In this document: piece after piece, positions 1-64,000 of the stretch
How the letters are laid out: every line of letters begins with the position of its first letter
Numbering within the stretch: position 1 is the first letter of the stretch
Assembly: GCA_041390745.1 (NCBI GenBank)
Contig: JAWKPJ010000001.1
Coordinates: 355,322 to 419,321 of the forward strand
Length of the DNA stretch: 64,000 bases
Direction of reading: 5' to 3'
Source of the DNA: Thermomicrobiales bacterium
Lineage (GTDB): Bacteria; Chloroflexota; Chloroflexia; Thermomicrobiales; UBA6265
Notes under the pieces: model-generated
Seen by the model: only the letters and a program-made list of their open reading frames with translations
Database searches by the model: none
What the model was told of the DNA's origin: nothing
Position numbers and translations under genes: made by a program

Positions 1-759
1 TACTACCTCATGGAGCGGCAGTGGATTCGCCGCATCGCCCTCAGTTCCTCCGCGCCCGCGACGCGGGTGCGGGTTATCAAGATCTGGGATGAGGTCGAGC
101 AGAAAGTTGGCGACTGGCTGCGCGGCCAACTCACGCTGTGTCTCGTCATCGGCGTCACGGCCACCATCGGCTACGGCGTCATGGGCATCAGCTTCTGGCC
201 GTTGCTCGGCCTGTGGGCCGGCATCACCGAGATTATCCCCATTCTTGGCCCCTGGCTGGGCGGCATTCCGGCCGTCATCATCGCGCTCACGCAATCGTGG
301 GAGAAGGCGCTCCTGGTTGCCGGGTTCGTGGTGCTTCTCCAGCTCATGGAAAACACGATCCTGGTGCCCCGAATCATGCGCGGCGCGGTCGGGCTGACGC
401 CGCTGACGGTCTTCATCGCCATCCTGGCTGGCACCGAATTCGCGGGCGTTCCCGGCGCGCTGTTGGCGATTCCGGTGGCTGCGGTCATCCAGGTGCTGCT
501 TTCCAACTACATCCAGGTCAGGCGCGAAGCCCGGCTGGCCGGGCAAAGCTCGTTGCCGGGGTGGCGCTGGATGCGCGGCTCGATCACGCCGCCCGCCTTC
601 GCCCCGGCAAACTCCGCTCCCGTGGAACCCCCCGCCTCCGGCCTGGATGGTCCTGGCTGGACGCCCGATCTTCTGGCGCGCGCCGCCGGCAGCAACCCCG
701 GCGACAACGACGCCACCAGCCAGGCGGCTGCGCCGCCTGAGACCGTGAGGGACGTGTGA
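1..759 (+). CDS. AI-2E family transporter (PerM/YhhT-like), 5'-truncated at window edge
   Basis: The ORF runs off the window start. Multi-TM hydrophobic protein with AI-2E/UPF0118-like C-terminal core (GITEIIPILGPWLGGIPAVIIAL...ENTILVPRIMRGAVGLTPL). Confidence 0.75.
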   Translation, partial: YYLMERQWIRRIALSSSAPATRVRVIKIWDEVEQKVGDWLRGQLTLCLVIGVTATIGYGVMGISFWPLLGLWAGITEIIPILGPWLGGIPAVIIALTQSWEKALLVAGFVVLLQLMENTILVPRIMRGAVGLTPLTVFIAILAGTEFAGVPGALLAIPVAAVIQVLLSNYIQVRREARLAGQSSLPGWRWMRGSITPPAFAPANSAPVEPPASGLDGPGWTPDLLARAAGSNPGDNDATSQAAAPPETVRDV

Positions 760-1190
760 CCGCAACCGTGGATACCGCCAGGAACGACGCCGAACGCGCC
801 CGGTTGGCCGCGCTGATCTCCCGGCTCAGTGACGCCGACCTCACCCGGCCGCTGCCAACCGGCGAGTGGACCGTGGCCGACACCCTGGGGCATCTGGCCT
901 TCTACGACCGGCGGGCGCAGGTGCTCATGGAGCAGTTCCTGCGCGAGGGCGTGTCTCCCGCCCCCTACGAGTTCCAGTCGCTCAACGATGCACTGTTGCC
1001 ATTGCTGCGCCGCACGCCGCCGCGCGCCATCGCGGAGGAGGCCCTGGCCGCCGCTGACGCGGCAGACGCCGCCGCCGCTCGCGTGTCTCCCGAACTCCTG
1101 GCGGAGATGCAGGCCCGTAACGAGGTCGCACCGGACCGCTGGAAACACCGCAAGATGCACGTCGATGAGATTGAGGCCGTCTTCGGGTAG
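756..1190 (+). CDS. DinB / mycothiol-dependent maleylpyruvate isomerase N-terminal-domain family protein
   Basis: 144 aa. GTG start overlaps the upstream stop (GTGA). Motif WTVADTLGHLAFYDRRA is typical of the DinB_2 / MDMPI_N 4-helix bundle. Confidence 0.55.
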   Translation: MTATVDTARNDAERARLAALISRLSDADLTRPLPTGEWTVADTLGHLAFYDRRAQVLMEQFLREGVSPAPYEFQSLNDALLPLLRRTPPRAIAEEALAAADAADAAAARVSPELLAEMQARNEVAPDRWKHRKMHVDEIEAVFG

Positions 1191-1379
1191 CCGCCTGCCA
1201 TCGAGGTCGGACTGACCAACGCGGCGTGCGGATGCGTAGGCCAGGAGCCCGAGCACTGCCCCTGCCAGCGGATCCGGGCTAGCGGTGCGCCCGGCCCCAC
1301 CTGCGGTTGACACATGAGGACCGGGACATACACTCACCGACATGAGGATCGAACGCTCAACCCTGAGAGTTCAGGCAAC

Positions 1380-2183
1380 ATGACCCAGTCCGGAGCGCCA
1401 CCGCCTGGCGCTGACCAACCCTACGTCCTGCAACGGCAGCAGGGGCTGTCGGCACACGCGCAGATTGAGGCCGAGATCGCGCGTCGCATTGAGAGCGGCA
1501 TCCTGCGCCCAGGCGACCAGATCCCCCCGGAACGCGAACTGGTGGAGCAGATGCAGGTCAGCCGCATGACGCTGCGGCAGGGGCTCACCCGGCTCGTGGA
1601 TCGCGGCCTGCTCGAACGGCAGCGCGGGCGGGGCACGTTCGTGCGTGAGCCGAAACTGGTCCACAGCCTCTCCAACCTGACTGGTCTGCACGGTGAATTG
1701 CTCAGCCAGGGAATCACGCCTGCCGCGCGCCTGCTCACCCGCGCCGAGATCCCGGCGCCACCGGCGGTGGCGGATCTGCTGGAAATCGCCGAGGGCGATC
1801 CGGTCTACTGGATCACCCGACTCCGGCTCGGGGCTGGTGTCCCGATTGCCCACGAAACATCCTATTTCCCGGTCCACCTGGTGCCCGGTCTGCTGGATGA
1901 GGACCTGGAGACCGGGTCCATTTACGAACTGATGGGGCGCTACGCGGCCCGCCCGGTCGGCGCGCGGCAATCGCTCGAGCCGGTGGTCGCGCGCGCGGAG
2001 GAGGCGGCGCTGCTCGACATCACTCCCGGCAGCCCCGTCATGCTCATCGAGCGCATCGCGCGCGATGCACAAGACCGCGCCGTCGAGTACGCCAAGGATC
2101 TCTACCGTGGCGACCGCAGCCGTTTCCTGGCAGAGTTGACCTACAAGCAAAACGGCTGGACCGACGACAGCTTCCGGCGGTAG
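1380..2183 (+). CDS. GntR family transcriptional regulator, HutC/UTRA subfamily
   Basis: N-terminal GntR wHTH (ERELVEQMQVSRMTLRQGLTRLVDRGLLERQRGRGTFV) plus a C-terminal UTRA-like domain. ATG at 1380 is in frame with the 1314 ORF. Confidence 0.85.
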   Translation: MTQSGAPPPGADQPYVLQRQQGLSAHAQIEAEIARRIESGILRPGDQIPPERELVEQMQVSRMTLRQGLTRLVDRGLLERQRGRGTFVREPKLVHSLSNLTGLHGELLSQGITPAARLLTRAEIPAPPAVADLLEIAEGDPVYWITRLRLGAGVPIAHETSYFPVHLVPGLLDEDLETGSIYELMGRYAARPVGARQSLEPVVARAEEAALLDITPGSPVMLIERIARDAQDRAVEYAKDLYRGDRSRFLAELTYKQNGWTDDSFRR

Positions 2184-2374
2184 ACCGCACCCGCTCGTCG
2201 CGAATCAGCCCTGGGTCGCCGCCACCCCCTGCACCAGGATCGACTGCGCGGCTGTTTCCCGATTGGCTGTCGCGACCGCTTGACCCTGATAGCCTGGTCC
2301 ATACAATTGGGGCGCGCGCACGACTCCACCCGGACGCGATGCCAGAACGTGCCTTCAGTTTCCGGGAGTGCCGC

Positions 2375-4993
2375 ATGTCCAGCTTGAGTGCGCCTTATCG
2401 ACCCACCGTGCCTACGCCACTTACCTCGCTTGTCGGCCGCGAGCGCGAGCTCGATACGCTGACCCGATTGCTGAGTCAGGGCGATCCGCGTCTCCTGACC
2501 CTGACCGGCCCCGGCGGAGTTGGCAAGACCCGTCTGGCTATCGGCGTCGCGTCGTCCCTGGGCGACTCCTTCGCCGGCCGCATCTGGTTCGTGCCGCTCG
2601 CCGCTCTTGACGACCCCAGCCTCGTGCTGCCGGCTATCGCACAGGCTTTGGGTGTCCGCGCGAGCGGGCGGCATGTGCTGCTGGACGAAATCTCCCGCGC
2701 GCTTGGCAACGAGCCAGCCCTGCTGGTTCTGGACAACTTCGAGCAGATCATCGAGGCCGCGCCCATGGTGGTAGCGCTGCTTACGCGCTGCCCACGCCTG
2801 ACCTGCCTGGTCACCAGCCGCTCGGTCCTGCGCCTCTCCGGGGAGCATGTGTTCCCGGTGCCGGCGTTGCCGCTCCCGCCCGCCGCTCACGCATCGTCGC
2901 TCGCTCGGGCTGCCGCGTCGCCAGCCGTCCAGTTGTTCGTCCGGCGCGCGCAGGCGGCGCAACCCGAGTTTGCGCTTACTGAGGCGAATGCCGCTGACAT
3001 CGAAGCGATTTGCCGCAAGCTTGATGGCCTCCCGCTCGCCATCGAGTTGGCCGCTGCCCGCGTCCGCCACTTTGCGCCACCCGAGCTCCTGGCCCGGCTG
3101 AACGCCACCGGCGAAGCCGCCATGCTGCGCGTCCTGACCGGCGGCCCGCGTGATGCGCCCGCCCGGCAGCAGGCACTGCGCCACGCCATTTCGTGGAGCT
3201 ACGACCTACTCTCCCCGCAGGAACAGGCGCTCTTTCGCCGCCTCGCGGTCTTCGTGGGCGGCTTCACGCTCACCGCCGCGCAGGCTGTGGCAGCAGACCT
3301 CTTCGACGCTTCCCATGACGTGGCCGACGGCATTGCCTCGCTCCTGGACCAGAGCCTCATCCAATCCCTCGGGAGCACACCCGGCTGCACCCGGTTTGGC
3401 CTCCTGGAGACGATCCGCGAGTTCGCGCTCGAACGCCTGGCGACCGATCCCGAACGCCTGAATGCGCAGGATGCCCACGCCGCCTGGTTCGCGGCGCTTG
3501 CCCAGCGCGCCATCACGGCCCCCGCGTCCAACGAGCAGCCAGCCAGCCTCTCCCACCTGCAGGTGGAGCACGCCAATCTCCGCGCCGCGCTGACCCACGC
3601 CGAGCAGCAGGGCGACCTGACCCGCGGCCTCGGCATCGCAGCGTCGCTCTGGCGCTTCTGGCATCTGCACGGCCACTGGCGGGAGGGCTACACCTGGCTC
3701 GTCCGCCTGCTGGAGCAGGCTCCCACCGGGGACGGCATTGCCCCGGCCACCTGGGCCATGGCGCAGGCGGGCGCTGGCTGGCTCGCACACTACCAGAATG
3801 ACCACATCCGCGCGGAGCAGGCGCTGGCTCAGGCAGCCGAGGCGTATCAACGCCTCGGCCTCACGGCCGGACTCGTCGATGTGCGCAATTGCCAGTCACT
3901 CGTCGCGCAATCTCTGGGAGAGCATCGCCGCAGCGTCGAACACGGCGCAGCGGCTCTGGAGCTGGCCCGCACCCTGGACGACCCGGGCCTGATCGCCGAA
4001 TCTCTGAGCGGCCTCAGCCGGGCCACCCGCGAACTCGGTGACTACCCGCACGCCGCGCATCTGGCGCAGGAGATCCTGAGCCTCTGTCCGGACAGCGCCT
4101 CCCGCCTGCGAGCCGGGGCGCTCCTGACGCTGGGGGATATCGCGCGCGACCTCGGCGACAGCGCTGCCATCCGCGAGCATTGCACGACCGGAGTCGCTAT
4201 CTTCCGCGCCCTGGGCGAACCACTCGGCGAGGGGTTTGCGCTGCACAACCTGGCGGTTGCGGCGCTCATCGACGGCGATCTGCCGCGTGCGGCAGCCCTC
4301 TGCCAGGAGAGCCTCGCCATCTTCCGGCACGGTGATGTTCAGGGTGCAATCACGGAGGTGATGGCGACCTACGGCCCTGTCCTGCACGAATCAGGCGATC
4401 ACCTGGCCGCGCAGGCGACCTTGCTGGCGGCGTTGCGCCTTTCCCACCAGGTAGGCCCGCGCTGGGTGGCAGCCGCGGTACTGGAGGCCCTGGCGTGCCT
4501 GGACCTGGAACCTCGTGCCGCTGTCAGCCTGATCAGCCAGGCAAGCGCCATTCGCGCCCGCCTCGAGGTGCCCGTGCGCCCCAACTGGCAACCCAGACTT
4601 GATCGCGCGCTGGCACACCTTCAGGCGGCGCTCACGCCTGGCGGCTTTGCTGCCGCCTGGCGCCACGGGAAGCAGCTTGACCTGGGCAGTCTCGCGACGC
4701 AGGCCGACCTGACCAGCCTGGTGCGTCTCGCCGCCAGCCAGGATCATGCGGCTGCGGCCGCTCCCCGGGAGCCGGCTACGCCGGCACGGCGCGAGAACCC
4801 GCACGGCCTGACGGAGCGCGAAGTAGAAGTGCTGCGCCTGATAACCGGTGGCCACAGCAACCGCGAGATGGGTGAGCGGCTCTTCATTAGCCCGGCCACC
4901 GCTGCCCGGCACGTCGCCAATATCTACAACAAACTCGGCGTCGATTCACGCGCCCGCGCCACCGCCTTTGCCTTCCAGCACGGCCTCGCCTGA
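2375..4993 (+). CDS. LuxR-family STAND regulator (NB-ARC-like ATPase + TPR + C-terminal LuxR HTH; LAL-type)
   Basis: P-loop LTGPGGVGKTRLA, LLVLDNFEQ motif, long TPR-like helical region, and a C-terminal LuxR HTH (EREVEVLRLITGGHSNREMGERLFISPATAARHVANIYNKLGV). GGGAG RBS before ATG 2375. Confidence 0.85.
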   Translation: MSSLSAPYRPTVPTPLTSLVGRERELDTLTRLLSQGDPRLLTLTGPGGVGKTRLAIGVASSLGDSFAGRIWFVPLAALDDPSLVLPAIAQALGVRASGRHVLLDEISRALGNEPALLVLDNFEQIIEAAPMVVALLTRCPRLTCLVTSRSVLRLSGEHVFPVPALPLPPAAHASSLARAAASPAVQLFVRRAQAAQPEFALTEANAADIEAICRKLDGLPLAIELAAARVRHFAPPELLARLNATGEAAMLRVLTGGPRDAPARQQALRHAISWSYDLLSPQEQALFRRLAVFVGGFTLTAAQAVAADLFDASHDVADGIASLLDQSLIQSLGSTPGCTRFGLLETIREFALERLATDPERLNAQDAHAAWFAALAQRAITAPASNEQPASLSHLQVEHANLRAALTHAEQQGDLTRGLGIAASLWRFWHLHGHWREGYTWLVRLLEQAPTGDGIAPATWAMAQAGAGWLAHYQNDHIRAEQALAQAAEAYQRLGLTAGLVDVRNCQSLVAQSLGEHRRSVEHGAAALELARTLDDPGLIAESLSGLSRATRELGDYPHAAHLAQEILSLCPDSASRLRAGALLTLGDIARDLGDSAAIREHCTTGVAIFRALGEPLGEGFALHNLAVAALIDGDLPRAAALCQESLAIFRHGDVQGAITEVMATYGPVLHESGDHLAAQATLLAALRLSHQVGPRWVAAAVLEALACLDLEPRAAVSLISQASAIRARLEVPVRPNWQPRLDRALAHLQAALTPGGFAAAWRHGKQLDLGSLATQADLTSLVRLAASQDHAAAAAPREPATPARRENPHGLTEREVEVLRLITGGHSNREMGERLFISPATAARHVANIYNKLGVDSRARATAFAFQHGLA

Positions 4994-5313
4994 CCCGGCG
5001 CCCATCACGACCTGCTCGTACGGTCCGCTCGACGCCAAGACTGCGCCGGTCCATGACTTCGCCGCCCTCGCGCGAGACAGCCTCGCGCCCCGTCAGACTC
5101 CGCGCAGCGGATCATGCCGGTCGTGATCCTGGGCACAGTCTGGCCGGCCCGGTCGACGTCGCCAGCTCCGGCTCCCGCCCGCTCGCCATGTCGTCCGCCA
5201 TCTCGGCCTGGAGGCGCTCCGGTGCTTCGGAGAGGACTGAGCCCTGGGCCCTGGGCACGGGCATCGCCCTGACCGGCGAACCCCATGGCGGCGCGCGATT
5301 GTCTCGCGCGCTT

Positions 5314-5402
5314 ACAGCGGTGTGCAAAAACCTTGACCGGCGAGGCAAGGTCTCGTGTCTCGAGGGGATTCCCGGCGGCCCACCTTCTCTGCACACCGCT
5401 GT
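5314..5402. repeat. Palindromic intergenic repeat element, copy 1
   Basis: Inverted pair acagcggtgtgca (5314-5326) / tgcacaccgctgt (5390-5402) flanks aaggtctcgtgtctcgaggggattcccggcggccca. The GTGTCTCGAG core and a gaggggattcccg-cggccca-c-tc-ctgcacaccgctg module are shared with the copy at 33303-33345. Confidence 0.5.
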
Positions 5403-5806
5403 AGGTACGCGGTCGCGCTCCCGTCTGGCCACGTATCCCGCACTCAGCCCGGCCGACCGGTTCCTCTGCGCGGCCTGCCGGGAATCCGGTCCTTTCCGTC
5501 AGTTCCGTGTCTCGAATCCGCTCGGCCCTCGGCCGCCGCGTCAGCCTGATGAACTCGCTCGCGCAATCATGGGACGAACGATGCTGCCCGGCCGGCTTCC
5601 ACAGGTTGATTGTCAGGCTGGGCGCGCGTCCCGCCAGCGGCGTCCCGTCTGACCCAACCTTGCTTCACGAGCTTGCCAGATGCCGTCCGCGCCGGGTGTC
5701 CCTGCCAGACGACGAGGCATCGCGAGGTTCGCGATCAGCCTTGCCAGCCCGCGTGTTCCAGGCGAACGACGGCGCGCCGAGTCAGTTTCCCGGCAGCCTG
5801 CTGCAA

Positions 5807-6085
5807 CTACGGACGCGGCTTCGGCGGGCGGATCAATAGCTCGATCCAGCCATCCAGAATCTCGAAGACGTACCCCCCGACCGTGACGATGGCGGGCGAA
5901 CTGATCTCACCCCAGCGGACATCCACGGCGTGGCCGTCAACGATGATCTCGCGGCGGCCATCCGGGCTGAAAGCCTGCCGGGGGCTGCGGTAGATCATGC
6001 GGGCGCCCCCGGCCAGATCGACAGCAGCCTGCGCGAGCCGGGTGGCCTCCGTTTCCGTCAGCCGCCTGGGGGTGTTCTCTGACAT
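5807..6085 (-). CDS. Hypothetical small protein (92 aa)
   Basis: ORF MSENTPRRLTETEATRLAQAAVDLAGG... lies downstream of, and on the same strand as, the MFS gene. No recognisable domain. Confidence 0.3.
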   Translation of the reverse strand: MSENTPRRLTETEATRLAQAAVDLAGGARMIYRSPRQAFSPDGRREIIVDGHAVDVRWGEISSPAIVTVGGYVFEILDGWIELLIRPPKPRP

Positions 6086-6258
6086 GCGTTTCAGGCTCCT
6101 GGAACCTCGACGAACGTAGGTGGCGTACAAGACGCGGTGGAGACGGCTGCCTGGCCCTGTCGCGGTGTCCCGCGTGACGCCAGGAGACCCCGGCGGCGAT
6201 CGTCGCGCACCGGGATCCTGGTGCAGGCTCAAGACCCTGGTGGCAGCCATGCGCATCT

Positions 6259-7545
6259 TCAGGCAACCGTGACCGGCTCCCTTGCGGGCAATGTCCGCAT
6301 CGTGCGCACCGGTGAGAACCAGATCGCCAGAAAGGCGGCAACCCCACCCAGCGCCGCGAAAACCATCACCCCGCGCAGCCCGATGCGCTCCGCCAGCAGC
6401 CCGCCAATCACCGCGCCCAGCGGCAGCGAGCCGCGAATGATGGTACGCATGGTGGCGTTGCCGCGCCCCTGCATGGACAACGGAATTACGGCCTGGCGCA
6501 GACTGAACTGGTTGATGTCGTAGATCGGGATTGAGACACCCGCCAGGAAGAACCCCGCCGCCGCCATGGCCGTGGCCTGCAGCGGCGGTCCACTGGCCAG
6601 CGCGGTCAGGAGTTCACTCGGCGTGGCCAGCACAATGCCGGCCAGAATGGCGCGGCCCAGGCCAAGCCGCTGTGCAAATCGTTGCGGCAGCAGCGAGCCA
6701 ATCAGGTAGCCCGCAGAGCTGGCCATGAACACCACGCCGATGACACTCGCTTCGAGCCCAAGCGTGCGGGTCATGAACAGGATCAACACAGCCCAGCGCG
6801 CGCCGTCGAACATGTTCCAGAGGCCGGTGGCCAGGGCTGTTGCCCGCAGCACGGGGTCGCGGACAACCAGGCGCAGGCCGTCCAGTAGCTCCCGCACGAA
6901 GTGCGGCTGCGCCTCATCCTCGCGGAGGGTGGTCTCCTGCTCATCGGGTCGCATGCCAAAGAGCATGACCGCCGAAACGAGGTACGAAACGGCATCGACG
7001 AGAATGGCGAAGGGCGCGGTGATGACCTGCACCAACCAGCCGGCCACGCCGGGCCCGGCGATTTCGGCAATGCTCCACCCGGTGTACAGCCGGGCGTTCC
7101 CCTCGGCCAACCGCTCGTCGCGCAGGATCATAGGCAGCAGCGACTGGGAGGCGATGTCGAAGAAGACGCTTAAACACCCGACCAGGAACGCCACGGCAAT
7201 GAGCAACTCAATGCGCAAGACACCCAGGTACCAGGCCACCGGCAGGGCAAGCAACAGCACGCCCCGCACAAGGTCCGTCGCGATCATGACCGGGCGCTTC
7301 GTGCGGCGATCCAGCCAGGTTCCGGCCAGCAGCCCCAGCAGCAGAATCGGCAGGCTCTCTGAGGCGACCAGCAAGCCCATCTCTGCTGGCGTCGCCTGCA
7401 GGGTCGTCGCGGCCAGCAGCGGCACGGCCAGGCGCGTGATGGCGCTGCCGAACGCGGAGACAACGGACGCGCTCCACAGCCGCGTGAAATCCGCCGAATT
7501 CCAGACCCCGTGCCGCCAGAACGCGATGCTCGCGGGCAGGCTCAC
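6259..7545 (-). CDS. MFS transporter (EntS/enterobactin-exporter-like MFS_1)
   Basis: 428 aa, about 12 TM helices. MFS motif-A-like GTWLDRRTKRP. Start ATG overlaps the stop of the upstream oxidoreductase (ATGA). Confidence 0.85.
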   Translation of the reverse strand: MSLPASIAFWRHGVWNSADFTRLWSASVVSAFGSAITRLAVPLLAATTLQATPAEMGLLVASESLPILLLGLLAGTWLDRRTKRPVMIATDLVRGVLLLALPVAWYLGVLRIELLIAVAFLVGCLSVFFDIASQSLLPMILRDERLAEGNARLYTGWSIAEIAGPGVAGWLVQVITAPFAILVDAVSYLVSAVMLFGMRPDEQETTLREDEAQPHFVRELLDGLRLVVRDPVLRATALATGLWNMFDGARWAVLILFMTRTLGLEASVIGVVFMASSAGYLIGSLLPQRFAQRLGLGRAILAGIVLATPSELLTALASGPPLQATAMAAAGFFLAGVSIPIYDINQFSLRQAVIPLSMQGRGNATMRTIIRGSLPLGAVIGGLLAERIGLRGVMVFAALGGVAAFLAIWFSPVRTMRTLPAREPVTVA

Positions 7546-8807
7546 GCGAAGCGCGCGGGATCAAAGGGACGCGCCACCTCCGGCAGCGCCCCTGTCGTGA
7601 GCAAGTCGGCGACGGTCTCACCGGTCGCAGGCGCCAGTGTCACGCCCATCATGGCGTGGCCACTCGCCACGGCAATATCCCGGTAGCCGGGCAGCCAGCC
7701 GATTACTGGCAGGCCATCAGGCGTCATGGGCCGCATCCCGGTCCAGACGCGGACACCGGGGCCACTCGTGGGCGTGGGATCGGGCCAACCCCGCAGCGCC
7801 CAGGCCGCGTTCCTGGCAATCGCGGCCACCCGCTCCTTGCGCAACGTGTGGTTGATTCCGGAGAACTCCATGGTCCCGGCCAGGCGGATCATGCCGTTCA
7901 ACGGCGTTATGGCTACCCGTGTCTCGTGCAGGTAGAGCGGCCGCCGCACTGGCTCGACCAGGGGCTGTGGCGCGAGGTCGATGCTGTACCCCTTGCCCGC
8001 AGTGACCGGAACCGGCGCCTGCAACGGGCGCAACAGGCCGGCGGTCCACGCGCCAGCCGCCACCACGATCTGCGACGCCGTCTGGCGCTTGCCGCCGGCG
8101 AACACCGCCGAGGCCCGGTTGCCGCTCGTTTCGATCCCGGACACCTCGACGTCGCGCAGTTCAACGTCGTGCTGCCGCAGCGCGTCCCGTAGACCCTGCA
8201 CCAGCGTGTCTGGCCGCACGGTGCGCTCCTGCGGCAGCCAATAGCCGCCGGCAACCGTATCGGAGAGCGCGGGCTCCAGGTCCCGCACGTCCGAGCCACT
8301 CATGATGGGGGTCATTTCGAAACCGAAATTGCGGATCGGCTCCAGGGCAGCGTAGTCCTGCGCCAGGGTCTCCGCCGAGCGGTAGGCAAAGAGCAGCCCG
8401 TCCCGGTGCTCTTCATACTCCACGCCGGCTGCGCGCAAGGCGTCGTACAACTCGAAGGACCGCGCCCCGAAGGCGGCGGTGGCGACCATGCCTGCCTTGT
8501 AATCCGCCGCGTTGCAGTGCTGCCAGAAACGCAGGGTCCAGCGCAGGAAATCTGGCTGGCGCATCAGGCGAGGATCGATGTAGAGCGGACTGTCCGAGCG
8601 CAGCATCCAGCGCAATGAGGTGGCAATCAACCCCGGCGCGGGCACCGGCTCCGAGAGTGTGGGCACGATCCAGCCCGCATTGACATGCGAGGCTGCCAGC
8701 TCCGGTGCAACGCCTGCGTACACGATGACCGGCACGCCCCGCTGACGGAGCGCGAACGCGCTGCACAGTCCGATAACTCCCCCACCGACGACAACGACTG
8801 GCTCCAT
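7542..8807 (-). CDS. FAD-dependent oxidoreductase, D-amino acid dehydrogenase (DadA)-like
   Basis: N-terminal Rossmann VVVGGGVIGLCSAFAL. Length (421 aa) and overall layout match the DadA/glycine oxidase DAO family. C-terminal ...VASGHAMMGVTLAPATG. Confidence 0.8.
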   Translation of the reverse strand: MEPVVVVGGGVIGLCSAFALRQRGVPVIVYAGVAPELAASHVNAGWIVPTLSEPVPAPGLIATSLRWMLRSDSPLYIDPRLMRQPDFLRWTLRFWQHCNAADYKAGMVATAAFGARSFELYDALRAAGVEYEEHRDGLLFAYRSAETLAQDYAALEPIRNFGFEMTPIMSGSDVRDLEPALSDTVAGGYWLPQERTVRPDTLVQGLRDALRQHDVELRDVEVSGIETSGNRASAVFAGGKRQTASQIVVAAGAWTAGLLRPLQAPVPVTAGKGYSIDLAPQPLVEPVRRPLYLHETRVAITPLNGMIRLAGTMEFSGINHTLRKERVAAIARNAAWALRGWPDPTPTSGPGVRVWTGMRPMTPDGLPVIGWLPGYRDIAVASGHAMMGVTLAPATGETVADLLTTGALPEVARPFDPARFA

Positions 8808-8826
8808 GGTGATGGTGTTCCTGTTC

Positions 8827-9588
8827 CTAGACGAGGCGCAAACCCGCGCGCGGATCCGTTGTCCGCGCCGTGTTCAGCGTGCGGTTGAGCTCACCCAGCG
8901 ACTGCCGCTGTCGCCCGTGCTCATCGAAGTTCTCCGGCGCCAGCCAGGTCTGGTAGTTGGCGCGCAGGGCCGGCCACTCATGGTCCAGGATGGAGAACCA
9001 CGCCGTGTCCCGGTTGTGCCCCTTGACGATAATGTGCTGGTAGAACGTGCCCTCATAGAGGAAGCCAAGACGCGTGGCGGCGGTTCGCGAGCCGGCGTTG
9101 GCCGCGTTGCACTTCCACTCCATGCGCCGGTAGGCCAATCGGGTCATTGGCTCATCGATCAACAGGAACAGCGCCTCGGTGGCCGCAACGGTTTGCTGCA
9201 ATCCGGGGCCAAACCAGATGTGCCCGATTTCGATAACGCCATTCTTCTCGTCGATTCGCATCTGGGACGCCACACCCTCGGCCTTGCCGCTGGCCTTTGG
9301 CCGGATGGCGAAGAAGAGCGGGTCCGCGCTGGCTTCCTGCCCGGTCAGATGCTTGCGCATCTGGTCCTCGCTTGTGAACGGTCCGTACGGCAGGTAGTCC
9401 CAGATGCGCGTGCGCTGGGGATCGCCGCTCGCGGCCTGGAACAGGTCTGCTGCGTGACGTTCGACGCTGAGAGGCTCCAGCGTGACGTACCGTCCCTCGA
9501 TCACCTCGTGCAACGGACGCTCGCGCGGGTCAGGATCGGGCACCGGCGCGGTCGAGGGCGGAGTTGTTCGAGACAGTTCTGTGGCCAT
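8827..9588 (-). CDS. GNAT family N-acetyltransferase (RimJ/RimL-like)
   Basis: Acetyltransf_3-like core (LEPLSVERHAADLF...IGHIWFGPGLQQT...RMEWKCNAANAGSRTAATRLGFLYEGT). AAGGA RBS before the MATELS start. Confidence 0.75.
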   Translation of the reverse strand: MATELSRTTPPSTAPVPDPDPRERPLHEVIEGRYVTLEPLSVERHAADLFQAASGDPQRTRIWDYLPYGPFTSEDQMRKHLTGQEASADPLFFAIRPKASGKAEGVASQMRIDEKNGVIEIGHIWFGPGLQQTVAATEALFLLIDEPMTRLAYRRMEWKCNAANAGSRTAATRLGFLYEGTFYQHIIVKGHNRDTAWFSILDHEWPALRANYQTWLAPENFDEHGRQRQSLGELNRTLNTARTTDPRAGLRLV

Positions 9589-9678
9589 CAAACATCCTTG
9601 CACGCAACGGTCCGGAGCACGTCGAGACTCCGGCAGGGTGCCGGGAGTGTAAGCGGCAACGAACCCTCCTGCACGCCG

Positions 9679-11985
9679 CTACTCCGGCGTGACCGCGATT
9701 CGGTCCACCAGGACCGTCGCGTCGCCCGTGTGGCGTGGCGTAGCCCATGGTGGCCGGGCAGCAATCAGGTCGCTATCCGCGGCAGGCAAACCCAACCACG
9801 TCTGGGAAATGAAGGCGGTGAATGGCGCCTCGCCCTTCAGGTCCACCGCGAGGGTTGCGCCATCGCACGCCGGGGCAAGGCACAGGAAGCGGGAGTACCC
9901 GTCATGCACTGGCGGCGCCGGGAGCACCTGCTCCTCACCGCCCCTGGTCAGGCGAAAGGCCTGCACTTCGACCTCCTCCGGGATGTACACCGCAACGTGG
10001 CTGCCGGGCGGCGCGGTGGGCAGCGGAAGCCGCAGCGGCGCACCGCTCTCCCGCCGAATCTCGTGTGCGGGGCCGTCTACCGTTATTCCCCCGCCAGCGG
10101 GCGCAACATGGACCGCGCGCGCCAGCCAGGGCACTGCCTGGGCCGGCTCCACGCCAAACGCGCGAACGGCGACCATCGATTCCGGCGGGCGACCTTCGGC
10201 CTCCAGGGCCCAGACGACCTGCGCTGCCTCCCGGTCCTCGATACGCAGCACGTTGAGCGGTTGCGGGGAACCCGGAGCATAGGTGGGAACCACCGCGCCC
10301 AGCAGGAACGCGGCGCCGGCCAGCAGCGCGAGCCCGCCTCCCAGCACGGCAGCTGCCTGACGTCCGGTACCAGGCGCCGCCAGCAGGCTCGCGCCGCCTG
10401 TTGCCGACAGCGCCAGCGCAAACGCAGCGGTGGCCGGAAACTCAGGTGAGAGCGCGAGGAAGTCTGACCCCCGGGCGAACCAGAGCCACATCCAGCAGGC
10501 CCCAACCAGCCCAAGCCCACTCGCCGCGGCTGGCGCCCACGGGCGCCGCCGGATAACCGGCCCTTGCAGCCCGGCCGCCAGCCCGAGCGCCAGCGCCACC
10601 GGCGCAAACACGGTGAAGCTGGCCGCCGGCCACGTTGCCGCAATGCCAACCCCCAGCAGCGTCCACGCCAGCCACGCGCCGTAGAACAGCCCGGCGAGCC
10701 CGGCTCGACGCCTGATGAGACTGGCCAGACTCCCGGTTATCAGCAAGGCAGCGATCCAGAGCACAACCTGCAAAGGCAAGGGGTGTGCGTACCACGGCGC
10801 TGGCGCGCCGCTGCTCGCCTGGACCAACATGCCCAGAGCCAACCCGGCCAGGGTTGCCAGCGGGACCACTGCGGGGAGCAGCCCCATCCCCCACAGCACC
10901 TCGCGCCCCAGCACATCGCCCCGCCGTATCGCAAGCGTGGTCACGGCCAGCCACCCCGCCGCGAGCGCCAGCGCGATCCCGAGGGTCCACCCCCACGGCC
11001 AGGTTACAAACACGCCCGGCGCGAGGTCCGCGTAAACCCGCTCCCCCGTTGGCGGGTTGCGCAGGTCCTCGTTGGCAAAGGCGCGCGCCGCAGCAAGCGC
11101 GTTCTCGCCGTGGTGTTGCAGGCTGCCGGGGTCGATATTGACCGGTGCGTCGAGCGGCGTGTGGTACAGGGCGTGGCGCTCGACAAACGCGAAGTTCACT
11201 CCGGGGATCCCCGCTGCTTCGTAGACGGTGAGATCCGAGTTAAACGGGAACAGCGTGTACAGTGAATCGGCGAACGCGTTGCCGGTCAGGCGCGGCGCGG
11301 CGCCGCTGAGCGTCTCTGTCAGCCACCCACTCCGGCGGGTGGTCTCGAAAAGAATGCTTTGCCCGCCCGTGCCATTTGCCTCCAGATTGACGACGACGCC
11401 CACATCTGCCGCCCAGGGGTGTTCATCCATGAACACCTGCGCGCCGAGCAGAGCTATCTCCTCTCCATCCGTAAACAGGAGCATGATCGGGGCAGGCAGC
11501 GGCGGTTCCTGGCTCAGGATGCGCGCGACTTCGAGCAACACGGCCACGCCGGACAGGTCGTCTCCGGCGCCAGGCCCGGCCGCCACGGAGTCGTAGTGGG
11601 CCGTTAGCAGCACCGCCGGGCCGTCACTCGTTCCCGGCCATCGCGTCATGACGTTCGTCACCTCAGCGCAAACGGCCCAGCGCGGCTGACAGGCAAACGC
11701 GGCCTGCATCTCCACCGGCAATCCCAGCGCCGCCAGTTCATCAGCCACGCGCTGCCGGACGCTGGCGTTCCGGGCAGTTCCCGTGGGGTGCCCGGAGCTG
11801 TCGCCCACCAGCCGCGCCAGGATGTCCTGCGCCCTCCCGGCCGCGAACCAGCTCTCTGCCGCCGTGGCCGGCAAAGGCGCAGGAGGCCGGGCCGACAGCT
11901 CCAGCAGACCGAGCGTCACCAACATCAGGGCGAGAGCTACGAGCGGGCGTCGCCAATCCCGGCTCCACTCGTTGAGGCGGGTCAT
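9679..11985 (-). CDS. Membrane-bound M28 family metallopeptidase
   Basis: M28 signature LTAHYDSVAAGPGAGDDLSGVAVLLEVARIL...LLFTDGEEIALLGAQVF, followed by about 9 TM helices and a C-terminal extracytoplasmic domain. ATG at 11985 was chosen over the upstream Arg-rich extension. Confidence 0.8.
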   Translation of the reverse strand: MTRLNEWSRDWRRPLVALALMLVTLGLLELSARPPAPLPATAAESWFAAGRAQDILARLVGDSSGHPTGTARNASVRQRVADELAALGLPVEMQAAFACQPRWAVCAEVTNVMTRWPGTSDGPAVLLTAHYDSVAAGPGAGDDLSGVAVLLEVARILSQEPPLPAPIMLLFTDGEEIALLGAQVFMDEHPWAADVGVVVNLEANGTGGQSILFETTRRSGWLTETLSGAAPRLTGNAFADSLYTLFPFNSDLTVYEAAGIPGVNFAFVERHALYHTPLDAPVNIDPGSLQHHGENALAAARAFANEDLRNPPTGERVYADLAPGVFVTWPWGWTLGIALALAAGWLAVTTLAIRRGDVLGREVLWGMGLLPAVVPLATLAGLALGMLVQASSGAPAPWYAHPLPLQVVLWIAALLITGSLASLIRRRAGLAGLFYGAWLAWTLLGVGIAATWPAASFTVFAPVALALGLAAGLQGPVIRRRPWAPAAASGLGLVGACWMWLWFARGSDFLALSPEFPATAAFALALSATGGASLLAAPGTGRQAAAVLGGGLALLAGAAFLLGAVVPTYAPGSPQPLNVLRIEDREAAQVVWALEAEGRPPESMVAVRAFGVEPAQAVPWLARAVHVAPAGGGITVDGPAHEIRRESGAPLRLPLPTAPPGSHVAVYIPEEVEVQAFRLTRGGEEQVLPAPPVHDGYSRFLCLAPACDGATLAVDLKGEAPFTAFISQTWLGLPAADSDLIAARPPWATPRHTGDATVLVDRIAVTPE

Positions 11986-12001
11986 GCCTGTGGCCAACGC
12001 A

Positions 12002-12709
12002 TCACGGCTGCTCCCGCACCCAGAGCGGCATGTCGCACACGTGCTGGTAACCGATGCGCGCGTAGATGCGCTGCCCGGCCTCCGACGCAATCACCATGGC
12101 CGGCAGATCAGGCTCGGCTATCGTCGATGTCCACGCCAGGGCCGAGCCAAAACCGCGTCCCCGCGCCTCCGGCAGCGTGGCCAGAAAACTGAGGTGGCTC
12201 AGGCCGTGGGAGACAAAGGTGGCAGCAGCGCTCACCGGGCGTCCGTCCTCCCAACCCAGCCAGAAGCGGAAGCGCCGATCTTCCAGCAATGAAGAACCGA
12301 ACGCCGATTCCGCCGGCAGGCCCTGCAACTCTGGCGCCGGGAACCCCTCAATCATGACCTGTTCAAAGTGATGCAGATCGCCAATGCTTCGCCCCTCCGA
12401 AATGCGCAGGCCCGGCGCCGGCAGGGCGTGCCCGCCAGGACGCCGCAGCATCAGGGGCATTTGCTCCACACAGGCCCAGCCGAATGCCGTCAGGTCTGGC
12501 GGTGGCCAGGCAGCAAACATGAAGACCGTGCCCGGGTACGAGACGCCGCCAAACGCGAAGAATGCCTCCAGGGCGGCCAGCCGTGACGACACTGCGGCCT
12601 CGTCGAGCGGCTCCAGAAGTACGACGCTGTTGAGCAGCCCGGCCGGCCGCCCGGCGTCTGTCGCAACGAAGGCCGGCTTGCGCAGGATGCGGCCGCCGCT
12701 TGATCGCAC
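12002..12709 (-). CDS. GNAT family acetyltransferase
   Basis: C-terminal GNAT core (VSHGLSHLSFLATLPEARGRGFGSALAWTSTIAEPDLPAMVIASEAGQRIYARIGY). Confidence 0.65.
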   Translation of the reverse strand: MRSSGGRILRKPAFVATDAGRPAGLLNSVVLLEPLDEAAVSSRLAALEAFFAFGGVSYPGTVFMFAAWPPPDLTAFGWACVEQMPLMLRRPGGHALPAPGLRISEGRSIGDLHHFEQVMIEGFPAPELQGLPAESAFGSSLLEDRRFRFWLGWEDGRPVSAAATFVSHGLSHLSFLATLPEARGRGFGSALAWTSTIAEPDLPAMVIASEAGQRIYARIGYQHVCDMPLWVREQP

Positions 12710-12757
12710 GACCCCGCGAGCGCATCGGCCCAGTTCAGGCTGAACCGGGTCAGCAGG

Positions 12758-15271
12758 TCAAACTGGTCGCTCACGTGGGGGCTCCAACAGCCCCTGGGCC
12801 AGCGTGAGAACCGGCACGAGGCCCAGGTTTCGACCACGCTCTGCCGCAACCGCGAACTCCGTGCCGGGCATGGCCGCCCGCAGCGACTCGACCAGCGCGG
12901 CGCACTCTGCCGCGCCGAGCACACTGGCTGGGCCAACCACCTGCTCCCGCAAGGCGGCCGCCGCCGCAAGCAGCGTGACTGCCGAATCAGCTGCCCTGGT
13001 TGCCGCCGCGACTGCTGCGGCCACTTCAACACAGGCGGCCAGACCCTTCTGATCGCCACTACGCTGCCAGTGACGCAGACTCTCGCGCAGCCAGGCGCGC
13101 GCGGCGCCGAGGTCGCCCTGCTGCAGCGCCACGCGGGCCAGCACCTGCTGGGCGCCAGCCCGCGCGGACCACGCGACATGCCCCTCGGTCAGCCCCAGCG
13201 CCTGAGCAGCATGGCGCGCGGCCTCGTCCAGCTTGCCCTGCCAGCGTTGCGCCACCGCAATGTTGCAGAGGACAGCCGCCCGGTCGCGGGCAGCGGTATC
13301 CGCCGCTGCCGGTCGCAGCGCCGCTGCAAACCGCGCTTCCGCCAGGACAGCGTCGCCCCGGTCCAGCGCCACCATCCCAAGGACCGCGTGAGAGGCGAAG
13401 GCCGCCCAGGTTTCGTCGAACTCCTCGAAGACCTCCAGGGAGCGCGCTATCTCCGCCTCCGCTTCGGCCGCCCGGCCAAGTCCCTGTGCGATGTTCCCGC
13501 GCACGAACCCCACGAACGCGATCTCGCGCGCATCCCCGCAGGCTGCCGCCAACCGGCCAGCCTCCGCAACGTGGCGCCCGGCGCGCTCGAACTCCCCGAG
13601 GTTGGTCGCGATCCAGGCAGCGTGCCGCGCCAGCCGGCCGCGCAAAAGATCCTGCTCGACATGGCGGTCCAGCGCGACCTCGCACTGCGCCAAACCTTCA
13701 GCGCCGTAGCCACAGAGTGCCCAGAAACTCCCGAGCGTATCCAGCAGGCGCACGGCTCCCGGCAGATCATTGGCGTGCAACCAGCGCAACGCGGCTCTCA
13801 GGTTCGGCAGATCGCGCTCGAGGCGGCGCAGTCGCGCATCGAACCCCGCGTCTCGCCGCCAGAGGTGGGCCGTCTCGGCGGCGTGCTGCATTGCCGCCGC
13901 GTGCTCCGCCTCCACTCGCTCGCGCACCGGGCTGGCCTGGAGACGGCTGGCGGCAACCACGCGAATCGTTTCCAGCAGCCGATAGCGAGGCTCGTCCGCG
14001 GCAGCGTCCTCCCGCTGCACCAGGTTTCGCTGAATGAGCGTTCCCAGCAGCGCCAGCGCGTCTGCCGCTGCGCCACCCCGGCCACTGGCGCTTTCCGCTG
14101 CCGCCCAGATCTGCTGCGCGGCCTCCAGCGAAAAGCTGCCTTCAAACACGCCCACAGCGTGGAACATGCGCCGCTCTGCGGCAGACAGCAGGCCCTCGCT
14201 CCAGGCAACGACGTTATCGAGCGTCCGCTGGCGCTCCGGAAGATCGCGCAGCATGCCTGGCAATGGCGAGCGTGCCTCCAGCCGTCGCACGAGCATGGCT
14301 GGCGAGTGCGCCGCCGTGAGGGAGGCCGCCAACTCGAGAGCGAGCGGGAGCCCATCCAACTGCTGGCAAAGCCATGCCACGTCCTGTGCGTTGTGCTCCG
14401 TTACCTCGAAGCCAGGATCGACGGCCCGGGCGCGATCGGCAAACAGGCGCACCGCCGGGAAGATCAAGGCTTCCCCGGCGGATACAGCGGCAGGTTCCGG
14501 CGCCGGCAACGGCGCAACCGGCAGGCAGCGTTCGGCCCGCAACAGCAGAGGTTCGCGGCTGGTGACGAGCCAGGCGACAGCAGGCAGCAGCGCCGCGAGC
14601 TGCGCAATTACCGGAGCCGCATCAATCACTTGCTCGAAGTTGTCCAGCAGGAGACACAGCCGCTGCTCCAGCAAGCTCCGGGCAATCGTCTCCGGCGTCT
14701 GATGCCCGGGCGATGCTGCCCGGCCCAGCGCAGCCGCCACCGCCGGCAACACCTGTTGCGCGTCCTGCTCCGGCGCGAGATCGACAAACACCACCCCGTC
14801 CGGGAAGCGCTGCGTCACCGCGTCATCGTGCGCCAGGGCGAGCGCAAGCCGCGTCTTGCCGGACCCGCCCGGACCGGTCAGCGTGATGACGCCCGGTGTG
14901 GGCTCCAGGAGCCAGCCGCGCAGGCGCTCTGTCTCGTCAGCGCGGCCAAGGAGCGGCCCCGCAGGCAACGGCGCGCGGCTCACTGCGGGCATGACGGATG
15001 TCGCCCGTGAGGAACTGGCGGACGGCGACAAGGCACGCGCCGCCAACAGCAGCGCGGCGCGCTCCTCGGGAGTCACCGCCAGAGCCGCAAGCAGCCGCTG
15101 CACGGTCTCTCGCTGCGGCCGGCCCCGCGCCCCGCGCTCCAGGTCACTCAGCCCACGCACGCTCAGCCCGGCCCGCTCCGCCAGCTCGGCCTGCGTCAGG
15201 CCGCCGGCAAGGCGCCGGGCGCGGAGCAGGTCGCCGAAACTGCTGTCGAGGGGGAAGAGATCTGGCGGCAT
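12758..15271 (-). CDS. XRE-family HTH STAND regulator (N-terminal HTH_XRE + NB-ARC-like ATPase + TPR)
   Basis: N-terminal LRARRLAGGLTQAELAERAGLSVRGLSDLERG (XRE HTH). P-loop LTGPGGSGKTRLALALA, LLLDNFEQVIDAAP, long TPR/helical C-terminus. Paralogous core to the 2375-4993 gene. Confidence 0.85.
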   Translation of the reverse strand: MPPDLFPLDSSFGDLLRARRLAGGLTQAELAERAGLSVRGLSDLERGARGRPQRETVQRLLAALAVTPEERAALLLAARALSPSASSSRATSVMPAVSRAPLPAGPLLGRADETERLRGWLLEPTPGVITLTGPGGSGKTRLALALAHDDAVTQRFPDGVVFVDLAPEQDAQQVLPAVAAALGRAASPGHQTPETIARSLLEQRLCLLLDNFEQVIDAAPVIAQLAALLPAVAWLVTSREPLLLRAERCLPVAPLPAPEPAAVSAGEALIFPAVRLFADRARAVDPGFEVTEHNAQDVAWLCQQLDGLPLALELAASLTAAHSPAMLVRRLEARSPLPGMLRDLPERQRTLDNVVAWSEGLLSAAERRMFHAVGVFEGSFSLEAAQQIWAAAESASGRGGAAADALALLGTLIQRNLVQREDAAADEPRYRLLETIRVVAASRLQASPVRERVEAEHAAAMQHAAETAHLWRRDAGFDARLRRLERDLPNLRAALRWLHANDLPGAVRLLDTLGSFWALCGYGAEGLAQCEVALDRHVEQDLLRGRLARHAAWIATNLGEFERAGRHVAEAGRLAAACGDAREIAFVGFVRGNIAQGLGRAAEAEAEIARSLEVFEEFDETWAAFASHAVLGMVALDRGDAVLAEARFAAALRPAAADTAARDRAAVLCNIAVAQRWQGKLDEAARHAAQALGLTEGHVAWSARAGAQQVLARVALQQGDLGAARAWLRESLRHWQRSGDQKGLAACVEVAAAVAAATRAADSAVTLLAAAAALREQVVGPASVLGAAECAALVESLRAAMPGTEFAVAAERGRNLGLVPVLTLAQGLLEPPRERPV

Positions 15272-15637
15272 GCACGCTCCGGGGAGACTGATCGACCGCC
15301 CAGTGTAGACCAGCCGCGCACCGGCAAAGCGTCAACTTGCGTGGTCGAAACTGCCGGTTGCGCCTGTGCCCCGCAGGCGCCCGCCCTTAGGCTGGCAGGG
15401 AGCAAGGAGGCGCAGGTGCTACCCACACCCCATACATCGTACCGGCTCGTTCAGTTGCACCATCATCACCTGCGCGCAGAGTTCCAGCGCCTGCGGCAGA
15501 CCGAAAAATCACCCAGGTGGAGGACCCGCCCGACCCTCGAGTCGTGGGATCATCTCCAGCGCAGGGTCGCCCACTGGCGGCCAACCGTACGATGGCCATC
15601 GTCCTGGAGATGGTCATCTTCATGATGGACGAGGTGC

Positions 15638-16126
15638 ATGAGCGAACGAGCGAACGCGCTGGCCGATGCCTTGCAACTGGCAACGGATGACGTTGACCGC
15701 TTTATCGGCGAAGTATCCGATGAGGGTTGGCAGGCGACCTGCCCTGGCGAGCAGTGCACTGTTGCCGCCCTGATCTGCCATATCGGCAACGCCTACACGG
15801 GCATGCTGGACAGTATCATCAAGCCGGTGGCGGAAGGCGCCCCGCGCCCGGAGTTTTCACCAGAGGATCTGCACCGCTGGAACGCCCAGGCTGCGCAAAT
15901 GTACGCGGGCGCCAGCCGAGAGCAGGCCCGGGAAATCCTGCGCACGGCCTCCGCGCCCACCATCTCCTACGTCCGCGGCCTCTCTGACGAGCAACTGGCG
16001 ACGTCGTTTGATCTCCCCCAGCGGCCGGAGCCTGTCACCGTGGAAGCCATGGTCATCCACGGCCTGACCGGTCACCCGCGCGAACACCTGGCCAGTGCCC
16101 GCGCTGCAGCCGGCAGCGTGGGCTAG
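15638..16126 (+). CDS. DinB-family / MDMPI_N-like protein
   Basis: 162 aa. Conserved His-containing helices (ALICHIGNAY...MVIHGLTGHPREHL) typical of the DinB_2 superfamily. Confidence 0.6.
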   Translation: MSERANALADALQLATDDVDRFIGEVSDEGWQATCPGEQCTVAALICHIGNAYTGMLDSIIKPVAEGAPRPEFSPEDLHRWNAQAAQMYAGASREQAREILRTASAPTISYVRGLSDEQLATSFDLPQRPEPVTVEAMVIHGLTGHPREHLASARAAAGSVG

Positions 16127-16168
16127 CGCCCGGGCGAAGGCGGGACACGCCGGCCCTATACTCCCGGC

Positions 16169-18865
16169 ATGTCCCGCCACGCTGCCCCTCCGAGCGACCT
16201 CCAGGACATCGCCGAGCCGAATGGCGCGGAGCCACATCAGGACCGGTCCTCGCTGGTCCCCTCTCGCCGGCAGTACCTCGACCTGAAGGCGCAACACCCC
16301 GAAGCCATCCTGCTCTACCGCCTCGGGGACTTCTACGAGACGTTCGATGAGGACGCCCGCACCCTCGCTCGCGACGCGCGAGTGGCCCTCACCACCCGCT
16401 CCTTTGGCCGCTCTGGCCGCTCCCCGATGGCGGGCATTCCCCACCACGCGCTGAACCACTACCTCGCCCGGTTGCTGGCTGCCGGACACACGGTCGCCAT
16501 CGCCGAGCAGATGACCCCGCCTGGCAAGGGCCTCGTCGAACGCGCCGTCACCCGCGTTCTCTCTCCCGGCACCGTGTCGGACCCTGCGCTGCTCCCAGCC
16601 GGGGAGAGCCGCTACCTGGCGGCGCTGCATCACCACGGCGAAGCCTGGGGCCTGGCCTGGGTCGATGTCAGCACGGGCGAGTTTGCGGTCGCGGAGTTCA
16701 GCGGCGAGGGCGCCCCCGCGCGCCTGGCCGAAGAGGTGGCGCGCATTAACCCTGCGGAAACCCTGATCCCGGACGACGCGCCCGAGCCGCAAGGGAACAT
16801 CCCGCCCGGCCACCTGACGCGGCTGGAGACCTGGCGCTGGGAGCCGGGCCGTGGTGGCGACCTGCTGTGCACGCAGTTTCGAATCCACTCGCTGGCCGGG
16901 TTCGGCTGCGCTGCCATGCCCGCCGCCATCGGCGCGGCGGGCGCAATTCTTGGCTACCTGGAGCGAACCAACCCCGCCCTGCTCGTGCTGCTGACCGGCC
17001 TCCGCGTCGAGCAGCCGGGCCGCTGGGTCGGGCTGGACGCCGCCACCCGGCGCAACCTGGAACTCACGCGCTCCCTCGGCACCGGCGGCTCACGCGGCAG
17101 CCTGCTCGGTGTGCTCGACCTGACCCGGACGGCCATGGGAGCACGCGCCCTGCGGCGGCTCGTGACCCAGCCACTGCAGGACCTGGCAGAGATCGAGCGC
17201 CGGCAGCAAATCGTTACCACGCTTGTGCATGCGCCAACCGCCCGTGCCTCAGTGCGGGACGCGCTGGCCGCCGTCGGCGACCTGGAGCGGCTGGTTGGCC
17301 GCATTGCCGACCGCACTGCCACCGCCCGCGAGTTCGTCACACTCGCCTCTGCCCTGCACCGCCTCCCCGTGATCGCGGAGCTGCTGGCGCCCTCAGGTTT
17401 ACGCCATGCGTGCGGCGCAGATTGCGCGGATATCGCGGCCCTGCTCGACGACGCGGTGGCCGAAGACCACACCGGCGCGGCTGCCATCCGCCCTGGCTTC
17501 GCCCCGGACCTCGACGCGGCCCACGCCGCCGTGCGCGAAACGCGGGAGTGGCTCGCCTCGCTGGAAGCGCGCGAGCGAGAGCGCACGGGCATTCGCTCCC
17601 TCAAGGTCGGCTTCAACAAGGTTTTCGGGTACTACATCGAAATCACCCGCGCCAACCTGGCCCTCACCCCCGCCGACTACACGCGCAAGCAAACCATCGC
17701 CAACGGCGAGCGCTTTATCACCGGACCCCTCAAGGACGCCGAAGCGCGAGTGCTGGCTGCAGACGAAGAGATTGCGGCTCGGGAGCGCGCCGCCCTCCAC
17801 AGACTGAGCGCCCTGGTCACGGAGGAAGCGGGCCGCCTTTCCGCCACCGCCCGCGCCCTGGCCGAACTGGACGCGCTGCTCTCGCTGGCGGAAGTCGCCG
17901 CCCGCAACGACTGGAGCGCGCCAATTCTGGATGATGGCGACCTCCTGGCGATCAGCGGCGGGCGCCACCCGGTGGTGGAAGCCCACCTCAGCGGAGAGCC
18001 CTTCATCCCGAACGATTGCCGCCTCGGCGGTGACGGCCCGCGTCAGGCTGTCGTCACCGGGCCGAACATGGGCGGCAAATCGACCTATCTCCGGCAGGTG
18101 GCAGTCATCGCACTGCTGGCGCAGATCGGCTCCTGGGTCCCCGCCGCCCACGCTCGGGTCGGCCTCGTGGACCGCATTTTCACCCGCGTTGGCGCCCAGG
18201 ATGATCTGGCGCGCGGCCACTCCACGTTCATGGCCGAGATGGTTGAAACCGCCGCCATCCTGCATCAGGCCACCTCTCGCTCCCTGCTCATCCTCGATGA
18301 GGTTGGCCGGGGCACCAGCACCGATGACGGCCTCGCTATCGCTCGCGCCACCCTGGAGGACATCAGCCAGCGCATCGGCGCGCGCGCCCTCTTCGCCACG
18401 CACTATCTGGAGCTGACCAGCATCAGCGAGAACCTGCCTGCCATCACCAACCTGCATGTTGCCGCCCTGGAGCGCGACGGCCGCGTGGTGTTCCTGTACG
18501 CCGTACAACCCGGCGCCGCCGACCGCGCCTACGGCGTGCAGGTCGCGCGCCTCGCTGGTCTCCCACCCTGGGTCGCCGACCGCGCCGACATCCTGCTGCG
18601 TGCTTCCCAACGAGAAGCACCCGCCATCCTGCCGCCACCCCCGGTCACGCCAACACCACCTCTCGCGCTCTGCGAGGACCGCGCACCCTGGCTGGAGCCC
18701 GCACCTCCGTCCGAGCCGACACCCGCCGACCAGCTGGCCGCCGCCCTCCTGGCCCTCGACCTGGACAGGGTGACCGCGCGAGAGGCGCTGCAGTGGATGT
18801 GGGAGCATCAGGACTTGCTTCGCTCACGAGATACAGCGGCAACTGATGACGCTTTCGGTGACTGA
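16169..18865 (+). CDS. mutS: DNA mismatch repair protein MutS
   Basis: 898 aa. N-terminal mismatch-binding ILLYRLGDFYETFDEDA, Walker A GPNMGGKSTYLRQ, DE motif LLILDEVGRGTSTDDG, HTH ...YGVQVARLAGLP. Confidence 0.95.
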   Translation: MSRHAAPPSDLQDIAEPNGAEPHQDRSSLVPSRRQYLDLKAQHPEAILLYRLGDFYETFDEDARTLARDARVALTTRSFGRSGRSPMAGIPHHALNHYLARLLAAGHTVAIAEQMTPPGKGLVERAVTRVLSPGTVSDPALLPAGESRYLAALHHHGEAWGLAWVDVSTGEFAVAEFSGEGAPARLAEEVARINPAETLIPDDAPEPQGNIPPGHLTRLETWRWEPGRGGDLLCTQFRIHSLAGFGCAAMPAAIGAAGAILGYLERTNPALLVLLTGLRVEQPGRWVGLDAATRRNLELTRSLGTGGSRGSLLGVLDLTRTAMGARALRRLVTQPLQDLAEIERRQQIVTTLVHAPTARASVRDALAAVGDLERLVGRIADRTATAREFVTLASALHRLPVIAELLAPSGLRHACGADCADIAALLDDAVAEDHTGAAAIRPGFAPDLDAAHAAVRETREWLASLEARERERTGIRSLKVGFNKVFGYYIEITRANLALTPADYTRKQTIANGERFITGPLKDAEARVLAADEEIAARERAALHRLSALVTEEAGRLSATARALAELDALLSLAEVAARNDWSAPILDDGDLLAISGGRHPVVEAHLSGEPFIPNDCRLGGDGPRQAVVTGPNMGGKSTYLRQVAVIALLAQIGSWVPAAHARVGLVDRIFTRVGAQDDLARGHSTFMAEMVETAAILHQATSRSLLILDEVGRGTSTDDGLAIARATLEDISQRIGARALFATHYLELTSISENLPAITNLHVAALERDGRVVFLYAVQPGAADRAYGVQVARLAGLPPWVADRADILLRASQREAPAILPPPPVTPTPPLALCEDRAPWLEPAPPSEPTPADQLAAALLALDLDRVTAREALQWMWEHQDLLRSRDTAATDDAFGD

Positions 18866-19760
18866 ACGCCGCATCACCCTCCCCCGCATCGAGACCGCCG
18901 CGGCAGCCATTGACCCCGTGTTCCTCCACACCCCCCAGTGGGTCTGCGAGCCGCTGGCGGATGACCTCGGCGTACGGGTGCTGCTGAAGGTGGAGGTGCT
19001 GAACCCGATTCGCTCCTTTGAGGGACGCGGCGCGGATTGGCTGGTGCAGAACCTGCCGCACGGCGCGGAAATCGTGTGCGCCTCGGCCGGGAACTTCGGC
19101 CGGGCCAGAGCGTTCGCCGCCCGGGCACGCGGGGCGCCGCTCATCATTCACGCGGAGCCAGGACGGCAAACCCGCTCCAAATCGAGCGCATGCGGGCGCC
19201 GGGCGCACCTGTGGTCCTGGCCGGCGCCTGCTTCGACCCGCCAAGGCAATTGGCCAGGCCGAAGCGGCACAGCGCAGCGTGCGCTTCAACGAGGACAACC
19301 GCGACCCGGAGCCGGCTGAATGCGCGGGCACGATGGCGCTGGGGGTTGGCAACCTGCCAGGGCCAGCCCGATAGGCGCTTCATGCCGCCTGGCAACGGCG
19401 CCATGCTGGCCGGGTCGCTACTATCACCTGAGTCCAGCTGACCCCCACGCGAGTGACTGCGGCGGTGGCGGCCATGCCGCCCACAATGGCAGAACCGCGT
19501 CAACGTGAAAAGCCCGTCACGCATTGCCACCATCGCGGGTGGTATTGGCGTGCGCAGTCAGGCGCCGGCGGCCGGCTGCGCACGCCGGCCGGGTCAATGA
19601 CGACCTCCCTGGGCCTGACAGCCGCATCCTTACCGCCATCAAGCTGCTGCACCCGCACACCGGCGTCGTCGCGGAGCCGTCGGAAATGACCGGGCTCGCG
19701 AGGTTCAGGCAGGTGTCATCCTGCCTGCACGGGCATGGCATCGCCACCATCGTCAGGGGG
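18846..19760 (+). pseudogene. Threonine/serine dehydratase-like fold-type II PLP enzyme, multiply frameshifted (pseudogene)
   Basis: Recognisable TD/DsdA-like segments lie in three different frames: TPQWVCEPLADDLGVRVLLKVEVLNPIRSFEGRGA (PLP-Lys region), then ...LQIERMRAPGAPVVLAGACFD, then ...GTMALGV, DCGGGGHAA (Gly-rich loop), ...IKLLHPHTGVVAEPS. At least three frame changes. Confidence 0.6.
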
Positions 19761-19855
19761 AAACCTGACGTTCGCGCAAATGCGAGAATGGCGGCGCGAC
19801 CAGACAGAATGAGCAGGTTGAGGACAACAGAAGGATCGGCAACGTGGCGCAGGCA

Positions 19856-20731
19856 ATGCAGGGCGCGGCCTACCTGAACGGCAAGTACGTCCCGGCGAGC
19901 GAGGCAAACGTCTCCATTTTCGACAGTGGGTTCATCGGCGGGGTCTCTGTCTTCGATACCCTCGCCTGTTGGCAGGGCGGCCTCTTCAAGCTGCCGCAAC
20001 ACCGCGCCCGCTTCGAGCGCTCGGCCCACGCCGCCATGATCCCGTTGGCGGCGAGCGGCAACGATCTGGAGCAGATCATCATTGAAACAACCCGCCGCTC
20101 CGGGTGTCGCGAGGCCTATGTGCAGGCGATCGCCACGCGCGGCCGTCGCCCTACGCCCTCGGCGCCTTCGAACGAACCCACGCTGATCGTGTACGCCATC
20201 CCCTATGTCTCGCTCTGGCCCGAGGAGAAAGCTGAGCGCGGGATCAGCGTCATGATTCCCTCGATCCGCCAGTGGCCCCCTTCCACGCTGGACGCCAAGA
20301 TCAAGAACTTCAACCGCATGCACACCCACCTGGCCCGGTTGGAAGCCGAGCGTGCGGCAGCGGACGATATCGTGCTGCTCGATGATCGCGGCCTGCTGAC
20401 CGAGAGCCGTGGCTCCAACCTGTTCGTAGTGCGCGGCGGCACACTCTACACGCCGCGCTCCGGCATCCTGGAGGGGATCACCCGGCAGACCGTCTTCGAG
20501 ATCGCAGCGGAACTGGGCATCCCGGCTGCCGAACACGACCTCTCCCCCTACGACCTCTACACGGCAGAAGAGGCGTTCCTCTGCAGCACCGCCGGCGGCA
20601 TCTACCCCATCGCGGAGGCGGACGGCCGCTCCGTAGGGAGTGGCGGCACGGGCCCCATCACCCGCGCCCTGCGCGACCGCTACTGGGAGCGCCACCTCAG
20701 CGGGCCAGACGTGACGCCCGTTTTCTCCTGA
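19856..20731 (+). CDS. Class IV aminotransferase (branched-chain / D-amino-acid aminotransferase family)
   Basis: Fold-type IV features: YLNGKYVPASEANVSIFDSGFIGGVSVFDTL, catalytic-Lys region WPPSTLDAKIKNFNRMH, ...LLTESRGSNLFVV...GILEGITR. A GTG at 19844 is also possible. Confidence 0.85.
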   Translation: MQGAAYLNGKYVPASEANVSIFDSGFIGGVSVFDTLACWQGGLFKLPQHRARFERSAHAAMIPLAASGNDLEQIIIETTRRSGCREAYVQAIATRGRRPTPSAPSNEPTLIVYAIPYVSLWPEEKAERGISVMIPSIRQWPPSTLDAKIKNFNRMHTHLARLEAERAAADDIVLLDDRGLLTESRGSNLFVVRGGTLYTPRSGILEGITRQTVFEIAAELGIPAAEHDLSPYDLYTAEEAFLCSTAGGIYPIAEADGRSVGSGGTGPITRALRDRYWERHLSGPDVTPVFS

Positions 20732-20757
20732 CCGACAGCAACGTAGGAACACACCAT

Positions 20758-21771
20758 ATGAACCAGGCCATTGGGATCACCGATCTTCACAGCGATCTGC
20801 CGCTGGCGCTGCTGCACCGCCGCTTCGAGGGGGTCACTGGTTCCCTGCGCGACGAGTGGCTGCCCCGCTTGCGCGCCGGCGGCGTCGATACCGTCGTGTG
20901 CGCGATCTACATTGATTCCATCTTCCTGCCCGAAGGGGCGCTGCGCCGCGCAGTGCAACTGGTCGATGCGCTGCTGGAGGAAATCGCGCTCTGCCCGGAC
21001 GCAGTCGAGCTCGCCCTCACGACCGGTGACCTCGACCGCATCACAGGCGCAGGCAAGATCGCGGTGCTCCTGATGTTCGAGGGCGCCGAGCCGTTCGGGC
21101 AGGATCTGGCCGGGCTGCGGCTCTTTCACCGCCTTGGCATGCGCATCTGCAGCTTCGCCTGGATGCGCCGCACCGCCTACGGCGACGGCGCGTGGGAGAA
21201 CGACTCCCGCGGCGGCCTCACCCGCCTCGGTCACGCCGCCGTGGCGGAACTGAACCGGCTCGGCATCGTGACCGATGTCTCGCACTGCTCGGACCAGACC
21301 ACCTGGGATGTCCTCGCTGCGTCCACGAAGCCGGTGATCGCCAGCCACTCGAACGCGCGCGCTGTCGCCGACCAACCACGCAACCTGACCGACGACATGG
21401 CCAAGGCCATTGCTGCCTCTGGCGGGCTGGTCGGAATGGTCGCCGTCGCGGGCTACGTCGCCCCGGATACGGCCACCGTCTCCCGCTGGGTGGATCACTT
21501 CGATCACGTCGCGAACCTGGTCGGCGTCGACTACCTCGGTCTCGGCCTGGATTTCTTCACCGAGATCATGGCCATGAATATTTTTGGCGACGTCCCGGCC
21601 TGGGGCCCTCCAGGCGGGTTGGTCCCGCTGGAGTTCGCCGAGATGGCTACCTACCGCGATCTTCCCAATCTGACCGAGGAACTCCTGCGCCGCGGCTACA
21701 CCGACGACGATCTTCGCAAGATCTACGGCGGAAACTTCCGTCGTGTACTGAGGGCGGTGGAAACAGCCTGA
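20758..21771 (+). CDS. Membrane dipeptidase, peptidase family M19 (renal dipeptidase-like)
   Basis: ITDLHSDLP...VDTVVCAIY...VLLMFEGAEP...VTDVSHCSDQT...IASHSNARAV...VGVDYLGLGLDF, the canonical M19 metal-ligand blocks. Confidence 0.9.
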   Translation: MNQAIGITDLHSDLPLALLHRRFEGVTGSLRDEWLPRLRAGGVDTVVCAIYIDSIFLPEGALRRAVQLVDALLEEIALCPDAVELALTTGDLDRITGAGKIAVLLMFEGAEPFGQDLAGLRLFHRLGMRICSFAWMRRTAYGDGAWENDSRGGLTRLGHAAVAELNRLGIVTDVSHCSDQTTWDVLAASTKPVIASHSNARAVADQPRNLTDDMAKAIAASGGLVGMVAVAGYVAPDTATVSRWVDHFDHVANLVGVDYLGLGLDFFTEIMAMNIFGDVPAWGPPGGLVPLEFAEMATYRDLPNLTEELLRRGYTDDDLRKIYGGNFRRVLRAVETA

Positions 21772-22325
21772 CCCGGCAAACGGGCCGCGCAGAACACAGC
21801 CAGCCCCGGGAAACACGCCGTGTCTCCCGATGGTCGAGGCGCCATGCCTGCGTAGGTGGTGTGGGCACGGGGCTGTTTCTCCGGCAGCCTGTCGCGGACT
21901 CTGCCAGAGCGCGTCGACAGCAAAGTCACCGCTGATCGCCATGCCCTCGAAGCTTCGGCTGGAACTGCGCTGGTTGTCGAAGGCCGTCAGCACAGCCGCC
22001 GCCCGGCGCCCGCGCTCAACGGCGCCTCGCCATCGGTGACGAACAAGGTCGCAATGCGAGTGTCGCGAAGCCAGTCACCGGGAACGTGCCGTGCGTCCAA
22101 CGATCACCAGCCGCTCCGCCACCCGGAGCAAGCAGGCTGTTGGCGCAGTGGAGAGGTCCGCAGCTGCCCCCTGGCCAGCGCCGGAAGCGCCGCGTGGTCT
22201 CCCTATGAGGGTGCTACAGGCCACATCGGCGGTACCCTTCCCGCAGATCGCGCCTGGCTCTGCGACGGCTGGAGGCCAGGACACAGGCTACCGGGCCAGC
22301 CGGTAGCAGGAGCAGACGCCAGCGC

Positions 22326-23144
22326 ATGTCCTCCACCATGCCTCTCCGGACCCCCACCTTCGCTATCGGTGATATCCATGGTCAGTACGAAAAGGTCACC
22401 CACGATCTGCGGGAGGCAGCGTTGCTCTCCAGCGACTTGCACTGGGCCGGCGCCGACAGCGCCCTCTGGCTGATTGGCGACCTTGTAGATCGCGGTCCAG
22501 ACGGCATCAAGGTCATTGACCTCGCCATGCGCCTCCAACGGGAGGCAGCCGCGGCGGGCGGGAGCACCACCACCCTCATCGGAAACCACGATATCCTGCT
22601 CCTGGCGGCCTATCACTTCGGGGACTGGCCGCGCAAACGGCGAGCGGAATCATTCACCGAGATCTGGGAACGCAACGGCGGAAACCCCGAGGATCTGGAC
22701 CTTCTGAACGGCTCGCAAGTGGCCTGGCTCTCCAACCTGCCGGCCATGGCGCACTGCGGACCCTACCTGCTCACCCACGGCGACACCATGCTCTACACCC
22801 GCTACGGGCGAACCGTGGCGGACCTCAACCAGAACATTCAGGACTTGCGGCACACCATGGATCCCGTGGCGTGGTATCGCCTCCTCAGCGAGTTCAGTGA
22901 GCACCGCGTGTTTACCGGGTCCACTGGCCCCAGGCGCGCCCGCGAGTTTCTGCGCCATTTCGGCGGGCAACGCATTGTGCATGGGCACACGCCCGTCAGC
23001 CGCATTACGGGCGAGAATCCGGCGCAGGTCACAGGTCCGCTGATCTACGCGGACGGTCTCTGCATCGACGTCGATGGCGGCATGTATCTCGGCGGACCGG
23101 GGTTCGTCTACCGCCTGCCTGATCCTGTCCCGGACGAGGCGTAG
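22326..23144 (+). CDS. Metallophosphoesterase (PPP family; ApaH/PrpE-like)
   Basis: PPP motifs GDIHGQ, GDLVDRGPDG, GNHD, ...HGHTP. Confidence 0.8.
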   Translation: MSSTMPLRTPTFAIGDIHGQYEKVTHDLREAALLSSDLHWAGADSALWLIGDLVDRGPDGIKVIDLAMRLQREAAAAGGSTTTLIGNHDILLLAAYHFGDWPRKRRAESFTEIWERNGGNPEDLDLLNGSQVAWLSNLPAMAHCGPYLLTHGDTMLYTRYGRTVADLNQNIQDLRHTMDPVAWYRLLSEFSEHRVFTGSTGPRRAREFLRHFGGQRIVHGHTPVSRITGENPAQVTGPLIYADGLCIDVDGGMYLGGPGFVYRLPDPVPDEA

Positions 23145-23568
23145 CCAGAGCCTCTCGCGCAGGCGAGCCGTCCCAGAGCGTGGCTCGCTCGGTCAGCTCC
23201 AGGACATGGCCGTCAGGGTCCGTCACGTAGAGCGCCAGGTTGCCAGGCGCAAACTCGTGGTGCTCGGTCTGATGGCCCGCCGCGTTGATGCGCGCCGCAA
23301 ACGCCGGGAGCGAGCCCGGCGGGACGAGCAGCGCGAAGTGGACGTGGGCTCCGCCGCGTCCGCCATGGATGGCGTTGGGGCCACCCGTCTCCACCGGCCA
23401 GAGCCCAAGGAACCCCTCGCGGCCCAGCGTCAGAAACGTCGCCTGCCGCTCCTCCCCCCATCGGTCTGCAATTGGCAGGCCGATCACCTCATGGTAGAAG
23501 CGCTCGGACCGCTCCAGGTCGGAAACTTCCAGTACCATCTCGAAGAGCCCAAGGGTGGCAGGCGTCAT
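23029..23568 (-). CDS. VOC family protein (glyoxalase/bleomycin-resistance/dioxygenase fold)
   Basis: FEMVLEVSDLERSERFYHEVIGLPI...VHFALLV...GNLALYVTDPDGHVLEL. The long Arg-rich tail overlaps the 3' end of 22326-23144 and may not be real. Confidence 0.7.
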   Translation of the reverse strand: MTPATLGLFEMVLEVSDLERSERFYHEVIGLPIADRWGEERQATFLTLGREGFLGLWPVETGGPNAIHGGRGGAHVHFALLVPPGSLPAFAARINAAGHQTEHHEFAPGNLALYVTDPDGHVLELTERATLWDGSPAREALATPRPGQDQAGGRRTPVRRDTCRHRRRCRDRPRRSADL

Positions 23569-23987
23569 CCGCGTCGCTCCAGCTTCAGCACCGGAATGGT
23601 GCGCTCCAGCTTCTGCTCATGGTCCACAAAGGTCGGGAACTGCGTCGCGTGGGCGCGAAACACGCGCTCCCGTTCCGCCCCCGTGACCTCCGTGGCGTGC
23701 ACCGGGACAGTCTCGGGGCCCTTCTCGATCAGGTATTCCGGGTTCGCCACGACGTTGCGATGCCAAGCCGGATGGCGCTCGCTGCCGTGCGCCGAACCGA
23801 AGACATACCTTGCGCCATCTTCCAACCGCGCACGCAAGGGCACGATGTGCACGCGTCCACTGCGGGCGGCGATAGTGGGCAGGAGCAGCATCGGCGGCGG
23901 GTTATCGTACGGCGCGGCCACCTCACCGGCGTTTGCCCTGAACTCGGCGGTCACCGGTGCATTCCACTCCTGTTCCTGGGTCGGCAT
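23565..23987 (-). CDS. Deazaflavin (F420)-dependent nitroreductase family protein (Ddn-like, DUF385)
   Basis: 140 aa; ...LLLPTIAARSGRVHIVPL...YVFGSAHGSERHPAWHRNVVANPEYLIEKGPETVPVHATEVTGAERERVF, the Ddn/PPOX-class pattern. Stop overlaps the downstream start (ATGA). Confidence 0.7.
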   Translation of the reverse strand: MPTQEQEWNAPVTAEFRANAGEVAAPYDNPPPMLLLPTIAARSGRVHIVPLRARLEDGARYVFGSAHGSERHPAWHRNVVANPEYLIEKGPETVPVHATEVTGAERERVFRAHATQFPTFVDHEQKLERTIPVLKLERRG

Positions 23988-24000
23988 GGTCGTTTCTCCC

Positions 24001-24618
24001 TCACTGACGGAGGCTCAGGACCGGCGTGTGCGCGCGCAGGCGCGAGGTCACGTCCAGCAACTCCGCCACCATCGCCTGCACGCGCTGCTGGACCCGGGGG
24101 TCGGCCACCTCGCCATCCTGTACAGCGCTACCACTGGCAATCACCGACGTCGGCAGCACCAGCCCGTTCAGGCCCCGCGCGCTGTGATCGAGCGCGGTGA
24201 TCACGTTCCCGGCGGAACTGCCACCCAGCGCCATCAGCGCAATCGGTTTCCCCTGCAGGTAGCGCGGTGTGTCATTAACCAGGAAGTTCAGGCAGTCGAA
24301 TGCATTCTTGACCGCTCCGCTCAGCGTGCCGTGATAGGTCGGCGAGCAGAAGACGAATGCGTCAGCCTCCCGGGCGGAGTCCAGCAAGCTCCGAAGCGAC
24401 GTTGGATAGTCCTCCAGGGGCAGATCGTCGTCGTACATCGGCAGCGCCATCTGCCGCACATCGCCCAGGGCCACCCCGGCGCCAGCGGTCTCTGCCACCC
24501 GTAGTGCGTGGCGCAGCAGGCTCAGGCTCCGTGAACCAGCGCGCATGCTCCCCCCGATGCCAAGCACGCGCACGGGCGCGCCGTCCAGAGAATCGTGATC
24601 GGCCAGCAAACTCATCAT
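24001..24618 (-). CDS. NAD(P)H-dependent FMN reductase family protein
   Basis: Flavodoxin-like VRVLGIGGSMRAGSRS...ADAFVFCSPTYHGTLSGAVKNAFD. Start overlaps the NAT stop (ATGA). Confidence 0.8.
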   Translation of the reverse strand: MMSLLADHDSLDGAPVRVLGIGGSMRAGSRSLSLLRHALRVAETAGAGVALGDVRQMALPMYDDDLPLEDYPTSLRSLLDSAREADAFVFCSPTYHGTLSGAVKNAFDCLNFLVNDTPRYLQGKPIALMALGGSSAGNVITALDHSARGLNGLVLPTSVIASGSAVQDGEVADPRVQQRVQAMVAELLDVTSRLRAHTPVLSLRQ

Positions 24619-25409
24619 GCCTCCTCGAACAGTCGCTCGGTGGTGAGATCGATGCCAAAATGGGTGTCGAGCGCAGCCTGCCAGGCGGCGTCGCCGGTTA
24701 ACCGTTCCTCGTGACGATGGCCGTTCCGGGTCGTGATCAGGAGATCATCCGCCAACGTGACCCGGCCGTCGTCCGTCAGGAGGGTGCAGATGCGCTTCCG
24801 GGTGAAGCCGGAATCGGGCGAGGTCTGGTGATACCGGCAGCCCTCCTCGAAATCAGTCAACTGTCGGGGCTTCCAGGTGAAGCGGTAGACCCGCTCCCAC
24901 TCCTCAGCCGGGCCCTGCCGCCAGAGCCACAGGTCAGGCTCTTCCAATTGCAGCCGGAAGCTGGCCCCGGCTGCTGGCTGCGCCTGCACGGCATCGCAGC
25001 CAATGGCCAGCGGGCTGACAAAGCCATTCCGCCCTCCCGCCACATCGGCAAGCACCGCCGCCATGCCTGGCGCCGCCACCCGCAGAACAAGGTGATCAAA
25101 CTCGATGGGATCCCGGCCATCAGGCAGTGGGAACTGGGCGGCCAGCAGCGTAACCTCGTAGCCCATCTCGCGCAGCAACGCTGCCAGGAGACCATTCAGT
25201 TCGTAGCAGAAGCCGCCCCGCCGCCGCTTCACCACCTTGGCGTAGAGGTCTTCCTCCGCCAGCGAGACAGGCCTGCCCAGGTGAATGTCCAGATTCTCGA
25301 ACGGCACGCGCCGCAGGTGCGCCAGGTGCAGGTCTTGCAGTACGGACAGGGTCGGCGCAACCGGGCCGTCATACCCAATGCGGGCGAGGTAGGCAGAAAC
25401 GTCGAGCAC
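24615..25409 (-). CDS. Arylamine N-acetyltransferase (NAT)
   Basis: Canonical NAT N-terminus YLARIGY...HLRRVPFENLDIHLG and catalytic Cys block RRGGFCYELNGL. Confidence 0.85.
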   Translation of the reverse strand: MLDVSAYLARIGYDGPVAPTLSVLQDLHLAHLRRVPFENLDIHLGRPVSLAEEDLYAKVVKRRRGGFCYELNGLLAALLREMGYEVTLLAAQFPLPDGRDPIEFDHLVLRVAAPGMAAVLADVAGGRNGFVSPLAIGCDAVQAQPAAGASFRLQLEEPDLWLWRQGPAEEWERVYRFTWKPRQLTDFEEGCRYHQTSPDSGFTRKRICTLLTDDGRVTLADDLLITTRNGHRHEERLTGDAAWQAALDTHFGIDLTTERLFEEA

Positions 25410-25449
25410 AACGCACCTCGGAGCCAGAATGCAGGGTCGGATCCGTCGT

Positions 25450-26988
25450 TCAGGCGGCGTCTGCCGCGCCAGGCGGCGGGTTTACAGGAGGCCGAGCGAA
25501 CTGCGGCAACCCGCGGGCGGTGAAGAAACCCACCAGGACTGCGAGCAGCATCAGGCCATAATGGAAGGTGAGCGCATGCTGGACCGAGTTGCCCTGCGCA
25601 TGCACCACCGCCACCAGCGCGCCACCGATGCCGGCGCCCAGGCCAGAACCCAGCACGCTCGCCAATTGCATGGAGGACGACGCGTTCCCCTCCTGCCCCG
25701 GCTCCGCCAGTTCCAGCATGGTCAGGTTCAGCGTGATGTAGGCAAACCCCATGCCGAGCCCGGCGACACCCCAGCCGAGCGGCCCCAGGAGCATCGGTGT
25801 TTGCGGCAGCAACACCGAGGCAATGACCACAATGGCAACGGAGATGAGCGTGAGTCCGATCCACTCCATCGTGCGGCGCGAGACCCGCATCGACACGCGC
25901 GCCTGGATCCACGAGCCCGAGGACCAGGCAATGGTGCCCGCCGTCAGCGCCAGCCCGGCAAAACCGATCGAGGCGCCACGCACCTCCACCAGCATGAGCG
26001 GCACGAAGGCATCCACCCCGAAGAAGGCCAGGTTGATCAGCCCCATGGTTGCAATGGCCGCCGGCAGGCCCGGGGCCGCTCGCAACGTCCCCACTGGCAA
26101 CAGCCTTCGCAGGGACGGCACAGCCAGCACACCCCCGGCGACGATCATGGCTCCCGCGACAACAACGCCGGGCACACTGACGCCGCCGAAGTCCAGACCT
26201 GGCGCGCTGGCGCTGCCCAGCATCAGGCCGGCCCCGGCAGACAACGCGACCGAAAGCAGCACCCGTTGTCTTGCCTGCGGGTGTTGGGCGCCCCGCGGCA
26301 CCGTGCGCAGCGAGGGCAGCGCCAGCAGCGCCGCCAGCAGCGCCATCGGAGTCAGCACCAGGAAGACAGCGCGCCAGCCGAATGCCTCTGCCATCAGACC
26401 GGAGATAGCGGGGCCGATCAGTCCTGGAACTACCCAGCCAGTAGACATCAGGGCCAGCATGCGGGGCTTGGCTGCCGCCGGAAACCCGCGCCCGACGGCC
26501 ACATACGCCGAGGAAAAAATGCAGCCGCCCCCGAAACCCTGCAGGGCCCGGCCCAGAATGAGGACTTCCATGGAGGGGGCAAACCCGCCCAGCAAGAGTC
26601 CACTGGAGAAGAAGACCACACCGATGGCGAAAGGCAGCGCCGGGCCACGTCCGTCGGAGATGAGCCCACCCACCACAATGCCGACCAGTTGGGTCAGGAG
26701 ATAGGCCGAGAACGCCCAGCCGTAGAAGTTCAGACCACCCAGGTCGGCCACGATGGCCGGCAGGATGGTGGCCACCGCCAGGGCCTGGAAGGCCACCGCC
26801 ACGATGGTCAGCATCAATCCTGCCGTCAGGCCCGCCCGCCCGCTGGCAAAGGGGTTGGTCTCGTCTGGCGTGTGCGGCTCTGGCCCCGCTTGAGGCGGCG
26901 GCTCAGCAAGGGCCCGCGGCGCCAGCACGGCGCCTTCCGGCGGAGACGCCAGCTCTGCGATTTCCTCTGAACTGAGTGATGTCCCCAT
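25450..26988 (-). CDS. MFS transporter, DHA2-like (14 TMS)
   Basis: About 14 predicted TM helices; MFS motif GLISDGRGPALP. A start at 26997 is also possible. Confidence 0.85.
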   Translation of the reverse strand: MGTSLSSEEIAELASPPEGAVLAPRALAEPPPQAGPEPHTPDETNPFASGRAGLTAGLMLTIVAVAFQALAVATILPAIVADLGGLNFYGWAFSAYLLTQLVGIVVGGLISDGRGPALPFAIGVVFFSSGLLLGGFAPSMEVLILGRALQGFGGGCIFSSAYVAVGRGFPAAAKPRMLALMSTGWVVPGLIGPAISGLMAEAFGWRAVFLVLTPMALLAALLALPSLRTVPRGAQHPQARQRVLLSVALSAGAGLMLGSASAPGLDFGGVSVPGVVVAGAMIVAGGVLAVPSLRRLLPVGTLRAAPGLPAAIATMGLINLAFFGVDAFVPLMLVEVRGASIGFAGLALTAGTIAWSSGSWIQARVSMRVSRRTMEWIGLTLISVAIVVIASVLLPQTPMLLGPLGWGVAGLGMGFAYITLNLTMLELAEPGQEGNASSSMQLASVLGSGLGAGIGGALVAVVHAQGNSVQHALTFHYGLMLLAVLVGFFTARGLPQFARPPVNPPPGAADAA

Positions 26989-27139
26989 GGCCTCCACGCT
27001 CCCGCAAGTGGATCTGCACGATACACCCGCCTTGCGATTAAAACAAGTATCTTCTGCTTTTATTCCGCAAAACTGCGCAATGCCGCTATACTCGCGAGCG
27101 TACTTTCCCGCCGTGCAGTCTCTGAGTGGTTGTCACTGC

Positions 27140-27787
27140 ATGACCGACGCCCTGAACAGCCTTCCCGAAACTCGACGCCGCATCCTGGAGCACATCAAGC
27201 GCGGCGGCAACGCCACGGCCGATACCATTGCCGAGGAACTTGGCGTAACCCTCAGCGGCGCTCGCCAGACGCTCACCGCTCTTGAGCGCGAAGGCTTGCT
27301 CGTCCACACCGCAGAGCGAGGCGGCCCCGGCCGGCCCCGGCATCTCTACTCCCTCACTGCGGCCGGCGATGCCCTCTTCCCCCGCGCCTACGCGGAACTG
27401 ACGAACGAACTCCTGGAGTATGTCGAGGACGAAGACCCCGTCCTGCTCGAACGCATTTTCACTCGCCGCGCGGAACGCCGCTTGCAGCGCGCCCGCGAGC
27501 GCACAGTCGGGCTGAGTTTTCCGGAACGGGTCGAGGCGGTCGCCAAAATCCTGGACGAGGATGGCTACCTCGCGGATTTCTCCCGGCGAGAGGACGGCGC
27601 GTACGTGATTACCGAGCACAACTGCGCCGTCCTGGGCGTCGCGCTGCGCTACGGGCATGCCTGTTCCAGCGAGCTGGATTTCCTGCGTGCCGCGCTTCCG
27701 GAAGCCGAGGTCACACGTATTGCGCACCGCATCCAGGGTGGCCACGTCTGCGCGTATCTTGTCGCGCCAGTTCCCGAACGTTCGTAG
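27140..27787 (+). CDS. Winged-HTH transcriptional regulator (ArsR/COG2345-like) with C-terminal domain
   Basis: RRRILEHIKRGGNATADTIAEELGVTLSGARQTLTALEREGLLV...GRPRHLYSLTAAG. Divergent from the MFS gene. ATG 27140 preferred over the 26987 extension. Confidence 0.6.
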   Translation: MTDALNSLPETRRRILEHIKRGGNATADTIAEELGVTLSGARQTLTALEREGLLVHTAERGGPGRPRHLYSLTAAGDALFPRAYAELTNELLEYVEDEDPVLLERIFTRRAERRLQRARERTVGLSFPERVEAVAKILDEDGYLADFSRREDGAYVITEHNCAVLGVALRYGHACSSELDFLRAALPEAEVTRIAHRIQGGHVCAYLVAPVPERS

Positions 27788-27873
27788 CGACGCAGACGAC
27801 AACACCTTGACGCGCCTACCCTGTTACCATCCTGCTCGCGAGAACCCGCGCTGCTGTGTGAGAGGATGAAACG

Positions 27874-29334
27874 TTGAGCGTCTACGACGAGCGTCGCGTC
27901 AAGATCGTGGCGACATTGGGACCCGCGTCACGTGAGCGCGACACGCTGCGAGAGCTCTTTCTGGCCGGGTTGGATGTCGTCCGCATCAATGCCGCCCACG
28001 GCACACCGGAAGAGCGCTCGGTGCTCGTCAACGATGTGCGAACGGTTGCTGATGAAGTCGGCAAGCTGGTGCCAATTCTGTTTGACCTGCGCGGGCTGAA
28101 GATTCGCACGGGCCCATTGGCGAACCCCGCTGAAGACACCGTAGGCATCCCGCGCGGGGGCACCGTTACGGTCGTCAACACCCCGGCGCCTGCCACCAGC
28201 GAGGTCATCGGCATCGATTTTCCGCAACTCTTCGAGTTCATCCACCGGGGCAGCCGCATCCTGATCTCCGACGGACTGATTGAACTCCTGGTCGAGCGAA
28301 TCGACGGCAACTCTGCCCAATGTCACGTCGGCCGCGGCGGCCATCTTCATGGCCGCCAGGGCGTGACGCTACCCGAGGCGATGATCAGGGGCGGCTCCCT
28401 CACCCCGGTGGACCGTGAGGATCTGCAGTGGGGCGTCGAGCAGGGCGTCGATTTCATCGGACTTTCGTTCGTCAGCGACGCCAACGATCTGCACCTGGCC
28501 AAGGAAGTCGCCGGCTGGTACAGCTCGCGACCACCTCATTTCATTGCCAAGATCGAGCGCCCACAGGCGCTTGAGAATGTCCGCTCCATTGCCAGCGCCG
28601 CCGACGGTCTGATGGTGGCGCGCGGCGATCTCGGCGTGCAGATGGCGCCCGAGCGAGTACCACGCGCGCAGAAGGAGATCATCCGGGTCGCCAACGAGTT
28701 CGCGTTGCCGGTCATCACCGCCACCCAGATGCTGGAGTCGATGATCCGGCAACCAGTCGCCACCCGCGCTGAAACAACCGACGTGGCCAACGCAGTCTGG
28801 GATGGCACCGACGCGGTGATGCTCTCGGCGGAAACCGCCATCGGGCAGTATCCGGTCGAAGCGGTGCGCACCATGGGCCGCATTATTCGCGAAGCGGAGA
28901 TCGACGGGCCGATCCGCACCGACGCCTCGGAAAAACCGCTGCCGAACCTGAACGAGCCAACGTTGGCGGTAGCCGACGCCATTGCCAAGGCGGTGCGCAC
29001 CCTGGCCGACGAGGCTCCTGTCGAGCACGTCGTGGTCTTCACGCAGACTGGCGCGTCGGTGCGCCGCGTCGCCAAGTACCGTCCGAAGCCGCCAATTATT
29101 GGGTTGGCCACAGATATCGAGACCGCCCGCCGCCTGAACCTCATCTGGGGCGTGCGCAGCGGCGTGGTGCCCATCGAGGAGAACCCGGATCACCTCTTCC
29201 GCGTTGCCGGCAAGAAGATCGTCGAGGAAGGCCTCGCCACGGACGGCGAATTCGCGCTCATCGCGGGTTCGCTGCCGATGACGCACGTCTCGGGCCGCAC
29301 CAACATGCTGCATGTCCGCCGGTTGGGAACATAG
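27874..29334 (+). CDS. pyk: Pyruvate kinase
   Basis: KIVATLGPAS...VRINAAHG...MVARGDLGVQMAPERVP...VITATQMLESM...SAETA and a C-terminal allosteric domain. TTG start per ORF track. Confidence 0.95.
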   Translation: MSVYDERRVKIVATLGPASRERDTLRELFLAGLDVVRINAAHGTPEERSVLVNDVRTVADEVGKLVPILFDLRGLKIRTGPLANPAEDTVGIPRGGTVTVVNTPAPATSEVIGIDFPQLFEFIHRGSRILISDGLIELLVERIDGNSAQCHVGRGGHLHGRQGVTLPEAMIRGGSLTPVDREDLQWGVEQGVDFIGLSFVSDANDLHLAKEVAGWYSSRPPHFIAKIERPQALENVRSIASAADGLMVARGDLGVQMAPERVPRAQKEIIRVANEFALPVITATQMLESMIRQPVATRAETTDVANAVWDGTDAVMLSAETAIGQYPVEAVRTMGRIIREAEIDGPIRTDASEKPLPNLNEPTLAVADAIAKAVRTLADEAPVEHVVVFTQTGASVRRVAKYRPKPPIIGLATDIETARRLNLIWGVRSGVVPIEENPDHLFRVAGKKIVEEGLATDGEFALIAGSLPMTHVSGRTNMLHVRRLGT

Positions 29335-30343
29335 ACCGGCAGCAACGCGACGCCTGGTCGTTTCTCGCGTGACTCGCACCTGAGCGCTCACTGCGGGTTT
29401 GGGTCTTGCTGCGCTCGCCTCATGTGCCGCGTTACCCTCGGCAACATTCAGGAACATTGCCTGGCCGCATGGGCGGCAGGCGTGTCTCGGGTGGGCATCG
29501 ATGGTGCGAGACGACCGCAGTACCCGGTGGCCGGCAGACCTCACCGCAGTCGCGCGGCCCCGGCAGAGGCCATGCCCGCCAAACCTGCCGCACAGCCCGG
29601 TGATCCCGACGTCGCCTGCAGCACAGACGGCAGCCGTTGCCTGAGCTGCGAGGCCGTTCGCGCTCTCAGCTGCCGCGTCGTCTTCGGAGCATCAGCGACT
29701 GGCCGCGCTGCTCGCCGCATACGATAGCCAGCGGTCAGCGCCACCACGCACGAGCCATAGATTGCGCGGAGAGTGCGCTGCTGAACGTGGCCATGCTGGA
29801 GCCTGCCCTGGCGAGTCCGCGCAGCCACGCACGCTACGAAGGCGCGGACATCGTAGGGCAAAGCGCGATCTCGGCCTCGGCCTGGAAAAGGACCATCCGT
29901 TTTTCAGGACGGGAACATGCGCACCGCAGGACTCGCGGTACACCAGGTCCTCCCGGCCAACAGCGCCACCCTCGCGTGCTCCGATAATGACCTTGCCGCC
30001 TGGGTAATCGCCCTCACCCTCGGCCTAATTGCCGAGACCCTCGCGGCGTGCCTGCGCTCGTTCATCACTCCAGTGAGGTAGCCGTACGCGAGGCAGAAGA
30101 TTCCGCCGGAACAGATACGCGGTATCAGGCGTTCACCCTACACACGCATGGATGCCGGCAACCTGCATACGCTTCGCGGCCAGACCGACCGCACGCTTGT
30201 CAAGTGGCCGGTGGCGTGGTCAGATTCGCGTCGCAGGTCCGCAGCCGATTTCCCGTACGCGGTACGGGGGCAAGTTCCGGCAGGGCACTCGATACTCGCG
30301 GTACGCCAGCGAGGCCACAGCAACGCGGCGGCAGCCAGGGAGC

Positions 30344-31000
30344 ATGACGGTGGAACTCCTGGAATGGTGGAATCTCATCTTCCTGCTGCCGGCGTCTGCC
30401 GCGGTCCTCTACGTGCTGCTGCTGGCTGTTGGGGCGCTGCCCTTCGATGACCTGGGGCTGCACCTTGACGCCGGCACCGGACATTTCGACCACGATGGGC
30501 CTGGCGACCATGATCTGCTCGGCATCCTCGGTATCGGTCGCGTGCCCATTTCCATCGTACTGATCAGCTTCAGCCTGCTCTGGGGCGTCATCGGCTGGTT
30601 CGCCACGCGCGCCTTCCAGTCGGTCTGGCCAGCGCCGGGTGTCTTCATCTGGCCTTCGCTGCTGGTCGCCCTGGTTGGCGCCGCGGGCCTGACCCGGGGA
30701 ATGGCCAACCTGCTCGGCCGGGTCATGCCCGGCACAGAAACCTACGGCGTGGGCGCCCGCGAACTGATCGGGCGGATGGCCGAAACCCGGTACCCCATTT
30801 CGGCCTCAGCGGGCAGCGTCCAGGTCTACGACCAGCATGGCGCCCTGCACGAGGTGCCGGCCCGCGTCCTCACAGGCGAGGCAGTGATTCCGGCTGGGGC
30901 CCGCGTGGTGCTCTGGCGCTTTGACGACGCGACAGGATCGTACCTGGTAACGCAGGACGATGCCCTGAACGGCCTCGGCAACGGCCTGCCCGCTGCGTAG
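30344..31000 (+). CDS. NfeD-like / YqiJ-like (DUF1449) membrane protein with C-terminal OB-fold
   Basis: AGGGAG RBS then ATG. N-terminal TM segments and a C-terminal beta-rich domain. Sits immediately upstream of the flotillin gene, like E. coli yqiJ-yqiK. Confidence 0.65.
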   Translation: MTVELLEWWNLIFLLPASAAVLYVLLLAVGALPFDDLGLHLDAGTGHFDHDGPGDHDLLGILGIGRVPISIVLISFSLLWGVIGWFATRAFQSVWPAPGVFIWPSLLVALVGAAGLTRGMANLLGRVMPGTETYGVGARELIGRMAETRYPISASAGSVQVYDQHGALHEVPARVLTGEAVIPAGARVVLWRFDDATGSYLVTQDDALNGLGNGLPAA

Positions 31001-31063
31001 TCACGGGCAGACATCTCACACCGGATCGATTCGATTTCGACGTGGAAGGAAGAGGAGGTAGCT

Positions 31064-32938
31064 GTGCCGAGCAAACGAAGTGGTGGTGTTGCGAGCATCG
31101 CTGTCGGCGCCATTATCGTCGGCCTGATTTTCATCCTGGCGCCCAGCATCCTGGCCGGCGCAGGCGCGATCAACCTGGGAGGCGCCGCGCAGTCGATCCT
31201 GGGCATCTTCGGCGCCATTCTCCTGATCATCGGCGCGTTCATGCTCATTGTCACGAAGCTGTACATCAAGACATCTGCCGACCAGGCGTTCGTCCGCACT
31301 GGCATGGGTGGCCAGGTGCCGATTATCGACGGCGGCACGCTGGTCATTCCGGTCGTGCACGAAATCGTGCCGGTTTCCCTCCAGACCATGCGGCTGGATG
31401 TCGACCGCTCCGGCCACGATGCGCTCATCACGGGCGACAACCTGCGCGCGGACGTGGCCGCCGAGTTCTACATCAAGGTGCAAAAGATCAAGGAACATAT
31501 CCTGGCGGCAGCAACCTCGCTGGGCGAACGGTCGGTTGATGCCGAGAGCGTCAAGCATCTGGTGAACCAGAAGCTGGTCTCCGCGCTGCGGACCGTTGCG
31601 GCCACACGCCCCCTGCATGAGTTGCACACCAAGCGCGATGAGTTCGCGCAGGCCGTGCAGATCATTGTCGAGAAGGATCTGGCGCACAACGGCCTGACCC
31701 TGGAATCCGTCACCATTTCCCGCCTGGACCAGACCCCGCCAGACGCCATGCGAGGTGAAGACAACGTCTTCGATGCCCAGGGGTTGCGCACCATCGCTGA
31801 AATCACGCAGCGTCAGCGCGTTGAACGCAATCAGATCGAGCGCGAGGCGGACCAGCGAGTGCGCGCCCAGGACGTGGCGCGCGACCAGTTCATCTTCGAG
31901 CAAGATGTGGCGCGCTCCAACGCCGAAGCCCAGAAAGATCGCAACATCGAGATTGCGCGGGCCCAGGCGCAGCAAGAGGCCAGCACCTTTGCTGCCGAGC
32001 AGACCCGTCTGGCCGGACTGGCGGAAGTCAAGCGCGACGAGGCCGTCCAGGTCGCGGAAGTCGAGAAGAACCGGGCGCTGGAAGTGGCCCACCAGCAGCG
32101 CGAACAGGCGGCGCGCGTGGCCGAGGTCGAGAAGCAGCGCACCGTTGAATTGGCGATGCGCGAGAACGCGATCGCCATTGCGGCCAAGGAGCGCGAACGG
32201 GCGGAATCTGAAGCGCAGCGGTTCGCCGCCGAGGCCCACATGGAGGCCGAGCGCCAGGCTGTGCGCACGGTCGAGGCCACGCAGACCGCCGAGCGCGACA
32301 AGGCCCGCGCCATCATTGAGGCGCAGGCGGAGTTCGAGAAGAAGCGCCTGCAGGAACAGGTCCAGGCGGATGTCGCAGCCTACGCGGTCGTCAAGGCCGC
32401 CGAAGGCGCCGAGGCCGCTGCCGCCAAGGAAGCTTCGGCGCGCCTGACCCGCGCCCAGGCGGAGAAAGAGGCGATGGCGCTCCAGGCTGAGGGTCACCGC
32501 GCCGAGCAGATGGTCCCGGTCGACGTCGAGCGGCAGCGCGTGGAGGTGGAGCGCGCCAGGGTGACCGTGGAGCGGCAGGACCTGGAAAACAAGGCGCAGT
32601 TCGAATCCATTGCGCGCGGCCTGCAGGTGGACCTGGCCCGCATCGAGGCCGAAAAGCAGGTGCGCATCGCCGCTGCCAACGCCTACGGCGAGGCGATGGC
32701 CAGCGCCAGGATGACCGTCTGGGGTGATCCAGACACCGCCGCCCGGATGGCCGAAAGCTTCTTCAAGGGCCAGCAGTTCGGGTACCTCTCGGAAGGCTTC
32801 ATGAGTAACGCGCCGGATGGCGTCAAGGATGCGCTGGGGCAGGTGGGCACGGCTATTCAGCAACTCACCAACGGCAAGCACGACGCCGATGGCGCCTCGC
32901 CCGAAAAGGCCGACCAACCCACGGAGAAGCCGCGCTAG
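31064..32938 (+). CDS. Flotillin family protein (SPFH/band-7 domain, YqiK-like)
   Basis: N-terminal TM, SPFH domain, then a very long EA-rich coiled-coil (…AEQTRLAGLAEVKRDEAVQVAEVEKNRALEVAHQQREQAARVAEVEKQR…). Confidence 0.9.
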   Translation: MPSKRSGGVASIAVGAIIVGLIFILAPSILAGAGAINLGGAAQSILGIFGAILLIIGAFMLIVTKLYIKTSADQAFVRTGMGGQVPIIDGGTLVIPVVHEIVPVSLQTMRLDVDRSGHDALITGDNLRADVAAEFYIKVQKIKEHILAAATSLGERSVDAESVKHLVNQKLVSALRTVAATRPLHELHTKRDEFAQAVQIIVEKDLAHNGLTLESVTISRLDQTPPDAMRGEDNVFDAQGLRTIAEITQRQRVERNQIEREADQRVRAQDVARDQFIFEQDVARSNAEAQKDRNIEIARAQAQQEASTFAAEQTRLAGLAEVKRDEAVQVAEVEKNRALEVAHQQREQAARVAEVEKQRTVELAMRENAIAIAAKERERAESEAQRFAAEAHMEAERQAVRTVEATQTAERDKARAIIEAQAEFEKKRLQEQVQADVAAYAVVKAAEGAEAAAAKEASARLTRAQAEKEAMALQAEGHRAEQMVPVDVERQRVEVERARVTVERQDLENKAQFESIARGLQVDLARIEAEKQVRIAAANAYGEAMASARMTVWGDPDTAARMAESFFKGQQFGYLSEGFMSNAPDGVKDALGQVGTAIQQLTNGKHDADGASPEKADQPTEKPR

Positions 32939-33099
32939 GTCCGGCCCGGTTCACCACGAATCAGGAAGGGGTCGGGCGCCCGACCCTGCGTGCTTGCGGC
33001 AGCATCCCCCGTGTCTGAAGCGGAGACGTTTCTGCCCGGCGCCGAACATCTCCGCAGGCGTGGCGGCCCGGCACAAATCAGGCCGCGTTCAACGCGCAG

Positions 33100-33420
33100 T
33101 CCTCGCTCCGACCCTCCCTGCCTGTTGCGCCGCAGAGTGGAGGAGGGAGACCCCACTTGGCGCCAGTCCGTTGACCGAGGCACTTCGCACCAGCGCATTG
33201 CGAAAGACCTGACCGGCCAGGCAACGATCCCGTGTCTCGAGCGCAGTCGAGAGACCTCGTTCACCGGCGCTCGCGACGAGGTCTCTCGACTGCGCTCGAG
33301 ACACGAGGGGATTCCCGACGGCCCAACTCCTCTGCACACCGCTGACGAAGCGTGCGTGGCCTTGTCGAAGCAAATCGGCAAACGCGGACTCTCGACTTCA
33401 CTCAAGACACGGCGAGCCGG
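33100..33420. repeat. Composite palindromic repeat element, copy 2 (perfect 30-bp inverted repeat with 15-nt spacer, plus flanking modules)
   Basis: cgtgtctcgagcgcagtcgagagacctcgt (33231-33260) is the exact reverse complement of acgaggtctctcgactgcgctcgagacacg (33276-33305). Flanked by a gaggggattcccgacggcccaactcctctgcacaccgctg module and a second unit actctcgacttcactcaagacacgg (33388-33412). Confidence 0.75.
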
Positions 33421-33457
33421 CGACAAGACCAGGCGTCGTGGCAAGTGTCGCCCCGCT

Positions 33458-34099
33458 CTACTGCGCCGCCGCCTGCGCCCGGCGAATGGCCGTGCGTGAC
33501 TCAACAAGGCGGAGGAGCGCGTCAGTCAGGATGGCGAGCGCGGTGATGGCGATAGTCCCGGCCAGAATACGGTTGGGGTCGTCCCGCGTGATCCCCTCGA
33601 AGAGCAGCGTGCCCAGGCCGCCCGCGCCAATCCAGGCGGCGATTGTCGCCAGGCTGATCGTGGTCACTGTGGCGGTGCGCAGGCCGGCAATCATCACCGG
33701 CAGGGCCAGCGGCCAGCGCACGCGCCAGAACTCCTGCAGGCGCGTCATCCCCAGGCCACGCGCCGCTTCCAGCGTCGCGCCGTCCACCCCGCGCAGGCCA
33801 GTCGTGATGTTGCGCACCAGGAAGATCTGCGCGTACACCGCCAGTACGACCACGGCCGGTTCGCGGCCAATGCCAAGACTGGGGATAAGCAATGCGAGGA
33901 ACGCCAGGCTGGGGATGGTGTAGAGCGCCCCAAGGAGCGCCAGCAGCGGAGTCGCGATGCGCGGCACGCGCACGGCCAGGATGCCCAGCGGGATCGCGAC
34001 GACCACCGCCACCAGGATGGCTGTGCCAGCGAGCGCGAGGTGTTCCAGCGTGAGCGCCCAAACGCGGTCCGGACGCCTCATCAGGTAATCGAGGTTCAC
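33458..34099 (-). CDS. Osmoprotectant (glycine betaine/choline) ABC transporter permease (OpuCD/OpuBB-like)
   Basis: BPD_transp_1 permease with ...ARGLGMTRLQEFWRVRWPLALPVMIAGLRTA. Start overlaps the ATPase stop. Confidence 0.9.
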   Translation of the reverse strand: MNLDYLMRRPDRVWALTLEHLALAGTAILVAVVVAIPLGILAVRVPRIATPLLALLGALYTIPSLAFLALLIPSLGIGREPAVVVLAVYAQIFLVRNITTGLRGVDGATLEAARGLGMTRLQEFWRVRWPLALPVMIAGLRTATVTTISLATIAAWIGAGGLGTLLFEGITRDDPNRILAGTIAITALAILTDALLRLVESRTAIRRAQAAAQ

Positions 34100-35112
34100 G
34101 CCGCGCTGCCCGCAACGCGCGGCACGCTCGCGCGCTGGATAGCTGCCAGATCGAGGAAGCCGACCGGCACGCCCTGTTCCTCGACGATGACGCGCGGCGC
34201 TCCCGCCTCCAGGAGCAGTGTCAGCGCCGGGCGCACCCGCTCCGCGATGCTGATGCGCGGCTCGATGTCCCCAACCACTTCGCGTTCCCCAAGAGGAATC
34301 ATGGCGGCAGGAATGCTGACCAGCCCCAGCCGCCGCAGCGTGTCATCCGCGCCGACCAACTCCGCCACGAAGTCGTCGGCCGGGCGCATGATGATATTCA
34401 GGGCGGTGTCGAACTGGACGACCTTGCCCTGGCGCATCACCGCCACCCGGTCGGCCAGCAGGACGGCCTCGTCGATATCGTGCGTCACAAACACGATGGT
34501 CTGCCCCAACTGCTCGTGCAGGGACAGGAGTTCCATTTGCAGGTTGCCGCGCGTGATGGCGTCCAGCGCCCCGAAGGGCTCATCCATCAGCAGCGTGCCG
34601 GGCGAGGCTGCGATAGCCCGTGCAATGCCCACACGCTGTTGCTGCCCACCGGAAAGCTGGGCCGGGTAGCGGTCGCGATACTGCGCTGGCGGCAGGCCAA
34701 CAAGCGTCAGCAATTCATCAACGCGCGCCTCTGTCCGCGCCCTGTCCCAGCCAAGCAGGCCGGGCACCACCCCCACATTCGCGGCTACGGTGTAGTGGGG
34801 AAAGAGCCCGCCCTGCTGGATGACGTAGCCAATATGCCGCCGCAGGTCGGGCGCGTTGAACTCCTGCGCGTTACGGCCGTCGATCGTAATCACACCGTGA
34901 GTCGGTTCGTAGAGGCGGTTGATCAGCTTGAGGAGCGTCGTCTTGCCACAGCCCGAAGGTCCGATGAGCACGACCAGCTCGCCGGGCTCGATTCGCATCG
35001 TCACGTCATCGACAGCGGCCGCTATCGCATTCGACGGCGAAAAGCGCTTGCTGACGTGGTCGAAGTGAATGGCGGAGGCGGTGGATAGATCCAGTTCGGT
35101 CTCCCGCGCCAC
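34096..35112 (-). CDS. Osmoprotectant ABC transporter ATP-binding protein with tandem CBS domains (OpuCA-like)
   Basis: Walker A GPSGCGKTT, signature LSGGQQQRVGIARA, Walker B LLMDEPFGALD, C-terminal CBS pair. Confidence 0.9.
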   Translation of the reverse strand: MARETELDLSTASAIHFDHVSKRFSPSNAIAAAVDDVTMRIEPGELVVLIGPSGCGKTTLLKLINRLYEPTHGVITIDGRNAQEFNAPDLRRHIGYVIQQGGLFPHYTVAANVGVVPGLLGWDRARTEARVDELLTLVGLPPAQYRDRYPAQLSGGQQQRVGIARAIAASPGTLLMDEPFGALDAITRGNLQMELLSLHEQLGQTIVFVTHDIDEAVLLADRVAVMRQGKVVQFDTALNIIMRPADDFVAELVGADDTLRRLGLVSIPAAMIPLGEREVVGDIEPRISIAERVRPALTLLLEAGAPRVIVEEQGVPVGFLDLAAIQRASVPRVAGSAA

Positions 35113-35204
35113 GCAACCTCCCTTGTGAGTGCAAGCATCTGGCCAGCAACCAGGCGCACAGCATAACGCCCCGCCCGGGTTACCGGGCGGGGCGTTGGCG
35201 TGAC

Positions 35205-36185
35205 CTAGCCGGAGATAAGGCCCTGCTCGGTGAGGAACGTGCGTGCTACTTCCTCCGGATCAAGTTTGTCCGGGCCATCCACCTGCCAGTTCAGGCCAGC
35301 CATGATGTCGTCCGTCAGAATCGGCGCCAGTGGGTTGAGCGCATCAGCGATGCCGGGGAAGGCTGTCAGCGTCGCCTCGCGCACCACCGGGGCGACGTGG
35401 TACGGCAGCCAGAGGTTCTTGTCATCGTCCAGCAGCACGAGGCCGAGGCCCGCAATCTGGCCATCCGTACTGAACGCGAGCACCGCCTGGGCCTGCCCAT
35501 CCTCAATGGCCTTGTACCGCAGACTTGGATCAACCGTCAGAACATTGCCGAACTTCAGGCCGTACGTCTGCTCAATCCCCTTGATACCGTCGTCCCGGTC
35601 CAGGGCGTCGGCAGCGGCGACAATCGTGAGTTCGCCGGCTTTCGGCGCCAATTCACTGATCGTGGTGATGGCGCCGCCATCAGAGGCATCCTGCGTGATG
35701 ACCAGCGCCTGGGTGTCGTTGAAGGCAGACTGATCGAGCCAGATGAGGTCGAACTGATCGACGTAGCCGTCGGACACGAGGTCATACACGCGCTGGTCGA
35801 GGCTTGCCTCCGCGCCAGCCGGCGTGGCTTCCGGCATGCCCCCGACTGGCGTAGCCGTCATCACCTCGTTCACTGGCATGCCCAGCACCACCGTCAGGCC
35901 CGTGCCCGTGTACTCCGGGTAGAGGTCGATTTCACCCGCCACCAGCGCCGCCTGCGCCACTTCCGTGCCGGCGAGGTTCAGCTTCTTCTCGGTCGCGATG
36001 CCGGCGTTTTCCAGCAGCAACGCGTACATCTCGCCCAGGATCAGTTGCTCCGTGAAGTTCTTGGAGCCGATCTTGACCGGGCCTTCCTGCGCGGAGACGC
36101 CGAGGTTCGAGCCGGCGCGCACCGCTGCGTACGCCAACGGCGCAGCGACCAGACCCCGGGTGAGAGAGCGGCGTGAAAGCGTCAT
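35205..36185 (-). CDS. Glycine betaine/choline ABC transporter substrate-binding protein (OpuAC/OpuCC family)
   Basis: Signal peptide then OpuAC-like fold (PVKIGSKNFTEQLILGEMYALLLENAGI...DLYPEYTGTG). Confidence 0.9.
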   Translation of the reverse strand: MTLSRRSLTRGLVAAPLAYAAVRAGSNLGVSAQEGPVKIGSKNFTEQLILGEMYALLLENAGIATEKKLNLAGTEVAQAALVAGEIDLYPEYTGTGLTVVLGMPVNEVMTATPVGGMPEATPAGAEASLDQRVYDLVSDGYVDQFDLIWLDQSAFNDTQALVITQDASDGGAITTISELAPKAGELTIVAAADALDRDDGIKGIEQTYGLKFGNVLTVDPSLRYKAIEDGQAQAVLAFSTDGQIAGLGLVLLDDDKNLWLPYHVAPVVREATLTAFPGIADALNPLAPILTDDIMAGLNWQVDGPDKLDPEEVARTFLTEQGLISG

Positions 36186-36307
36186 TGCGTGGTACTCCCT
36201 TGTGTTCTGCGACGCCGGGTGCTCACGGCAGAGCGAACCAACGCCATTCTAGATTACGAACGGACGTTCTGCCCGCCAGGCGAACGCTGCCCGCCCATGT
36301 AACGCGG

Positions 36308-37009
36308 CTACGCAGGATTTGTGCGAGGCGGCGAAACGCGCCGCTCCAGCAGCGACAACCCCACCTCGGCGGAGAGGGCAAGGAGCGTGACCAGGATGCC
36401 GCCAGTCAACAGCGTGGGCTTGTCCAGCAGGGTGACGCCGGAGGTAATGAAATCCCCCAGGCCACCCGCCCCAACGAACGAGGCGAGCGTGGCGCTGGCG
36501 ATGACCTCGATGGCAGCGGTGCGCACCCCTGCGATGATGACGGGCAACGCGAGGGGCATGGTTACCCGCCAGAACCGCTGACGGCCGGTCAGCCCCAGGC
36601 CGGTCGCCGCCTCCAGCGTGGCGGGATCGACTCCGCGAATGCCGGCGTCGGTATTCAGCACCAGCGGTGGCCCCGCCAGCACGGTCAAGGCCACCAGGGC
36701 AGGCCGCCAGCCAAGACCAAAGAACGGCAGCAGGAGCAGGATGACCGCCAGGCTGGGCACGACGCGAAACGCTGCCACGACGCTGATGATGGTCGTCGTG
36801 ACCGAACCACCCCGCGAGGCCAGCACGCCCAGCGGGATAAAGATCAGCATGGCGAGGGTCAGCGCCGCCAGGCTGAGGCCGATATGCACCATCAGCGCAT
36901 CCCGCACCCGGTCCTGGTTCTCGACCATGTACACCCAGGTCTCGCTCAGCAGTTCCATGCCCGGCATGGTAGTAGGAGACAGACCCGGGCGAGTAACTCC
37001 TGGCTGCAT
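36308..37009 (-). CDS. Osmoprotectant ABC transporter permease (OpuCB-like)
   Basis: Second BPD_transp_1 permease of the operon (…ATGLGLTGRQRFWRVTMPLALPVIIAGVRTA). The true start may be the internal MELLSETW (about 36958). Confidence 0.9.
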   Translation of the reverse strand: MQPGVTRPGLSPTTMPGMELLSETWVYMVENQDRVRDALMVHIGLSLAALTLAMLIFIPLGVLASRGGSVTTTIISVVAAFRVVPSLAVILLLLPFFGLGWRPALVALTVLAGPPLVLNTDAGIRGVDPATLEAATGLGLTGRQRFWRVTMPLALPVIIAGVRTAAIEVIASATLASFVGAGGLGDFITSGVTLLDKPTLLTGGILVTLLALSAEVGLSLLERRVSPPRTNPA

Positions 37010-37081
37010 TCGTGTGCCATCATGCCGGGTTTACGGGCCAGCGGCAACCTGGCGCTCGCCTTTTGAGGATGAAACTGGCTG

Positions 37082-37426
37082 ATGCAGAATCGACTGCTCC
37101 TGGCCGGGCTCGGCATTCTGTTGATTCTGGCGGCTGCCCTCGTCTTCGCGCTGGCGCGCATCGACCCGCCCTTGCCCAATGCGACCGCCCAGGTCGATGA
37201 CCACGATCACGACCTTGAACTGCCGCCTGAACCCGTTGGCCGTACCCTGTTCGGCGGCAACAGCGGCGAACTCCGGGTCTCCCCGGCCGTGCCGGCCGGG
37301 GCCACGCCAGGACCGAGGTTCGGCGCCACACCGGTCGCCATGCCCTCGTTCGACGTTTTCGCTCCGGCCCGCTTCCAGGTGACACCGGCCGCTGCGCCAT
37401 CCGCAACGGCCGGTACGCCCCCCTAG
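37082..37426 (+). CDS. Hypothetical membrane-anchored protein with Asp/His-rich motif
   Basis: N-terminal TM (LLLAGLGILLILAAALVFALA), VDDHDHDLE motif, Pro/Ala-rich tail. Confidence 0.3.
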   Translation: MQNRLLLAGLGILLILAAALVFALARIDPPLPNATAQVDDHDHDLELPPEPVGRTLFGGNSGELRVSPAVPAGATPGPRFGATPVAMPSFDVFAPARFQVTPAAAPSATAGTPP

Positions 37427-38052
37427 CCTTCGACGGTCACCACCACAGTTTCCAGCGGATCGACGGTGCAGACGACCGGATAGCGCCCCGGCTCCGGAAA
37501 GCGCTGGACAAACGTCTGCCTGGCTCCCACCAGAAAGGGTCCGGCGCGATGCTCGACGTCATCCAGATTCTGGATGGTGATCACCGCTTCAGCGGGCGAA
37601 GCAAAGCGAATGTCGGTGGGTATGGCGATCGCCGAATCAAAGCCGGGCCGCGCGATGGTGTTGCTTGCTCCGGCCGGAATCGTGAAGTGCAGGCCCGGCG
37701 CGGGCGCAAGCCCGGTCCGCCCGGTAATTGCCCCGGTGGCCAGGAGCAGGCCCACCAGCGCAACAACGCAGAGCCCGGCAATCAGCGCAATGTTCCCGGC
37801 TCCGGGCCCCGGCGCACGTTCCGCAGCGGCGTTGGCGGCGCCGGCCCCAGCCCCTGGAACCCGCTCACAGGAATGTCGTTCGTCTCCACTGGTCTTTCCA
37901 TCACGAGATCGACAGACTGGCTGCCCACCCAGGCGAGCAGCCAGCCATTCGTTGACCAGATCAGGAATGCGGCGTGGCCGCTGGCGTCCCCATGTCGCCC
38001 ATGCCCGTCGCCGGAGCAGGTCGTGACCAGGGATCGCTGATGGTGAGGTCAC
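37423..38052 (-). CDS. Membrane-anchored protein with cupredoxin-like C-terminal domain (copper ligands not conserved)
   Basis: TM helix NIALIAGLCVVALVGLLLATGAI, then about 95 aa with a cupredoxin-like pattern (ITIQNLDDVEHRAG...PEPGRYPVVCTVDP). The Arg-rich N-terminal 45 aa overlaps the PCuAC 3' end and may be a start-site artefact. Confidence 0.4.
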   Translation of the reverse strand: MTSPSAIPGHDLLRRRAWATWGRQRPRRIPDLVNEWLAARLGGQPVCRSRDGKTSGDERHSCERVPGAGAGAANAAAERAPGPGAGNIALIAGLCVVALVGLLLATGAITGRTGLAPAPGLHFTIPAGASNTIARPGFDSAIAIPTDIRFASPAEAVITIQNLDDVEHRAGPFLVGARQTFVQRFPEPGRYPVVCTVDPLETVVVTVEG

Positions 38053-38547
38053 CCACCGTGATCGGCGCAGCCGGGGCAGCGCCCGCCGCCAGTTCGGCGC
38101 GCGGCCGTACCGTCACGGAGACAGTTACGTCGCCGGCCTTCTCAAAATGCAGAGTCAGGTCATACGTCTTGCCGTTGGTCAGGTCCTCCCGGAGCCCGAA
38201 CATCATGATGTGGTACCCGCCCGGCTCCAGAGCTTCTTCGCCGCCTGCGGGGATGACGAGTCCATCGCTCAGGGGCCGCATTTCCATGACCCTGTCTACC
38301 TCCGCCATCTCATGGACCTCCACGGCGTCGGCGACCTCCGTCTCCCCACCCAGGAGCACGTCATCTTCGGCGCCGCCATTCTGGATGAGCATGAAGGCGG
38401 CGGCGGAGCCAGTGAGGCGCCGCTCTTCGTGGCCGGCCCCGGCGGAGGGGTGGCGGCGCCATGGTCATACGCCTGCGTGAGGGGGCTGCCAAACAGGCCA
38501 CTACCTACTGCCACGAACGCGACTGCCAGAGCAACATTGCGAAACAT
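37961..38547 (-). CDS. Copper chaperone PCu(A)C (DUF461), interrupted by one frameshift between signal peptide and core
   Basis: Signal peptide MFRNVALAVAFVAVGSGLFGSPLTQA in one frame (from 38547). The PCuAC core continues in another frame (…HEERRLTGSAAAFMLIQNGGAEDDVLLGG...VEVHEM...IPAGG...GGYHIMMFGL...LTLHFEKAG). The C-terminus carries a second DLTISDPWSRPAP motif. Confidence 0.6.
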
Positions 38548-38595
38548 GGTCCTGATTCCTTTCTGAGAGTCACCCGGCGCGCGCCGGATGCATCG

Positions 38596-39276
38596 TCATG
38601 AGTTGAGCAAATGACGGATGTCCTGCGCCATCAGCGCCGGGTCCATGCCGTAGGGAAACGTGAGGGCCAGCCGGCCCTGTGGATCGATCACGTACGTCTG
38701 TGTGGAGTGATCGAGGAGGTACTTTGTCGCGGAATCGGGGTACTCGACGCGATGCACGAGAACTCCGTAGTCCCGCTCCACCTGCTCCGTTTGCGCCGCG
38801 TCGCCGCGCAGACCGATGAACTCTGGATCGAAAAACGCCAGGTACTCTTTCAGCTTCTCCTGGGTATCGCGTTCCGGATCAATGGTCACCAGCACGAACT
38901 TCACCCGGTCAGCGTCGGCGCCAAGCTCCTCCTTGACCACCTGGTAATCGATCAACGTGGTCGGGCAGATATCCGGGCAGGTGGTGTATCCGAAGTAGAC
39001 CACCACCGCGTTGCCCTTGAGCTGATCGAGCGAGAATGGCTTGCCATTCGTGTCGGTCAGGTTGAGCGGCTTCGCGGCTTCTGGCTGCGCGTAGAAGCCA
39101 CCGTTATAGGTGTACGGCGCCTCCTGGCTGCGAAACACCAGAAACACCACCGCCGCCACTGCGGCGATCGCCAGGACTACGCCGCCAATCAGCGCACCCG
39201 TACCGGATGACCGCCGCCCTGCCGCCGGGACGCGGTCAGGCGCGTCAGCGGGTCCAGGCTCTGTTTGCGTACTCAT
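38596..39276 (-). CDS. SCO1/SenC family copper chaperone (cytochrome oxidase assembly)
   Basis: GGAGGA RBS then ATG (MSTQTEP). TM anchor, thioredoxin-fold with CPDICP (CxxxC) and a conserved His (...HSTQTYVIDPQGRL). Confidence 0.9.
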   Translation of the reverse strand: MSTQTEPGPADAPDRVPAAGRRSSGTGALIGGVVLAIAAVAAVVFLVFRSQEAPYTYNGGFYAQPEAAKPLNLTDTNGKPFSLDQLKGNAVVVYFGYTTCPDICPTTLIDYQVVKEELGADADRVKFVLVTIDPERDTQEKLKEYLAFFDPEFIGLRGDAAQTEQVERDYGVLVHRVEYPDSATKYLLDHSTQTYVIDPQGRLALTFPYGMDPALMAQDIRHLLNS

Positions 39277-39301
39277 ATGTTCCTCCTGTTCTGTTGCATG
39301 C

Positions 39302-40576
39302 TCACCCCTCAAACCACGCAGCCAGTTCAGCCAGCCGGGTCATCGAGTCGGTGAGCAGCAAGGCCGCCACAATCAGCACCAGCACGCCACTGGCCTGCTG
39401 CAGGCGTGGCAACCAGCGCCGGAAGCGCCCGGAACTGGCCATGAAACGATCGAGCGCAATGGTTGCGCCGAGGAAGGGAATGGCGAGACCCAGGGAGTAG
39501 ACCGCCAGCAGCGTCACGCCCTCGCGAACCGACGCCGTGGCCGCGGCGATGGTCAGGATCCCCGCCAGCGCCGGGCCGATGCAGGGTGTCCAGCCGGCGC
39601 CGAACGCGACCCCGATCAGGAAGGCTCCGGCTCCACCCGTCCGCTGGCTTGTCACCTCCGCCCGCAGCGTGCGATCCAGCCAGGGAATGCGCAGCAGGCC
39701 CAGCAGATGCAGGCCAAGCACGAGCAGGATTACGCCGCCAATGCGGGCGATCCAGGCGCGGTACTCAATCAGCCACCCACCCAGCAGCGTGGCCGACGCC
39801 CCCAGCGCGATGAACACCGCGCTAAATCCGGCCACGAACAGCAGGCCGTTCGTGAAAGTGGCCTGACGGATGCGTTGCCGGGCCTCCGGCGCGGAGGAAC
39901 TCAACTCCTTGATCGAGAGGCCAGTAATCACCCCGGCGTAGGTCGGAATGAGCGGCAGCACGCAGGGTGAGAGAAAGCTGAGCAGCCCCGCCACAAACGC
40001 GACGGGGATCGCAATCTGCGCCACCGGAGCCGCGATTTCAGAGGTGGTGTCGTCAAGCGCCGCCTGGAGAATCTCGCGGTCCGCAGGGCTGTCCTGCAGC
40101 GGCCCCTTCCAACGATACAACTCCTCGCCATTCCGTCCAATCAGCACCGTCTCCGGCACACCGGTCGTGCGAAAGGCCCGCGCGAACGTGTTTTTTGGGT
40201 CGTGCAGCAACGTGAAGGTCACGCCGGTATCGGCCGCAAACTGCTCGATCTTGCCCGCCGCCTCGCCACGGTCGATGCTGACGCCCACCACGCGCAGCCC
40301 CTGATCGCCGTACTCCTCCTGGAGGTGCTGCAACAGCGGCATCTCCTCGCGGCAGGGTTGGCACCAGGTTGCCCAGCCATTCAGCAGGACGACCTCACCG
40401 CGCAGATCGGCCAGAGAAAGTTCGCCGGAACCATCGAGCCTGGCCGCCGCGTAGGCGGGCGCCTGGTCCGCGAGGACGCTCCCGGACCCTGCTGCGCCGA
40501 GCAAACCTGTCACGATGATTGTCAGGGCTACGACCAGCGCCCGCAGGGGCCGGCGAGCCATGTTGTGCCTGCGCAT
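39302..40576 (-). CDS. Thiol:disulfide oxidoreductase fusion: TlpA/ResA-like thioredoxin domain + CcdA/DsbD transmembrane electron-transfer domain
   Basis: N-terminal signal/TM then WATWCQPC thioredoxin motif. C-terminal CcdA-like TM core with the two conserved Cys (…FLSPCVLPLIP… and …GWTPCIGPAL…). Confidence 0.85.
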   Translation of the reverse strand: MRRHNMARRPLRALVVALTIIVTGLLGAAGSGSVLADQAPAYAAARLDGSGELSLADLRGEVVLLNGWATWCQPCREEMPLLQHLQEEYGDQGLRVVGVSIDRGEAAGKIEQFAADTGVTFTLLHDPKNTFARAFRTTGVPETVLIGRNGEELYRWKGPLQDSPADREILQAALDDTTSEIAAPVAQIAIPVAFVAGLLSFLSPCVLPLIPTYAGVITGLSIKELSSSAPEARQRIRQATFTNGLLFVAGFSAVFIALGASATLLGGWLIEYRAWIARIGGVILLVLGLHLLGLLRIPWLDRTLRAEVTSQRTGGAGAFLIGVAFGAGWTPCIGPALAGILTIAAATASVREGVTLLAVYSLGLAIPFLGATIALDRFMASSGRFRRWLPRLQQASGVLVLIVAALLLTDSMTRLAELAAWFEG

Positions 40577-40578
40577 GG

Positions 40579-41919
40579 TTACGCCCCTGACGCGTCGCCC
40601 GCGAGGGAGATCGTAGCGACCTGCACGTCATGGTCACCGATATAGCCAAGAGCCAGGGCGTCGTCAGCAACGGCCAGGGTGGGGTAGACCCCGCTCAGGC
40701 CTTCCGGGCCCACGGGCGTCACGGCGCCGCCCGGTGCGATCCTGTTCAGAACGATACGCGGCGCATCCTCTCTCGCATCGGTGAAGGCAACGTAGGCGTT
40801 GCCCTGGTCATCCACAGCCAGTCGGACAGGCGTGACTGGCGCCCATTCTGCCTCAAGGAGCGCAACAGGTTCGGAAAACGCCTCGCCTGCGGCCTCGGCG
40901 ACGGCGTAGTACACGCCATTGCGGCCCTCGGCCCCGGTGAACCAGGCGACGTGCAGCCGCCCGGCGCTGTCGATGGCCAGGCCTGGGCCACTGTGCGGGC
41001 ACTGCGGCATGTGCCACCCATCCCGGTGGACCAGTTCTGCCGACGACCACGTTTCGCCGCGGTCGTCGGACCAGGCCACCACGGGGTCCCTTACGGGGTC
41101 GGAACCATCTGCCTGGTTCCACTGGTCGCGCCAGGCAAGGTACACACGGCCATCGGAGCCAAACTGCAGCCTGGGCGCGCAACAGGGGCAGGCCGGCTTG
41201 CTTACCTCCACCGTCGGCGCGAAGCTGCGCGCGCCGTCATCTGACCATGTCACGCGCAGGCTGGAGGTGGAATAGTCGTCCACAAGGCCGTTGAAGATGT
41301 CGCGGAAGTCGAGCCAGGCCACAAAGACCCGGCCATCCGGGCCAACCGCCAGGTCATGGTAGCCACCCGAGTTTGTAATCCCCTCATCGTGAGGGATTTC
41401 AATGGGCGCGTCGAAGCTGCGCCCATCGTCCGACCGCGCAATCATCACGATCTCGCGCCCGTACTTGCTCACGTCACTGGGCGGAGCGCTCAAGTAGGCA
41501 ACGTACACCGCACCGTCTGGGCCAAACCCACTCACCGGGGCCGTGGAACCAGACGCGGCGTAGCCGTCCTCACCGCTGACCAGCACCGGCTCTTCGAAGG
41601 AGTTTCCACCGTCGGTCGAGCGAGCCAGGAAGACCCGGTTGATCGCCGGGGAATCACTTGCGTGACCGCCAGCCATTGGTGTCGCATCCCCGTGTCCGGC
41701 GTGGTCAACCGCCTGCTCGGGAGCAACCCAGGTCAGGTACACATTCCCGTCGTAGGGATTAACCGCGAGCCACGGGTCCGTGCGTGCGGAACCGGCCGCC
41801 GCTCCGTGCTCGGCCAGCACGCGCACCGAGCCAACGAGCGCAAGGGCTCCGGCGGCCGCCAGCCCGCCCAGCATCTGGCGACGGGTAATCAGCGACTGCG
41901 TCGCGACTGAAAGCATCAT
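40579..41919 (-). CDS. Tat-secreted BNR (Asp-box) repeat protein, sialidase/Ycf48-like beta-propeller
   Basis: Twin-arginine signal TRRQMLGGLAAAGALAL. Repeated Asp-boxes STDGGNSF, SDDGRSF, SDDGARSF, SDDRGETW. Unusual CPCC and CPHSGPG motifs. GGAG RBS before ATGATG at 41919. Confidence 0.75.
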   Translation of the reverse strand: MMLSVATQSLITRRQMLGGLAAAGALALVGSVRVLAEHGAAAGSARTDPWLAVNPYDGNVYLTWVAPEQAVDHAGHGDATPMAGGHASDSPAINRVFLARSTDGGNSFEEPVLVSGEDGYAASGSTAPVSGFGPDGAVYVAYLSAPPSDVSKYGREIVMIARSDDGRSFDAPIEIPHDEGITNSGGYHDLAVGPDGRVFVAWLDFRDIFNGLVDDYSTSSLRVTWSDDGARSFAPTVEVSKPACPCCAPRLQFGSDGRVYLAWRDQWNQADGSDPVRDPVVAWSDDRGETWSSAELVHRDGWHMPQCPHSGPGLAIDSAGRLHVAWFTGAEGRNGVYYAVAEAAGEAFSEPVALLEAEWAPVTPVRLAVDDQGNAYVAFTDAREDAPRIVLNRIAPGGAVTPVGPEGLSGVYPTLAVADDALALGYIGDHDVQVATISLAGDASGA

Positions 41920-42031
41920 GACAAATCTCCATCCACGGCGCATGCCAACGATTTCGGCGCATGCGCGGAGGGGCACTGTCCACTCGGGTGCAATGCCAGT
42001 GTTCAGTTTGAGAGTGGCGTGGAGCAGTCGA

Positions 42032-42529
42032 TTACGGGGGTGGCGGCTCCGGCGCGGGCAGGAGGTGATTGACCGGCTGTGCCGTGGGGAGCGGCAACGG
42101 CGCGGGCACGCCCCCGGCAATGCCCACCGGGGCTGTGAAAAGCGCCACGGCAATCAGGGCCTCTGTCATTGCGCCAGCAGTCGTTGGCACAGTGGCGCGC
42201 GCCCCGGCTGAGGCGCCTTGCCGTGTGTCCGGCGCTGATGGGGCTGAGGCGTCCGCAGCCGATTCCATCTCCAAAGCGTCCGAGGCGGATGACCGCTCTG
42301 TGTGCACGTGGGCCGCAGGTCCCGCCTGAATCCCCACCTCCGTGGCGGATGCACGCAACGCAGCCACGGCCTCGGCACTCACAAAAACCGAGTGCGGGCC
42401 GTACACAGCCCCGCATTCAACGGGAACGGCGCCCAGCCCCAGCAGCACCAGCAGGGCTGCCAGGCGAACAATGACTCGCAGGTTGTCGCGCACGACACCG
42501 AACATGAGCGCACCCGCCACCCAAGGCAT
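42032..42529 (-). CDS. Hypothetical membrane protein with Pro-rich C-terminus
   Basis: From the internal Met (MPWVAGALMFGVV…LAALLVLLGLGAV) it has two predicted TM helices and a PAPEPPPP tail. The upstream Arg-rich extension was discarded. Confidence 0.3.
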   Translation of the reverse strand: MPWVAGALMFGVVRDNLRVIVRLAALLVLLGLGAVPVECGAVYGPHSVFVSAEAVAALRASATEVGIQAGPAAHVHTERSSASDALEMESAADASAPSAPDTRQGASAGARATVPTTAGAMTEALIAVALFTAPVGIAGGVPAPLPLPTAQPVNHLLPAPEPPPP

Positions 42530-42642
42530 AGGCGGACGATCCGTAGTTGCCTGTGGCCAGTCTAGCCGCCTGACCTGGCTTCGACCCCACCCTCGCGGGC
42601 AGTCCCGTCCCGCCCGTACAATGCGAACTTCACCATTACATA

Positions 42643-43650
42643 ATGCACTCACTGGAGGGACGGCGCGTGCAAGCGCACATTCACGTCGTGGTGGCTGGCG
42701 GCGACGCGGCGAGCCTGGCCGGAGCGGTCGCGCTGGCACGCTGCGGGCGCAGCGTACTGGTCATCGACGCCGGAACGCCGCGCAAAGCCCTGGCCAGCGG
42801 CATCCACAACTTCCTGACGCGCGAATGCACGCCGCTGGCGGACCTGTATGCGCTGGGCCAGGCCGAGATCCTGGAGTACGCCGGCGGGGTGATCCCCGGA
42901 CTCGTCGCAGGGTTGCGCCGGGACGAAGCAAGCGAGGGCGTTGAGGTCTCTCTGGCCGATGGACGCGCGGTGTGGGTGCGCCGTCTGCTCGTTGCCACTG
43001 GCGCCGCCGACCTCCTGCCGGTTAGCCCTGGCCTCGCCGAGCGCCGGGGCCACGACGTGTGGCATTGCCCCTTCTGCCACGGCTGGGAAGCGCGGGATGG
43101 CGCCCTTGGCGCCCCTGGCTTCGGACCCGTGGCGATGCACGCCACCCGCTCTGGCGGAAAATCAGCCCGGACGTGCCCTACTCCTGCACACCGCGCCTGC
43201 GCTGACGCCGGAGCAGGCCCAACCGCTTGCGGCGTCGGGCGTGCCCGCTGTGGAGGGCGAGGTCGCAGAACTGGTCATCGCGAATGGTCGCGTGTCCGGC
43301 CTCTGCCTGCGCACCGTTGAGATCACCTCGCGCGAGATCGTTGTGGCTGCGCCGGTCGTCCAGGCGCACGCCAATCTCCTCCGTGTTTTCGTGTTGGAGG
43401 CCGAGCCACTGGAAGCAGGCGGCCAGGTCATCGCCTCGCGGGGGCGTCTGTCCCAGCCGGCCGCACTGGCATCCCCGGCGTCTGGGTGGCGGGCGACGTG
43501 GCGGACCCCATGGGCCAGGTTATCGCTGCTGCTGTCGATGGCATGCGCGCCGGCGCTGCGATCAACCTCGACCTGATGGTCGAGGACACCGCTGCCGCCG
43601 TGGCCGTCTGTCAGGCTGCCTCAGCCCTGACGACCGAGCAGGCCGGGTGA
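42643..43650 (+). pseudogene. Thioredoxin-reductase-like FAD/NAD(P) pyridine nucleotide-disulfide oxidoreductase with two frameshifts
   Basis: Frame 1: HVVVAGGDAASLAGAVALARCGRSVLVIDAG...HCPFCHGWE. Frame 2: ...LLLHTAPALTPEQAQPLAASGVPAVEGEVAELV.... Back to frame 1: IPGVWVAGDVADPMGQVIAAAVDGMRAGAAIN...*. The shifts fall near the ggaaaatc run (about 43150) and the cgggggcg run (about 43445). Confidence 0.6.
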
Positions 43651-44060
43651 CAAGGTGAACGGCGTTCCGGCGAACTGCCGCACGCCAGCGCCGAGGTCCG
43701 CCAGCGTGATGCTGGCGAGGCGCCGATCCAGCCCACGGTTTGCCTCGGCCACCGCGTCATCAAGTGCGCCGTGCACCACCCGTTGCACGAGACAGCCATC
43801 AGGCTCGTCCGCCTTCCCGGCTGCGACATCCATCACGGGTTCGTTCAGCGCGCGCTGGACCTGCTCCAACGCAATTTCGGCAGGAGGGACGCGCCAGTTG
43901 CCCCCCACGCCTCATGCGGGAGGCCACAATACCTGCCTCGCGCAGCCCGGCAAGCGTCTGCCGCACCACGACAGGGTGTGCGCCGGAACACTCCGCTATC
44001 GCCCTGGAGGTCATGGTCGCCCCCCGCGCTGCGCCAGGTGGCGCAGCGCGGGGGCGCAAA
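43621..44060 (-). pseudogene. Rrf2 (IscR/NsrR-like) family transcriptional regulator, frameshifted
   Basis: Segments in three frames: ...LCAPALRHLAQRGGRP (Rrf2 N-terminal helix); MTSRAIAECSGAHPVVVRQTLAGLREAGIVASRMRRGG (wHTH recognition region); ...ARPPAEIALEQVQRALNEPVMDVA...ITLADL (C-terminal). Shifts are at C5/G6 homopolymers. Overlaps the 3' end of 42643-43650 (convergent). Confidence 0.5.
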
Positions 44061-44087
44061 GGCGAGGCGGGTAGCCCGCTTCCCTGC

Positions 44088-44786
44088 CTAAAGTCCCGGG
44101 CCGGCGCCGCCGGCGAGTTCAGCCAGACCCCACAGGTCTCGCCACAGGTAGTCAGGCTGCACTCGGCCAGGCGCTGCTTCCACTTTGCGGTTGATCCAGG
44201 CGGTTCGCATGCCCATCTCCTGCGCCGGGCCGATGTCGTACTTGTAGCCAAACGCCACATGCAGGATTTCGTCTGGCGCGACCCCGACCCGCTCGCACAG
44301 GCGCTCGAAGTTGTTGCGCGACGGCTTGTAGGAACCACACTGCTCCGCAGTCACCACGTCCCTGAACGGCACACCCATGTGCCTCAGGCTGTGAGCAATG
44401 AGGTCATCGTCCGTGTTGGAGAGGATCACCAGGTCCCACCCCTGCTGCCGCACCTGCTCCAGTGCGGGCCAGGTGTCCGGGAAGGGCTGCCACGAGCGCA
44501 TGGCGCGCGCCAGGTCCGCGCCATACTCCTCGCGCCAGGGATAGCCCCGCTCCGTCATCCACGCACGCAGACTGTCGGCCAGCACCGCCTTGTAGGTCAG
44601 GTAATCACCCTGGATGATGTCGAACTGGATCGCTTCCCAACGCTCGCGCAGCGTGTGGCCGTTTTCAGCCGGCTCGGGCTCGTGGCGCAGCGCCATGTCG
44701 TACAGGAAGTTGGCCAAACCGCCTTCCCAGTCAATGAGCGTCCCGAAACAATCAAAGGAAGCGACCCGGATCTGTGATGAACTCAC
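44088..44786 (-). CDS. Haloacid dehalogenase type II (HAD superfamily hydrolase)
   Basis: HAD motif I FDCFGTLID (Asp nucleophile), ...ILSNTD..., ...CGSYKP (Lys), ...HVAFGYKYDIGPAQEMGM. Size and motifs match L-2-haloacid dehalogenase-like enzymes. Confidence 0.8.
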   Translation of the reverse strand: MSSSQIRVASFDCFGTLIDWEGGLANFLYDMALRHEPEPAENGHTLRERWEAIQFDIIQGDYLTYKAVLADSLRAWMTERGYPWREEYGADLARAMRSWQPFPDTWPALEQVRQQGWDLVILSNTDDDLIAHSLRHMGVPFRDVVTAEQCGSYKPSRNNFERLCERVGVAPDEILHVAFGYKYDIGPAQEMGMRTAWINRKVEAAPGRVQPDYLWRDLWGLAELAGGAGPGL

Positions 44787-44888
44787 GAAAACTCCTCCAG
44801 GAGTGACAAGCGTATCCGGCTAGTCACGATACGCGCCTGCCAGATGCCGCGTCTTGCCCGATCCTGCTGGAGTGATGCTGATTACTGC

Positions 44889-45656
44889 TCACACATGCCA
44901 GCACGCCTCCCGGTAGCGGCCCGGCGCGCACCCGAACTGACGCGTAAAGAGGCGGGTCAAGTGGCTCTGGCTCGCGAAGCCCACGTCATGCGCGATGGCC
45001 AGCACCGTCAGGTTCGTCTCACGCAGCCGCTGCGCCGCCGCCTCCAGCCGCAGCCGGTGCACCCGGTTCACCAGCGTGCCGCCAGTTTCGGCGCGAAAGA
45101 CGCGGTGCAAATGCGACGGGCTCACCCCAACCGCCGCCGCAACCTCGGCAGCGGTCAAAGTCTCCCGAAAGTGCTCCTGCAGATAGCGCTCGGCGGCAGC
45201 GGCAATCTGCCGGTGAGTTGCTGCCGTGCCGCGAGCGTCATCGGTCGCCCGGGTTGCCGCCAGCGCCGCCACGAGGTAGCGCAGCAACGCATCGGCGACA
45301 AGCGGGTCGCCGAGTCCACCCGAACGCGCCTCCGCCTGCAGCATCGCCGTCAGCGTGATCAGCCGGACATCCTGCGCCCGAAACGTATCCGCTGGCCGCA
45401 GTGCCAGCCGGGGATCCAGCTGATCTACCGGAAAGTCGGCGACCACTATCCGGTTCGGGCTGAGGGCGTGGTAGCGATGCTCCACCTCAGGCGGGATGAC
45501 CGCCACCCGCCCGCTGCCAACCCAACCGCGCTCGCCCGGGCAATCCAGCGCGATCCGCCCCTGCGCGGGGAGCAACACCTGACAGTAGGGGTGGTGGTGC
45601 GAACGCGGCTCCCGGTCATAGGAGCGCTCGTCAACCTGCAAGACCTGGCTCAGCAC
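44889..45656 (-). CDS. AraC family transcriptional regulator (cupin N-domain + C-terminal AraC HTH)
   Basis: C-terminal AraC HTH pair (…LTAAEVAAAVGVSPSHLHRVFRAETG… and …LTVLAIAHDVGFASQSHLTRLFTRQFGCAPGRYR). Confidence 0.85.
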   Translation of the reverse strand: MLSQVLQVDERSYDREPRSHHHPYCQVLLPAQGRIALDCPGERGWVGSGRVAVIPPEVEHRYHALSPNRIVVADFPVDQLDPRLALRPADTFRAQDVRLITLTAMLQAEARSGGLGDPLVADALLRYLVAALAATRATDDARGTAATHRQIAAAAERYLQEHFRETLTAAEVAAAVGVSPSHLHRVFRAETGGTLVNRVHRLRLEAAAQRLRETNLTVLAIAHDVGFASQSHLTRLFTRQFGCAPGRYREACWHV

Positions 45657-45834
45657 GCAACAAGCTCCTGATCGCCGTCCCGCATCCCGGGCCGTCTGCG
45701 CAAGACCACCAGGAATCGGGACTTTCAGCGTATGCTACGCCGCCGGAGGAACGGGCGATGATGGGTGTGCGTTGGAAGAAACGTTACATCGCAGCCGGAA
45801 GCCCTCCGGGGCCACAACAGGACGGGTCATATTC

Positions 45835-46662
45835 ATGCGGAACCGAGTCAAGCTGATCCAGCGGTTGCTGGGCCTGATCGTCACCGTCGCGCTTCTGTGC
45901 GCGGCGCTCCCGGCGCTCCAGGCCGCCGCCGCGCCTGCGCGAAGCGGCACGAGCCCGCGCCCGGTCATGCTCATGCAGCAGGATGCCACAGACGCGACCG
46001 CCGGCTCGGTTGGACAGGACGGCACCGTCAACGGGCAGCCGCGTGAGACGAACGACGCGCCAGCGGACACGCTCAACCCTGCTGCTCCCGGCCAGGTTCT
46101 GCTGCCACCCAGCGTGCCCGGTGTGCCCGGCAATGCTAATCCGGCGCTTGCTAACGGCATTTCCAGCACCCAGGAGGCCACATTTACCGCCATCGCGGAC
46201 ACGACCGTCTTCCTTTCGTCGCCAAACTCGCCCCAGACCGAGGAGAGCATCGCCTCCCTGGCTATGGGCGGTTCACAGAACGCGGTGGCCCTGATCAGCT
46301 TCTCGGTGGAGGGACTGGGCGACGCCGTGGTCCTCGGCGCACGCCTCTCATTCCAGGGCGCGGGCCTGAACGGCGGACCCGGCGGGAGCGTCGGCGTCAT
46401 TTATGGCTACGTGACGTCGGACGGCGCGACGGCAAACGATGTCCCGTCGTACGAGAACGCTCTCAATGTCCACGGCGCTCCGGCCTGGTTCGAGCGCGTC
46501 GAGCCCGCAGGCATCACCCAGGTTGACGTCACTGGCTCCATCTCCGGCGACGGTACGCTCACCTTCGTGCTGCCAGGCCAGCCCGAGCAATCGGCTGCCA
46601 TCTATTCTTTGGAGAGCGGCGTGCCGCCGCAGTTGATCCTGACCGTGGGCGTCCCCGCGTAG
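45835..46662 (+). CDS. Secreted hypothetical protein (possible DNRLRE-like carbohydrate-binding/beta-sandwich domain)
   Basis: Signal peptide MRNRVKLIQRLLGLIVTVALLCAALPALQAAAAPA. Low-complexity linker, then a beta-rich C-terminal domain (…ALISFSVEGLGDAVVLGARLSFQGAG…GTLTFVL). Confidence 0.55.
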   Translation: MRNRVKLIQRLLGLIVTVALLCAALPALQAAAAPARSGTSPRPVMLMQQDATDATAGSVGQDGTVNGQPRETNDAPADTLNPAAPGQVLLPPSVPGVPGNANPALANGISSTQEATFTAIADTTVFLSSPNSPQTEESIASLAMGGSQNAVALISFSVEGLGDAVVLGARLSFQGAGLNGGPGGSVGVIYGYVTSDGATANDVPSYENALNVHGAPAWFERVEPAGITQVDVTGSISGDGTLTFVLPGQPEQSAAIYSLESGVPPQLILTVGVPA

Positions 46663-47229
46663 CACGCAGCGCAATCCCCCTCTGCCCCCTCGTCCCGGAT
46701 GACCTGCCCGGGACGAGGGGCTCGTCGTTGGCGGAAACTGTGCGCCGGGAACAGCGCAGGCGCGCACCTGACGCACCTCAAGAACGCGGCCACCCAGGCC
46801 ATTGCTCGCGTGGCCGCGCCGGGCTGCCACCGGGGAGGATCGCATCGCATGAGCTCGCCTGCGGGCGCTCCTCACGGATTTCGCCCACGTTGCGAAGTGG
46901 GTACCTGCTGACTCTGGAGGCCGCCCTCGCCCTTGCCGTTGCCCAGCCAGGTGATTTCCGGCGTGAGTGAGTTCGCCAACCTCTCGGAAGCGATCGGCGC
47001 CAGCCGCACCAGGATCCTCTCGCCCATCGACCTGATCCGCCAGCAACTCGCTGCCATCGCCACGCCGAGCCTGCTACTCACCGCCTACGTCATGGTCCTG
47101 GCTGAGCAGGCCGTGGCTAGCGAAGGTCAGGCAGACGCCGCCGTCGCACGCTTCTGCGTCTCGTACGTGTCCCGCAAGCCAGGAACCATGGCCATGCTGT
47201 CTGGATGGTGTCGCCTGATGGCGTGGGTG

Positions 47230-48039
47230 TCATGGACTCGGGATCGGCTGGAGGATCTCCACCTTCGGACAGCCAGCGCGCAGCAGATCGCCGACCCGCG
47301 TCCCCCTGGAGGGCTCTGCATCGAACCGGGTCGCCACCCGCGCCACCGAGTCGCGCTCGTGCGCGTCACTGCCGGCAATACCTGGCTTTCCGAACTCTGC
47401 CGCGAGCTGCTGCGCCAGCAAATTGCAGACGCCTCGCCGTTTGCTGGAGCCGTTGAGTATCTCGATGCCGTCCAGTGCCCGGATGATCTCCAGCCACCAG
47501 GCTGTTTCCTCGTTCTCCCTGAGCCAGCGCACAAACTCTGCCATATCGGTCGTGCCGTGCTCCTCGGTAAACGTGTTGAGCCGCTTGCGCAGTGGCGACC
47601 AGTGATCCATAGGGTGAGCCCAGACAATGACGCCCCCGGCCAGGTGGACCTGCCGGACAAGATCGCCAATCTCGAAATCCAGCAGCCTGCCGACCCGGGA
47701 CGCCAGGCGCTGCGCGGGCAACGACGGAGCATCCCTGATCTCTTGCTCAAGGGCCTTCAGCCGCCCGAGGACCTGATCGCGCTCCAGCGACCACACGACC
47801 GTGTTCGGCACGTCGTACACCAGAAAGTGCCCAAGGCCCGTGTTGAACTCCGCGCCGCCCAGGATAACGAAGTCGTACCGCTCCATCATCTCGTGCAGCT
47901 CCGTTTCAGGCGTGAAGCGACCGTGGTCAGTGACGCAGATTGCGTCCAGTCCGGCCTTTCTCGCCTCCTTCACGGCGTCGGTAAAGGAGAGGCTGCTGTC
48001 CTTCGACCGGCGCGTATGGAGATGCATGTCAATCAGCAC
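47230..48039 (-). CDS. PHP-domain metal-dependent phosphoesterase
   Basis: MLIDMHLHTRRS...AICVTDHG...GGAEF...VWAHP...GSDAHE, the classic PHP His/Asp metal-ligand motifs. Confidence 0.85.
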   Translation of the reverse strand: MLIDMHLHTRRSKDSSLSFTDAVKEARKAGLDAICVTDHGRFTPETELHEMMERYDFVILGGAEFNTGLGHFLVYDVPNTVVWSLERDQVLGRLKALEQEIRDAPSLPAQRLASRVGRLLDFEIGDLVRQVHLAGGVIVWAHPMDHWSPLRKRLNTFTEEHGTTDMAEFVRWLRENEETAWWLEIIRALDGIEILNGSSKRRGVCNLLAQQLAAEFGKPGIAGSDAHERDSVARVATRFDAEPSRGTRVGDLLRAGCPKVEILQPIPSP

Positions 48040-48376
48040 GCAATCACCTGCTTGCCTCCTGCATCGTCAGGCGATGAACGGTCGAAAAACACTCCGGGAC
48101 TGCCTCACGACGCGGACGTCGGGCCGGCTCCAGCGAAGCTGACAATGAAGCCCTTGTCGGCGGGCGGAGACGGGTTGATCCGTTCTAACTCCACCGGAAT
48201 CAACAGAGCGGTAAGGCACGGCAAAGCGCGGGTGAGGTTGGTGGATCGGGCTGGCGTTCCACGACGAAGTAGTGGGCTGTTCCGCATCGCGACGAGGATA
48301 AGATCGGTCCCCGGCGCCGGATGGCCATCCGCCATGGTGAAGGTAACGCTCAGGCTGGTATCGGACGCACCGGTCA

Positions 48377-48562
48377 TCAACCGCTCTGCATTGGCGCGTG
48401 GGCGCGGTCCGCCGTGTTGATGAGCGCTCCAAGCAGCATGATCGTGGCGACCAGCGCCAGCGGCACGGTGTGGTGCTCCTTGAGTTCAGCCAGCAGGAAC
48501 CTGCGCGGGCCCAGGCTCAACCACACAACGTTGATCACCAGCGCGATCGCAACAACCTGCAT
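48377..48562 (-). CDS. Hypothetical small two-TM membrane protein (61 aa)
   Basis: MQVVAIALVINVVWLSLGP....VPLALVATIMLLGALIN; starts just after stop codons in its frame, overlapping the 3' end of the upstream membrane protein gene. Confidence 0.3.
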   Translation of the reverse strand: MQVVAIALVINVVWLSLGPRRFLLAELKEHHTVPLALVATIMLLGALINTADRAHAPMQSG

Positions 48563-49148
48563 CAGGACTCACCACCTCGCTCAGCGCCGAGGTGGTCTGG
48601 ATGAGCGCGCGGTTCGAACCGGCGGTATTGGCGGCCGACACCAGCGGCAGCACGACCAACCCGTTGATCACCAGGGCGCCAACCCGCCCCAGGCGATCCA
48701 CCTGCCGCCGCAACCACGATCGCGCCTGCGGCAGGCGAGCGGTCGTAACGCGGTCCACCAGGAACAGCAGCAGCAGGATTGCCGGGTAGGCCAGCAGGCT
48801 CTGCACCGCGTGAACCGCTTGCAGCGCGACGTAGGGCGGCGGGAGGTCGAGCGCAACCGTGTCAATCGACATGCGACCGAAGTAAGCCTCGGTGTAGACC
48901 GAGCCTACCAGGTAGACGCCGGTAGAGGTAACCACCGCGATAATGACTGACTCGATGAGCTTGCGGCCTCCAGCCAGCTTGTCGGCCAGCTTGACGGCCA
49001 GGACCTCAGAGGCCAGACCAGCCTTCGCGGCATCTTCTGCCGCAGGCGGCAGTACCCGCTGCTCCTGGCCCTGCCCTACCCCGTGAATTGCGTCAGCTAT
49101 CGAGGCATTGACAGGCGGCGGTGGCCCGGCCAGGGTACGAACCGCCAT
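48486..49148 (-). CDS. Hypothetical membrane protein (220 aa), translationally coupled to the upstream putative PRTase gene
   Basis: ATG overlaps the upstream stop (TGATG). Predicted TM helices (VIIAVVTSTGVYLVGSV; ILLLLFLVDRV; ALVINGLVVLPLV). No recognisable domain. Confidence 0.45.
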   Translation of the reverse strand: MAVRTLAGPPPPVNASIADAIHGVGQGQEQRVLPPAAEDAAKAGLASEVLAVKLADKLAGGRKLIESVIIAVVTSTGVYLVGSVYTEAYFGRMSIDTVALDLPPPYVALQAVHAVQSLLAYPAILLLLFLVDRVTTARLPQARSWLRRQVDRLGRVGALVINGLVVLPLVSAANTAGSNRALIQTTSALSEVVSPDAGCCDRAGDQRCVVEPGPAQVPAG

Positions 49149-50206
49149 CAGTGCCGCACGGCCTGGGCTATCGAAGCGGCCTCGATGTGGCCGCTGGCGT
49201 CGAGCACCCCCCGCTCCCGCAGCACCGACTCGTAAACCTGCAGTGAAGGCGCAAATTGCCCCTGGTAGCGGCGGCGGTAGTCGTTGCTTGCGGCCGCGCA
49301 GTAGATCTTCAGGATCGCCGCCGTTGGAAGATCCGCCAGAAACGCGGGAAGTTGGGCGGTGATTGACGGATCGAGCGTGATCTTCAACAGTTTCTGGACC
49401 ACCGCAAAGCTCCCCCGCCTCAGCATCGGGGCGACGCTCTCCAGGCTGCCATCGATGACCGCGTTGTTCAGCTGAAACTCGATCATGCCATCGGTTGCGG
49501 CAACCGTCGGCGGATCGACCCTGACCGCAAAGAGCGAGAATATCTCGGCCACGTGGACCCTGCGCAACCGTGGCCTCGTCCGGTTGGCCGAGTACCCCGA
49601 GTTGAACAGGTCGTCCAGAAAAATCACACTCTGGCTCCGAAACGACTCGGGCACGATGGTAACCACGCTACCCGCGCCATCTACCGGGGCACTCGCCCGT
49701 TCCCGCACGGTCCTGCGGGCGTAGCCCAGCAGGCTCTCCGTGAGCCGCGTCTGCTGCGCATTGATGACTGGCGGCAAACCCATCGTTGCCAGGCCGATAT
49801 TGAGATAGTCTGCCGTGGTTCGCGCCAGCAAGTTTGATGCAGACGGGACGTTGAACATAGCTGTTGAGACGATGTAGGTGAAGTGCTCACTGGCTGCCGC
49901 CCGCCGGCAGAAAGCCAGGAAAAACTCGTGACGCAGCGCGGTGGCCGCGAGATGACCGGCGAAGAACGTGACCGCGTCGAGGTCACCGTACTTCATGCGG
50001 CTGAACGCCTCGACAACAGGCTGTAGCGAGGCGCCGGTGCGCGCCTCGACGTAAGCACCGCGCTGATCGACGGCAATCTCGAACGCGACCGCGGCTTCCC
50101 GGGTGAAGTCGATCTCTTCCAGAGCTGCGAACTTCTCGCCCGGCAAGATCCCCTGGTCAAGGGGTCGCGCCAATGTCGCGGCTGCCCCACTTGATGATGT
50201 GCTCAT
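49148..50206 (-). CDS. Protein with divergent type I phosphoribosyltransferase (PRTase) motif, paralog B
   Basis: Divergent PRPP-binding motif VIFLDDLFNSGYS at about residue 205; PRTase assignment rests on this motif alone. About 150-aa C-terminal extension. Paralogous along its length to 50409-51482. GGAGGTTCCCG-ATG start context. Confidence 0.5.
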   Translation of the reverse strand: MSTSSSGAAATLARPLDQGILPGEKFAALEEIDFTREAAVAFEIAVDQRGAYVEARTGASLQPVVEAFSRMKYGDLDAVTFFAGHLAATALRHEFFLAFCRRAAASEHFTYIVSTAMFNVPSASNLLARTTADYLNIGLATMGLPPVINAQQTRLTESLLGYARRTVRERASAPVDGAGSVVTIVPESFRSQSVIFLDDLFNSGYSANRTRPRLRRVHVAEIFSLFAVRVDPPTVAATDGMIEFQLNNAVIDGSLESVAPMLRRGSFAVVQKLLKITLDPSITAQLPAFLADLPTAAILKIYCAAASNDYRRRYQGQFAPSLQVYESVLRERGVLDASGHIEAASIAQAVRH

Positions 50207-50301
50207 CGGGAACCTCCGGGGTGAGACGATCTGTACGCTGGCCAGGGCGAAGCACGATCGCCAGGTTGAGGTATACGGCGGTGGCTGTGTGATGGACCCC
50301 G

Positions 50302-50339
50302 TAGCACCTACGGGGTTCCCTACGGGTTTTCTCCGGACG
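50302..50339 (-). promoter_or_regulatory. Conserved CCCGTAG-repeat leader element upstream of putative PRTase paralog B (putative structured 5'-UTR / operator)
   Basis: + strand ccccgtagcacctacggggttccctacgggttttctcc. As RNA (sense): GAAAACCCGUAGGGAACCCCGUAGGUGCUACGGGG. Near-identical architecture upstream of paralog A. Confidence 0.3.
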
Positions 50340-50408
50340 GATCAGGTGCGCGGCGAACCAGTATGGCGCTGGCGCAGGTTTATGGGATAACCAATCATGG
50401 GGTGGCTC

Positions 50409-51482
50409 TTACCGGTAGAGCGCGGCGAGATCACGTGACGTTCCGGTGATGTGGCCCGCAGCATCGAGCACGCCCCGCTCCTGCAAGACCATTTCCAGCG
50501 CGAGGAGTGACGGGAGGTAGCGGCCCTGACTTCTCCGGGAGAAGCCGTCACTTGCCGCTGCCGCATAAAGTTTCAGGATCGCCGGCGTCTGAATCCCCGC
50601 GAGAAACGCAGGGAGTTCGTTCGTATGCAGCGGGTCGAGCAGGGCCCTTACCAGCTTCTGCACAACCGCGAAGTGCCCACCCCTCAGCAGTGGGGCGAAG
50701 CTTTGCAGCGTCTCCGACACGAAGTAGTCATTCAGGCGATCTTCTATCTGGCCCTGCGAGGCCCCAACGGCCTGCGGATCCATCCTGGCTGCCAGGAGAT
50801 AGAAGCTGGAGGCGACCCCAACATTTTGCAGGCGATGCTTTGCCCGCCAGATCGAGTACCCGGTGCTGAAAAGATCATCGAGGTAGATCACACATTCATT
50901 GTGAAAGTACGCGGGAACGATGGTCACCCCGCGCCCGGCCGCCAGATTGTCCCTTCGCTCACGCACCGCCGTGCTCTCGTAGCCGAGGGAGTTGTCTGAC
51001 AGGCGCGTGAGCTCGGTCACCACGACCGGGGCCAACTCTTGCCTGGTCAGCAAGATGTTCAGGTGCGCGGCGGTCGCCCTGAGCAGCAGGTTCGAGGCAG
51101 AAGGCACGTTAAAAACTGCCGCGGTGGTTATGTAGACGACGCGTTTGGCGGTCGCCGCATCCCGGACGTGCGCCAGGAATCGTTCAGACTGCATCGCCCG
51201 GTCCGCGAGTTGCCTCGCAAAGAAGGACACCGCGTCCAGGTCGCCATACTTCATCCGGCTGTACTGTTCGATGATGACTGGATCAGGCAGCCCGGCCCGC
51301 GCATCAACGAAATCGCCACGGGCGTTCACGCCGATCTCGAACGCAACCACCGCGTTCGCCGCGATGGCGCCGAAGATGGCGGCGGCTTCCTGGGCAAAGT
51401 CAACCCCGTCCAGCGAGCTCGCGCGGATCGACCACCGGTCCGTCGGCGTCCCTCCGTTCTCCAGAATCGCCAACCTGGTCAT
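50409..51482 (-). CDS. Protein with divergent type I phosphoribosyltransferase (PRTase) motif, paralog A
   Basis: Divergent motif VIYLDDLFSTGYS; PRTase assignment rests on this motif alone. Same domain layout as paralog B (…YSRMKYGDLDAVSFFA…NVPSASNLL…GHFAVVQKL…). GGAGGTTCCGC-ATG start at 51482 preferred over the 51500 extension. Confidence 0.5.
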   Translation of the reverse strand: MTRLAILENGGTPTDRWSIRASSLDGVDFAQEAAAIFGAIAANAVVAFEIGVNARGDFVDARAGLPDPVIIEQYSRMKYGDLDAVSFFARQLADRAMQSERFLAHVRDAATAKRVVYITTAAVFNVPSASNLLLRATAAHLNILLTRQELAPVVVTELTRLSDNSLGYESTAVRERRDNLAAGRGVTIVPAYFHNECVIYLDDLFSTGYSIWRAKHRLQNVGVASSFYLLAARMDPQAVGASQGQIEDRLNDYFVSETLQSFAPLLRGGHFAVVQKLVRALLDPLHTNELPAFLAGIQTPAILKLYAAAASDGFSRRSQGRYLPSLLALEMVLQERGVLDAAGHITGTSRDLAALYR

Positions 51483-51559
51483 GCGGAACCTCCACAGCAT
51501 CCGACCATGGCCTTCGCTTGTTGCTGGGGTGAGCGTATGGGCGTCAGGACGCGTCGCAG

Positions 51560-51596
51560 CCCGTAAGGTCTACGGGGTTTTCTACGGGCTTCTTCC
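51560..51596 (-). promoter_or_regulatory. Conserved CCCGTAG-repeat leader element upstream of putative PRTase paralog A
   Basis: + strand cccgtaaggtctacggggttttctacgggcttcttcc. As RNA (sense): GAAGAAGCCCGUAGAAAACCCCGUAGACCUUACGGG. Shares GAAAACCC(C)GUAG...CCCCGUAG..loop..UACGGG with the paralog B leader. Confidence 0.3.
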
Positions 51597-52431
51597 AGCG
51601 CGCCGGATATCAGGCACGACATGCGTTCACGACGACAAGACGCTGTGGGATCATGCGCGGGCGCTGGCCGGTAGGCACACGCGGAGGGACATCATGCCCC
51701 GGAACGTGGATGACTACGCTATTGACCTTGAGCAGACGCCGGAGTGCGCCCGCCGGATCGCGATTATCCTGGGCCTCTTCGTGCAGATCGAGCACGGCCT
51801 CGTGCCGATCCTGAGCTGGACCGCTGGTATGACCATGGATCAGGCGCAGGTGGCGCTGGACCTTCAGAAGCTGAAAGGTCGAAAAATGGGTTCCTTCACC
51901 GAATGTGTGACGGAGTCTCTCCCGGCTGGCTGCGAGACGTCGCGGCGGGCAATGCCTTTGGCCCGGCCGCAATAACGGCCAACATCATCCGCAGCACCCA
52001 GGCACATGTCTCGTACAACTCGGTGGAAGCCTCCGGGCAGGAGGGGTTGCACGTCGCAGTCTTTGCGGATGATTTGCTTTGCGCAACGCAGGTCGAGGTC
52101 GCCACGGTCGTACCCCTCGACGCCGCCATTCGCTGCCTGGCACCCTCGATCGTAGCCATGCGTAACTCCGCCGAGGCCCGGGCCGCCAACGCCCCGGTCA
52201 ACAGGCAGGAGATCGCAGACCTCGCCGCCAGCGCGCCACGGCCCCTCCGGCTGACCCCCTGACTGGAGCCAGTGACCCGGCGAATCGGGGGCAGCCCGAT
52301 CAACGGCGGCCAACGTGCGCGGCGGCGCCGCAATTGACGCCCGTTGGCCCGCAGCATATCCTTGCCCGGTCTGATCATTTCAGATAGCGGTCATCTGTGC
52401 CATTGGCGCCACAGGTCACTTCAATGAAGAG

Positions 52432-53757
52432 GTGTGTATGTTCACGCTCAACACCCGTATGTCGCCCAGTCCCTCCGCAGCCGGGTACCGGCTCAGCCGC
52501 CGGGGATTGCTGAAGGGCGCGGCCGGCGTCACGGCTGCTGGTCTCAGCCTGCCCGCCTGGTTGGCCAGCGCCCAGATGGAGCTGGGAACCGCTACCGGCG
52601 AGCTCACGGTCGGCTCGAACTACTCGAACGAATTGCCGAAGCAGGCGTTGCACGCCGCTATCGACGCCTTTCCGAACAAGAACGTCACCATCGCCCTGAA
52701 CGAGGTCGATCACAATACCTTCCAGGAGAACATCACCACCTATCTGCAAAACCCCGATGACGTCATCCCCTGGTTCGCCGGTTACCGTATGCAGTTCTTC
52801 GCCGCGCAGGGGCTGCTCGGCGCGATCAACGATGTCTGGGACGCGGGCCTGAACGACATCCAGTCGGAAGGCTTCAAGCTCGCCTCAACCGGGCAGGATG
52901 GCCAGCTCTACTTTGTTCCCTGGACCTACTACTGCTGGGGCATCCACTACAAGCCAAGCGTGTTTGCGGAGAACGGCTGGACACCGCCCACCACCATGGA
53001 AGAACTTGCCGCCCTGGGCGAGGCCATGCAGGGCGCGGGGATCGTACCCTTCGCCAGCGGCAACGATGGCCGTTGGCCCGCAATGGGCACCTTCGATCAA
53101 CTCAACTTCCGCCTCAACGGCTACCAGTTCCACATGGACCTGATGGCTGGCCGCGAGAGCTGGACCGACGAACGGGTGAAGAACGTCTTTACCGCGTGGG
53201 AGGCCCTGCTGCCGCTCCACCAGGAGAACCCGAACGGCCGCACCTGGGAGGAGGCCGCATCCGCAGTCGTCAACGGCGAAGCCGCGATGATGACCATCGG
53301 CAACTTTATCGGCGAGGTCTTCCCCGATGGCGACACGTCCGACCTCGATTTCTTCCCCTGGCCGGAAATGAACCCGGAGTACGGCACTGAGACAATCGAA
53401 GCCCCGATTGACGGCTGGATGATGGCCGCCAACCCGAAGAACCCCGAAGCCGCCAAGGAGTTGCTCTACCACTTCGGCACCGCCGATGCACAGGAAGCGT
53501 TCCTGACGGTAAACCCAAGCGTGATCGGGGCGGCAACCGACATCGACCACTCCATCTTCACCCCGCTGCAGATCAAGGGTCTGGAGGCGGTTGCGGCGGC
53601 CAGGTCGGTGACGCAATTCCTCGACCGCGACACGAGCCCGGAGTTCGCCTCGAACGTTGCCGGTCAGGCTTTTGCCGACTTTCTGGCCGACCCCTCCAGT
53701 ATTGATGGCATTCTGGAAGACATGCAGGCCCAGGCCGAGGTGATCTTCGCCGAGTAG
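52432..53757 (+). CDS. Sugar ABC transporter substrate-binding protein (CUT1, SBP family 1), Tat signal
   Basis: SRRGLLKGAAGVTAAGLSLPAWLASAQ signal, then a typical family-1 extracellular solute-binding domain. Start could be an internal Met (52438/52459). Confidence 0.85.
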   Translation: MCMFTLNTRMSPSPSAAGYRLSRRGLLKGAAGVTAAGLSLPAWLASAQMELGTATGELTVGSNYSNELPKQALHAAIDAFPNKNVTIALNEVDHNTFQENITTYLQNPDDVIPWFAGYRMQFFAAQGLLGAINDVWDAGLNDIQSEGFKLASTGQDGQLYFVPWTYYCWGIHYKPSVFAENGWTPPTTMEELAALGEAMQGAGIVPFASGNDGRWPAMGTFDQLNFRLNGYQFHMDLMAGRESWTDERVKNVFTAWEALLPLHQENPNGRTWEEAASAVVNGEAAMMTIGNFIGEVFPDGDTSDLDFFPWPEMNPEYGTETIEAPIDGWMMAANPKNPEAAKELLYHFGTADAQEAFLTVNPSVIGAATDIDHSIFTPLQIKGLEAVAAARSVTQFLDRDTSPEFASNVAGQAFADFLADPSSIDGILEDMQAQAEVIFAE

Positions 53758-53849
53758 CGAACGCGCGCCCGCCCGCCGGTGAACCACCCGGCGGGCGGCG
53801 ACTCCCTGTCGTCTGCAACGAGGCGGGCGTCAGGATCGAGGGAACCACC

Positions 53850-54848
53850 GTGGCGACGGTCATCCAGGCGCAGGCCCAGGATTCGCCGCAAGCCGGGCCC
53901 AGGCCACAGGCCCGCCGCCTGCGGCAGTTCGATGGGCGCGATTTCTGGGTGGTAGCGGCGATGGCTGGCATCCCGACCATCCTGCACGTGGGACTGGTCT
54001 GGATTCCGACCATCTTCTCGATCATCCTCTCCTTCACCAACTGGAAGGGGATCCGGCTTGACGACATCACCTGGGTTGGCTTCCAGAATTACGTCCAGAT
54101 CTTTACGGTCTTCCAAAAGAACTTCTTCCAGGCGCTGATCAACAACAGCGTCCTGCTCATCTTTCTCTTCATCGGCCCCACGGCCCTCGGCATCGGCCTC
54201 GCCTACTTGCTGGACCGCGACGTCCGCGGCACACGCTTCTACCAGGGCGTCTTTTTCACGCCGGTCGTGCTCTCGCTGGCCGTCGTCGGCTTCATGTGGC
54301 AGAGCGTGATCTACTCGCCGGAAAACGGCCTGGCCACCCAGATCTTTGGCGGCGGTCAGCCGGTCGACTGGCTCGGCAATCAGTCTTTTCTGATCCCCTT
54401 CGGGAGTACCTACGGGGTTTCCTGGAACTTCGTCGCCATCCTGGTGGCCATTGCCTGGCGCCACACCGGCTACATCATGGTGCTCTACCTGGCCGGCCTG
54501 AAGAGCGTGGACAGCTCGCTGCGAGAGGCGGCAATGCTCGATGGCAGCAACGAATGGCAGACCTTTCGCAACGTCGTCTTCCCGTCGCTGAAGCCAATCA
54601 ACGTTGTCGTCGCCGTCATTACCGTCATCGAGGCGTTGCGCGCCTTCGACATCATTTACGTGCTGAATGTCCCGCGCAAGACCGAAGTGCTCTCCATCCT
54701 GACCACTAACAACCTGCTGGGCGAAGGAGGCGGCAATGTCGGCCGTGGCTCGGCCTACGCCACGATTCTCTTCATCCTCTGCTTCGGTTTCGTGATCTGG
54801 TACGTCACCAATCACTACCGCCAGACCCAGGAGGGAGCAGACACATGA
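53850..54848 (+). CDS. Sugar ABC transporter permease (MalF/UgpA-type)
   Basis: BPD_transp_1 with EAA-like loop ...AAMLDGSNEWQTFRNVVFPSLKP; 6 TM. GTG start per ORF track. Confidence 0.85.
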   Translation: MATVIQAQAQDSPQAGPRPQARRLRQFDGRDFWVVAAMAGIPTILHVGLVWIPTIFSIILSFTNWKGIRLDDITWVGFQNYVQIFTVFQKNFFQALINNSVLLIFLFIGPTALGIGLAYLLDRDVRGTRFYQGVFFTPVVLSLAVVGFMWQSVIYSPENGLATQIFGGGQPVDWLGNQSFLIPFGSTYGVSWNFVAILVAIAWRHTGYIMVLYLAGLKSVDSSLREAAMLDGSNEWQTFRNVVFPSLKPINVVVAVITVIEALRAFDIIYVLNVPRKTEVLSILTTNNLLGEGGGNVGRGSAYATILFILCFGFVIWYVTNHYRQTQEGADT

Positions 54849-55738
54849 GCGCCAGCCCGGCTCTGCCGCCAAAGCGCCGCAAGCCCATCACGCTGGGCCG
54901 CATCCTGCTCTACGCTTTCGTATCGGTGACGGCGTTCATCTGGATCGTGCCCATCGCCGGGGCCATCTTTGCCTCGCTGCGGCCCTACACCGAAACCGTG
55001 CGCGATGGGTTCTTCTCCTGGCCGCAAACCCTGACCCTGGACAACTACCGTGGAGCCTGGGACCAGGGTGACATCGCCCGCAAGTACTGGAACACGGCTG
55101 TCATCCTCGTGCCCGCGCTCATCTTCACGCTCTTCTTTTCCAGCATGGTGGCCTTTGTCTGCAGCCGCTACTCGTGGCGGTTCAACATCGTGCTGCTCTC
55201 CATCTTCACCGCTGGCAACCTGTTGCCGCAGCAAATCATCATCCAGCCGCTCTTCCAGTTCTACAACCGCGTGCCGCTCCCCGAATGGTTATCGAACTCA
55301 GGCAAGCTCAATGGCAGCGCCCTGGGCATCATCCTGATTCACATTGCCTTCCAGAGCGGCTTCTGCACCTTCGTCCTCAGTAACTACATGAAGTTGCTGC
55401 CGAAGTCACTCAATGAGGCGGCGCGCATGGATGGCGCCGGCGTCTGGAAGCAGTACTGGCAGATCATCATGCCGCTCACGCTCCCGGCCCTCGCGGCGCT
55501 CGCCACGCTGGAGTTCACCTGGATCTACAACGACTTCTTCTGGGCCGTGGTCCTGGAGCAGCAGGGCGCCGACCGCCCGATCACCTCGTCACTGGCGAAC
55601 CTTGGCGGTCAGTTCTTCACGAACGACAACCTCATCGCCGCCGCGTCCATGTTCGTCGCGCTGCCCACCCTTATCGTCTACGTCGCCCTGCAGCGGTACT
55701 TCATCGCCGGCCTGAGTATTGGGGCAGAGAAGGGGTGA
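54845..55738 (+). CDS. Sugar ABC transporter permease (MalG/UgpE-type)
   Basis: ...EAARMDGAGVWKQYWQIIMPLTLPALAALATLEF...; start overlaps the upstream stop (ATGA). Confidence 0.9.
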   Translation: MSASPALPPKRRKPITLGRILLYAFVSVTAFIWIVPIAGAIFASLRPYTETVRDGFFSWPQTLTLDNYRGAWDQGDIARKYWNTAVILVPALIFTLFFSSMVAFVCSRYSWRFNIVLLSIFTAGNLLPQQIIIQPLFQFYNRVPLPEWLSNSGKLNGSALGIILIHIAFQSGFCTFVLSNYMKLLPKSLNEAARMDGAGVWKQYWQIIMPLTLPALAALATLEFTWIYNDFFWAVVLEQQGADRPITSSLANLGGQFFTNDNLIAAASMFVALPTLIVYVALQRYFIAGLSIGAEKG

Positions 55739-55780
55739 CCTCCCGATTTGCAGCGGGCTGCCGGCCGAGCGCCTGAATTT

Positions 55781-55930
55781 GTGTCGTCTCGAGCGTGTCG
55801 AGAGACCTCGCCGCCCTCTTCACGAATGGCAGGAAACTTGGTCGTCGCGGCTCAGCCATTCGTGTTTGGGGCTTGTCGAAAGGGTCCGCCACGCGCCTGG
55901 CCTGAGGTCTCGCAACAAGCTCAAGACACG
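55781..55930. repeat. Palindromic intergenic repeat element, copy 3
   Basis: Left unit gtgtcgtctcgagcgtgtcgagagacctcg (55781-55810) and right unit gaggtctcgcaacaagctcaagacacg (55904-55930). Same cores as copies 2 and 4, including the cttgtcgaa...ctcaagacacg module shared with 33361-33412. Confidence 0.6.
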
Positions 55931-55969
55931 CGGAGTTGCCTGAAGGGTCAGGGGCTTTGCATCCCGCGC

Positions 55970-56530
55970 CTACTCCGCCGCAAGCCGCTTGCCCATGATG
56001 ATGTCCGGCTTGCCGGGGCCGTTCGCATCCGGGATGACGCCGATCACGGTGTATCCAAGGCGGCGGTAGAAGCTGGCCGGGTGGTTGATGACCTCGATCT
56101 GCGCCGCGTGGGCGAGGGGCTCAGGGTAGAGGTCCTTGCCCCACAGGCTGGTGCCCGGCTCATCCCCATCATCATCCGTGCCCAGGTAGAGCGTCAGCGC
56201 GCCGCGTGCCCGCACCCGCTCCTCCAGCGCCGCCACCAGCGCCGTGCCCACGCCCAGGCCGCGCGCGTCCTCGTGCACCACCAGGGGATGCAGCTCCCAG
56301 GCGTAGTCGTAGGTCGGGATGCCGCCGATCCAGCCGAGGATCTTGTCATCCTGCCGCGCGACCAGGCTCAGGTTCTCATCCACCAGTGACTCGCGCACTT
56401 CCTCGCGCGCTTCCTCCTCGGTCTCCTTCCAGCCGGGAAAAGCGCGCATAAGCAGCCCGGCGATCTGGTCGATCGCCTCCTCATCGTCAGGCCGCAGGTC
56501 TTCGATGGTGAAGGGGATCGCCGCTGGCAT
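55970..56530 (-). CDS. GNAT family N-acetyltransferase, aminoglycoside 6'-N-acetyltransferase AAC(6')-like
   Basis: 186 aa from MPAAIPFTIEDL. ...ILGWIGGIPTYDYAWELHPLVVHEDARGLGVGTALVAALEERVRARGALTLYLGTDDD...FYRRLGY, an AAC(6')-Ii/Iy-like architecture. Confidence 0.7.
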   Translation of the reverse strand: MPAAIPFTIEDLRPDDEEAIDQIAGLLMRAFPGWKETEEEAREEVRESLVDENLSLVARQDDKILGWIGGIPTYDYAWELHPLVVHEDARGLGVGTALVAALEERVRARGALTLYLGTDDDGDEPGTSLWGKDLYPEPLAHAAQIEVINHPASFYRRLGYTVIGVIPDANGPGKPDIIMGKRLAAE

Positions 56531-56549
56531 CGCTGCTGCACCCTGACGC

Positions 56550-56665
56550 TCTCGTGTCACGCGCGTCCCCGTGTCTCGCATTCCTCGTGTCTCGAGCTTG
56601 CCGGGAGATCTCGTTTACGGATGCAGTCAGACGAGGTCTCTCAACTTCGCTCAAGACACGAGAGG
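56550..56665. repeat. Palindromic intergenic repeat element, copy 4
   Basis: ctcgtgtcacgcgcg / ccgtgtctcgcattcctcgtgtctcgagc (56551-56597) and acgaggtctctcaacttcgctcaagacacgag (56631-56662). Confidence 0.6.
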
Positions 56666-56702
56666 TGGGGTGAACCAGCGCGGGCACGGTCCCTACACCC
56701 CG

Positions 56703-57641
56703 TTATAAACCGAGCGACGCCAGGTACTCGCGGTTGCGCCGCGCGCTCTCCTTCGGGGTGCCCATGCCCGGCAGCACGTCCTGCTCCACCACGGACCAGC
56801 CATCGTAGCCGTGGTTATGCAGCCAGGCCACCACGCCGGGGAAGTCCACGCCGCCCTGCCCCAGTTCGGAGAAGACCCCTTGTTTGATCGACTCAACGTA
56901 GTTCCAGCCCTGCTCGCGCGACTCTCGCGCGATGCCGGGGTGACAGTCCTTGAAATGGATGTACCAGATGCGGTCCGCCCAGCGGTCCATCGCCTCCAGC
57001 ACCGTCGGGCCATTGTCGCCTGCCCCGAAGGAGTAGTGTCCGGTATCGAAGACGATGCCTACCACCTCGGGGTCCGTTTCCGCGAGCAGCCGGTCGATCT
57101 CCCACGGCGTCTCCACCCAGCCAGCAGAGTGCGGGTGAAAGACAGAGCGCAACCCTGTCTCCTCGCGCACCGCGCGCGCCACGTGCTCCACGCGCTGCGC
57201 GTACCCCGCCCACTCGTGGTCGGGCAGGCTCAACTCGGGTGTGATCCGGCCCGCATTCAGGCTGCGCACCGGGTCCGTGCCGTTGACATCCGCGATGACC
57301 AGGAAGGGCCCCTTGCTGCGATCCTGGTCGGGAGCCACCGCTGCCAGCAGGCGCGCCACGGTCAGGGCCTGGGCCAGGTCCGCTTCGAATGCCTCTCCGC
57401 CCTCGCGCAGGTGATGCGCGACGTACGCGCCCAGCATCGCCAGGTTGCGCGCATCCAGCTCCGCCCGCAGGGCCTCCGGATCGGTCGGGTAGAACCCGTA
57501 GTCCCCCAACTCCGTCCCGGCGTAGCCGGTCTCGGCGATCTCATCCATCACCTGCTTGTAGCCGTGGTCATCCTCTCCGAACCCGGCAAACATGATGGCG
57601 CCCCAGGAAACGGGCGCATTGGCAACACGAATTGGCGACAT
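56703..57641 (-). CDS. Sugar phosphate isomerase/epimerase (xylose-isomerase-like TIM barrel; IolE/inosose-dehydratase-like)
   Basis: 312 aa AP_endonuc_2-type TIM barrel: ...GYAGTELGDYGF...VFHPHSAGWVETPWEI...IVFDTGHYSFGAGDN...WYIHFKDCHPG... Confidence 0.8.
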   Translation of the reverse strand: MSPIRVANAPVSWGAIMFAGFGEDDHGYKQVMDEIAETGYAGTELGDYGFYPTDPEALRAELDARNLAMLGAYVAHHLREGGEAFEADLAQALTVARLLAAVAPDQDRSKGPFLVIADVNGTDPVRSLNAGRITPELSLPDHEWAGYAQRVEHVARAVREETGLRSVFHPHSAGWVETPWEIDRLLAETDPEVVGIVFDTGHYSFGAGDNGPTVLEAMDRWADRIWYIHFKDCHPGIARESREQGWNYVESIKQGVFSELGQGGVDFPGVVAWLHNHGYDGWSVVEQDVLPGMGTPKESARRNREYLASLGL

Positions 57642-57682
57642 GGCTCCGCTGCTTCCTCACCTGCCGGCCTTCCGGCACTGCA

Positions 57683-58623
<941 letters not shown>

Positions 58624-58627
<4 letters not shown>

Positions 58628-59693
58628 CCGCGAACTCCCAACGCGCGCTGGCGCACGTAGCGGTTGACCAGCACCGCAATCAGCAGCATGGCTCCGAGGA
58701 CGGCGGAGACCCAGTCGGCATCGATGCCGGCGAACACCACGCCCTGGCGCACCATGCCGTAGATCAGCGCGCCAAGCACCGCGCCAACCACGGTGCCATA
58801 CCCACCGGTCAGCAGCACCCCGCCGATGACTGCCGCGATGATGGCGTAGAACTCGCGCTGCTCGCCGCGCAGCACATCGGCGCTGCGGGAGTTGGTGACC
58901 TCGATCATGGCGACCAGCCAGGCCGCTGCAGCCGTCGTCATGAAGAGCGAGATCTTGACCCGATCCACCGGCACGCCAACCATGCGCGCCGCGATGGCAT
59001 TTCCACCAACGGCAAAGATCCAGTTTCCAAACTTGGTCCGCATCAAGACCCACGAGCCAGCCGCCGCGACCACCAGCCACCAGATGATGGAGATGGGGAA
59101 CGCCGCGCCCATGAACGGGATATCCGTCGCAAACACCGCCGCCGCAGAATCGAACCCGGGCAGCTTCTGCAAGCCGCCTACCTGGGTGCGGCCGGTAATC
59201 AACCGCGTCATGCCAACGGTCACGCCTCGAATAATGAACAGGGACGCCAACGTCACGATGAATGACGGCAAACCTGTCCGCAGGACAACCAGACCATTCA
59301 GGAAACCCATGACTAACGCAAAGATGAGGGCCGCGACCACACCCCACCAGAAACTGACGCCGAACTCCGTCGGGATCAACGCGGCAATGACGCTGCATGC
59401 CCCGATCATTGAGCCGACAGAGAGATCGAACTCGCCGGCAATCATCAACAGCGCCACGGCCACGGCCAGGATGCCGAGCTGCGCCGCCACTTCCAGGTAG
59501 GTCGCCGTGCCGCGCCAGGAGACGAACTCCCCCGGTTCCAGGCCAGCGCGGCGAACACGCCCCAGACGATGATTGCGCCGAAGATCGCGCCCACTTCTGG
59601 CCGCAGCAGGAAGCGCCGCCAGACGGGAATCTCCTTGCTGCGGGCTGCGGTGCGAATGCTGCCCGGTTCCTGCGAGGTAGCTGTCGCCGACAT
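58624..59693 (-). CDS. Monosaccharide (CUT2, RbsC/XylH-like) ABC transporter permease, single-base frameshift near the 5' end
   Basis: N-terminus [10 protein letters not shown]...[34 protein letters not shown] is in one frame and the body ([23 protein letters not shown]...GEFDLSVGS...) in another. Restoring one G in the G5 run (C5 on + strand, about 59529-59533) gives a continuous ...[14 protein letters not shown].... Confidence 0.75.
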
Positions 59694-59775
59694 GTGGCTC
59701 GCTTTCGGTGGAGGGAACAGGAGGAGGGGTGGAGTGGGCGGGAACAGCGCCGGCCATTCCCGCCCGGGTCAGACG

Positions 59776-60744
59776 CTAGCGGGTGCCAGCTTCGGCGAGC
59801 GCAATCACGCGCTCAGCGTTGTCCTGCGTCACGAAGCCAGGACCAGTCATGATGACCGGATTGGCGACGGTGTTCAGGTTCCGGTTGTACAGCGTCAACA
59901 GCACGACCGGCAGGTACCCCTGCAGGTACTGCTGCTGGTCGATGGCAAAGAGCATGTTGCCGTCGCGGATCGCTTCCAGGACCTCGGGAGAGAGGTCGAA
60001 GGTCGCGAGCATAACCTCGCCAGTCTTGCCCATTGCATCGAGAGCGGCCATGGCCGGCGCGGCGCCGGTCGGGCCCAGAGTGAAGACCGCGTTGATTTCC
60101 GGATCAGCGGTCAGCGCGGCTTCAATCGCCTGCTGCGCCCCGGTGGGATCGGAAATCTCGACGGCGAGCACCTCAACGGAACCGCCTGCTTCGGTCATGG
60201 CGTCGGTGAAGCCGCGGCAGCGGTCATCGAGCGCCGAGTTGCCGATTTCCTGGTTCACGCAGAGCGCCTTGGTCGCGCCGGCTTCCGCCATGCGCTGCCC
60301 ACCGCCCAGGCCAGCCTCGTATTCGGTCTGGCCAACGTGGTTCATGATTCCCAGGCTGGCCGCCACCTCGGAACCGGAGTTCATGGAGATGACCGGGATG
60401 CCAGCAGCAACCGCAGCCTCAATAGAAGGGCCGAGGGCCTCGGCATCGGGGATGGAGACGACGAGGCCATCCGGGTCAGACGCTACGGCAGCATCGATCA
60501 ACTGGGCCATGGCCACCATATCGAAGGTGCCCGGGGCCTGATACTCCACCGTGACGCCCATATCCTCAGCGGCCTGGGCAGCGCCATTCTGGACTACCGA
60601 CCAGAAGGGGTCAGACGCCTGACCGTGGGAGACGACGACGATGCGAATGTCGTCATCCTGCGCGGCGGCCTGGCCAACAAAGACGCTCAGCCCAGAGAGC
60701 GCCACCAGGGACAGCACCGCGAACAATCGGAAGAATCGACTCAT
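59776..60744 (-). CDS. Sugar ABC transporter periplasmic substrate-binding protein (RbsB-like, periplasmic binding protein family 1)
   Basis: GGAGGT RBS then ATG MSRFFRL. Signal peptide, then an RbsB/LacI-type fold ([32 protein letters not shown]...). Confidence 0.85.
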
Positions 60745-61258
60745 GGGTACCTCCGCATGCATTGCGTAGCCGGATCTCCCACGATCCGGCAGGCGCCATT
60801 ACGGCAGTCGTCAGGAGTGCGGGCCTCCTTCCCCGTGCGCGCTGTCCGGGCCACCTTCGCCCCGGGCGCTTCCCTGCATGGACGGCTCGCTGCATCGTTG
60901 CGCGCGGCAAGGCACGGCGTGCCAGATTCCGCGGCCAGTTCAGAGCTTATGCAGCATAGCGCACGCAGGATTGACGCGGCTACGAAGGCCTCGGCGGACT
61001 GGTTGACCGGTCAATATCACGACTTGACAGACGTGATGGTGATGTTAGGATCACATTGCCTGAGCCTCGGAATAATGACGCTATGCGGTGACGTTGACAC
61101 ACTGCCCCGCATGCGGTGCGCAGATGCCGCTCCGGACCACGGCCTCGCTTGCCGCCCCGAGCCGCCAACTGCTCTATTCCCGGAGCCAGGGCTGGCGCGG
61201 CGTCGCGCCGACTCCTACCGGCGTGGATTCGCTCGGAACGACAAGGAGCAGGCCAACG

Positions 61259-62836
61259 ATGGCTCGGAACAACGACTGGTTCGCGCGTCGATCTCTGGCA
61301 ACCGCGCAGGCTCGCCTGCACCGCCGCCAGTTGCTGCAGGGCGCGGCAGGAGCGATGGCGCTCCCGCTCGCCTCGCGCCTGGCGCCCGCGCAAGCCGCCC
61401 CATTCTCCAACCTCAGCAACCCCGCTGCCGTGGCAGCAGCGCAACGCGTGCTTCAGGAAACAGGTGACTCTGCCGAAGCCGCCGTGGCAGCAGCCCAGCA
61501 ATACTCCGGGGTGACGCTCAACTACCTGTCAGAAGCAGGCCTGATGGCCGAGGGACCCAAAGTCTTCTCCGGACCGAAATGGCAGGAACTGACCGGCATA
61601 ACGGTCAATGTTGTGGACAAGCCGTTCCCGGAGCTCTTCCCGACAATGGTGCAGGAGCATATCGCGGGCACTGGCGCGCTCGATGTGCTGGACGTTGTGC
61701 CTGCCTGGATGGCCGATGTCGTCACCCAGGGCATCGTGGAGCCGCTCCAGCCGTACATTGACAAATACATGAACCCGGCAGACCTGGAGGACTTCCACCC
61801 GGTTTACCGCAACCTGATGAACTATGCCGGCAATATCTACGGGCTTTTTGATGATGGCGACACCTTCCTCCTCTATTACCGCCGCGACCTGTTCGACAAC
61901 CCGGAGTACCAGGCGGCATTCGAGGAGCAGTTCGGTCGTCCTCTGGCTCCGCCCGCAACCTGGGAGGAGTACGACGAGGTCCAGGGCTTCTTCACTGAGA
62001 AGGGTGGCGGCGAGTTCTGGGGCGGCGCCAGCCAGCGCAACCCGCTGCAGGTCTATCACTGGTTCATGATCGAGTTCCGAGTCAAGGGCGGCAAGTTCTT
62101 CGACGAAGAAACGATGGACGCCACGCTCGATTCGCAGGCCGGCATCGACACACTGAACCGTATGCTTGCCTCCAACAAGAGCATGCCGCCGGGCGTCGAG
62201 GAATGGGACTTCACCAAGGTCTTCGAGAACTGGATGGAAGGCCGCCTCGCCATGGTTGGCGGAACGTGGCCGCCCTTCGGCCGCTTCTCGGAGCGCTACG
62301 GCGCGGACACTGTCCAGATGGAGTGGCTGCCACCCTCCCAGGTCGCGGACAACGTTAGCTACGCCGGGCTCCCGGGCGGTTACAGCTCCCTGGCCTCCGC
62401 CTTCATGCTTTGCGTGTCAGCGGACAGCGCCAACAAGGACGCTGCCTACCTCTTTGCGCAGTGGATGAACAGCCCCACCATCAGCCTGGAACGCGTCATG
62501 CTCCCCTACACGCTGCGCGATCCGTTCCGGCTCAGCCACTACAGTTCAGAGGCGTACCGCGCGCTCTGGGCCAACGCTGGCGAATACCTGGACATGCTGC
62601 AATCGCAGACCGACACTGCGCTGCTCGACATCATCATGCCCGGTTCGCAGGAGTACCACACCGCCATCGAGCAGATGTGGGGCGCGGCCCAGGGCGGCAC
62701 GGCGCCAGAGCAGGCCGCCGCCGACGCCAACGCGGCGTTCAACGCCATCACGGACCGCATTGGCCGGGATGCGCAGCGCACCGCCTACCAGGAGTACCTG
62801 AAGCTCGGGAACGTCTACCCGGACACATCGGCCTAG
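61259..62836 (+). CDS. ABC transporter substrate-binding protein (large family-1 sugar/oligosaccharide SBP), Tat signal
   Basis: ARRSLATAQARLHRRQLLQGAAGAMALPLAS twin-arginine signal; about 525-aa mature SBP. Followed by MalF/MalG-type permeases. Confidence 0.85.
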   Translation: MARNNDWFARRSLATAQARLHRRQLLQGAAGAMALPLASRLAPAQAAPFSNLSNPAAVAAAQRVLQETGDSAEAAVAAAQQYSGVTLNYLSEAGLMAEGPKVFSGPKWQELTGITVNVVDKPFPELFPTMVQEHIAGTGALDVLDVVPAWMADVVTQGIVEPLQPYIDKYMNPADLEDFHPVYRNLMNYAGNIYGLFDDGDTFLLYYRRDLFDNPEYQAAFEEQFGRPLAPPATWEEYDEVQGFFTEKGGGEFWGGASQRNPLQVYHWFMIEFRVKGGKFFDEETMDATLDSQAGIDTLNRMLASNKSMPPGVEEWDFTKVFENWMEGRLAMVGGTWPPFGRFSERYGADTVQMEWLPPSQVADNVSYAGLPGGYSSLASAFMLCVSADSANKDAAYLFAQWMNSPTISLERVMLPYTLRDPFRLSHYSSEAYRALWANAGEYLDMLQSQTDTALLDIIMPGSQEYHTAIEQMWGAAQGGTAPEQAAADANAAFNAITDRIGRDAQRTAYQEYLKLGNVYPDTSA

Positions 62837-63051
62837 CACGCCGGCTGCGCTGTGTCGTCGCGTACCGAATGGTGTTCCGAGCTTCTCGAGGGATCTCGTA
62901 CGCCCTATGGAATGGGGCGGGGCATTGTCCTTTGAAGAGCTTGCCACGACACGGCGGCTGCCTGGCGCGGTAGACCACGTGCGCGGAGTACGAGCCACCG
63001 TGCTCCGCGCCTCCTTCGCCGTTTCGCCTCATCCGCCATCAGGAGCGTGTT

Positions 63052-63963
63052 TTGAGCAGTACGGAACGCGGCACCTCGACCGGTCTCGCGGCGCGAGACC
63101 GGCGCGCTGGCTGGCTGATGGCAGCGCCGACGCTGTTCGCCATCCTGGCCCTCAGCATCTTCCCCCTGCTCTATTCCCTTTCACTCAGTTTCCAGCGGCG
63201 TGACCTGCAACACCCGAACGACGACCAGTTTCTCGGGCTTGCCAACTACGCGGCGGGCCTACTCGACTCGCGCGTGCACACCGCCATGTTCAACACCATC
63301 TTGCTGGTGGTCGTGGGCATTGCGCTGCAGTTCCTGATCGGGCTGGGGCTGGCGCTGGTAGTGGTCGATGAGTTGCGCGGTCGCCGCTTCTTCATTCCGC
63401 TCCTGATGCTCCCGGTGATGATGACCCCGGTGGTGGCAGCGCTTGGCTGGCGCCTCCTCTGGGACAGCCAGTACGGCGCGGTCAACCACTTCCTGGCGTT
63501 CATTTTGCGGCGTGATGTCGATATCGTATGGCTCACGAATCGCTGGACGGCGCTCTTCGCCATTCTGGTCACAGATGTCTGGCAGTGGACGCCCTTCATG
63601 TTCCTCATTCTGCTGGCCGGGCTCGCCTCGCTCAATCCGGAACACTACGAGGCGGCAGCGCTGGACGGCGCTGGCTGGTGGCAACAGCTTTGGGCCATCA
63701 CCCTGCCGGGGTTGGCCCCGGTTATTGCTGTGGCTGTCCTCTTCCGGACCATGGATGCCTTCAAGATCTTTGACCAGATCTTCATGCTGACCCAGGGCCA
63801 GCCGGGTACCTCAACCGAAACCATCTCCTGGTACATCTATCAGGTCGGCTACAAGTTCTTCAATATGGGTTATGCCTCGGCCATTTCCTATCTTCTGTTG
63901 ATCTTCCTTTCGCTCGTTGGCACTGTCTACGTTTCCCGCTTCCTGCGTGAGGAGCCCCTGTGA
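63052..63963 (+). CDS. Sugar ABC transporter permease (MalF/UgpA-type)
   Basis: BPD_transp_1 with ...AAALDGAGWWQQLWAITLPGLAPVIAVAVLFRTMDAFKIFDQIFMLT. Confidence 0.9.
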   Translation: MSSTERGTSTGLAARDRRAGWLMAAPTLFAILALSIFPLLYSLSLSFQRRDLQHPNDDQFLGLANYAAGLLDSRVHTAMFNTILLVVVGIALQFLIGLGLALVVVDELRGRRFFIPLLMLPVMMTPVVAALGWRLLWDSQYGAVNHFLAFILRRDVDIVWLTNRWTALFAILVTDVWQWTPFMFLILLAGLASLNPEHYEAAALDGAGWWQQLWAITLPGLAPVIAVAVLFRTMDAFKIFDQIFMLTQGQPGTSTETISWYIYQVGYKFFNMGYASAISYLLLIFLSLVGTVYVSRFLREEPL

Positions 63964-64000
63964 GCGCGCTCGCCCCGACGGCATCCACCTCTGCATCAAC
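63960..64000 (+). CDS. Probable second sugar ABC permease (MalG-type), 3'-truncated at window end
   Basis: GTG overlaps the upstream stop (GTGA). Only 13 codons are visible; assignment is by operon context. Confidence 0.4.
   Translation, partial: MSALAPTASTSAS

What the first reader, a model, noticed from the sequence alone, without database searches (positions are those of the whole stretch)
18846..19760. Heavily decayed threonine/serine (or D-serine) dehydratase-like PLP gene immediately upstream of the aminotransferase-dipeptidase pair
Fold-type II PLP enzyme segments appear in at least three frames over about 900 bp. These include the PLP-lysine region (...NPIRSFEGRGA), the catalytic-domain helix (LQIERMRAPGAPVVLAGACFD) and the glycine-rich loop (DCGGGG). 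Several frame changes, not one, argue for a genuine old pseudogene instead of a single read error. It overlaps the 3' end of mutS by 20 bp. It directly precedes a class IV aminotransferase and an M19 dipeptidase, so this may once have been a three-gene amino-acid catabolic unit.
Basis: seen in the sequence. Interest (0 to 1): 0.5.

Follow-up and report, generated by a model that had tools for sequence, protein, structure and literature searches.

The report
Dead threonine-dehydratase-like gene after mutS
This is the decayed remnant of a vitamin-B6-dependent amino-acid dehydratase gene that is intact in sister species; it is a true, fairly old gene loss and not a sequencing error, which makes it an ordinary pseudogene.

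Summary
Window 18846-19803 (+) is the wreck of a single-domain fold-type II PLP enzyme gene of the threonine/serine dehydratase family.

Five sister Thermomicrobiales genomes carry an intact 322-327 aa ortholog at the same position (DinB-like, mutS, PALP, class IV aminotransferase, M19 dipeptidase).

Against those orthologs, the window copy has these lesions:
- seven frame-breaking indels (+2, -1, +1, -1, -8, -2, -2)
- a TGA that remains after the frames are corrected
- loss of the PLP-binding lysine (AAG to GAG)
- loss of the ancestral stop codon

It is not an assembly artefact. Three independently assembled contigs from other samples carry the same indels and differ only by point changes.

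Selection is relaxed on this gene, and only in this lineage:
- 153 lineage-specific substitutions, spread 43/54/56 over the codon positions, against 55 (11/7/37) in the sister lineage (p = 7e-12).
- Flanking genes show equal rates and a third-position bias.
- Within the species, SNP density is 1.3-3.1% here against 0.1-0.6% in the neighbouring genes.

Homology runs about 40 bp past 19760. D-serine dehydratase is not supported.

The three-gene-unit idea has moderate support from gene order. This is an ordinary finding of low interest.

The parts
16169..18865 (+). mutS, intact (898 aa). Its last 20 bp overlap the ancestral start of the pseudogene.
   Evidence: Pfam MutS_I-V. 89% aa identity to L001 and L074 mutS. 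Lineage-specific changes are third-position biased, 32/26/126.
18846..19803 (+). Whole pseudogene: remnant of a 322-codon fold-type II PLP enzyme gene of the threonine/serine dehydratase family. 19801-19803 is the former stop codon, now CAG.
   Evidence: Stitched translation matches PF00291 at 6.7e-33. Homologs at E 4.9e-115. Frameshift-aware alignment to the L001 ortholog gives 65% identity over 315 aligned codons. Syntenic intact orthologs in L001, L002, L011, L073, L074.
18846..19154 (+). Segment 1: codons 1-103, still in frame with the ancestral ATG. It forms the first part of a residual 157-aa ORF (18846-19319).
   Evidence: 77% identity to L001 residues 1-108. PF00291 at 1.5e-15 for the 157-aa ORF. 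Less decayed than the rest.
19020..19022 (+). Former PLP Schiff-base lysine codon. It is now GAG (Glu) in the window and GCG (Ala) in strain L071.
   Evidence: All five intact orthologs have AAG in the SFKGRGA motif. The SNP at 19021 appears.
19155..19156 (+). Frameshift 1: 2-nt insertion after ortholog codon 103.
   Evidence: Shared with L071.
19237..19238 (+). Frameshift 2: 1-nt deletion at ortholog codon 131.
   Evidence: Shared with L071.
19341..19342 (+). Frameshift 3: 1-nt insertion after ortholog codon 165.
   Evidence: Shared with L071.
19379..19414 (+). True remnant of the phosphate-binding glycine-rich loop (FMPPGNGAMLAG).
   Evidence: Aligns to L001 FVPLGNGAMLAG, which aligns to IlvA FVPVGGGGLVAG in PDB 8y1j.
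19414..19415 (+). Frameshift 4: 1-nt deletion at ortholog codon 190.
   Evidence: Shared with L071.
19429..19431 (+). TGA stop that remains in frame after frame correction. The ortholog has an Arg codon (CGG/CGC) here.
19519..19525 (+). Frameshift 5: 8-nt deletion at ortholog codons 225-229.
   Evidence: Shared with L071.
19570..19574 (+). Frameshift 6: 2-nt deletion at ortholog codon 245-246.
   Evidence: Shared with L071.
19754..19755 (+). Frameshift 7: 2-nt deletion at ortholog codon 307, the Cys of the IICGGN motif.
   Evidence: Shared with L071; no indel difference from L072 across this site.
19844..20731 (+). Class IV (fold-type IV) aminotransferase, intact and under purifying selection.
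   Evidence: PF01063 at 6.6e-52. Lineage changes 4/4/31. Protein identical in L070, L071 and L072. Below all NCBIfam equivalog cut-offs; closest to the BCAT models.
20758..21771 (+). M19 dipeptidase, intact and under purifying selection.
   Evidence: PF01244 at 6.5e-92. Lineage changes 10/6/44.

Best explanation
Window 18846-19803 is a unitary (non-duplicated, in situ) pseudogene.

**Ancestral gene.** It encoded a single-domain, roughly 322-aa fold-type II PLP-dependent enzyme of the threonine/serine dehydratase (IlvA/TdcB/serine-racemase) superfamily. It was translationally coupled to mutS through a 20-nt overlap and followed by a class IV aminotransferase gene and an M19 dipeptidase gene.

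**What happened.** In the lineage leading to this Thermomicrobiales species, the gene lost selective constraint. It then accumulated seven frame-breaking indels, a nonsense codon, replacement of the Schiff-base lysine, loss of its stop codon, and about three times as many substitutions as its sister lineage, spread evenly over the codon positions.

**Present state.** It now makes no functional enzyme. At most, a 157-aa lysine-less N-terminal fragment could be translated. The DNA survives as a roughly 1-kb neutral spacer between mutS and the aminotransferase and dipeptidase genes, which remain under selection.

**Shown:** homology, synteny, the lesions, their reproducibility across independent assemblies, and relaxed selection.

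**Inferred:**
- The ancestral reaction was PLP-dependent beta-elimination/deamination of a hydroxy-amino acid such as Thr or Ser to a 2-oxo acid plus ammonia.
- The gene worked together with the dipeptidase and the aminotransferase.
- It has been dead for roughly 80% of the branch since the split from the L001/L074 lineage.
For: **1. Family.** The stitched translation matches PF00291 at 6.7e-33 over profile positions 7-278 of 295. It finds 590 homologs, the best at E = 4.9e-115, several named threonine dehydratase.

**2. Intact syntenic orthologs.** L001, L002, L011, L073 and L074/L075 all carry an uninterrupted 969-nt reading frame at the same place after mutS.

**3. Lesions.** Seven indels, a TGA, Lys to Glu, and stop loss. 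All are specific to the window lineage when compared with the five orthologs.

**4. Reproducibility.**
- L071 (Logan ERR15459718) has no indel difference from the window over 1786 bp.
- L070 (GCA_020432265.1) has one extra C, inserted after window 19441.
- L072 (DRR438476) has none over 294 bp.
- All three still differ from the window by 9-22 SNPs, so they are independent sequences.

**5. Relaxed selection between species.**
- Window-specific changes number 153, spread 43/54/56 over the codon positions. L001 has 55, spread 11/7/37. The Tajima relative-rate test gives p = 7e-12.
- DinB-like, mutS, AT4, M19 and the metallophosphoesterase gene have near-equal rates (p = 0.04-0.56) and a strong third-position bias.

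**6. Relaxed selection within the species.**
- SNP density is 1.3-3.1% in the pseudogene, 0.1-0.6% in AT4 and M19, and 2.35% in a non-coding spacer.
- The former lysine codon is itself polymorphic, Glu in some strains and Ala in another.

**7. No intact allele seen.** The best hit among 5.8 billion proteins is 66% identical, while the neighbouring aminotransferase has exact matches in three assemblies.

**8. No alternative feature.**
- No Rfam hit at E <= 1.
- No promoter-like site on either strand and no + strand terminator-like site in the scanned region 18500-22400.
- No Pfam hit for the antisense or leftover ORFs.
Against: - Expression was not tested. The 157-aa N-terminal ORF keeps the ancestral start, and gene callers annotate it (a 123-aa 'PALP' gene on L070).
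- That 5' third is less decayed than the rest. Its lineage changes are 8/8/19 by codon position, and it has 2 segregating sites against 28 (p = 0.0013). Some residual constraint there is not excluded.
- The ancestral substrate is unknown. The intact ortholog scores below the curated cut-off of every NCBIfam threonine/serine dehydratase model (best 217.7 against 317).
- Only 64 kb of the genome is visible, so compensation by a paralog cannot be checked.
Confidence: 0.95

Rival explanations
1. Sequencing or assembly artefact: the gene is intact in the organism, and the frame changes are indel errors in this assembly.
For: Multiple indels in a GC-rich region could in principle come from long-read errors. 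One relative from a long-read project (L008) shows its aminotransferase split into three tblastn pieces.
Against: - The same seven indels occur in L071, and the overlapping ones in L070 and L072. These were assembled independently from other samples and differ from the window by SNPs.
- All flanking genes in the window are uninterrupted.
- Indel errors would not produce a threefold excess of substitutions spread evenly over the codon positions.
- They would not produce a missense change at the catalytic lysine or a nonsense codon either.
Confidence: 0.01
2. Partly functional remnant: the 5' third (18846-19154, or the 157-aa ORF to 19319) is still under selection. It might act as a translated leader coupled to mutS that influences expression of mutS or of the downstream aminotransferase and dipeptidase genes, or as a truncated non-catalytic protein. 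Only the 3' two-thirds would be dead.
For: - The start codon, the 20-nt overlap with mutS and the first 103 codons are in frame.
- Lineage-specific changes there are 8/8/19 by codon position, against 8/15/9 and 27/31/28 downstream.
- Only 2 of 30 segregating sites fall in these 309 bp (Fisher p = 0.0013).
Against: - First- and second-position changes in this segment are still about five times those of the L001 lineage (16 against 3).
- The catalytic lysine codon lies in this segment and is polymorphic, Glu or Ala.
- The SNPs are clumped and come from only 2-4 strains, so the p-value is overstated.
- An N-terminal third of a PALP fold has no known independent function (from general knowledge of the fold).
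Confidence: 0.04
3. Recoding: the enzyme is still made through programmed ribosomal frameshifting or stop read-through.
For: None beyond the fact that homologous segments lie in three frames.
Against: - It would need seven shifts of different sizes (+2, -1, +1, -1, -8, -2, -2) plus read-through of a TGA.
- The product would lack the Schiff-base lysine.
- All orthologs are encoded in one frame.
- The codon-position pattern shows no coding constraint.
Confidence: 0.003

Closest known systems
Threonine ammonia-lyase catalytic domain (IlvA/TdcB; PDB 8y1j, 8zkv, 1tdj, 2gn0; NCBIfam NF004771 PRK06110 'threonine dehydratase')
   Same: The intact ortholog aligns over nearly its full length with the IlvA catalytic domain (E = 1.1e-40 to 8y1j). 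It carries the SFKGRGA lysine motif, the ASAGN motif and a loop at the position of the GGGG phosphate loop. The window remnant retains ASAGNFG and PPGNGAMLAG.
   Different: - The ortholog is single-domain (322-327 aa), too short to hold the C-terminal regulatory domain of the ~500-aa biosynthetic IlvA chains.
- It scores below the curated cut-off of every equivalog model (217.7 against 317 for the best).
- Its loop reads LGNGAM, not GGGG.
- The window copy itself is dead: no lysine, seven frameshifts and a stop.
Serine racemase / serine dehydratase-like fold-type II enzymes (PDB 5cvc, 3l6b, 1v71, 1pwe)
   Same: Similar length, single-domain architecture and the same fold family. E = 2.6e-34 to 5.4e-25 against the intact ortholog.
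   Different: These are weaker matches than IlvA. From my recollection of the family (not tested here), the ortholog has Ala where racemases carry the second catalytic Ser (ASAGN against SSGN). That would favour a dehydratase over a racemase.
Ordinary unitary bacterial pseudogenes (in situ decay by frameshifts and nonsense mutations, with intact orthologs in sister taxa)
   Same: All the hallmarks are present: a syntenic intact ortholog, multiple disabling lesions, loss of the codon-position bias, raised within-species polymorphism, and fixation across strains.
   Different: Nothing unusual apart from the uneven decay (the 5' third is better preserved) and its position inside an otherwise conserved gene string directly coupled to mutS.

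Membership tests
Pfam PALP (PF00291), fold-type II PLP-dependent enzymes | Significant profile match over most of the domain | tested here: met
   The stitched three-frame translation scores 114.7 bits (cut-off 35), E = 6.7e-33, profile positions 7-278 of 295.
Pfam PALP (PF00291), fold-type II PLP-dependent enzymes | Schiff-base lysine in the S-F-K-x-R-G motif | tested here: not met
   The window has SFEGRGA (GAG at 19020-19022) and strain L071 has GCG (Ala). Five intact orthologs have AAG.
Pfam PALP (PF00291), fold-type II PLP-dependent enzymes | One uninterrupted reading frame encoding the domain | tested here: not met
   Seven frame-breaking indels, one in-frame TGA, and loss of the stop codon.
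Threonine ammonia-lyase / threonine-serine dehydratase equivalogs (NCBIfam NF004771, NF005292, TIGR01127, NF006389 TdcB) | Score above the curated whole-protein cut-off (tested on the intact ortholog from L001) | tested here: not met
   Best scores are 217.7 against 317, 212.9 against 371, 206 against 378.75, and TdcB 154.1 against 453. The ancestral gene belongs to the superfamily but to no named equivalog.
D-serine ammonia-lyase (DsdA) | Best or significant match to DsdA models | tested here: not met
   No DsdA model is among the 25 best of the 34 NCBIfam families hit by the intact ortholog. All top hits are threonine or threonine/serine dehydratases.
Unitary pseudogene | Intact orthologs at the syntenic position in related genomes | tested here: met
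   L001, L002, L011, L073, L074 and L075 each have a 969-nt open frame directly after mutS.
Unitary pseudogene | Disabling lesions reproducible in independent data | tested here: met
   L070, L071 and L072 come from three other samples. They share the indels and differ by SNPs.
Unitary pseudogene | Relaxed selection relative to orthologs and neighbouring genes | tested here: met
   153 changes against 55, spread 43/54/56 against 11/7/37 over the codon positions, p = 7e-12. SNP density is 1.3-3.1% against 0.1-0.6%.
Unitary pseudogene | No functional product (no transcript-dependent or protein-dependent activity) | not testable with these tools
   Needs RNA-seq, proteomics or genetics.
Three-gene catabolic operon (PALP, Aminotran_4, Peptidase_M19) | Adjacency conserved in different genomic neighbourhoods | tested here: met
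   The trio lies next to mutS in L001, L002, L074 and L075. It lies without mutS in L078 (thrS side, ABC transporter downstream), L008 and L004. Exceptions are L073 (no M19), L076 (PALP alone), and L003 and L006 (aminotransferase alone).
Three-gene catabolic operon (PALP, Aminotran_4, Peptidase_M19) | Co-transcription and a shared pathway | not testable with these tools
   No + strand terminator or promoter consensus was found between the genes, but that scan is weak evidence. The substrates of all three enzymes are unknown.

The most novel reading that the evidence does not exclude
The still in-frame 5' third of the pseudogene (18846-19154, or the 157-aa ORF) is not neutral. It has been retained as a translated leader coupled to the mutS stop codon, or as a truncated non-catalytic protein, and it affects expression of mutS or of the downstream aminotransferase and dipeptidase genes. 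That would explain why it is markedly less polymorphic and less decayed than the 3' two-thirds.
Probability: 0.04. Interest if true: 0.35.

Novelty: new member of a known kind. Interest (0 to 1): 0.12.

Why it matters
Mainly for annotation and metabolic reconstruction.
- Gene callers report an N-terminal 'PALP' fragment here (a 123-aa gene on L070; a 157-aa ORF in the window). It should be flagged as a pseudogene and not counted as a threonine/serine dehydratase.
- The case shows that a Thermomicrobiales species dropped one member of a locally conserved PALP, class IV aminotransferase and M19 dipeptidase string and kept the other two under selection. The three genes are therefore not strictly interdependent.
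- It also provides about 1 kb of demonstrably neutral sequence for estimating mutation spectra in this uncultured lineage.
- It opens no long-standing question.

Tried and rejected
- **Assembly error.** Rejected because the indels are identical in three independent assemblies.
- **Programmed frameshifting.** Rejected because of the number and sizes of the shifts and the lost lysine.
- **Another function for the DNA.**
  - Rfam at E <= 1 found nothing.
  - The sigma-70 promoter and terminator scans found nothing on the + strand.
  - Antisense and leftover ORFs (18648-19352 -, 19147-19533 -, 19520-20752 -, 19524-19874 +) have no Pfam hit.
- **A paralog in the window.** tblastn with the intact ortholog found only the pseudogene pieces.
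- **More strains of the same species.**
  - Exact-product look-ups of the 157-aa ORF and of mutS found nothing.
  - Two metagenome DNA scans found nothing. One used the 8-nt deletion junction and the other a degenerate Lys-to-Glu motif.
- **Literature.**
  - The search for Thermomicrobiales with 'pseudogene' found no paper.
  - No listed title or abstract from the search on M19 dipeptidase, aminotransferase and D-amino acid concerned such a gene cluster. None was read in full.
- **Assigning a precise enzyme name to the ancestral gene or to the neighbouring aminotransferase.** All NCBIfam equivalog cut-offs are missed.
Full report
**Observation**

Translating 18780-19860 in the three forward frames shows recognisable fold-type II PLP-enzyme segments that jump between frames.
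- Joined by eye, they give a 326-aa sequence. It matches Pfam PALP (PF00291) at E = 6.7e-33 over profile positions 7-278 of 295.
- The longest residual ORF (18846-19319, 157 aa) matches only the first 87 profile positions.
- A search of 5.8 billion proteins with the stitched sequence returned 590 hits. The best were 322-327 aa proteins at E = 4.9e-115 to 1e-110, 62-66% identity and 98-99% coverage.
- Several of these are named threonine dehydratase or threonine/serine dehydratase, and several come from Thermomicrobiales MAGs.

**Intact orthologs in relatives**

Searching species-representative genomes with the neighbouring aminotransferase found close Thermomicrobiales relatives (L001, L002 and L011; 92-95% aa identity).
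- In L001 and L002 the order is DinB-like, mutS, a 327-aa uninterrupted PALP gene, aminotransferase, M19 dipeptidase, metallophosphoesterase. This matches the window.
- L011, L073, L074 and L075 add further intact copies at the same place.
- In L074 and L075 the PALP gene overlaps mutS by the same 20 nt.

**Lesions**

A frameshift-aware protein-to-DNA alignment against the L001 ortholog and a nucleotide alignment with five intact orthologs agree on the following:
- 2-nt insertion at 19155
- 1-nt deletion at about 19238
- 1-nt insertion at about 19342
- 1-nt deletion at about 19415
- 8-nt deletion at about 19520
- 2-nt deletion at about 19572
- 2-nt deletion at about 19755
- a TGA at 19429-19431 that stays in frame after correction
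- the ancestral stop changed from TAG to CAG at 19801-19803

All five orthologs have exactly 969 nt with no internal stop, so every lesion is specific to the window lineage. The Schiff-base lysine codon (AAG in all orthologs, motif SFKGRGA) is GAG (Glu) at 19020-19022. After frame correction the remnant is 65% identical to L001, against 89-94% for the flanking proteins.

**Not an assembly error**

The window's aminotransferase protein occurs, residue for residue, on three other contigs:
- L070, from NCBI MAG GCA_020432265.1
- L071, a Logan assembly of run ERR15459718
- L072, a Logan assembly of run DRR438476

These contigs compare with the window as follows:
- L071 covers the whole pseudogene and has no indel difference from the window over 1786 bp.
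- L070 has one extra C, inserted after window 19441.
- L072 has no indel difference over 294 bp.
- They differ from the window by 20, 22 and 9 positions (L070's count includes its extra C), so they are separate sequences.
- All seven indels are shared by the window and L071.
- The former lysine codon is GCG (Ala) in L071, so it is polymorphic within the species.
- No protein more than 66% identical to the stitched sequence exists in the protein collection, although exact copies of the neighbouring protein do.

**Relaxed selection**

Changes were assigned by parsimony on the window/L001/L002 trio.
- The PALP region has 153 window-specific changes, spread 43/54/56 over codon positions 1, 2 and 3.
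- L001 has 55 (11/7/37) and L002 has 86 (16/9/61).
- The relative-rate test of the window against L001 gives p = 7e-12.
- The same test on DinB-like, mutS, the aminotransferase, the dipeptidase and the metallophosphoesterase gives p = 0.04-0.56. In those genes, 61-79% of window-lineage changes fall at third positions.

Within the species, SNP density is 1.3-3.1% in the pseudogene, 2.35% in a non-coding spacer, and 0.1-0.6% in the aminotransferase and dipeptidase genes, where 13 of the 16 substitutions fall at third positions.

From the first- and second-position excess (97 observed; about 22 expected under constraint; about 112 if neutral throughout), I infer that the gene has been unconstrained for roughly 80% of the branch since the split from the L001/L074 lineage. 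This is a rough inference, not a measurement.

**What the ancestral gene was**

- The intact L001 ortholog hits many NCBIfam threonine and threonine/serine dehydratase models. It is below the curated cut-off of every one (best NF004771, 217.7 against 317). No D-serine dehydratase model is among the 25 best hits.
- Against solved structures, the best matches are IlvA catalytic domains (8y1j at 1.1e-40, then 8zkv and 1tdj). Serine racemases and TdcB follow.
- In that alignment the ortholog's FVPLGNGAMLAG lies opposite IlvA's FVPVGGGGLVAG. The glycine-rich loop of this subfamily is therefore LGNGAM.
- Its remnant in the window is FMPPGNGAMLAG at 19379-19414.
The homologous frame reads TRVTAAVAAMPPTMAE, opposite TRVVAVAASGAPAMVE.
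- I conclude that the ancestor was a single-domain dehydratase-type fold-type II PLP enzyme of unassigned substrate. A Thr/Ser-type beta-elimination is the most likely reaction, by family inference.

**The three-gene idea**

- PALP, Aminotran_4 and Peptidase_M19 are adjacent in the mutS-linked relatives.
- They are also adjacent in more distant Thermomicrobiales where mutS is not nearby: L078 (after thrS and hypothetical genes, before an ABC transporter), L008, and L004 with a 3-kb gap.
- This supports a conserved module.
- The module is not fixed. L073 lacks the dipeptidase, L076 has PALP alone, and L003, L006 and L007 have the aminotransferase without PALP within 6 kb.
- Aminotransferase homologs at 32-40% identity in other phyla have neither partner nearby.
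- In the window lineage the aminotransferase and the dipeptidase are clearly still under purifying selection, so they do not depend on the lost gene.

**Alternatives examined**

- No Rfam family matches 18500-20100 at E <= 1.
- No promoter-like site on either strand and no + strand terminator-like site is found in 18500-22400.
- The long antisense and leftover ORFs have no Pfam match.
- No second PALP homolog lies in the 64-kb window.

**One unexplained detail**

The 5' third (codons 1-103, still in frame with the ancestral ATG) is less decayed than the rest.
- Its lineage changes are 8/8/19, against 8/15/9 and 27/31/28 downstream.
- It holds 2 segregating sites, against 28 in the remaining 658 bp (Fisher p = 0.0013).
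- The SNPs are clumped and only 2-4 strains are available, so this may be chance or recombination structure.
- First- and second-position changes there are still five times those of the sister lineage, and the dead lysine codon lies in this segment.
- Attempts to find more strains failed.

**Verdict**

This is a real, species-wide, fairly old unitary pseudogene of a threonine/serine-dehydratase-family PLP enzyme.
- The corrections are three: the glycine-loop assignment, the end coordinate, and the fact that the cited lysine motif has lost its lysine.
- This is an ordinary kind of finding. Its value lies in annotation, and in showing that the PALP/aminotransferase/dipeptidase string can lose its first member.

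Noticed in passing
window 21772-22325, especially 21895-21993 (-): The 554-bp spacer between the M19 dipeptidase and the metallophosphoesterase gene holds a short relic of a phytase-like gene. That gene is intact at this place in relative L073. The tblastn match is 34 aa at 56% identity (E = 0.001), and blastn gives 72.7% over 150 nt (E = 1e-17). L001, L002 and L074 lack it, and L073 in turn lacks the dipeptidase. The locus shows several lineage-specific losses.
   Followed up: partly
window 18846-19154 against 19155-19812: Decay of the pseudogene is uneven. The in-frame 5' third has fewer first- and second-position changes and only 2 of 30 segregating sites (p = 0.0013, but the SNPs are clumped and the strains are few).
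   Followed up: partly
window 19020-19022: The former PLP-lysine codon is polymorphic within the species. It is GAG (Glu) in the window and L070, GCG (Ala) in L071, and AAG (Lys) in all five intact orthologs.
   Followed up: yes
window 19229-19230, 19247-19248, 19373-19374, 19381-19382, 19737-19738: Many between-strain differences are adjacent two-base changes (TG/GA, CA/TG twice, AG/GC, GG/AC). At three of the five pairs (19229-30, 19373-74, 19737-38) one strain keeps the state found in all five outgroups; at the two CA/TG pairs the outgroups vary at the second base. This could reflect multi-nucleotide mutation events, successive hits at hypermutable dinucleotides, or small recombination tracts.
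   Followed up: no
L008 5992-6930: In relative L008 (MAG MFD02840.bin.2.158), the class IV aminotransferase matches in three separate tblastn pieces (query residues 1-42, 28-210 and 211-294). The gene is therefore frame-broken there, through either sequencing errors in that assembly or an independent decay of the neighbouring gene.
   Followed up: no
window 12758-15271 (-): An 837-aa ORF lies upstream of the DinB-like gene. The gene at the same position in L074 and L075 (833 aa) carries HTH_3/HTH_31, NB-ARC/AAA_22 and TPR domains, so it looks like a STAND-type transcriptional regulator. It was not examined further.
   Followed up: no

Follow-up and report, generated by a model that had tools for sequence, protein, structure and literature searches.

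The 64-kb stretch of DNA analysed here (the window) comes from a soil metagenome-assembled genome of a Thermomicrobiales bacterium (Chloroflexota). It contains a probable five-gene operon encoding an exporter of the major facilitator superfamily (MFS), an arylamine N-acetyltransferase (NAT), an FMN reductase-family flavoprotein, an FDOR-A protein and a VOC metalloenzyme, divergent from the gene of a predicted SufR-like [4Fe-4S] transcription factor (Table 1). We propose, with moderate confidence and from sequence comparison, that this is a detoxification operon and that the SufR-like factor most likely represses both divergent promoters by binding an A/T-rich dyad between them. Families were assigned using Pfam gathering thresholds and NCBIfam (TIGRFAM) cut-offs, and solved structures (PDB) were compared.

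Table 1. Features of the locus, with positions in the window. Promoters were read by eye.
Feature	Position	Strand	Length	Family match or signal
VOC/glyoxalase-fold metalloenzyme, single-module	23029–23568	−	179 aa	PF00903, 34.9 bits
FDOR-A split β-barrel protein, F420H2-dependent quinone reductase family	23565–23987	−	140 aa	PF04075, 76.6 bits
NAD(P)H-dependent FMN reductase-family flavoprotein	24001–24618	−	205 aa	PF03358, 101.7 bits
Arylamine N-acetyltransferase (NAT)	24615–25409	−	264 aa	PF00797, 226 bits
DHA2-like 14-TMS-type MFS efflux permease	25450–26997	−		PF07690, 131.7 bits
Conserved divergent promoter/operator region	27015–27096		~80 nt	between regulator and operon
Predicted operon promoter	27046–27041 (−35), 27023–27018 (−10)	−	17-nt spacing	TTGTTT, TATCGT
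Predicted regulator promoter	27063–27068 (−35), 27087–27092 (−10)	+	18-nt spacing	TTCCGC, TATACT
SufR-like (COG2345) winged-HTH regulator	27140–27787	+	215 aa	Pfam HTH_20; NCBIfam SufR_cyano TIGR02702

Operon layout and modularity

The four open reading frames that the earlier note had described as a four-gene operon are present, and all four proteins surpass the Pfam gathering thresholds. The two ATGA start/stop overlaps from which it deduced translational coupling were also found, at 24615–24618 between the NAT and FMN reductase genes and at 23565–23568 between the FDOR-A and VOC genes. Overlaps of 4 nt are ordinary within the window (6 of 37 same-strand junctions). A 13-nt spacer with the sequence GGGAG separates the FMN reductase and FDOR-A genes. 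The unit extends further than had been claimed. The regulator gene is indeed divergent, but the MFS gene, also described as divergent, is on the same strand as that of NAT and ends 40 nt upstream of it, with GAGG preceding the GTG start codon of NAT. Therefore, the MFS gene is probably the first of five that would be co-transcribed; at locus L091 it overlaps the NAT gene by 4 nt. It starts at GTG 26997 or ATG 26988, and its product scores 99.8 bits against TIGR00711 (EmrB/DHA2), under the cut-off of 230.

The regulator, the operator and a NAT-containing operon occur together in most Thermomicrobiales relatives, which answers the question of neighbourhood conservation left by the earlier note: the genes are co-conserved, with modular content. 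The regulator is divergent from NAT-containing operons at loci L001, L081, L083–L089 and L091, and NAT, FMN reductase, FDOR-A and VOC are all retained in L001, L083 and L084. Among 13 informative loci, NAT is encoded in 11, the FMN reductase, VOC protein and MFS exporter in nine each, and an intact FDOR-A protein in six. NAT is missing from L109 and from what is visible of L104; genes for Rieske, PF17648 and PNPOx proteins are variably present; and L089 has a different genomic setting, without pyruvate kinase, and the gene order VOC–NAT–FMN reductase. None of the operon partners was found at any of 79 more distant NAT loci. The variable content, with NAT sometimes and FDOR-A often absent, counts against an obligatory multi-step pathway.

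Loci L081, L083, L088 and L089 preserve the 4-nt overlap of the NAT and FMN reductase genes at NAT identities as low as 56%, and the overlap holds across rearrangements while FMN reductase identity falls from 88% to 52%. The FMN reductase is thus the conserved, translationally coupled partner of NAT, and the retention of the overlap suggests that at least these two proteins are co-expressed stoichiometrically. This speaks against a set of independent stress genes, in which assorted detoxification cassettes under one promoter and one redox sensor would each act on separate substrates, with no hand-off from reductase to NAT. The modular content and order, the changing first gene and the variable additional genes fit such a set, and the enzymes of Firmicute quinone regulons act largely in parallel (PMC6798810). 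We consider it rather doubtful as a separate explanation, and it overlaps with the proposed detoxification operon, which allows for parallel action.

Enzymes of the operon

The solved structures nearest to NAT are those of the M. smegmatis and M. tuberculosis enzymes, which share its fold and Cys-His-Asp triad; the match (E about 1e-39, 140 bits, full length) makes it a fairly distant member of the family. Its residues C68, H106 and D122, unchanged in 15 homologs, correspond in the alignment to the RGGxCYE, H and DVGxG positions of the M. smegmatis enzyme. The M. tuberculosis nat gene belongs to the cholesterol-catabolism (hsa) operon and, unlike the gene described here, is not known to adjoin genes for reductases, for an MFS pump or for a SufR-like regulator. 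NAT-fold enzymes also function in biosynthesis, as GdmF- and RifF-type amide synthases, and an MFS exporter with reductases is typical of tailoring or resistance genes, so the operon might process and export an endogenous aromatic amine or quinone metabolite, such as a pigment or antibiotic, rather than serve in xenobiotic defence. However, GdmF matches NAT with only 73 bits, far less closely than the mycobacterial arylamine NATs, and core biosynthetic genes (PKS, NRPS, aminoshikimate etc.) are absent from the window and from the loci of relatives, which renders this origin highly improbable.

The closest PDB relatives of the FMN reductase are PA1204 (1rtt), ArsH, AzoR, YhdA, ChrR and YieF, which belong to the P. 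aeruginosa azoreductase/NQO superfamily, whereas SsuE is a weaker match. The best NCBIfam match is to MsuE, at 69 bits and far under the cut-off, which leaves some likelihood to the role of flavin supplier suggested for the protein. That role is less likely than that of a direct substrate reductase of the quinone, azo or chromate type, since the closest structures are such reductases, ahead of SsuE-type suppliers. Reduction of an azo or nitro group followed by N-acetylation is reportedly an established two-step route, attributed to the Sim laboratory. The reductase and NAT are not known to be encoded together in other systems, whereas here their genes are translationally coupled. Members of the superfamily (PA1204, ArsH, YieF, ChrR and YhdA) reduce azo dyes, quinones and, for certain members, nitro compounds (PMC4051601).

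The FDOR-A protein scores 66.7 bits against TIGR00026, over the cut-off of 46.35. Its nearest structures are 8d4w and 3h96 (MSMEG_3356; E 4e-24 for 3h96), whereas Ddn matches at about 1e-13. In L081 and L082 its gene is a frameshifted remnant with an internal deletion beside intact NAT, FMN reductase and VOC genes, and it is absent from L086, L087, L088 and L089. FDOR-A is an accessory protein, the most dispensable of the operon. The mycobacterial FDOR-A1 enzymes (MSMEG_3356/FDR-A and Ddn) have the same PF04075 split β-barrel of about 140 residues and catalyse promiscuous F420H2-driven reduction of quinones and coumarins, for which a role in detoxification was proposed (PMC8498797); the protein described here is a Chloroflexota homolog, closer to MSMEG_3356 than to Ddn. 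F420 biosynthesis genes were not found within the 64-kb window, so the availability of the cofactor rests on the lineage. Biochemical work has confirmed that Chloroflexi make F420, which Thermomicrobium roseum produces abundantly (PMC8498797). Together with the PF04075 and TIGR00026 scores, this makes the F420-type assignment in the earlier note plausible. Up to the 2021 review, no F420H2-dependent reductase from bacteria other than Actinobacteria had been studied experimentally (PMC8498797).

Nitroreduction followed by N- or O-acetylation is a well-known chemical sequence, exploited in Salmonella tester strains carrying nitroreductase and O-acetyltransferase. The earlier note proposed what amounts to a dedicated nitroaromatic pathway, in which Ddn-like F420-dependent reduction yields an arylamine or hydroxylamine for acetylation by NAT, the FMN reductase supplies flavin, and the VOC protein performs ring or adduct chemistry. 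The presence, coupling and co-conservation of the four families in three loci agree with it, as does F420 production in Thermomicrobium. However, FDOR-A enzymes are F420H2-dependent hydride transferases whose substrates are quinones, coumarins and enones, and they may contribute to detoxification. Ddn itself appears to reduce menaquinone under physiological conditions, and the promiscuous reaction of this enzyme with nitroimidazoles is believed to yield des-nitro products and HNO/HNO2, not arylamines (PMC8498797). Furthermore, the protein is nearer to MSMEG_3356 than to Ddn, NAT persists where its gene is deleted or absent, and the cluster is without a flavin-dependent monooxygenase to use free reduced flavin. 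We regard the nitroaromatic pathway as improbable.

The catalytic core of the VOC protein ends at about 23131, and 23029–23130 encode a stop-loss tail. The proteins of relatives have 147–148 residues, and their stop codon is replaced here by CAG (23128–23130). The tail of 32 residues is Arg-rich and is read antisense across the 3′ end of a convergent phosphoesterase gene. Predicted metal ligands E10, H77 and E124 are conserved in orthologs and align with H7, H64 and E110 of FosA. Similarity to FosA is weak, 47 bits where the cut-off is 290, so identification as FosA was rejected.

SufR-like regulator and divergent operator

The regulator reading frame is open from 26987, but ATG 27140 is the most likely start codon, because the proteins of relatives have 212–218 residues and, in L083 and L088, the part upstream of it diverges or is in another frame. 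Residues C162, C175, E178 and C204, which form a [4Fe-4S]-type motif C-x12-C-x2-E-x25-C, and the G64-R65-P66 AT-hook are invariant across seven orthologs. They match cluster ligands C179, C192, E195 and C220 and the GRP AT-hook of M. tuberculosis SufR (bioRxiv 10.64898/2025.12.26.696629), whose ligands are C203, C216 and C244 in older numbering (PMC6034842). With a predicted SufR-like Fe–S sensor as regulator, the unit is better viewed as a response to redox stress.

The divergent region contains an A/T-rich dyad at 27036–27065 (GATTAAAACAAGTATCTTCTGCTTTTATTC), which differs by three mismatches from the family consensus GAATAAAG-N14-CTTTATTC and overlaps both predicted −35 boxes. A generic sigma-70 scan found neither promoter. 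The element is near-invariant in five close genomes. Of 12 regulator loci, 11 contain the whole element, each a single time, and it is absent elsewhere in 1.53 Mb, in which matches to the dyad with at most two mismatches number seven at the regulator site and zero elsewhere. Used as a DNA probe, the element recovered 16 regulator-linked metagenome loci, where the first operon gene encodes MFS, PNPOx, NAT, FMN reductase, VOC or SDR. SufR and ArnR, which share the winged HTH, the GRP AT-hook and the C-x12-C-x2-E-x~25-C ligands, likewise recognise A/T-rich operators roughly 30 bp long (bioRxiv 10.64898/2025.12.26.696629), located in a promoter common to regulator and target. By this likeness, the putative 30-bp dyad is most likely the site through which the regulator represses both promoters. 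The targets differ: SufR controls sufBCDS and ArnR narKGHJI/hmp, whereas the conserved divergent target of the regulator, whose binding is predicted, is a xenobiotic-type operon.

The regulator could be a genuine SufR governing Fe–S or iron homeostasis, with the FMN reductase mobilising iron as a ferric or flavin reductase and the MFS protein exporting a chelator. Its homologs are labelled "suf operon transcriptional repressor" in KO-based JGI annotation, it matches SufR_cyano over the full model and carries the SufR ligand motif, and the FMN reductase family includes ferric reductases, such as 3u7r among the weaker matches, which we take to be P. denitrificans FerB. However, the score of 105.5 bits is under the equivalog cut-off of 178.8, and Fe–S assembly is not a known function of NAT, FDOR-A or VOC. 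At the ten regulator-linked loci whose flanking genes were read, about 8–10 kb to each side of the regulator is free of suf genes, whereas characterised SufRs adjoin suf operons (bioRxiv 10.64898/2025.12.26.696629). An iron-homeostasis operon is thus quite improbable. Nevertheless, the regulator is always present and better conserved (70–93%) than the enzymes, and it could be the housekeeping SufR of the organism, with the variable region just a neighbour. In favour of a redox-stress role, two alphaproteobacterial replicons carry distant COG2345 homologs that diverge from sod genes and have efflux pumps close by.

Proposed response to redox-active aromatics

Based on the predicted functions, the best reading is a module that redox stress induces and that acts on redox-active aromatics, with an analogue in the quinone regulons of Firmicutes, and the detoxification-type interpretation of the earlier note is upheld. 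Redox-cycling or electrophilic aromatics may damage or oxidise the cluster of the regulator, either themselves or through the oxidative or nitrosative stress that they bring about, which would derepress the operon. Quinones, quinone-imines and azo or nitro compounds would then be reduced, in two-electron or hydride steps, by the FMN reductase with NAD(P)H and the FDOR-A protein with F420H2. NAT may acetylate arylamine, aminophenol or hydrazine groups, whether these result from the reductions or arrive as such, and so block re-oxidation, the VOC enzyme may act on an electrophile, thiol adduct or ring, and the MFS pump presumably expels the products. The enzymes may work in parallel on separate toxins rather than strictly sequentially.

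Quinone or azo reductases, nitroreductases and VOC dioxygenases controlled by redox-sensing repressors constitute established quinone detoxification in B. subtilis (MhqR, YodB, CatR) and S. aureus (QsrR, MhqR), where they jointly make the cells resistant to quinones and to antimicrobials that resemble them (PMC6798810). The FMN reductase and VOC protein under a redox-type sensor resemble these systems. In contrast, the Firmicute regulators are MarR or DUF24 thiol or ligand sensors rather than an Fe–S protein, the Firmicute VOC proteins are two-domain ring-cleavage dioxygenases instead of a 147-residue single module with low-scoring similarity to FosA, and NAT, F420-type FDOR-A and MFS proteins are not among the listed regulon members (PMC6798810). 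As a detoxification set of exporter, acetyltransferase, two reductases and metalloenzyme, the gene cluster is real but fairly ordinary. Its most interesting feature, which the earlier note missed, is the conserved operator beside the gene of a SufR-like Fe–S sensor protein.

Layout and conservation of the operon

The open reading frames encoding arylamine N-acetyltransferase (NAT), FMN reductase (FMN_red), an F420H2-dependent quinone reductase family protein (FDOR-A) and a VOC protein lie on the minus strand exactly where the earlier note placed them, and each of the four exceeds the curated score cut-off for its proposed family. The two ATGA start/stop overlaps were confirmed, and the 13-nt spacer between FMN_red and FDOR-A contains the sequence GGGAG. 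Such overlaps are frequent in this genome, occurring at six of the 37 same-strand junctions in the window; they indicate operon organisation but are nothing unusual. The MFS gene, previously described as divergent, shares the strand of the cluster, and only the helix-turn-helix (HTH) regulator gene is divergent. MFS ends 40 nt before the start of NAT, whose GTG codon is preceded by GAGG, and the two genes overlap by 4 nt in the related locus L091. Therefore, the transcription unit most likely consists of five genes in the order MFS-NAT-FMN_red-FDOR-A-VOC (see the table).

The reading frame of the HTH protein is open from position 26987. Its orthologs are 212–218 residues long, and the stretch upstream of the proposed start is changed in frame in L083 and unalignable in L088. 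The regulator thus likely starts at ATG 27140, which leaves an intergenic region of approximately 140 bp. A generic scan for sigma-70 promoters and terminators identified no promoter, and its two terminator-like hits, both within the MFS gene, are fewer than expected by chance; this kind of scan is uninformative for the phylum. A search of the window against Rfam gave no match.

Positions of the operon, its regulatory region and other features in the window and in related and plasmid loci
Sequence	Feature	Position	Strand
Window	MFS	25450–26997	-
Window	NAT	24615–25409	-
Window	FMN_red	24001–24618	-
Window	FDOR-A (PF04075)	23565–23987	-
Window	VOC	23029–23568	-
Window	NAT/FMN_red ATGA overlap	24615–24618	
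Window	FDOR-A/VOC ATGA overlap	23565–23568	
Window	VOC codon 147 (CAG)	23128–23130	-
Window	VOC Arg-rich tail	23029–23130	-
Window	Metallophosphoesterase gene	22326–23144	+
Window	SufR-like regulator, 215 residues	27140–27787	+
Window	Conserved intergenic element	27015–27096	
Window	A/T-rich dyad	27036–27065	
Window	Split PALP gene	18843–19803	+
Window	PHP-domain, 220-residue and ComF-like genes	47230–51500	-
Window	STAND-type regulator	2339–4993	+
Window	STAND-type regulator	12758–15271	-
Window	DinB_2/MDMPI_N-family gene	756–1190	+
Window	DinB_2/MDMPI_N-family gene	15638–16126	+
Window	GNAT acetyltransferase gene	8827–9603	
Window	GNAT acetyltransferase gene	12002–12709	
Window	GNAT acetyltransferase gene	55970–56581	
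Window	Copper/thiol-redox cluster	37961–40576	-
L081 (relative)	FDOR-A remnant	11406–11614	
L082 (relative)	FDOR-A remnant	1929–2137	
L085 (relative)	Expanded operon	7533–16897	
L091 (relative)	Expanded operon	633–7819	
L109 (relative)	Regulator and operator facing a lone dehydrogenase gene	6878–7657	-
L136 (Salipiger pTPRO7)	COG2345 homolog divergent from superoxide dismutase gene	4303–6880	
L137 (Ancylobacter pA)	COG2345 homolog divergent from superoxide dismutase gene	1–5612	

The comparison of gene neighbourhoods showed that the cluster genes recur together with the regulator in Thermomicrobiales relatives. Three loci, L001, L083 and L084, contain the same five genes and the regulator, with NAT identities of 81%, 72% and 71%, respectively. 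In L081 and L082 (NAT 77%), MFS, NAT, FMN_red and VOC are intact, and FDOR-A is an internal-deletion pseudogene retaining residues 1–36 and 117–139 in different frames. The remnant still keeps its ATGA junction with VOC. The operons of L085 and L091 are expanded to PNPOx, a small open reading frame, MFS, NAT, FMN_red, PF17648, FDOR-A, Rieske and VOC. The added PNPOx is a split-barrel type protein, PF17648 is a small "luciferase domain" protein, which is fused to FDOR-A in L085, and the N-terminal Rieske domain is the sole recognisable part of the 609-residue protein of both loci. The gene order is PNPOx-NAT-MFS-Rieske-?-VOC in L086 and PNPOx…MFS-NAT in L087, and L088 contains NAT-FMN_red only. 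The regulator of L089, 71% identical, is in a different genomic setting, without the adjoining pyruvate kinase gene, and is divergent from VOC-NAT-FMN_red, which are joined by 4-nt overlaps. Among the 13 loci with at least 3 kb of sequence on the divergent side, NAT is present in 11, FMN_red, VOC and MFS in nine each, intact FDOR-A in six, and PNPOx in four.

Probing metagenomes with the operator sequence gave 43 matches, of which 16 were linked to the regulator, and the first gene past the operator in the metagenome loci encoded MFS, PNPOx, NAT, FMN_red, VOC or a short-chain dehydrogenase. In L109, the regulator and operator face a lone short-chain dehydrogenase gene followed by queA. This locus shows that, in one lineage, the target set of the operator can shrink to a single oxidoreductase.

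A general association of NAT with reductases across bacteria was rejected. We searched 79 loci of distant NATs (42–51% identity; Acidobacteriota, other Chloroflexota and others; 1.26 Mb) with tblastn and profile HMMs and found no homolog of FMN_red, FDOR-A, PNPOx or the regulator, and one unlinked VOC. Since relatives share the gene association and the 79 distant loci are devoid of the partners, the association is real and clade-specific. Its stable core is the regulator, the operator and NAT, usually with FMN_red, rather than the pairing of NAT with a deazaflavin-dependent nitroreductase (Ddn).

Several other features of the window were recorded. A PLP-dependent enzyme (PALP) gene is split over three frames, with lower identity after residue 105, and its counterpart is intact (approximately 327 residues) between mutS and a class-IV aminotransferase gene in L081, L083 and L084; the split in the window reflects either pseudogenisation or a local error of assembly. 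One minus-strand region encodes a PHP-domain protein, a 220-residue protein and two tandem ComF-like PRTases (PF15610). Two large STAND-type regulators (NB-ARC/AAA and TPR) carry a LuxR/GerE output domain in one case and an N-terminal HTH_3/XRE domain in the other. Two DinB_2/MDMPI_N-family genes, which encode putative thiol-dependent enzymes, have three GNAT acetyltransferase genes near them. The copper/thiol-redox cluster comprises a PCuAC chaperone, SCO1/SenC and a fused AhpC/TSA-redoxin-DsbD transmembrane protein.

Predicted functions of the enzymes and the pump

NAT matches PF00797 over its full length (residues 20–257 to model positions 1–237 of 240) with 226 bits, against a gathering threshold of 22.8. 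Residues C68, H106 and D122 are invariant among 15 homologs and align with the catalytic positions of M. smegmatis NAT (1w6f), namely the cysteine of RGGYCYE, the histidine and the aspartate of DVGFG, which completes the Cys-His-Asp catalytic triad. The closest solved structures are the arylamine NATs of M. smegmatis and M. tuberculosis (E approximately 1e-39). The protein belongs to the arylamine N-acetyltransferase family and may acetylate arylamines, hydrazines or N-hydroxyarylamines using acetyl-CoA. It is not an NhoA orthologue, because it scores 118.6 bits against the 493 bits of the NhoA equivalog model. An amide synthase of the RifF/GdmF type was rejected on the basis of similarity ranking, with only 73 bits for the NAT-fold amide synthase GdmF, and the lack of biosynthetic context. 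That the cluster tailors an endogenous metabolite is a very improbable reading. An exact-sequence look-up with the window NAT matched no record; the nearest homologs of NAT and the regulator come from metagenome-assembled genomes of Thermomicrobiales/Chloroflexota, with identity up to 99%.

FMN_red belongs to PF03358 (101.7 bits; gathering threshold 24). The earlier note assigned it the supply of reduced flavin, which the ranking of solved structures makes less likely: PA1204, ArsH, AzoR, YhdA and ChrR (57–43 bits), as well as YieF, come ahead of SsuE-type flavin suppliers (SsuE 31 bits), and the cluster contains no partner monooxygenase. The protein is probably a quinone, azo or chromate reductase with tightly bound FMN rather than a supplier of free flavin. 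This sub-type is probable and not proven, because the best NCBIfam match is MsuE with 69 bits, far under its cut-off of 212.

The FDOR-A protein matches PF04075 with 76.6 bits (cut-off 22) and TIGR00026 with 66.7 bits (cut-off 46.35). Its nearest structures are 8d4w (E 7e-27) and 3h96 (E 4e-24), at 89–98 bits, the latter being the FDOR-A1 coumarin/aflatoxin reductase MSMEG_3356. Both outscore the chains of Ddn (approximately 1e-13, 52–55 bits); a Ddn orthologue was thus rejected, and the term "Ddn-like" holds at the family level only. The nitroaromatic pathway put forward originally had the Ddn-like enzyme reduce nitro groups to amines for acetylation by NAT. FDOR-A enzymes transfer hydride to quinones, coumarins, enones and related compounds, the physiological role of Ddn appears to be that of a menaquinone reductase, and its promiscuous reaction with nitroimidazoles is thought to yield des-nitro products and HNO/HNO2 (PMC8498797). 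The proposed mechanism conflicts with this chemistry, and we consider the nitroaromatic pathway improbable. The superfamily of FMN_red includes azo, quinone and some nitro reductases (PMC4051601), and if any enzyme of the cluster makes arylamines, FMN_red is more plausibly their source.

The 64-kb window contains no F420 genes of the fbiC/cofGH and cofC/D/E types and no gene for a reducing dehydrogenase, and a Pfam survey of approximately 55 window genes identified neither F420 biosynthesis nor F420-dependent LLM/FGD genes. F420 production has been confirmed in Chloroflexi, with T. roseum as an abundant producer (PMC8498797), and therefore the presence of F420 in the source organism is plausible.

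VOC belongs to the superfamily of PF00903 (34.9 bits; gathering threshold 20.6). Its residues E10, H77 and E124 align with H7, H64 and E110 of FosA, and the predicted metal triad is conserved in seven orthologs. The likeness to FosA is weak: VOC reaches no more than 47.3 bits where the NCBIfam cut-off is 290, and its first metal ligand is glutamate at the position of FosA His7; identity with FosA was therefore rejected. The protein is 147–148 residues long in all relatives, and their stop at codon 147 is CAG in the window. The reading frame therefore extends by 32 codons, and these encode an Arg-rich tail read in antisense from the 3′ end of the metallophosphoesterase gene, which converges on VOC and overlaps it by 116 nt. 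The catalytic core is unaffected by the tail. The MFS protein (approximately 512 residues) scores 131.7 bits against MFS_1 and 99.8 bits against the EmrB/DHA2 model TIGR00711, which is below the cut-off of 230. It is not assigned to DHA2; "DHA2-like" is a reasonable description, and the protein is predicted to function in efflux.

The SufR-like regulator and its candidate operator

The SufR-like character of the regulator and its conserved operator went unnoticed in the earlier note. The protein contains HTH_20 and HTH_24 matches, and its winged HTH domain is accompanied by a central GRP AT-hook. Residues C162, C175, E178 and C204, as well as the stretch P63-G64-R65-P66-R67, are invariant in seven orthologs of 70–93% identity. 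The spacing of the three cysteines and the glutamate, C162-x12-C175-x2-E178-x25-C204, is essentially identical to that of the [4Fe-4S] ligands C179-x12-C192-x2-E195-x24-C220 determined by cryo-EM in M. tuberculosis SufR, whose central GRP AT-hook reads A/T-rich DNA (bioRxiv 10.64898/2025.12.26.696629). The cysteines of M. tuberculosis SufR are C203/C216/C244 in older numbering (PMC6034842). Based on these features, the regulator is predicted to be a SufR-like Fe-S transcription factor of COG2345. A search of PDB sequences with the regulator gave no match.

COG2345 is a large and widespread family, in which targets are known for SufR and ArnR only (bioRxiv 10.64898/2025.12.26.696629). The main uncertainty about the regulator is its status, either as a dedicated paralog or as the housekeeping SufR. 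The latter would agree with the core-gene pattern of the regulator, which is always present and more conserved than the enzymes, and homologs carry the JGI annotation of a suf-operon repressor. However, its full-length match to SufR_cyano (TIGR02702) scores 105.5 bits, below the equivalog cut-off of 178.8, and the flanking gene content, read over approximately 8–10 kb in each direction for ten regulator-linked loci, includes no suf genes. The regulator therefore does not qualify as a bona fide SufR. We regard a genuine SufR or iron-homeostasis role, with FMN_red acting as a ferric reductase, as quite improbable; the regulator may control a suf operon remotely.

The plasmid collection contained distant homologs of the regulator or NAT only and no Thermomicrobium relative. 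Distant COG2345 homologs (32–34% identity, annotated as ArsR/SmtB) are divergent from superoxide dismutase genes on the plasmids Salipiger pTPRO7 and Ancylobacter pA, where MFS or DoxX and RND efflux genes adjoin them; the context of a Tistrella homolog was uninformative. The arrangement on the two plasmids provides independent support for COG2345 paralogs guarding redox-stress genes and suggests a wider role of the family in oxidative-stress control.

An element of approximately 80 nt in the intergenic region shows stronger conservation than the adjacent coding DNA. The element occurs once per locus in 11 of the 12 regulator loci, L088 having a variant, is present even where the regulator is only 71–77% identical, and was found nowhere else in 1.53 Mb of compared sequence. 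Its core is the A/T-rich dyad GAATAAAG-N14-CTTTATTC, which with up to two mismatches has seven matches at this site and none elsewhere. The dyad was revealed by cross-genome comparison only: an inverted-repeat finder detected nothing in the intergenic region of the window, because the copy there carries three mismatches. This A/T-rich sequence, unique to the promoters of the regulator and the divergent operon, is the candidate operator of the SufR-like regulator. In our reading, the predicted promoters of the operon (TTGTTT, 17 nt, TATCGT) and the regulator (TTCCGC, 18 nt, TATACT) are back to back, and the two half-sites of the dyad overlap their predicted -35 boxes. Such predicted geometry is that expected of a repressor controlling both promoters.

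Proposed detoxification mechanism and its implications

The interpretation in the earlier note is upheld in part: its detoxification reading of the cluster holds, as does the co-conservation of the genes in relatives. We give about even chances to a model in which the locus is a modular operon that responds to redox stress and detoxifies redox-active aromatics; our confidence in any specific substrate is much lower. The SufR-like Fe-S repressor would sense the stress. FMN_red and the F420-dependent FDOR-A would reduce their substrates by two electrons and so avoid semiquinone cycling, NAT would cap amino, aminophenol or hydrazine groups, VOC would handle an electrophile or adduct, and the MFS pump would send the products out. 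The closest documented design is that of the quinone regulons of Firmicutes, in which MhqR, YodB/QsrR and CatR control quinone/azo reductases, nitroreductases and VOC dioxygenases whose contributions to resistance against quinones and quinone-like antimicrobials are additive (PMC6798810). An arrangement that overlaps with the modular operon model, co-regulated independent cassettes with no metabolic hand-off among them, is unlikely, if less so than the other alternatives considered here. We tentatively propose, at somewhat less than even chances, that the [4Fe-4S] factor of Thermomicrobiales is dedicated to redox-active aromatic toxins instead of Fe-S assembly and controls the modular detoxification operon through the AT-hook operator.

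The component families are all known already, and so is the general plan of a sensor with reductases, a VOC enzyme and a pump; the finding is incremental, not categorical. Three elements are new: NAT, in translational coupling with a reductase of the quinone/azo type, is predicted to be part of such a module; optional F420-dependent FDOR-A and PNPOx members are predicted in Chloroflexota; and a Fe-S factor resembling SufR is a candidate for control via a conserved AT-rich dyad. The operator and the divergent operon constitute a candidate new COG2345 regulon, which, if true, would add a third target set to the two known for the family, suf and nar/hmp (bioRxiv 10.64898/2025.12.26.696629). According to a 2021 review, experimental work on bacterial F420H2-dependent reductases had until then been confined to those of Actinobacteria (PMC8498797). 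The locus offers a context for studying such an enzyme from Chloroflexota, and the F420-dependent FDOR-A of this phylum would gain a defined physiological setting. For most bacterial NATs, little is known of their physiological role, and NAT would gain a defined partner in the translationally coupled quinone/azo reductase. The lineage-wide coupling of the two under a redox sensor provides a testable hypothesis, in which the compound is reduced, its amine is capped and the product is exported.
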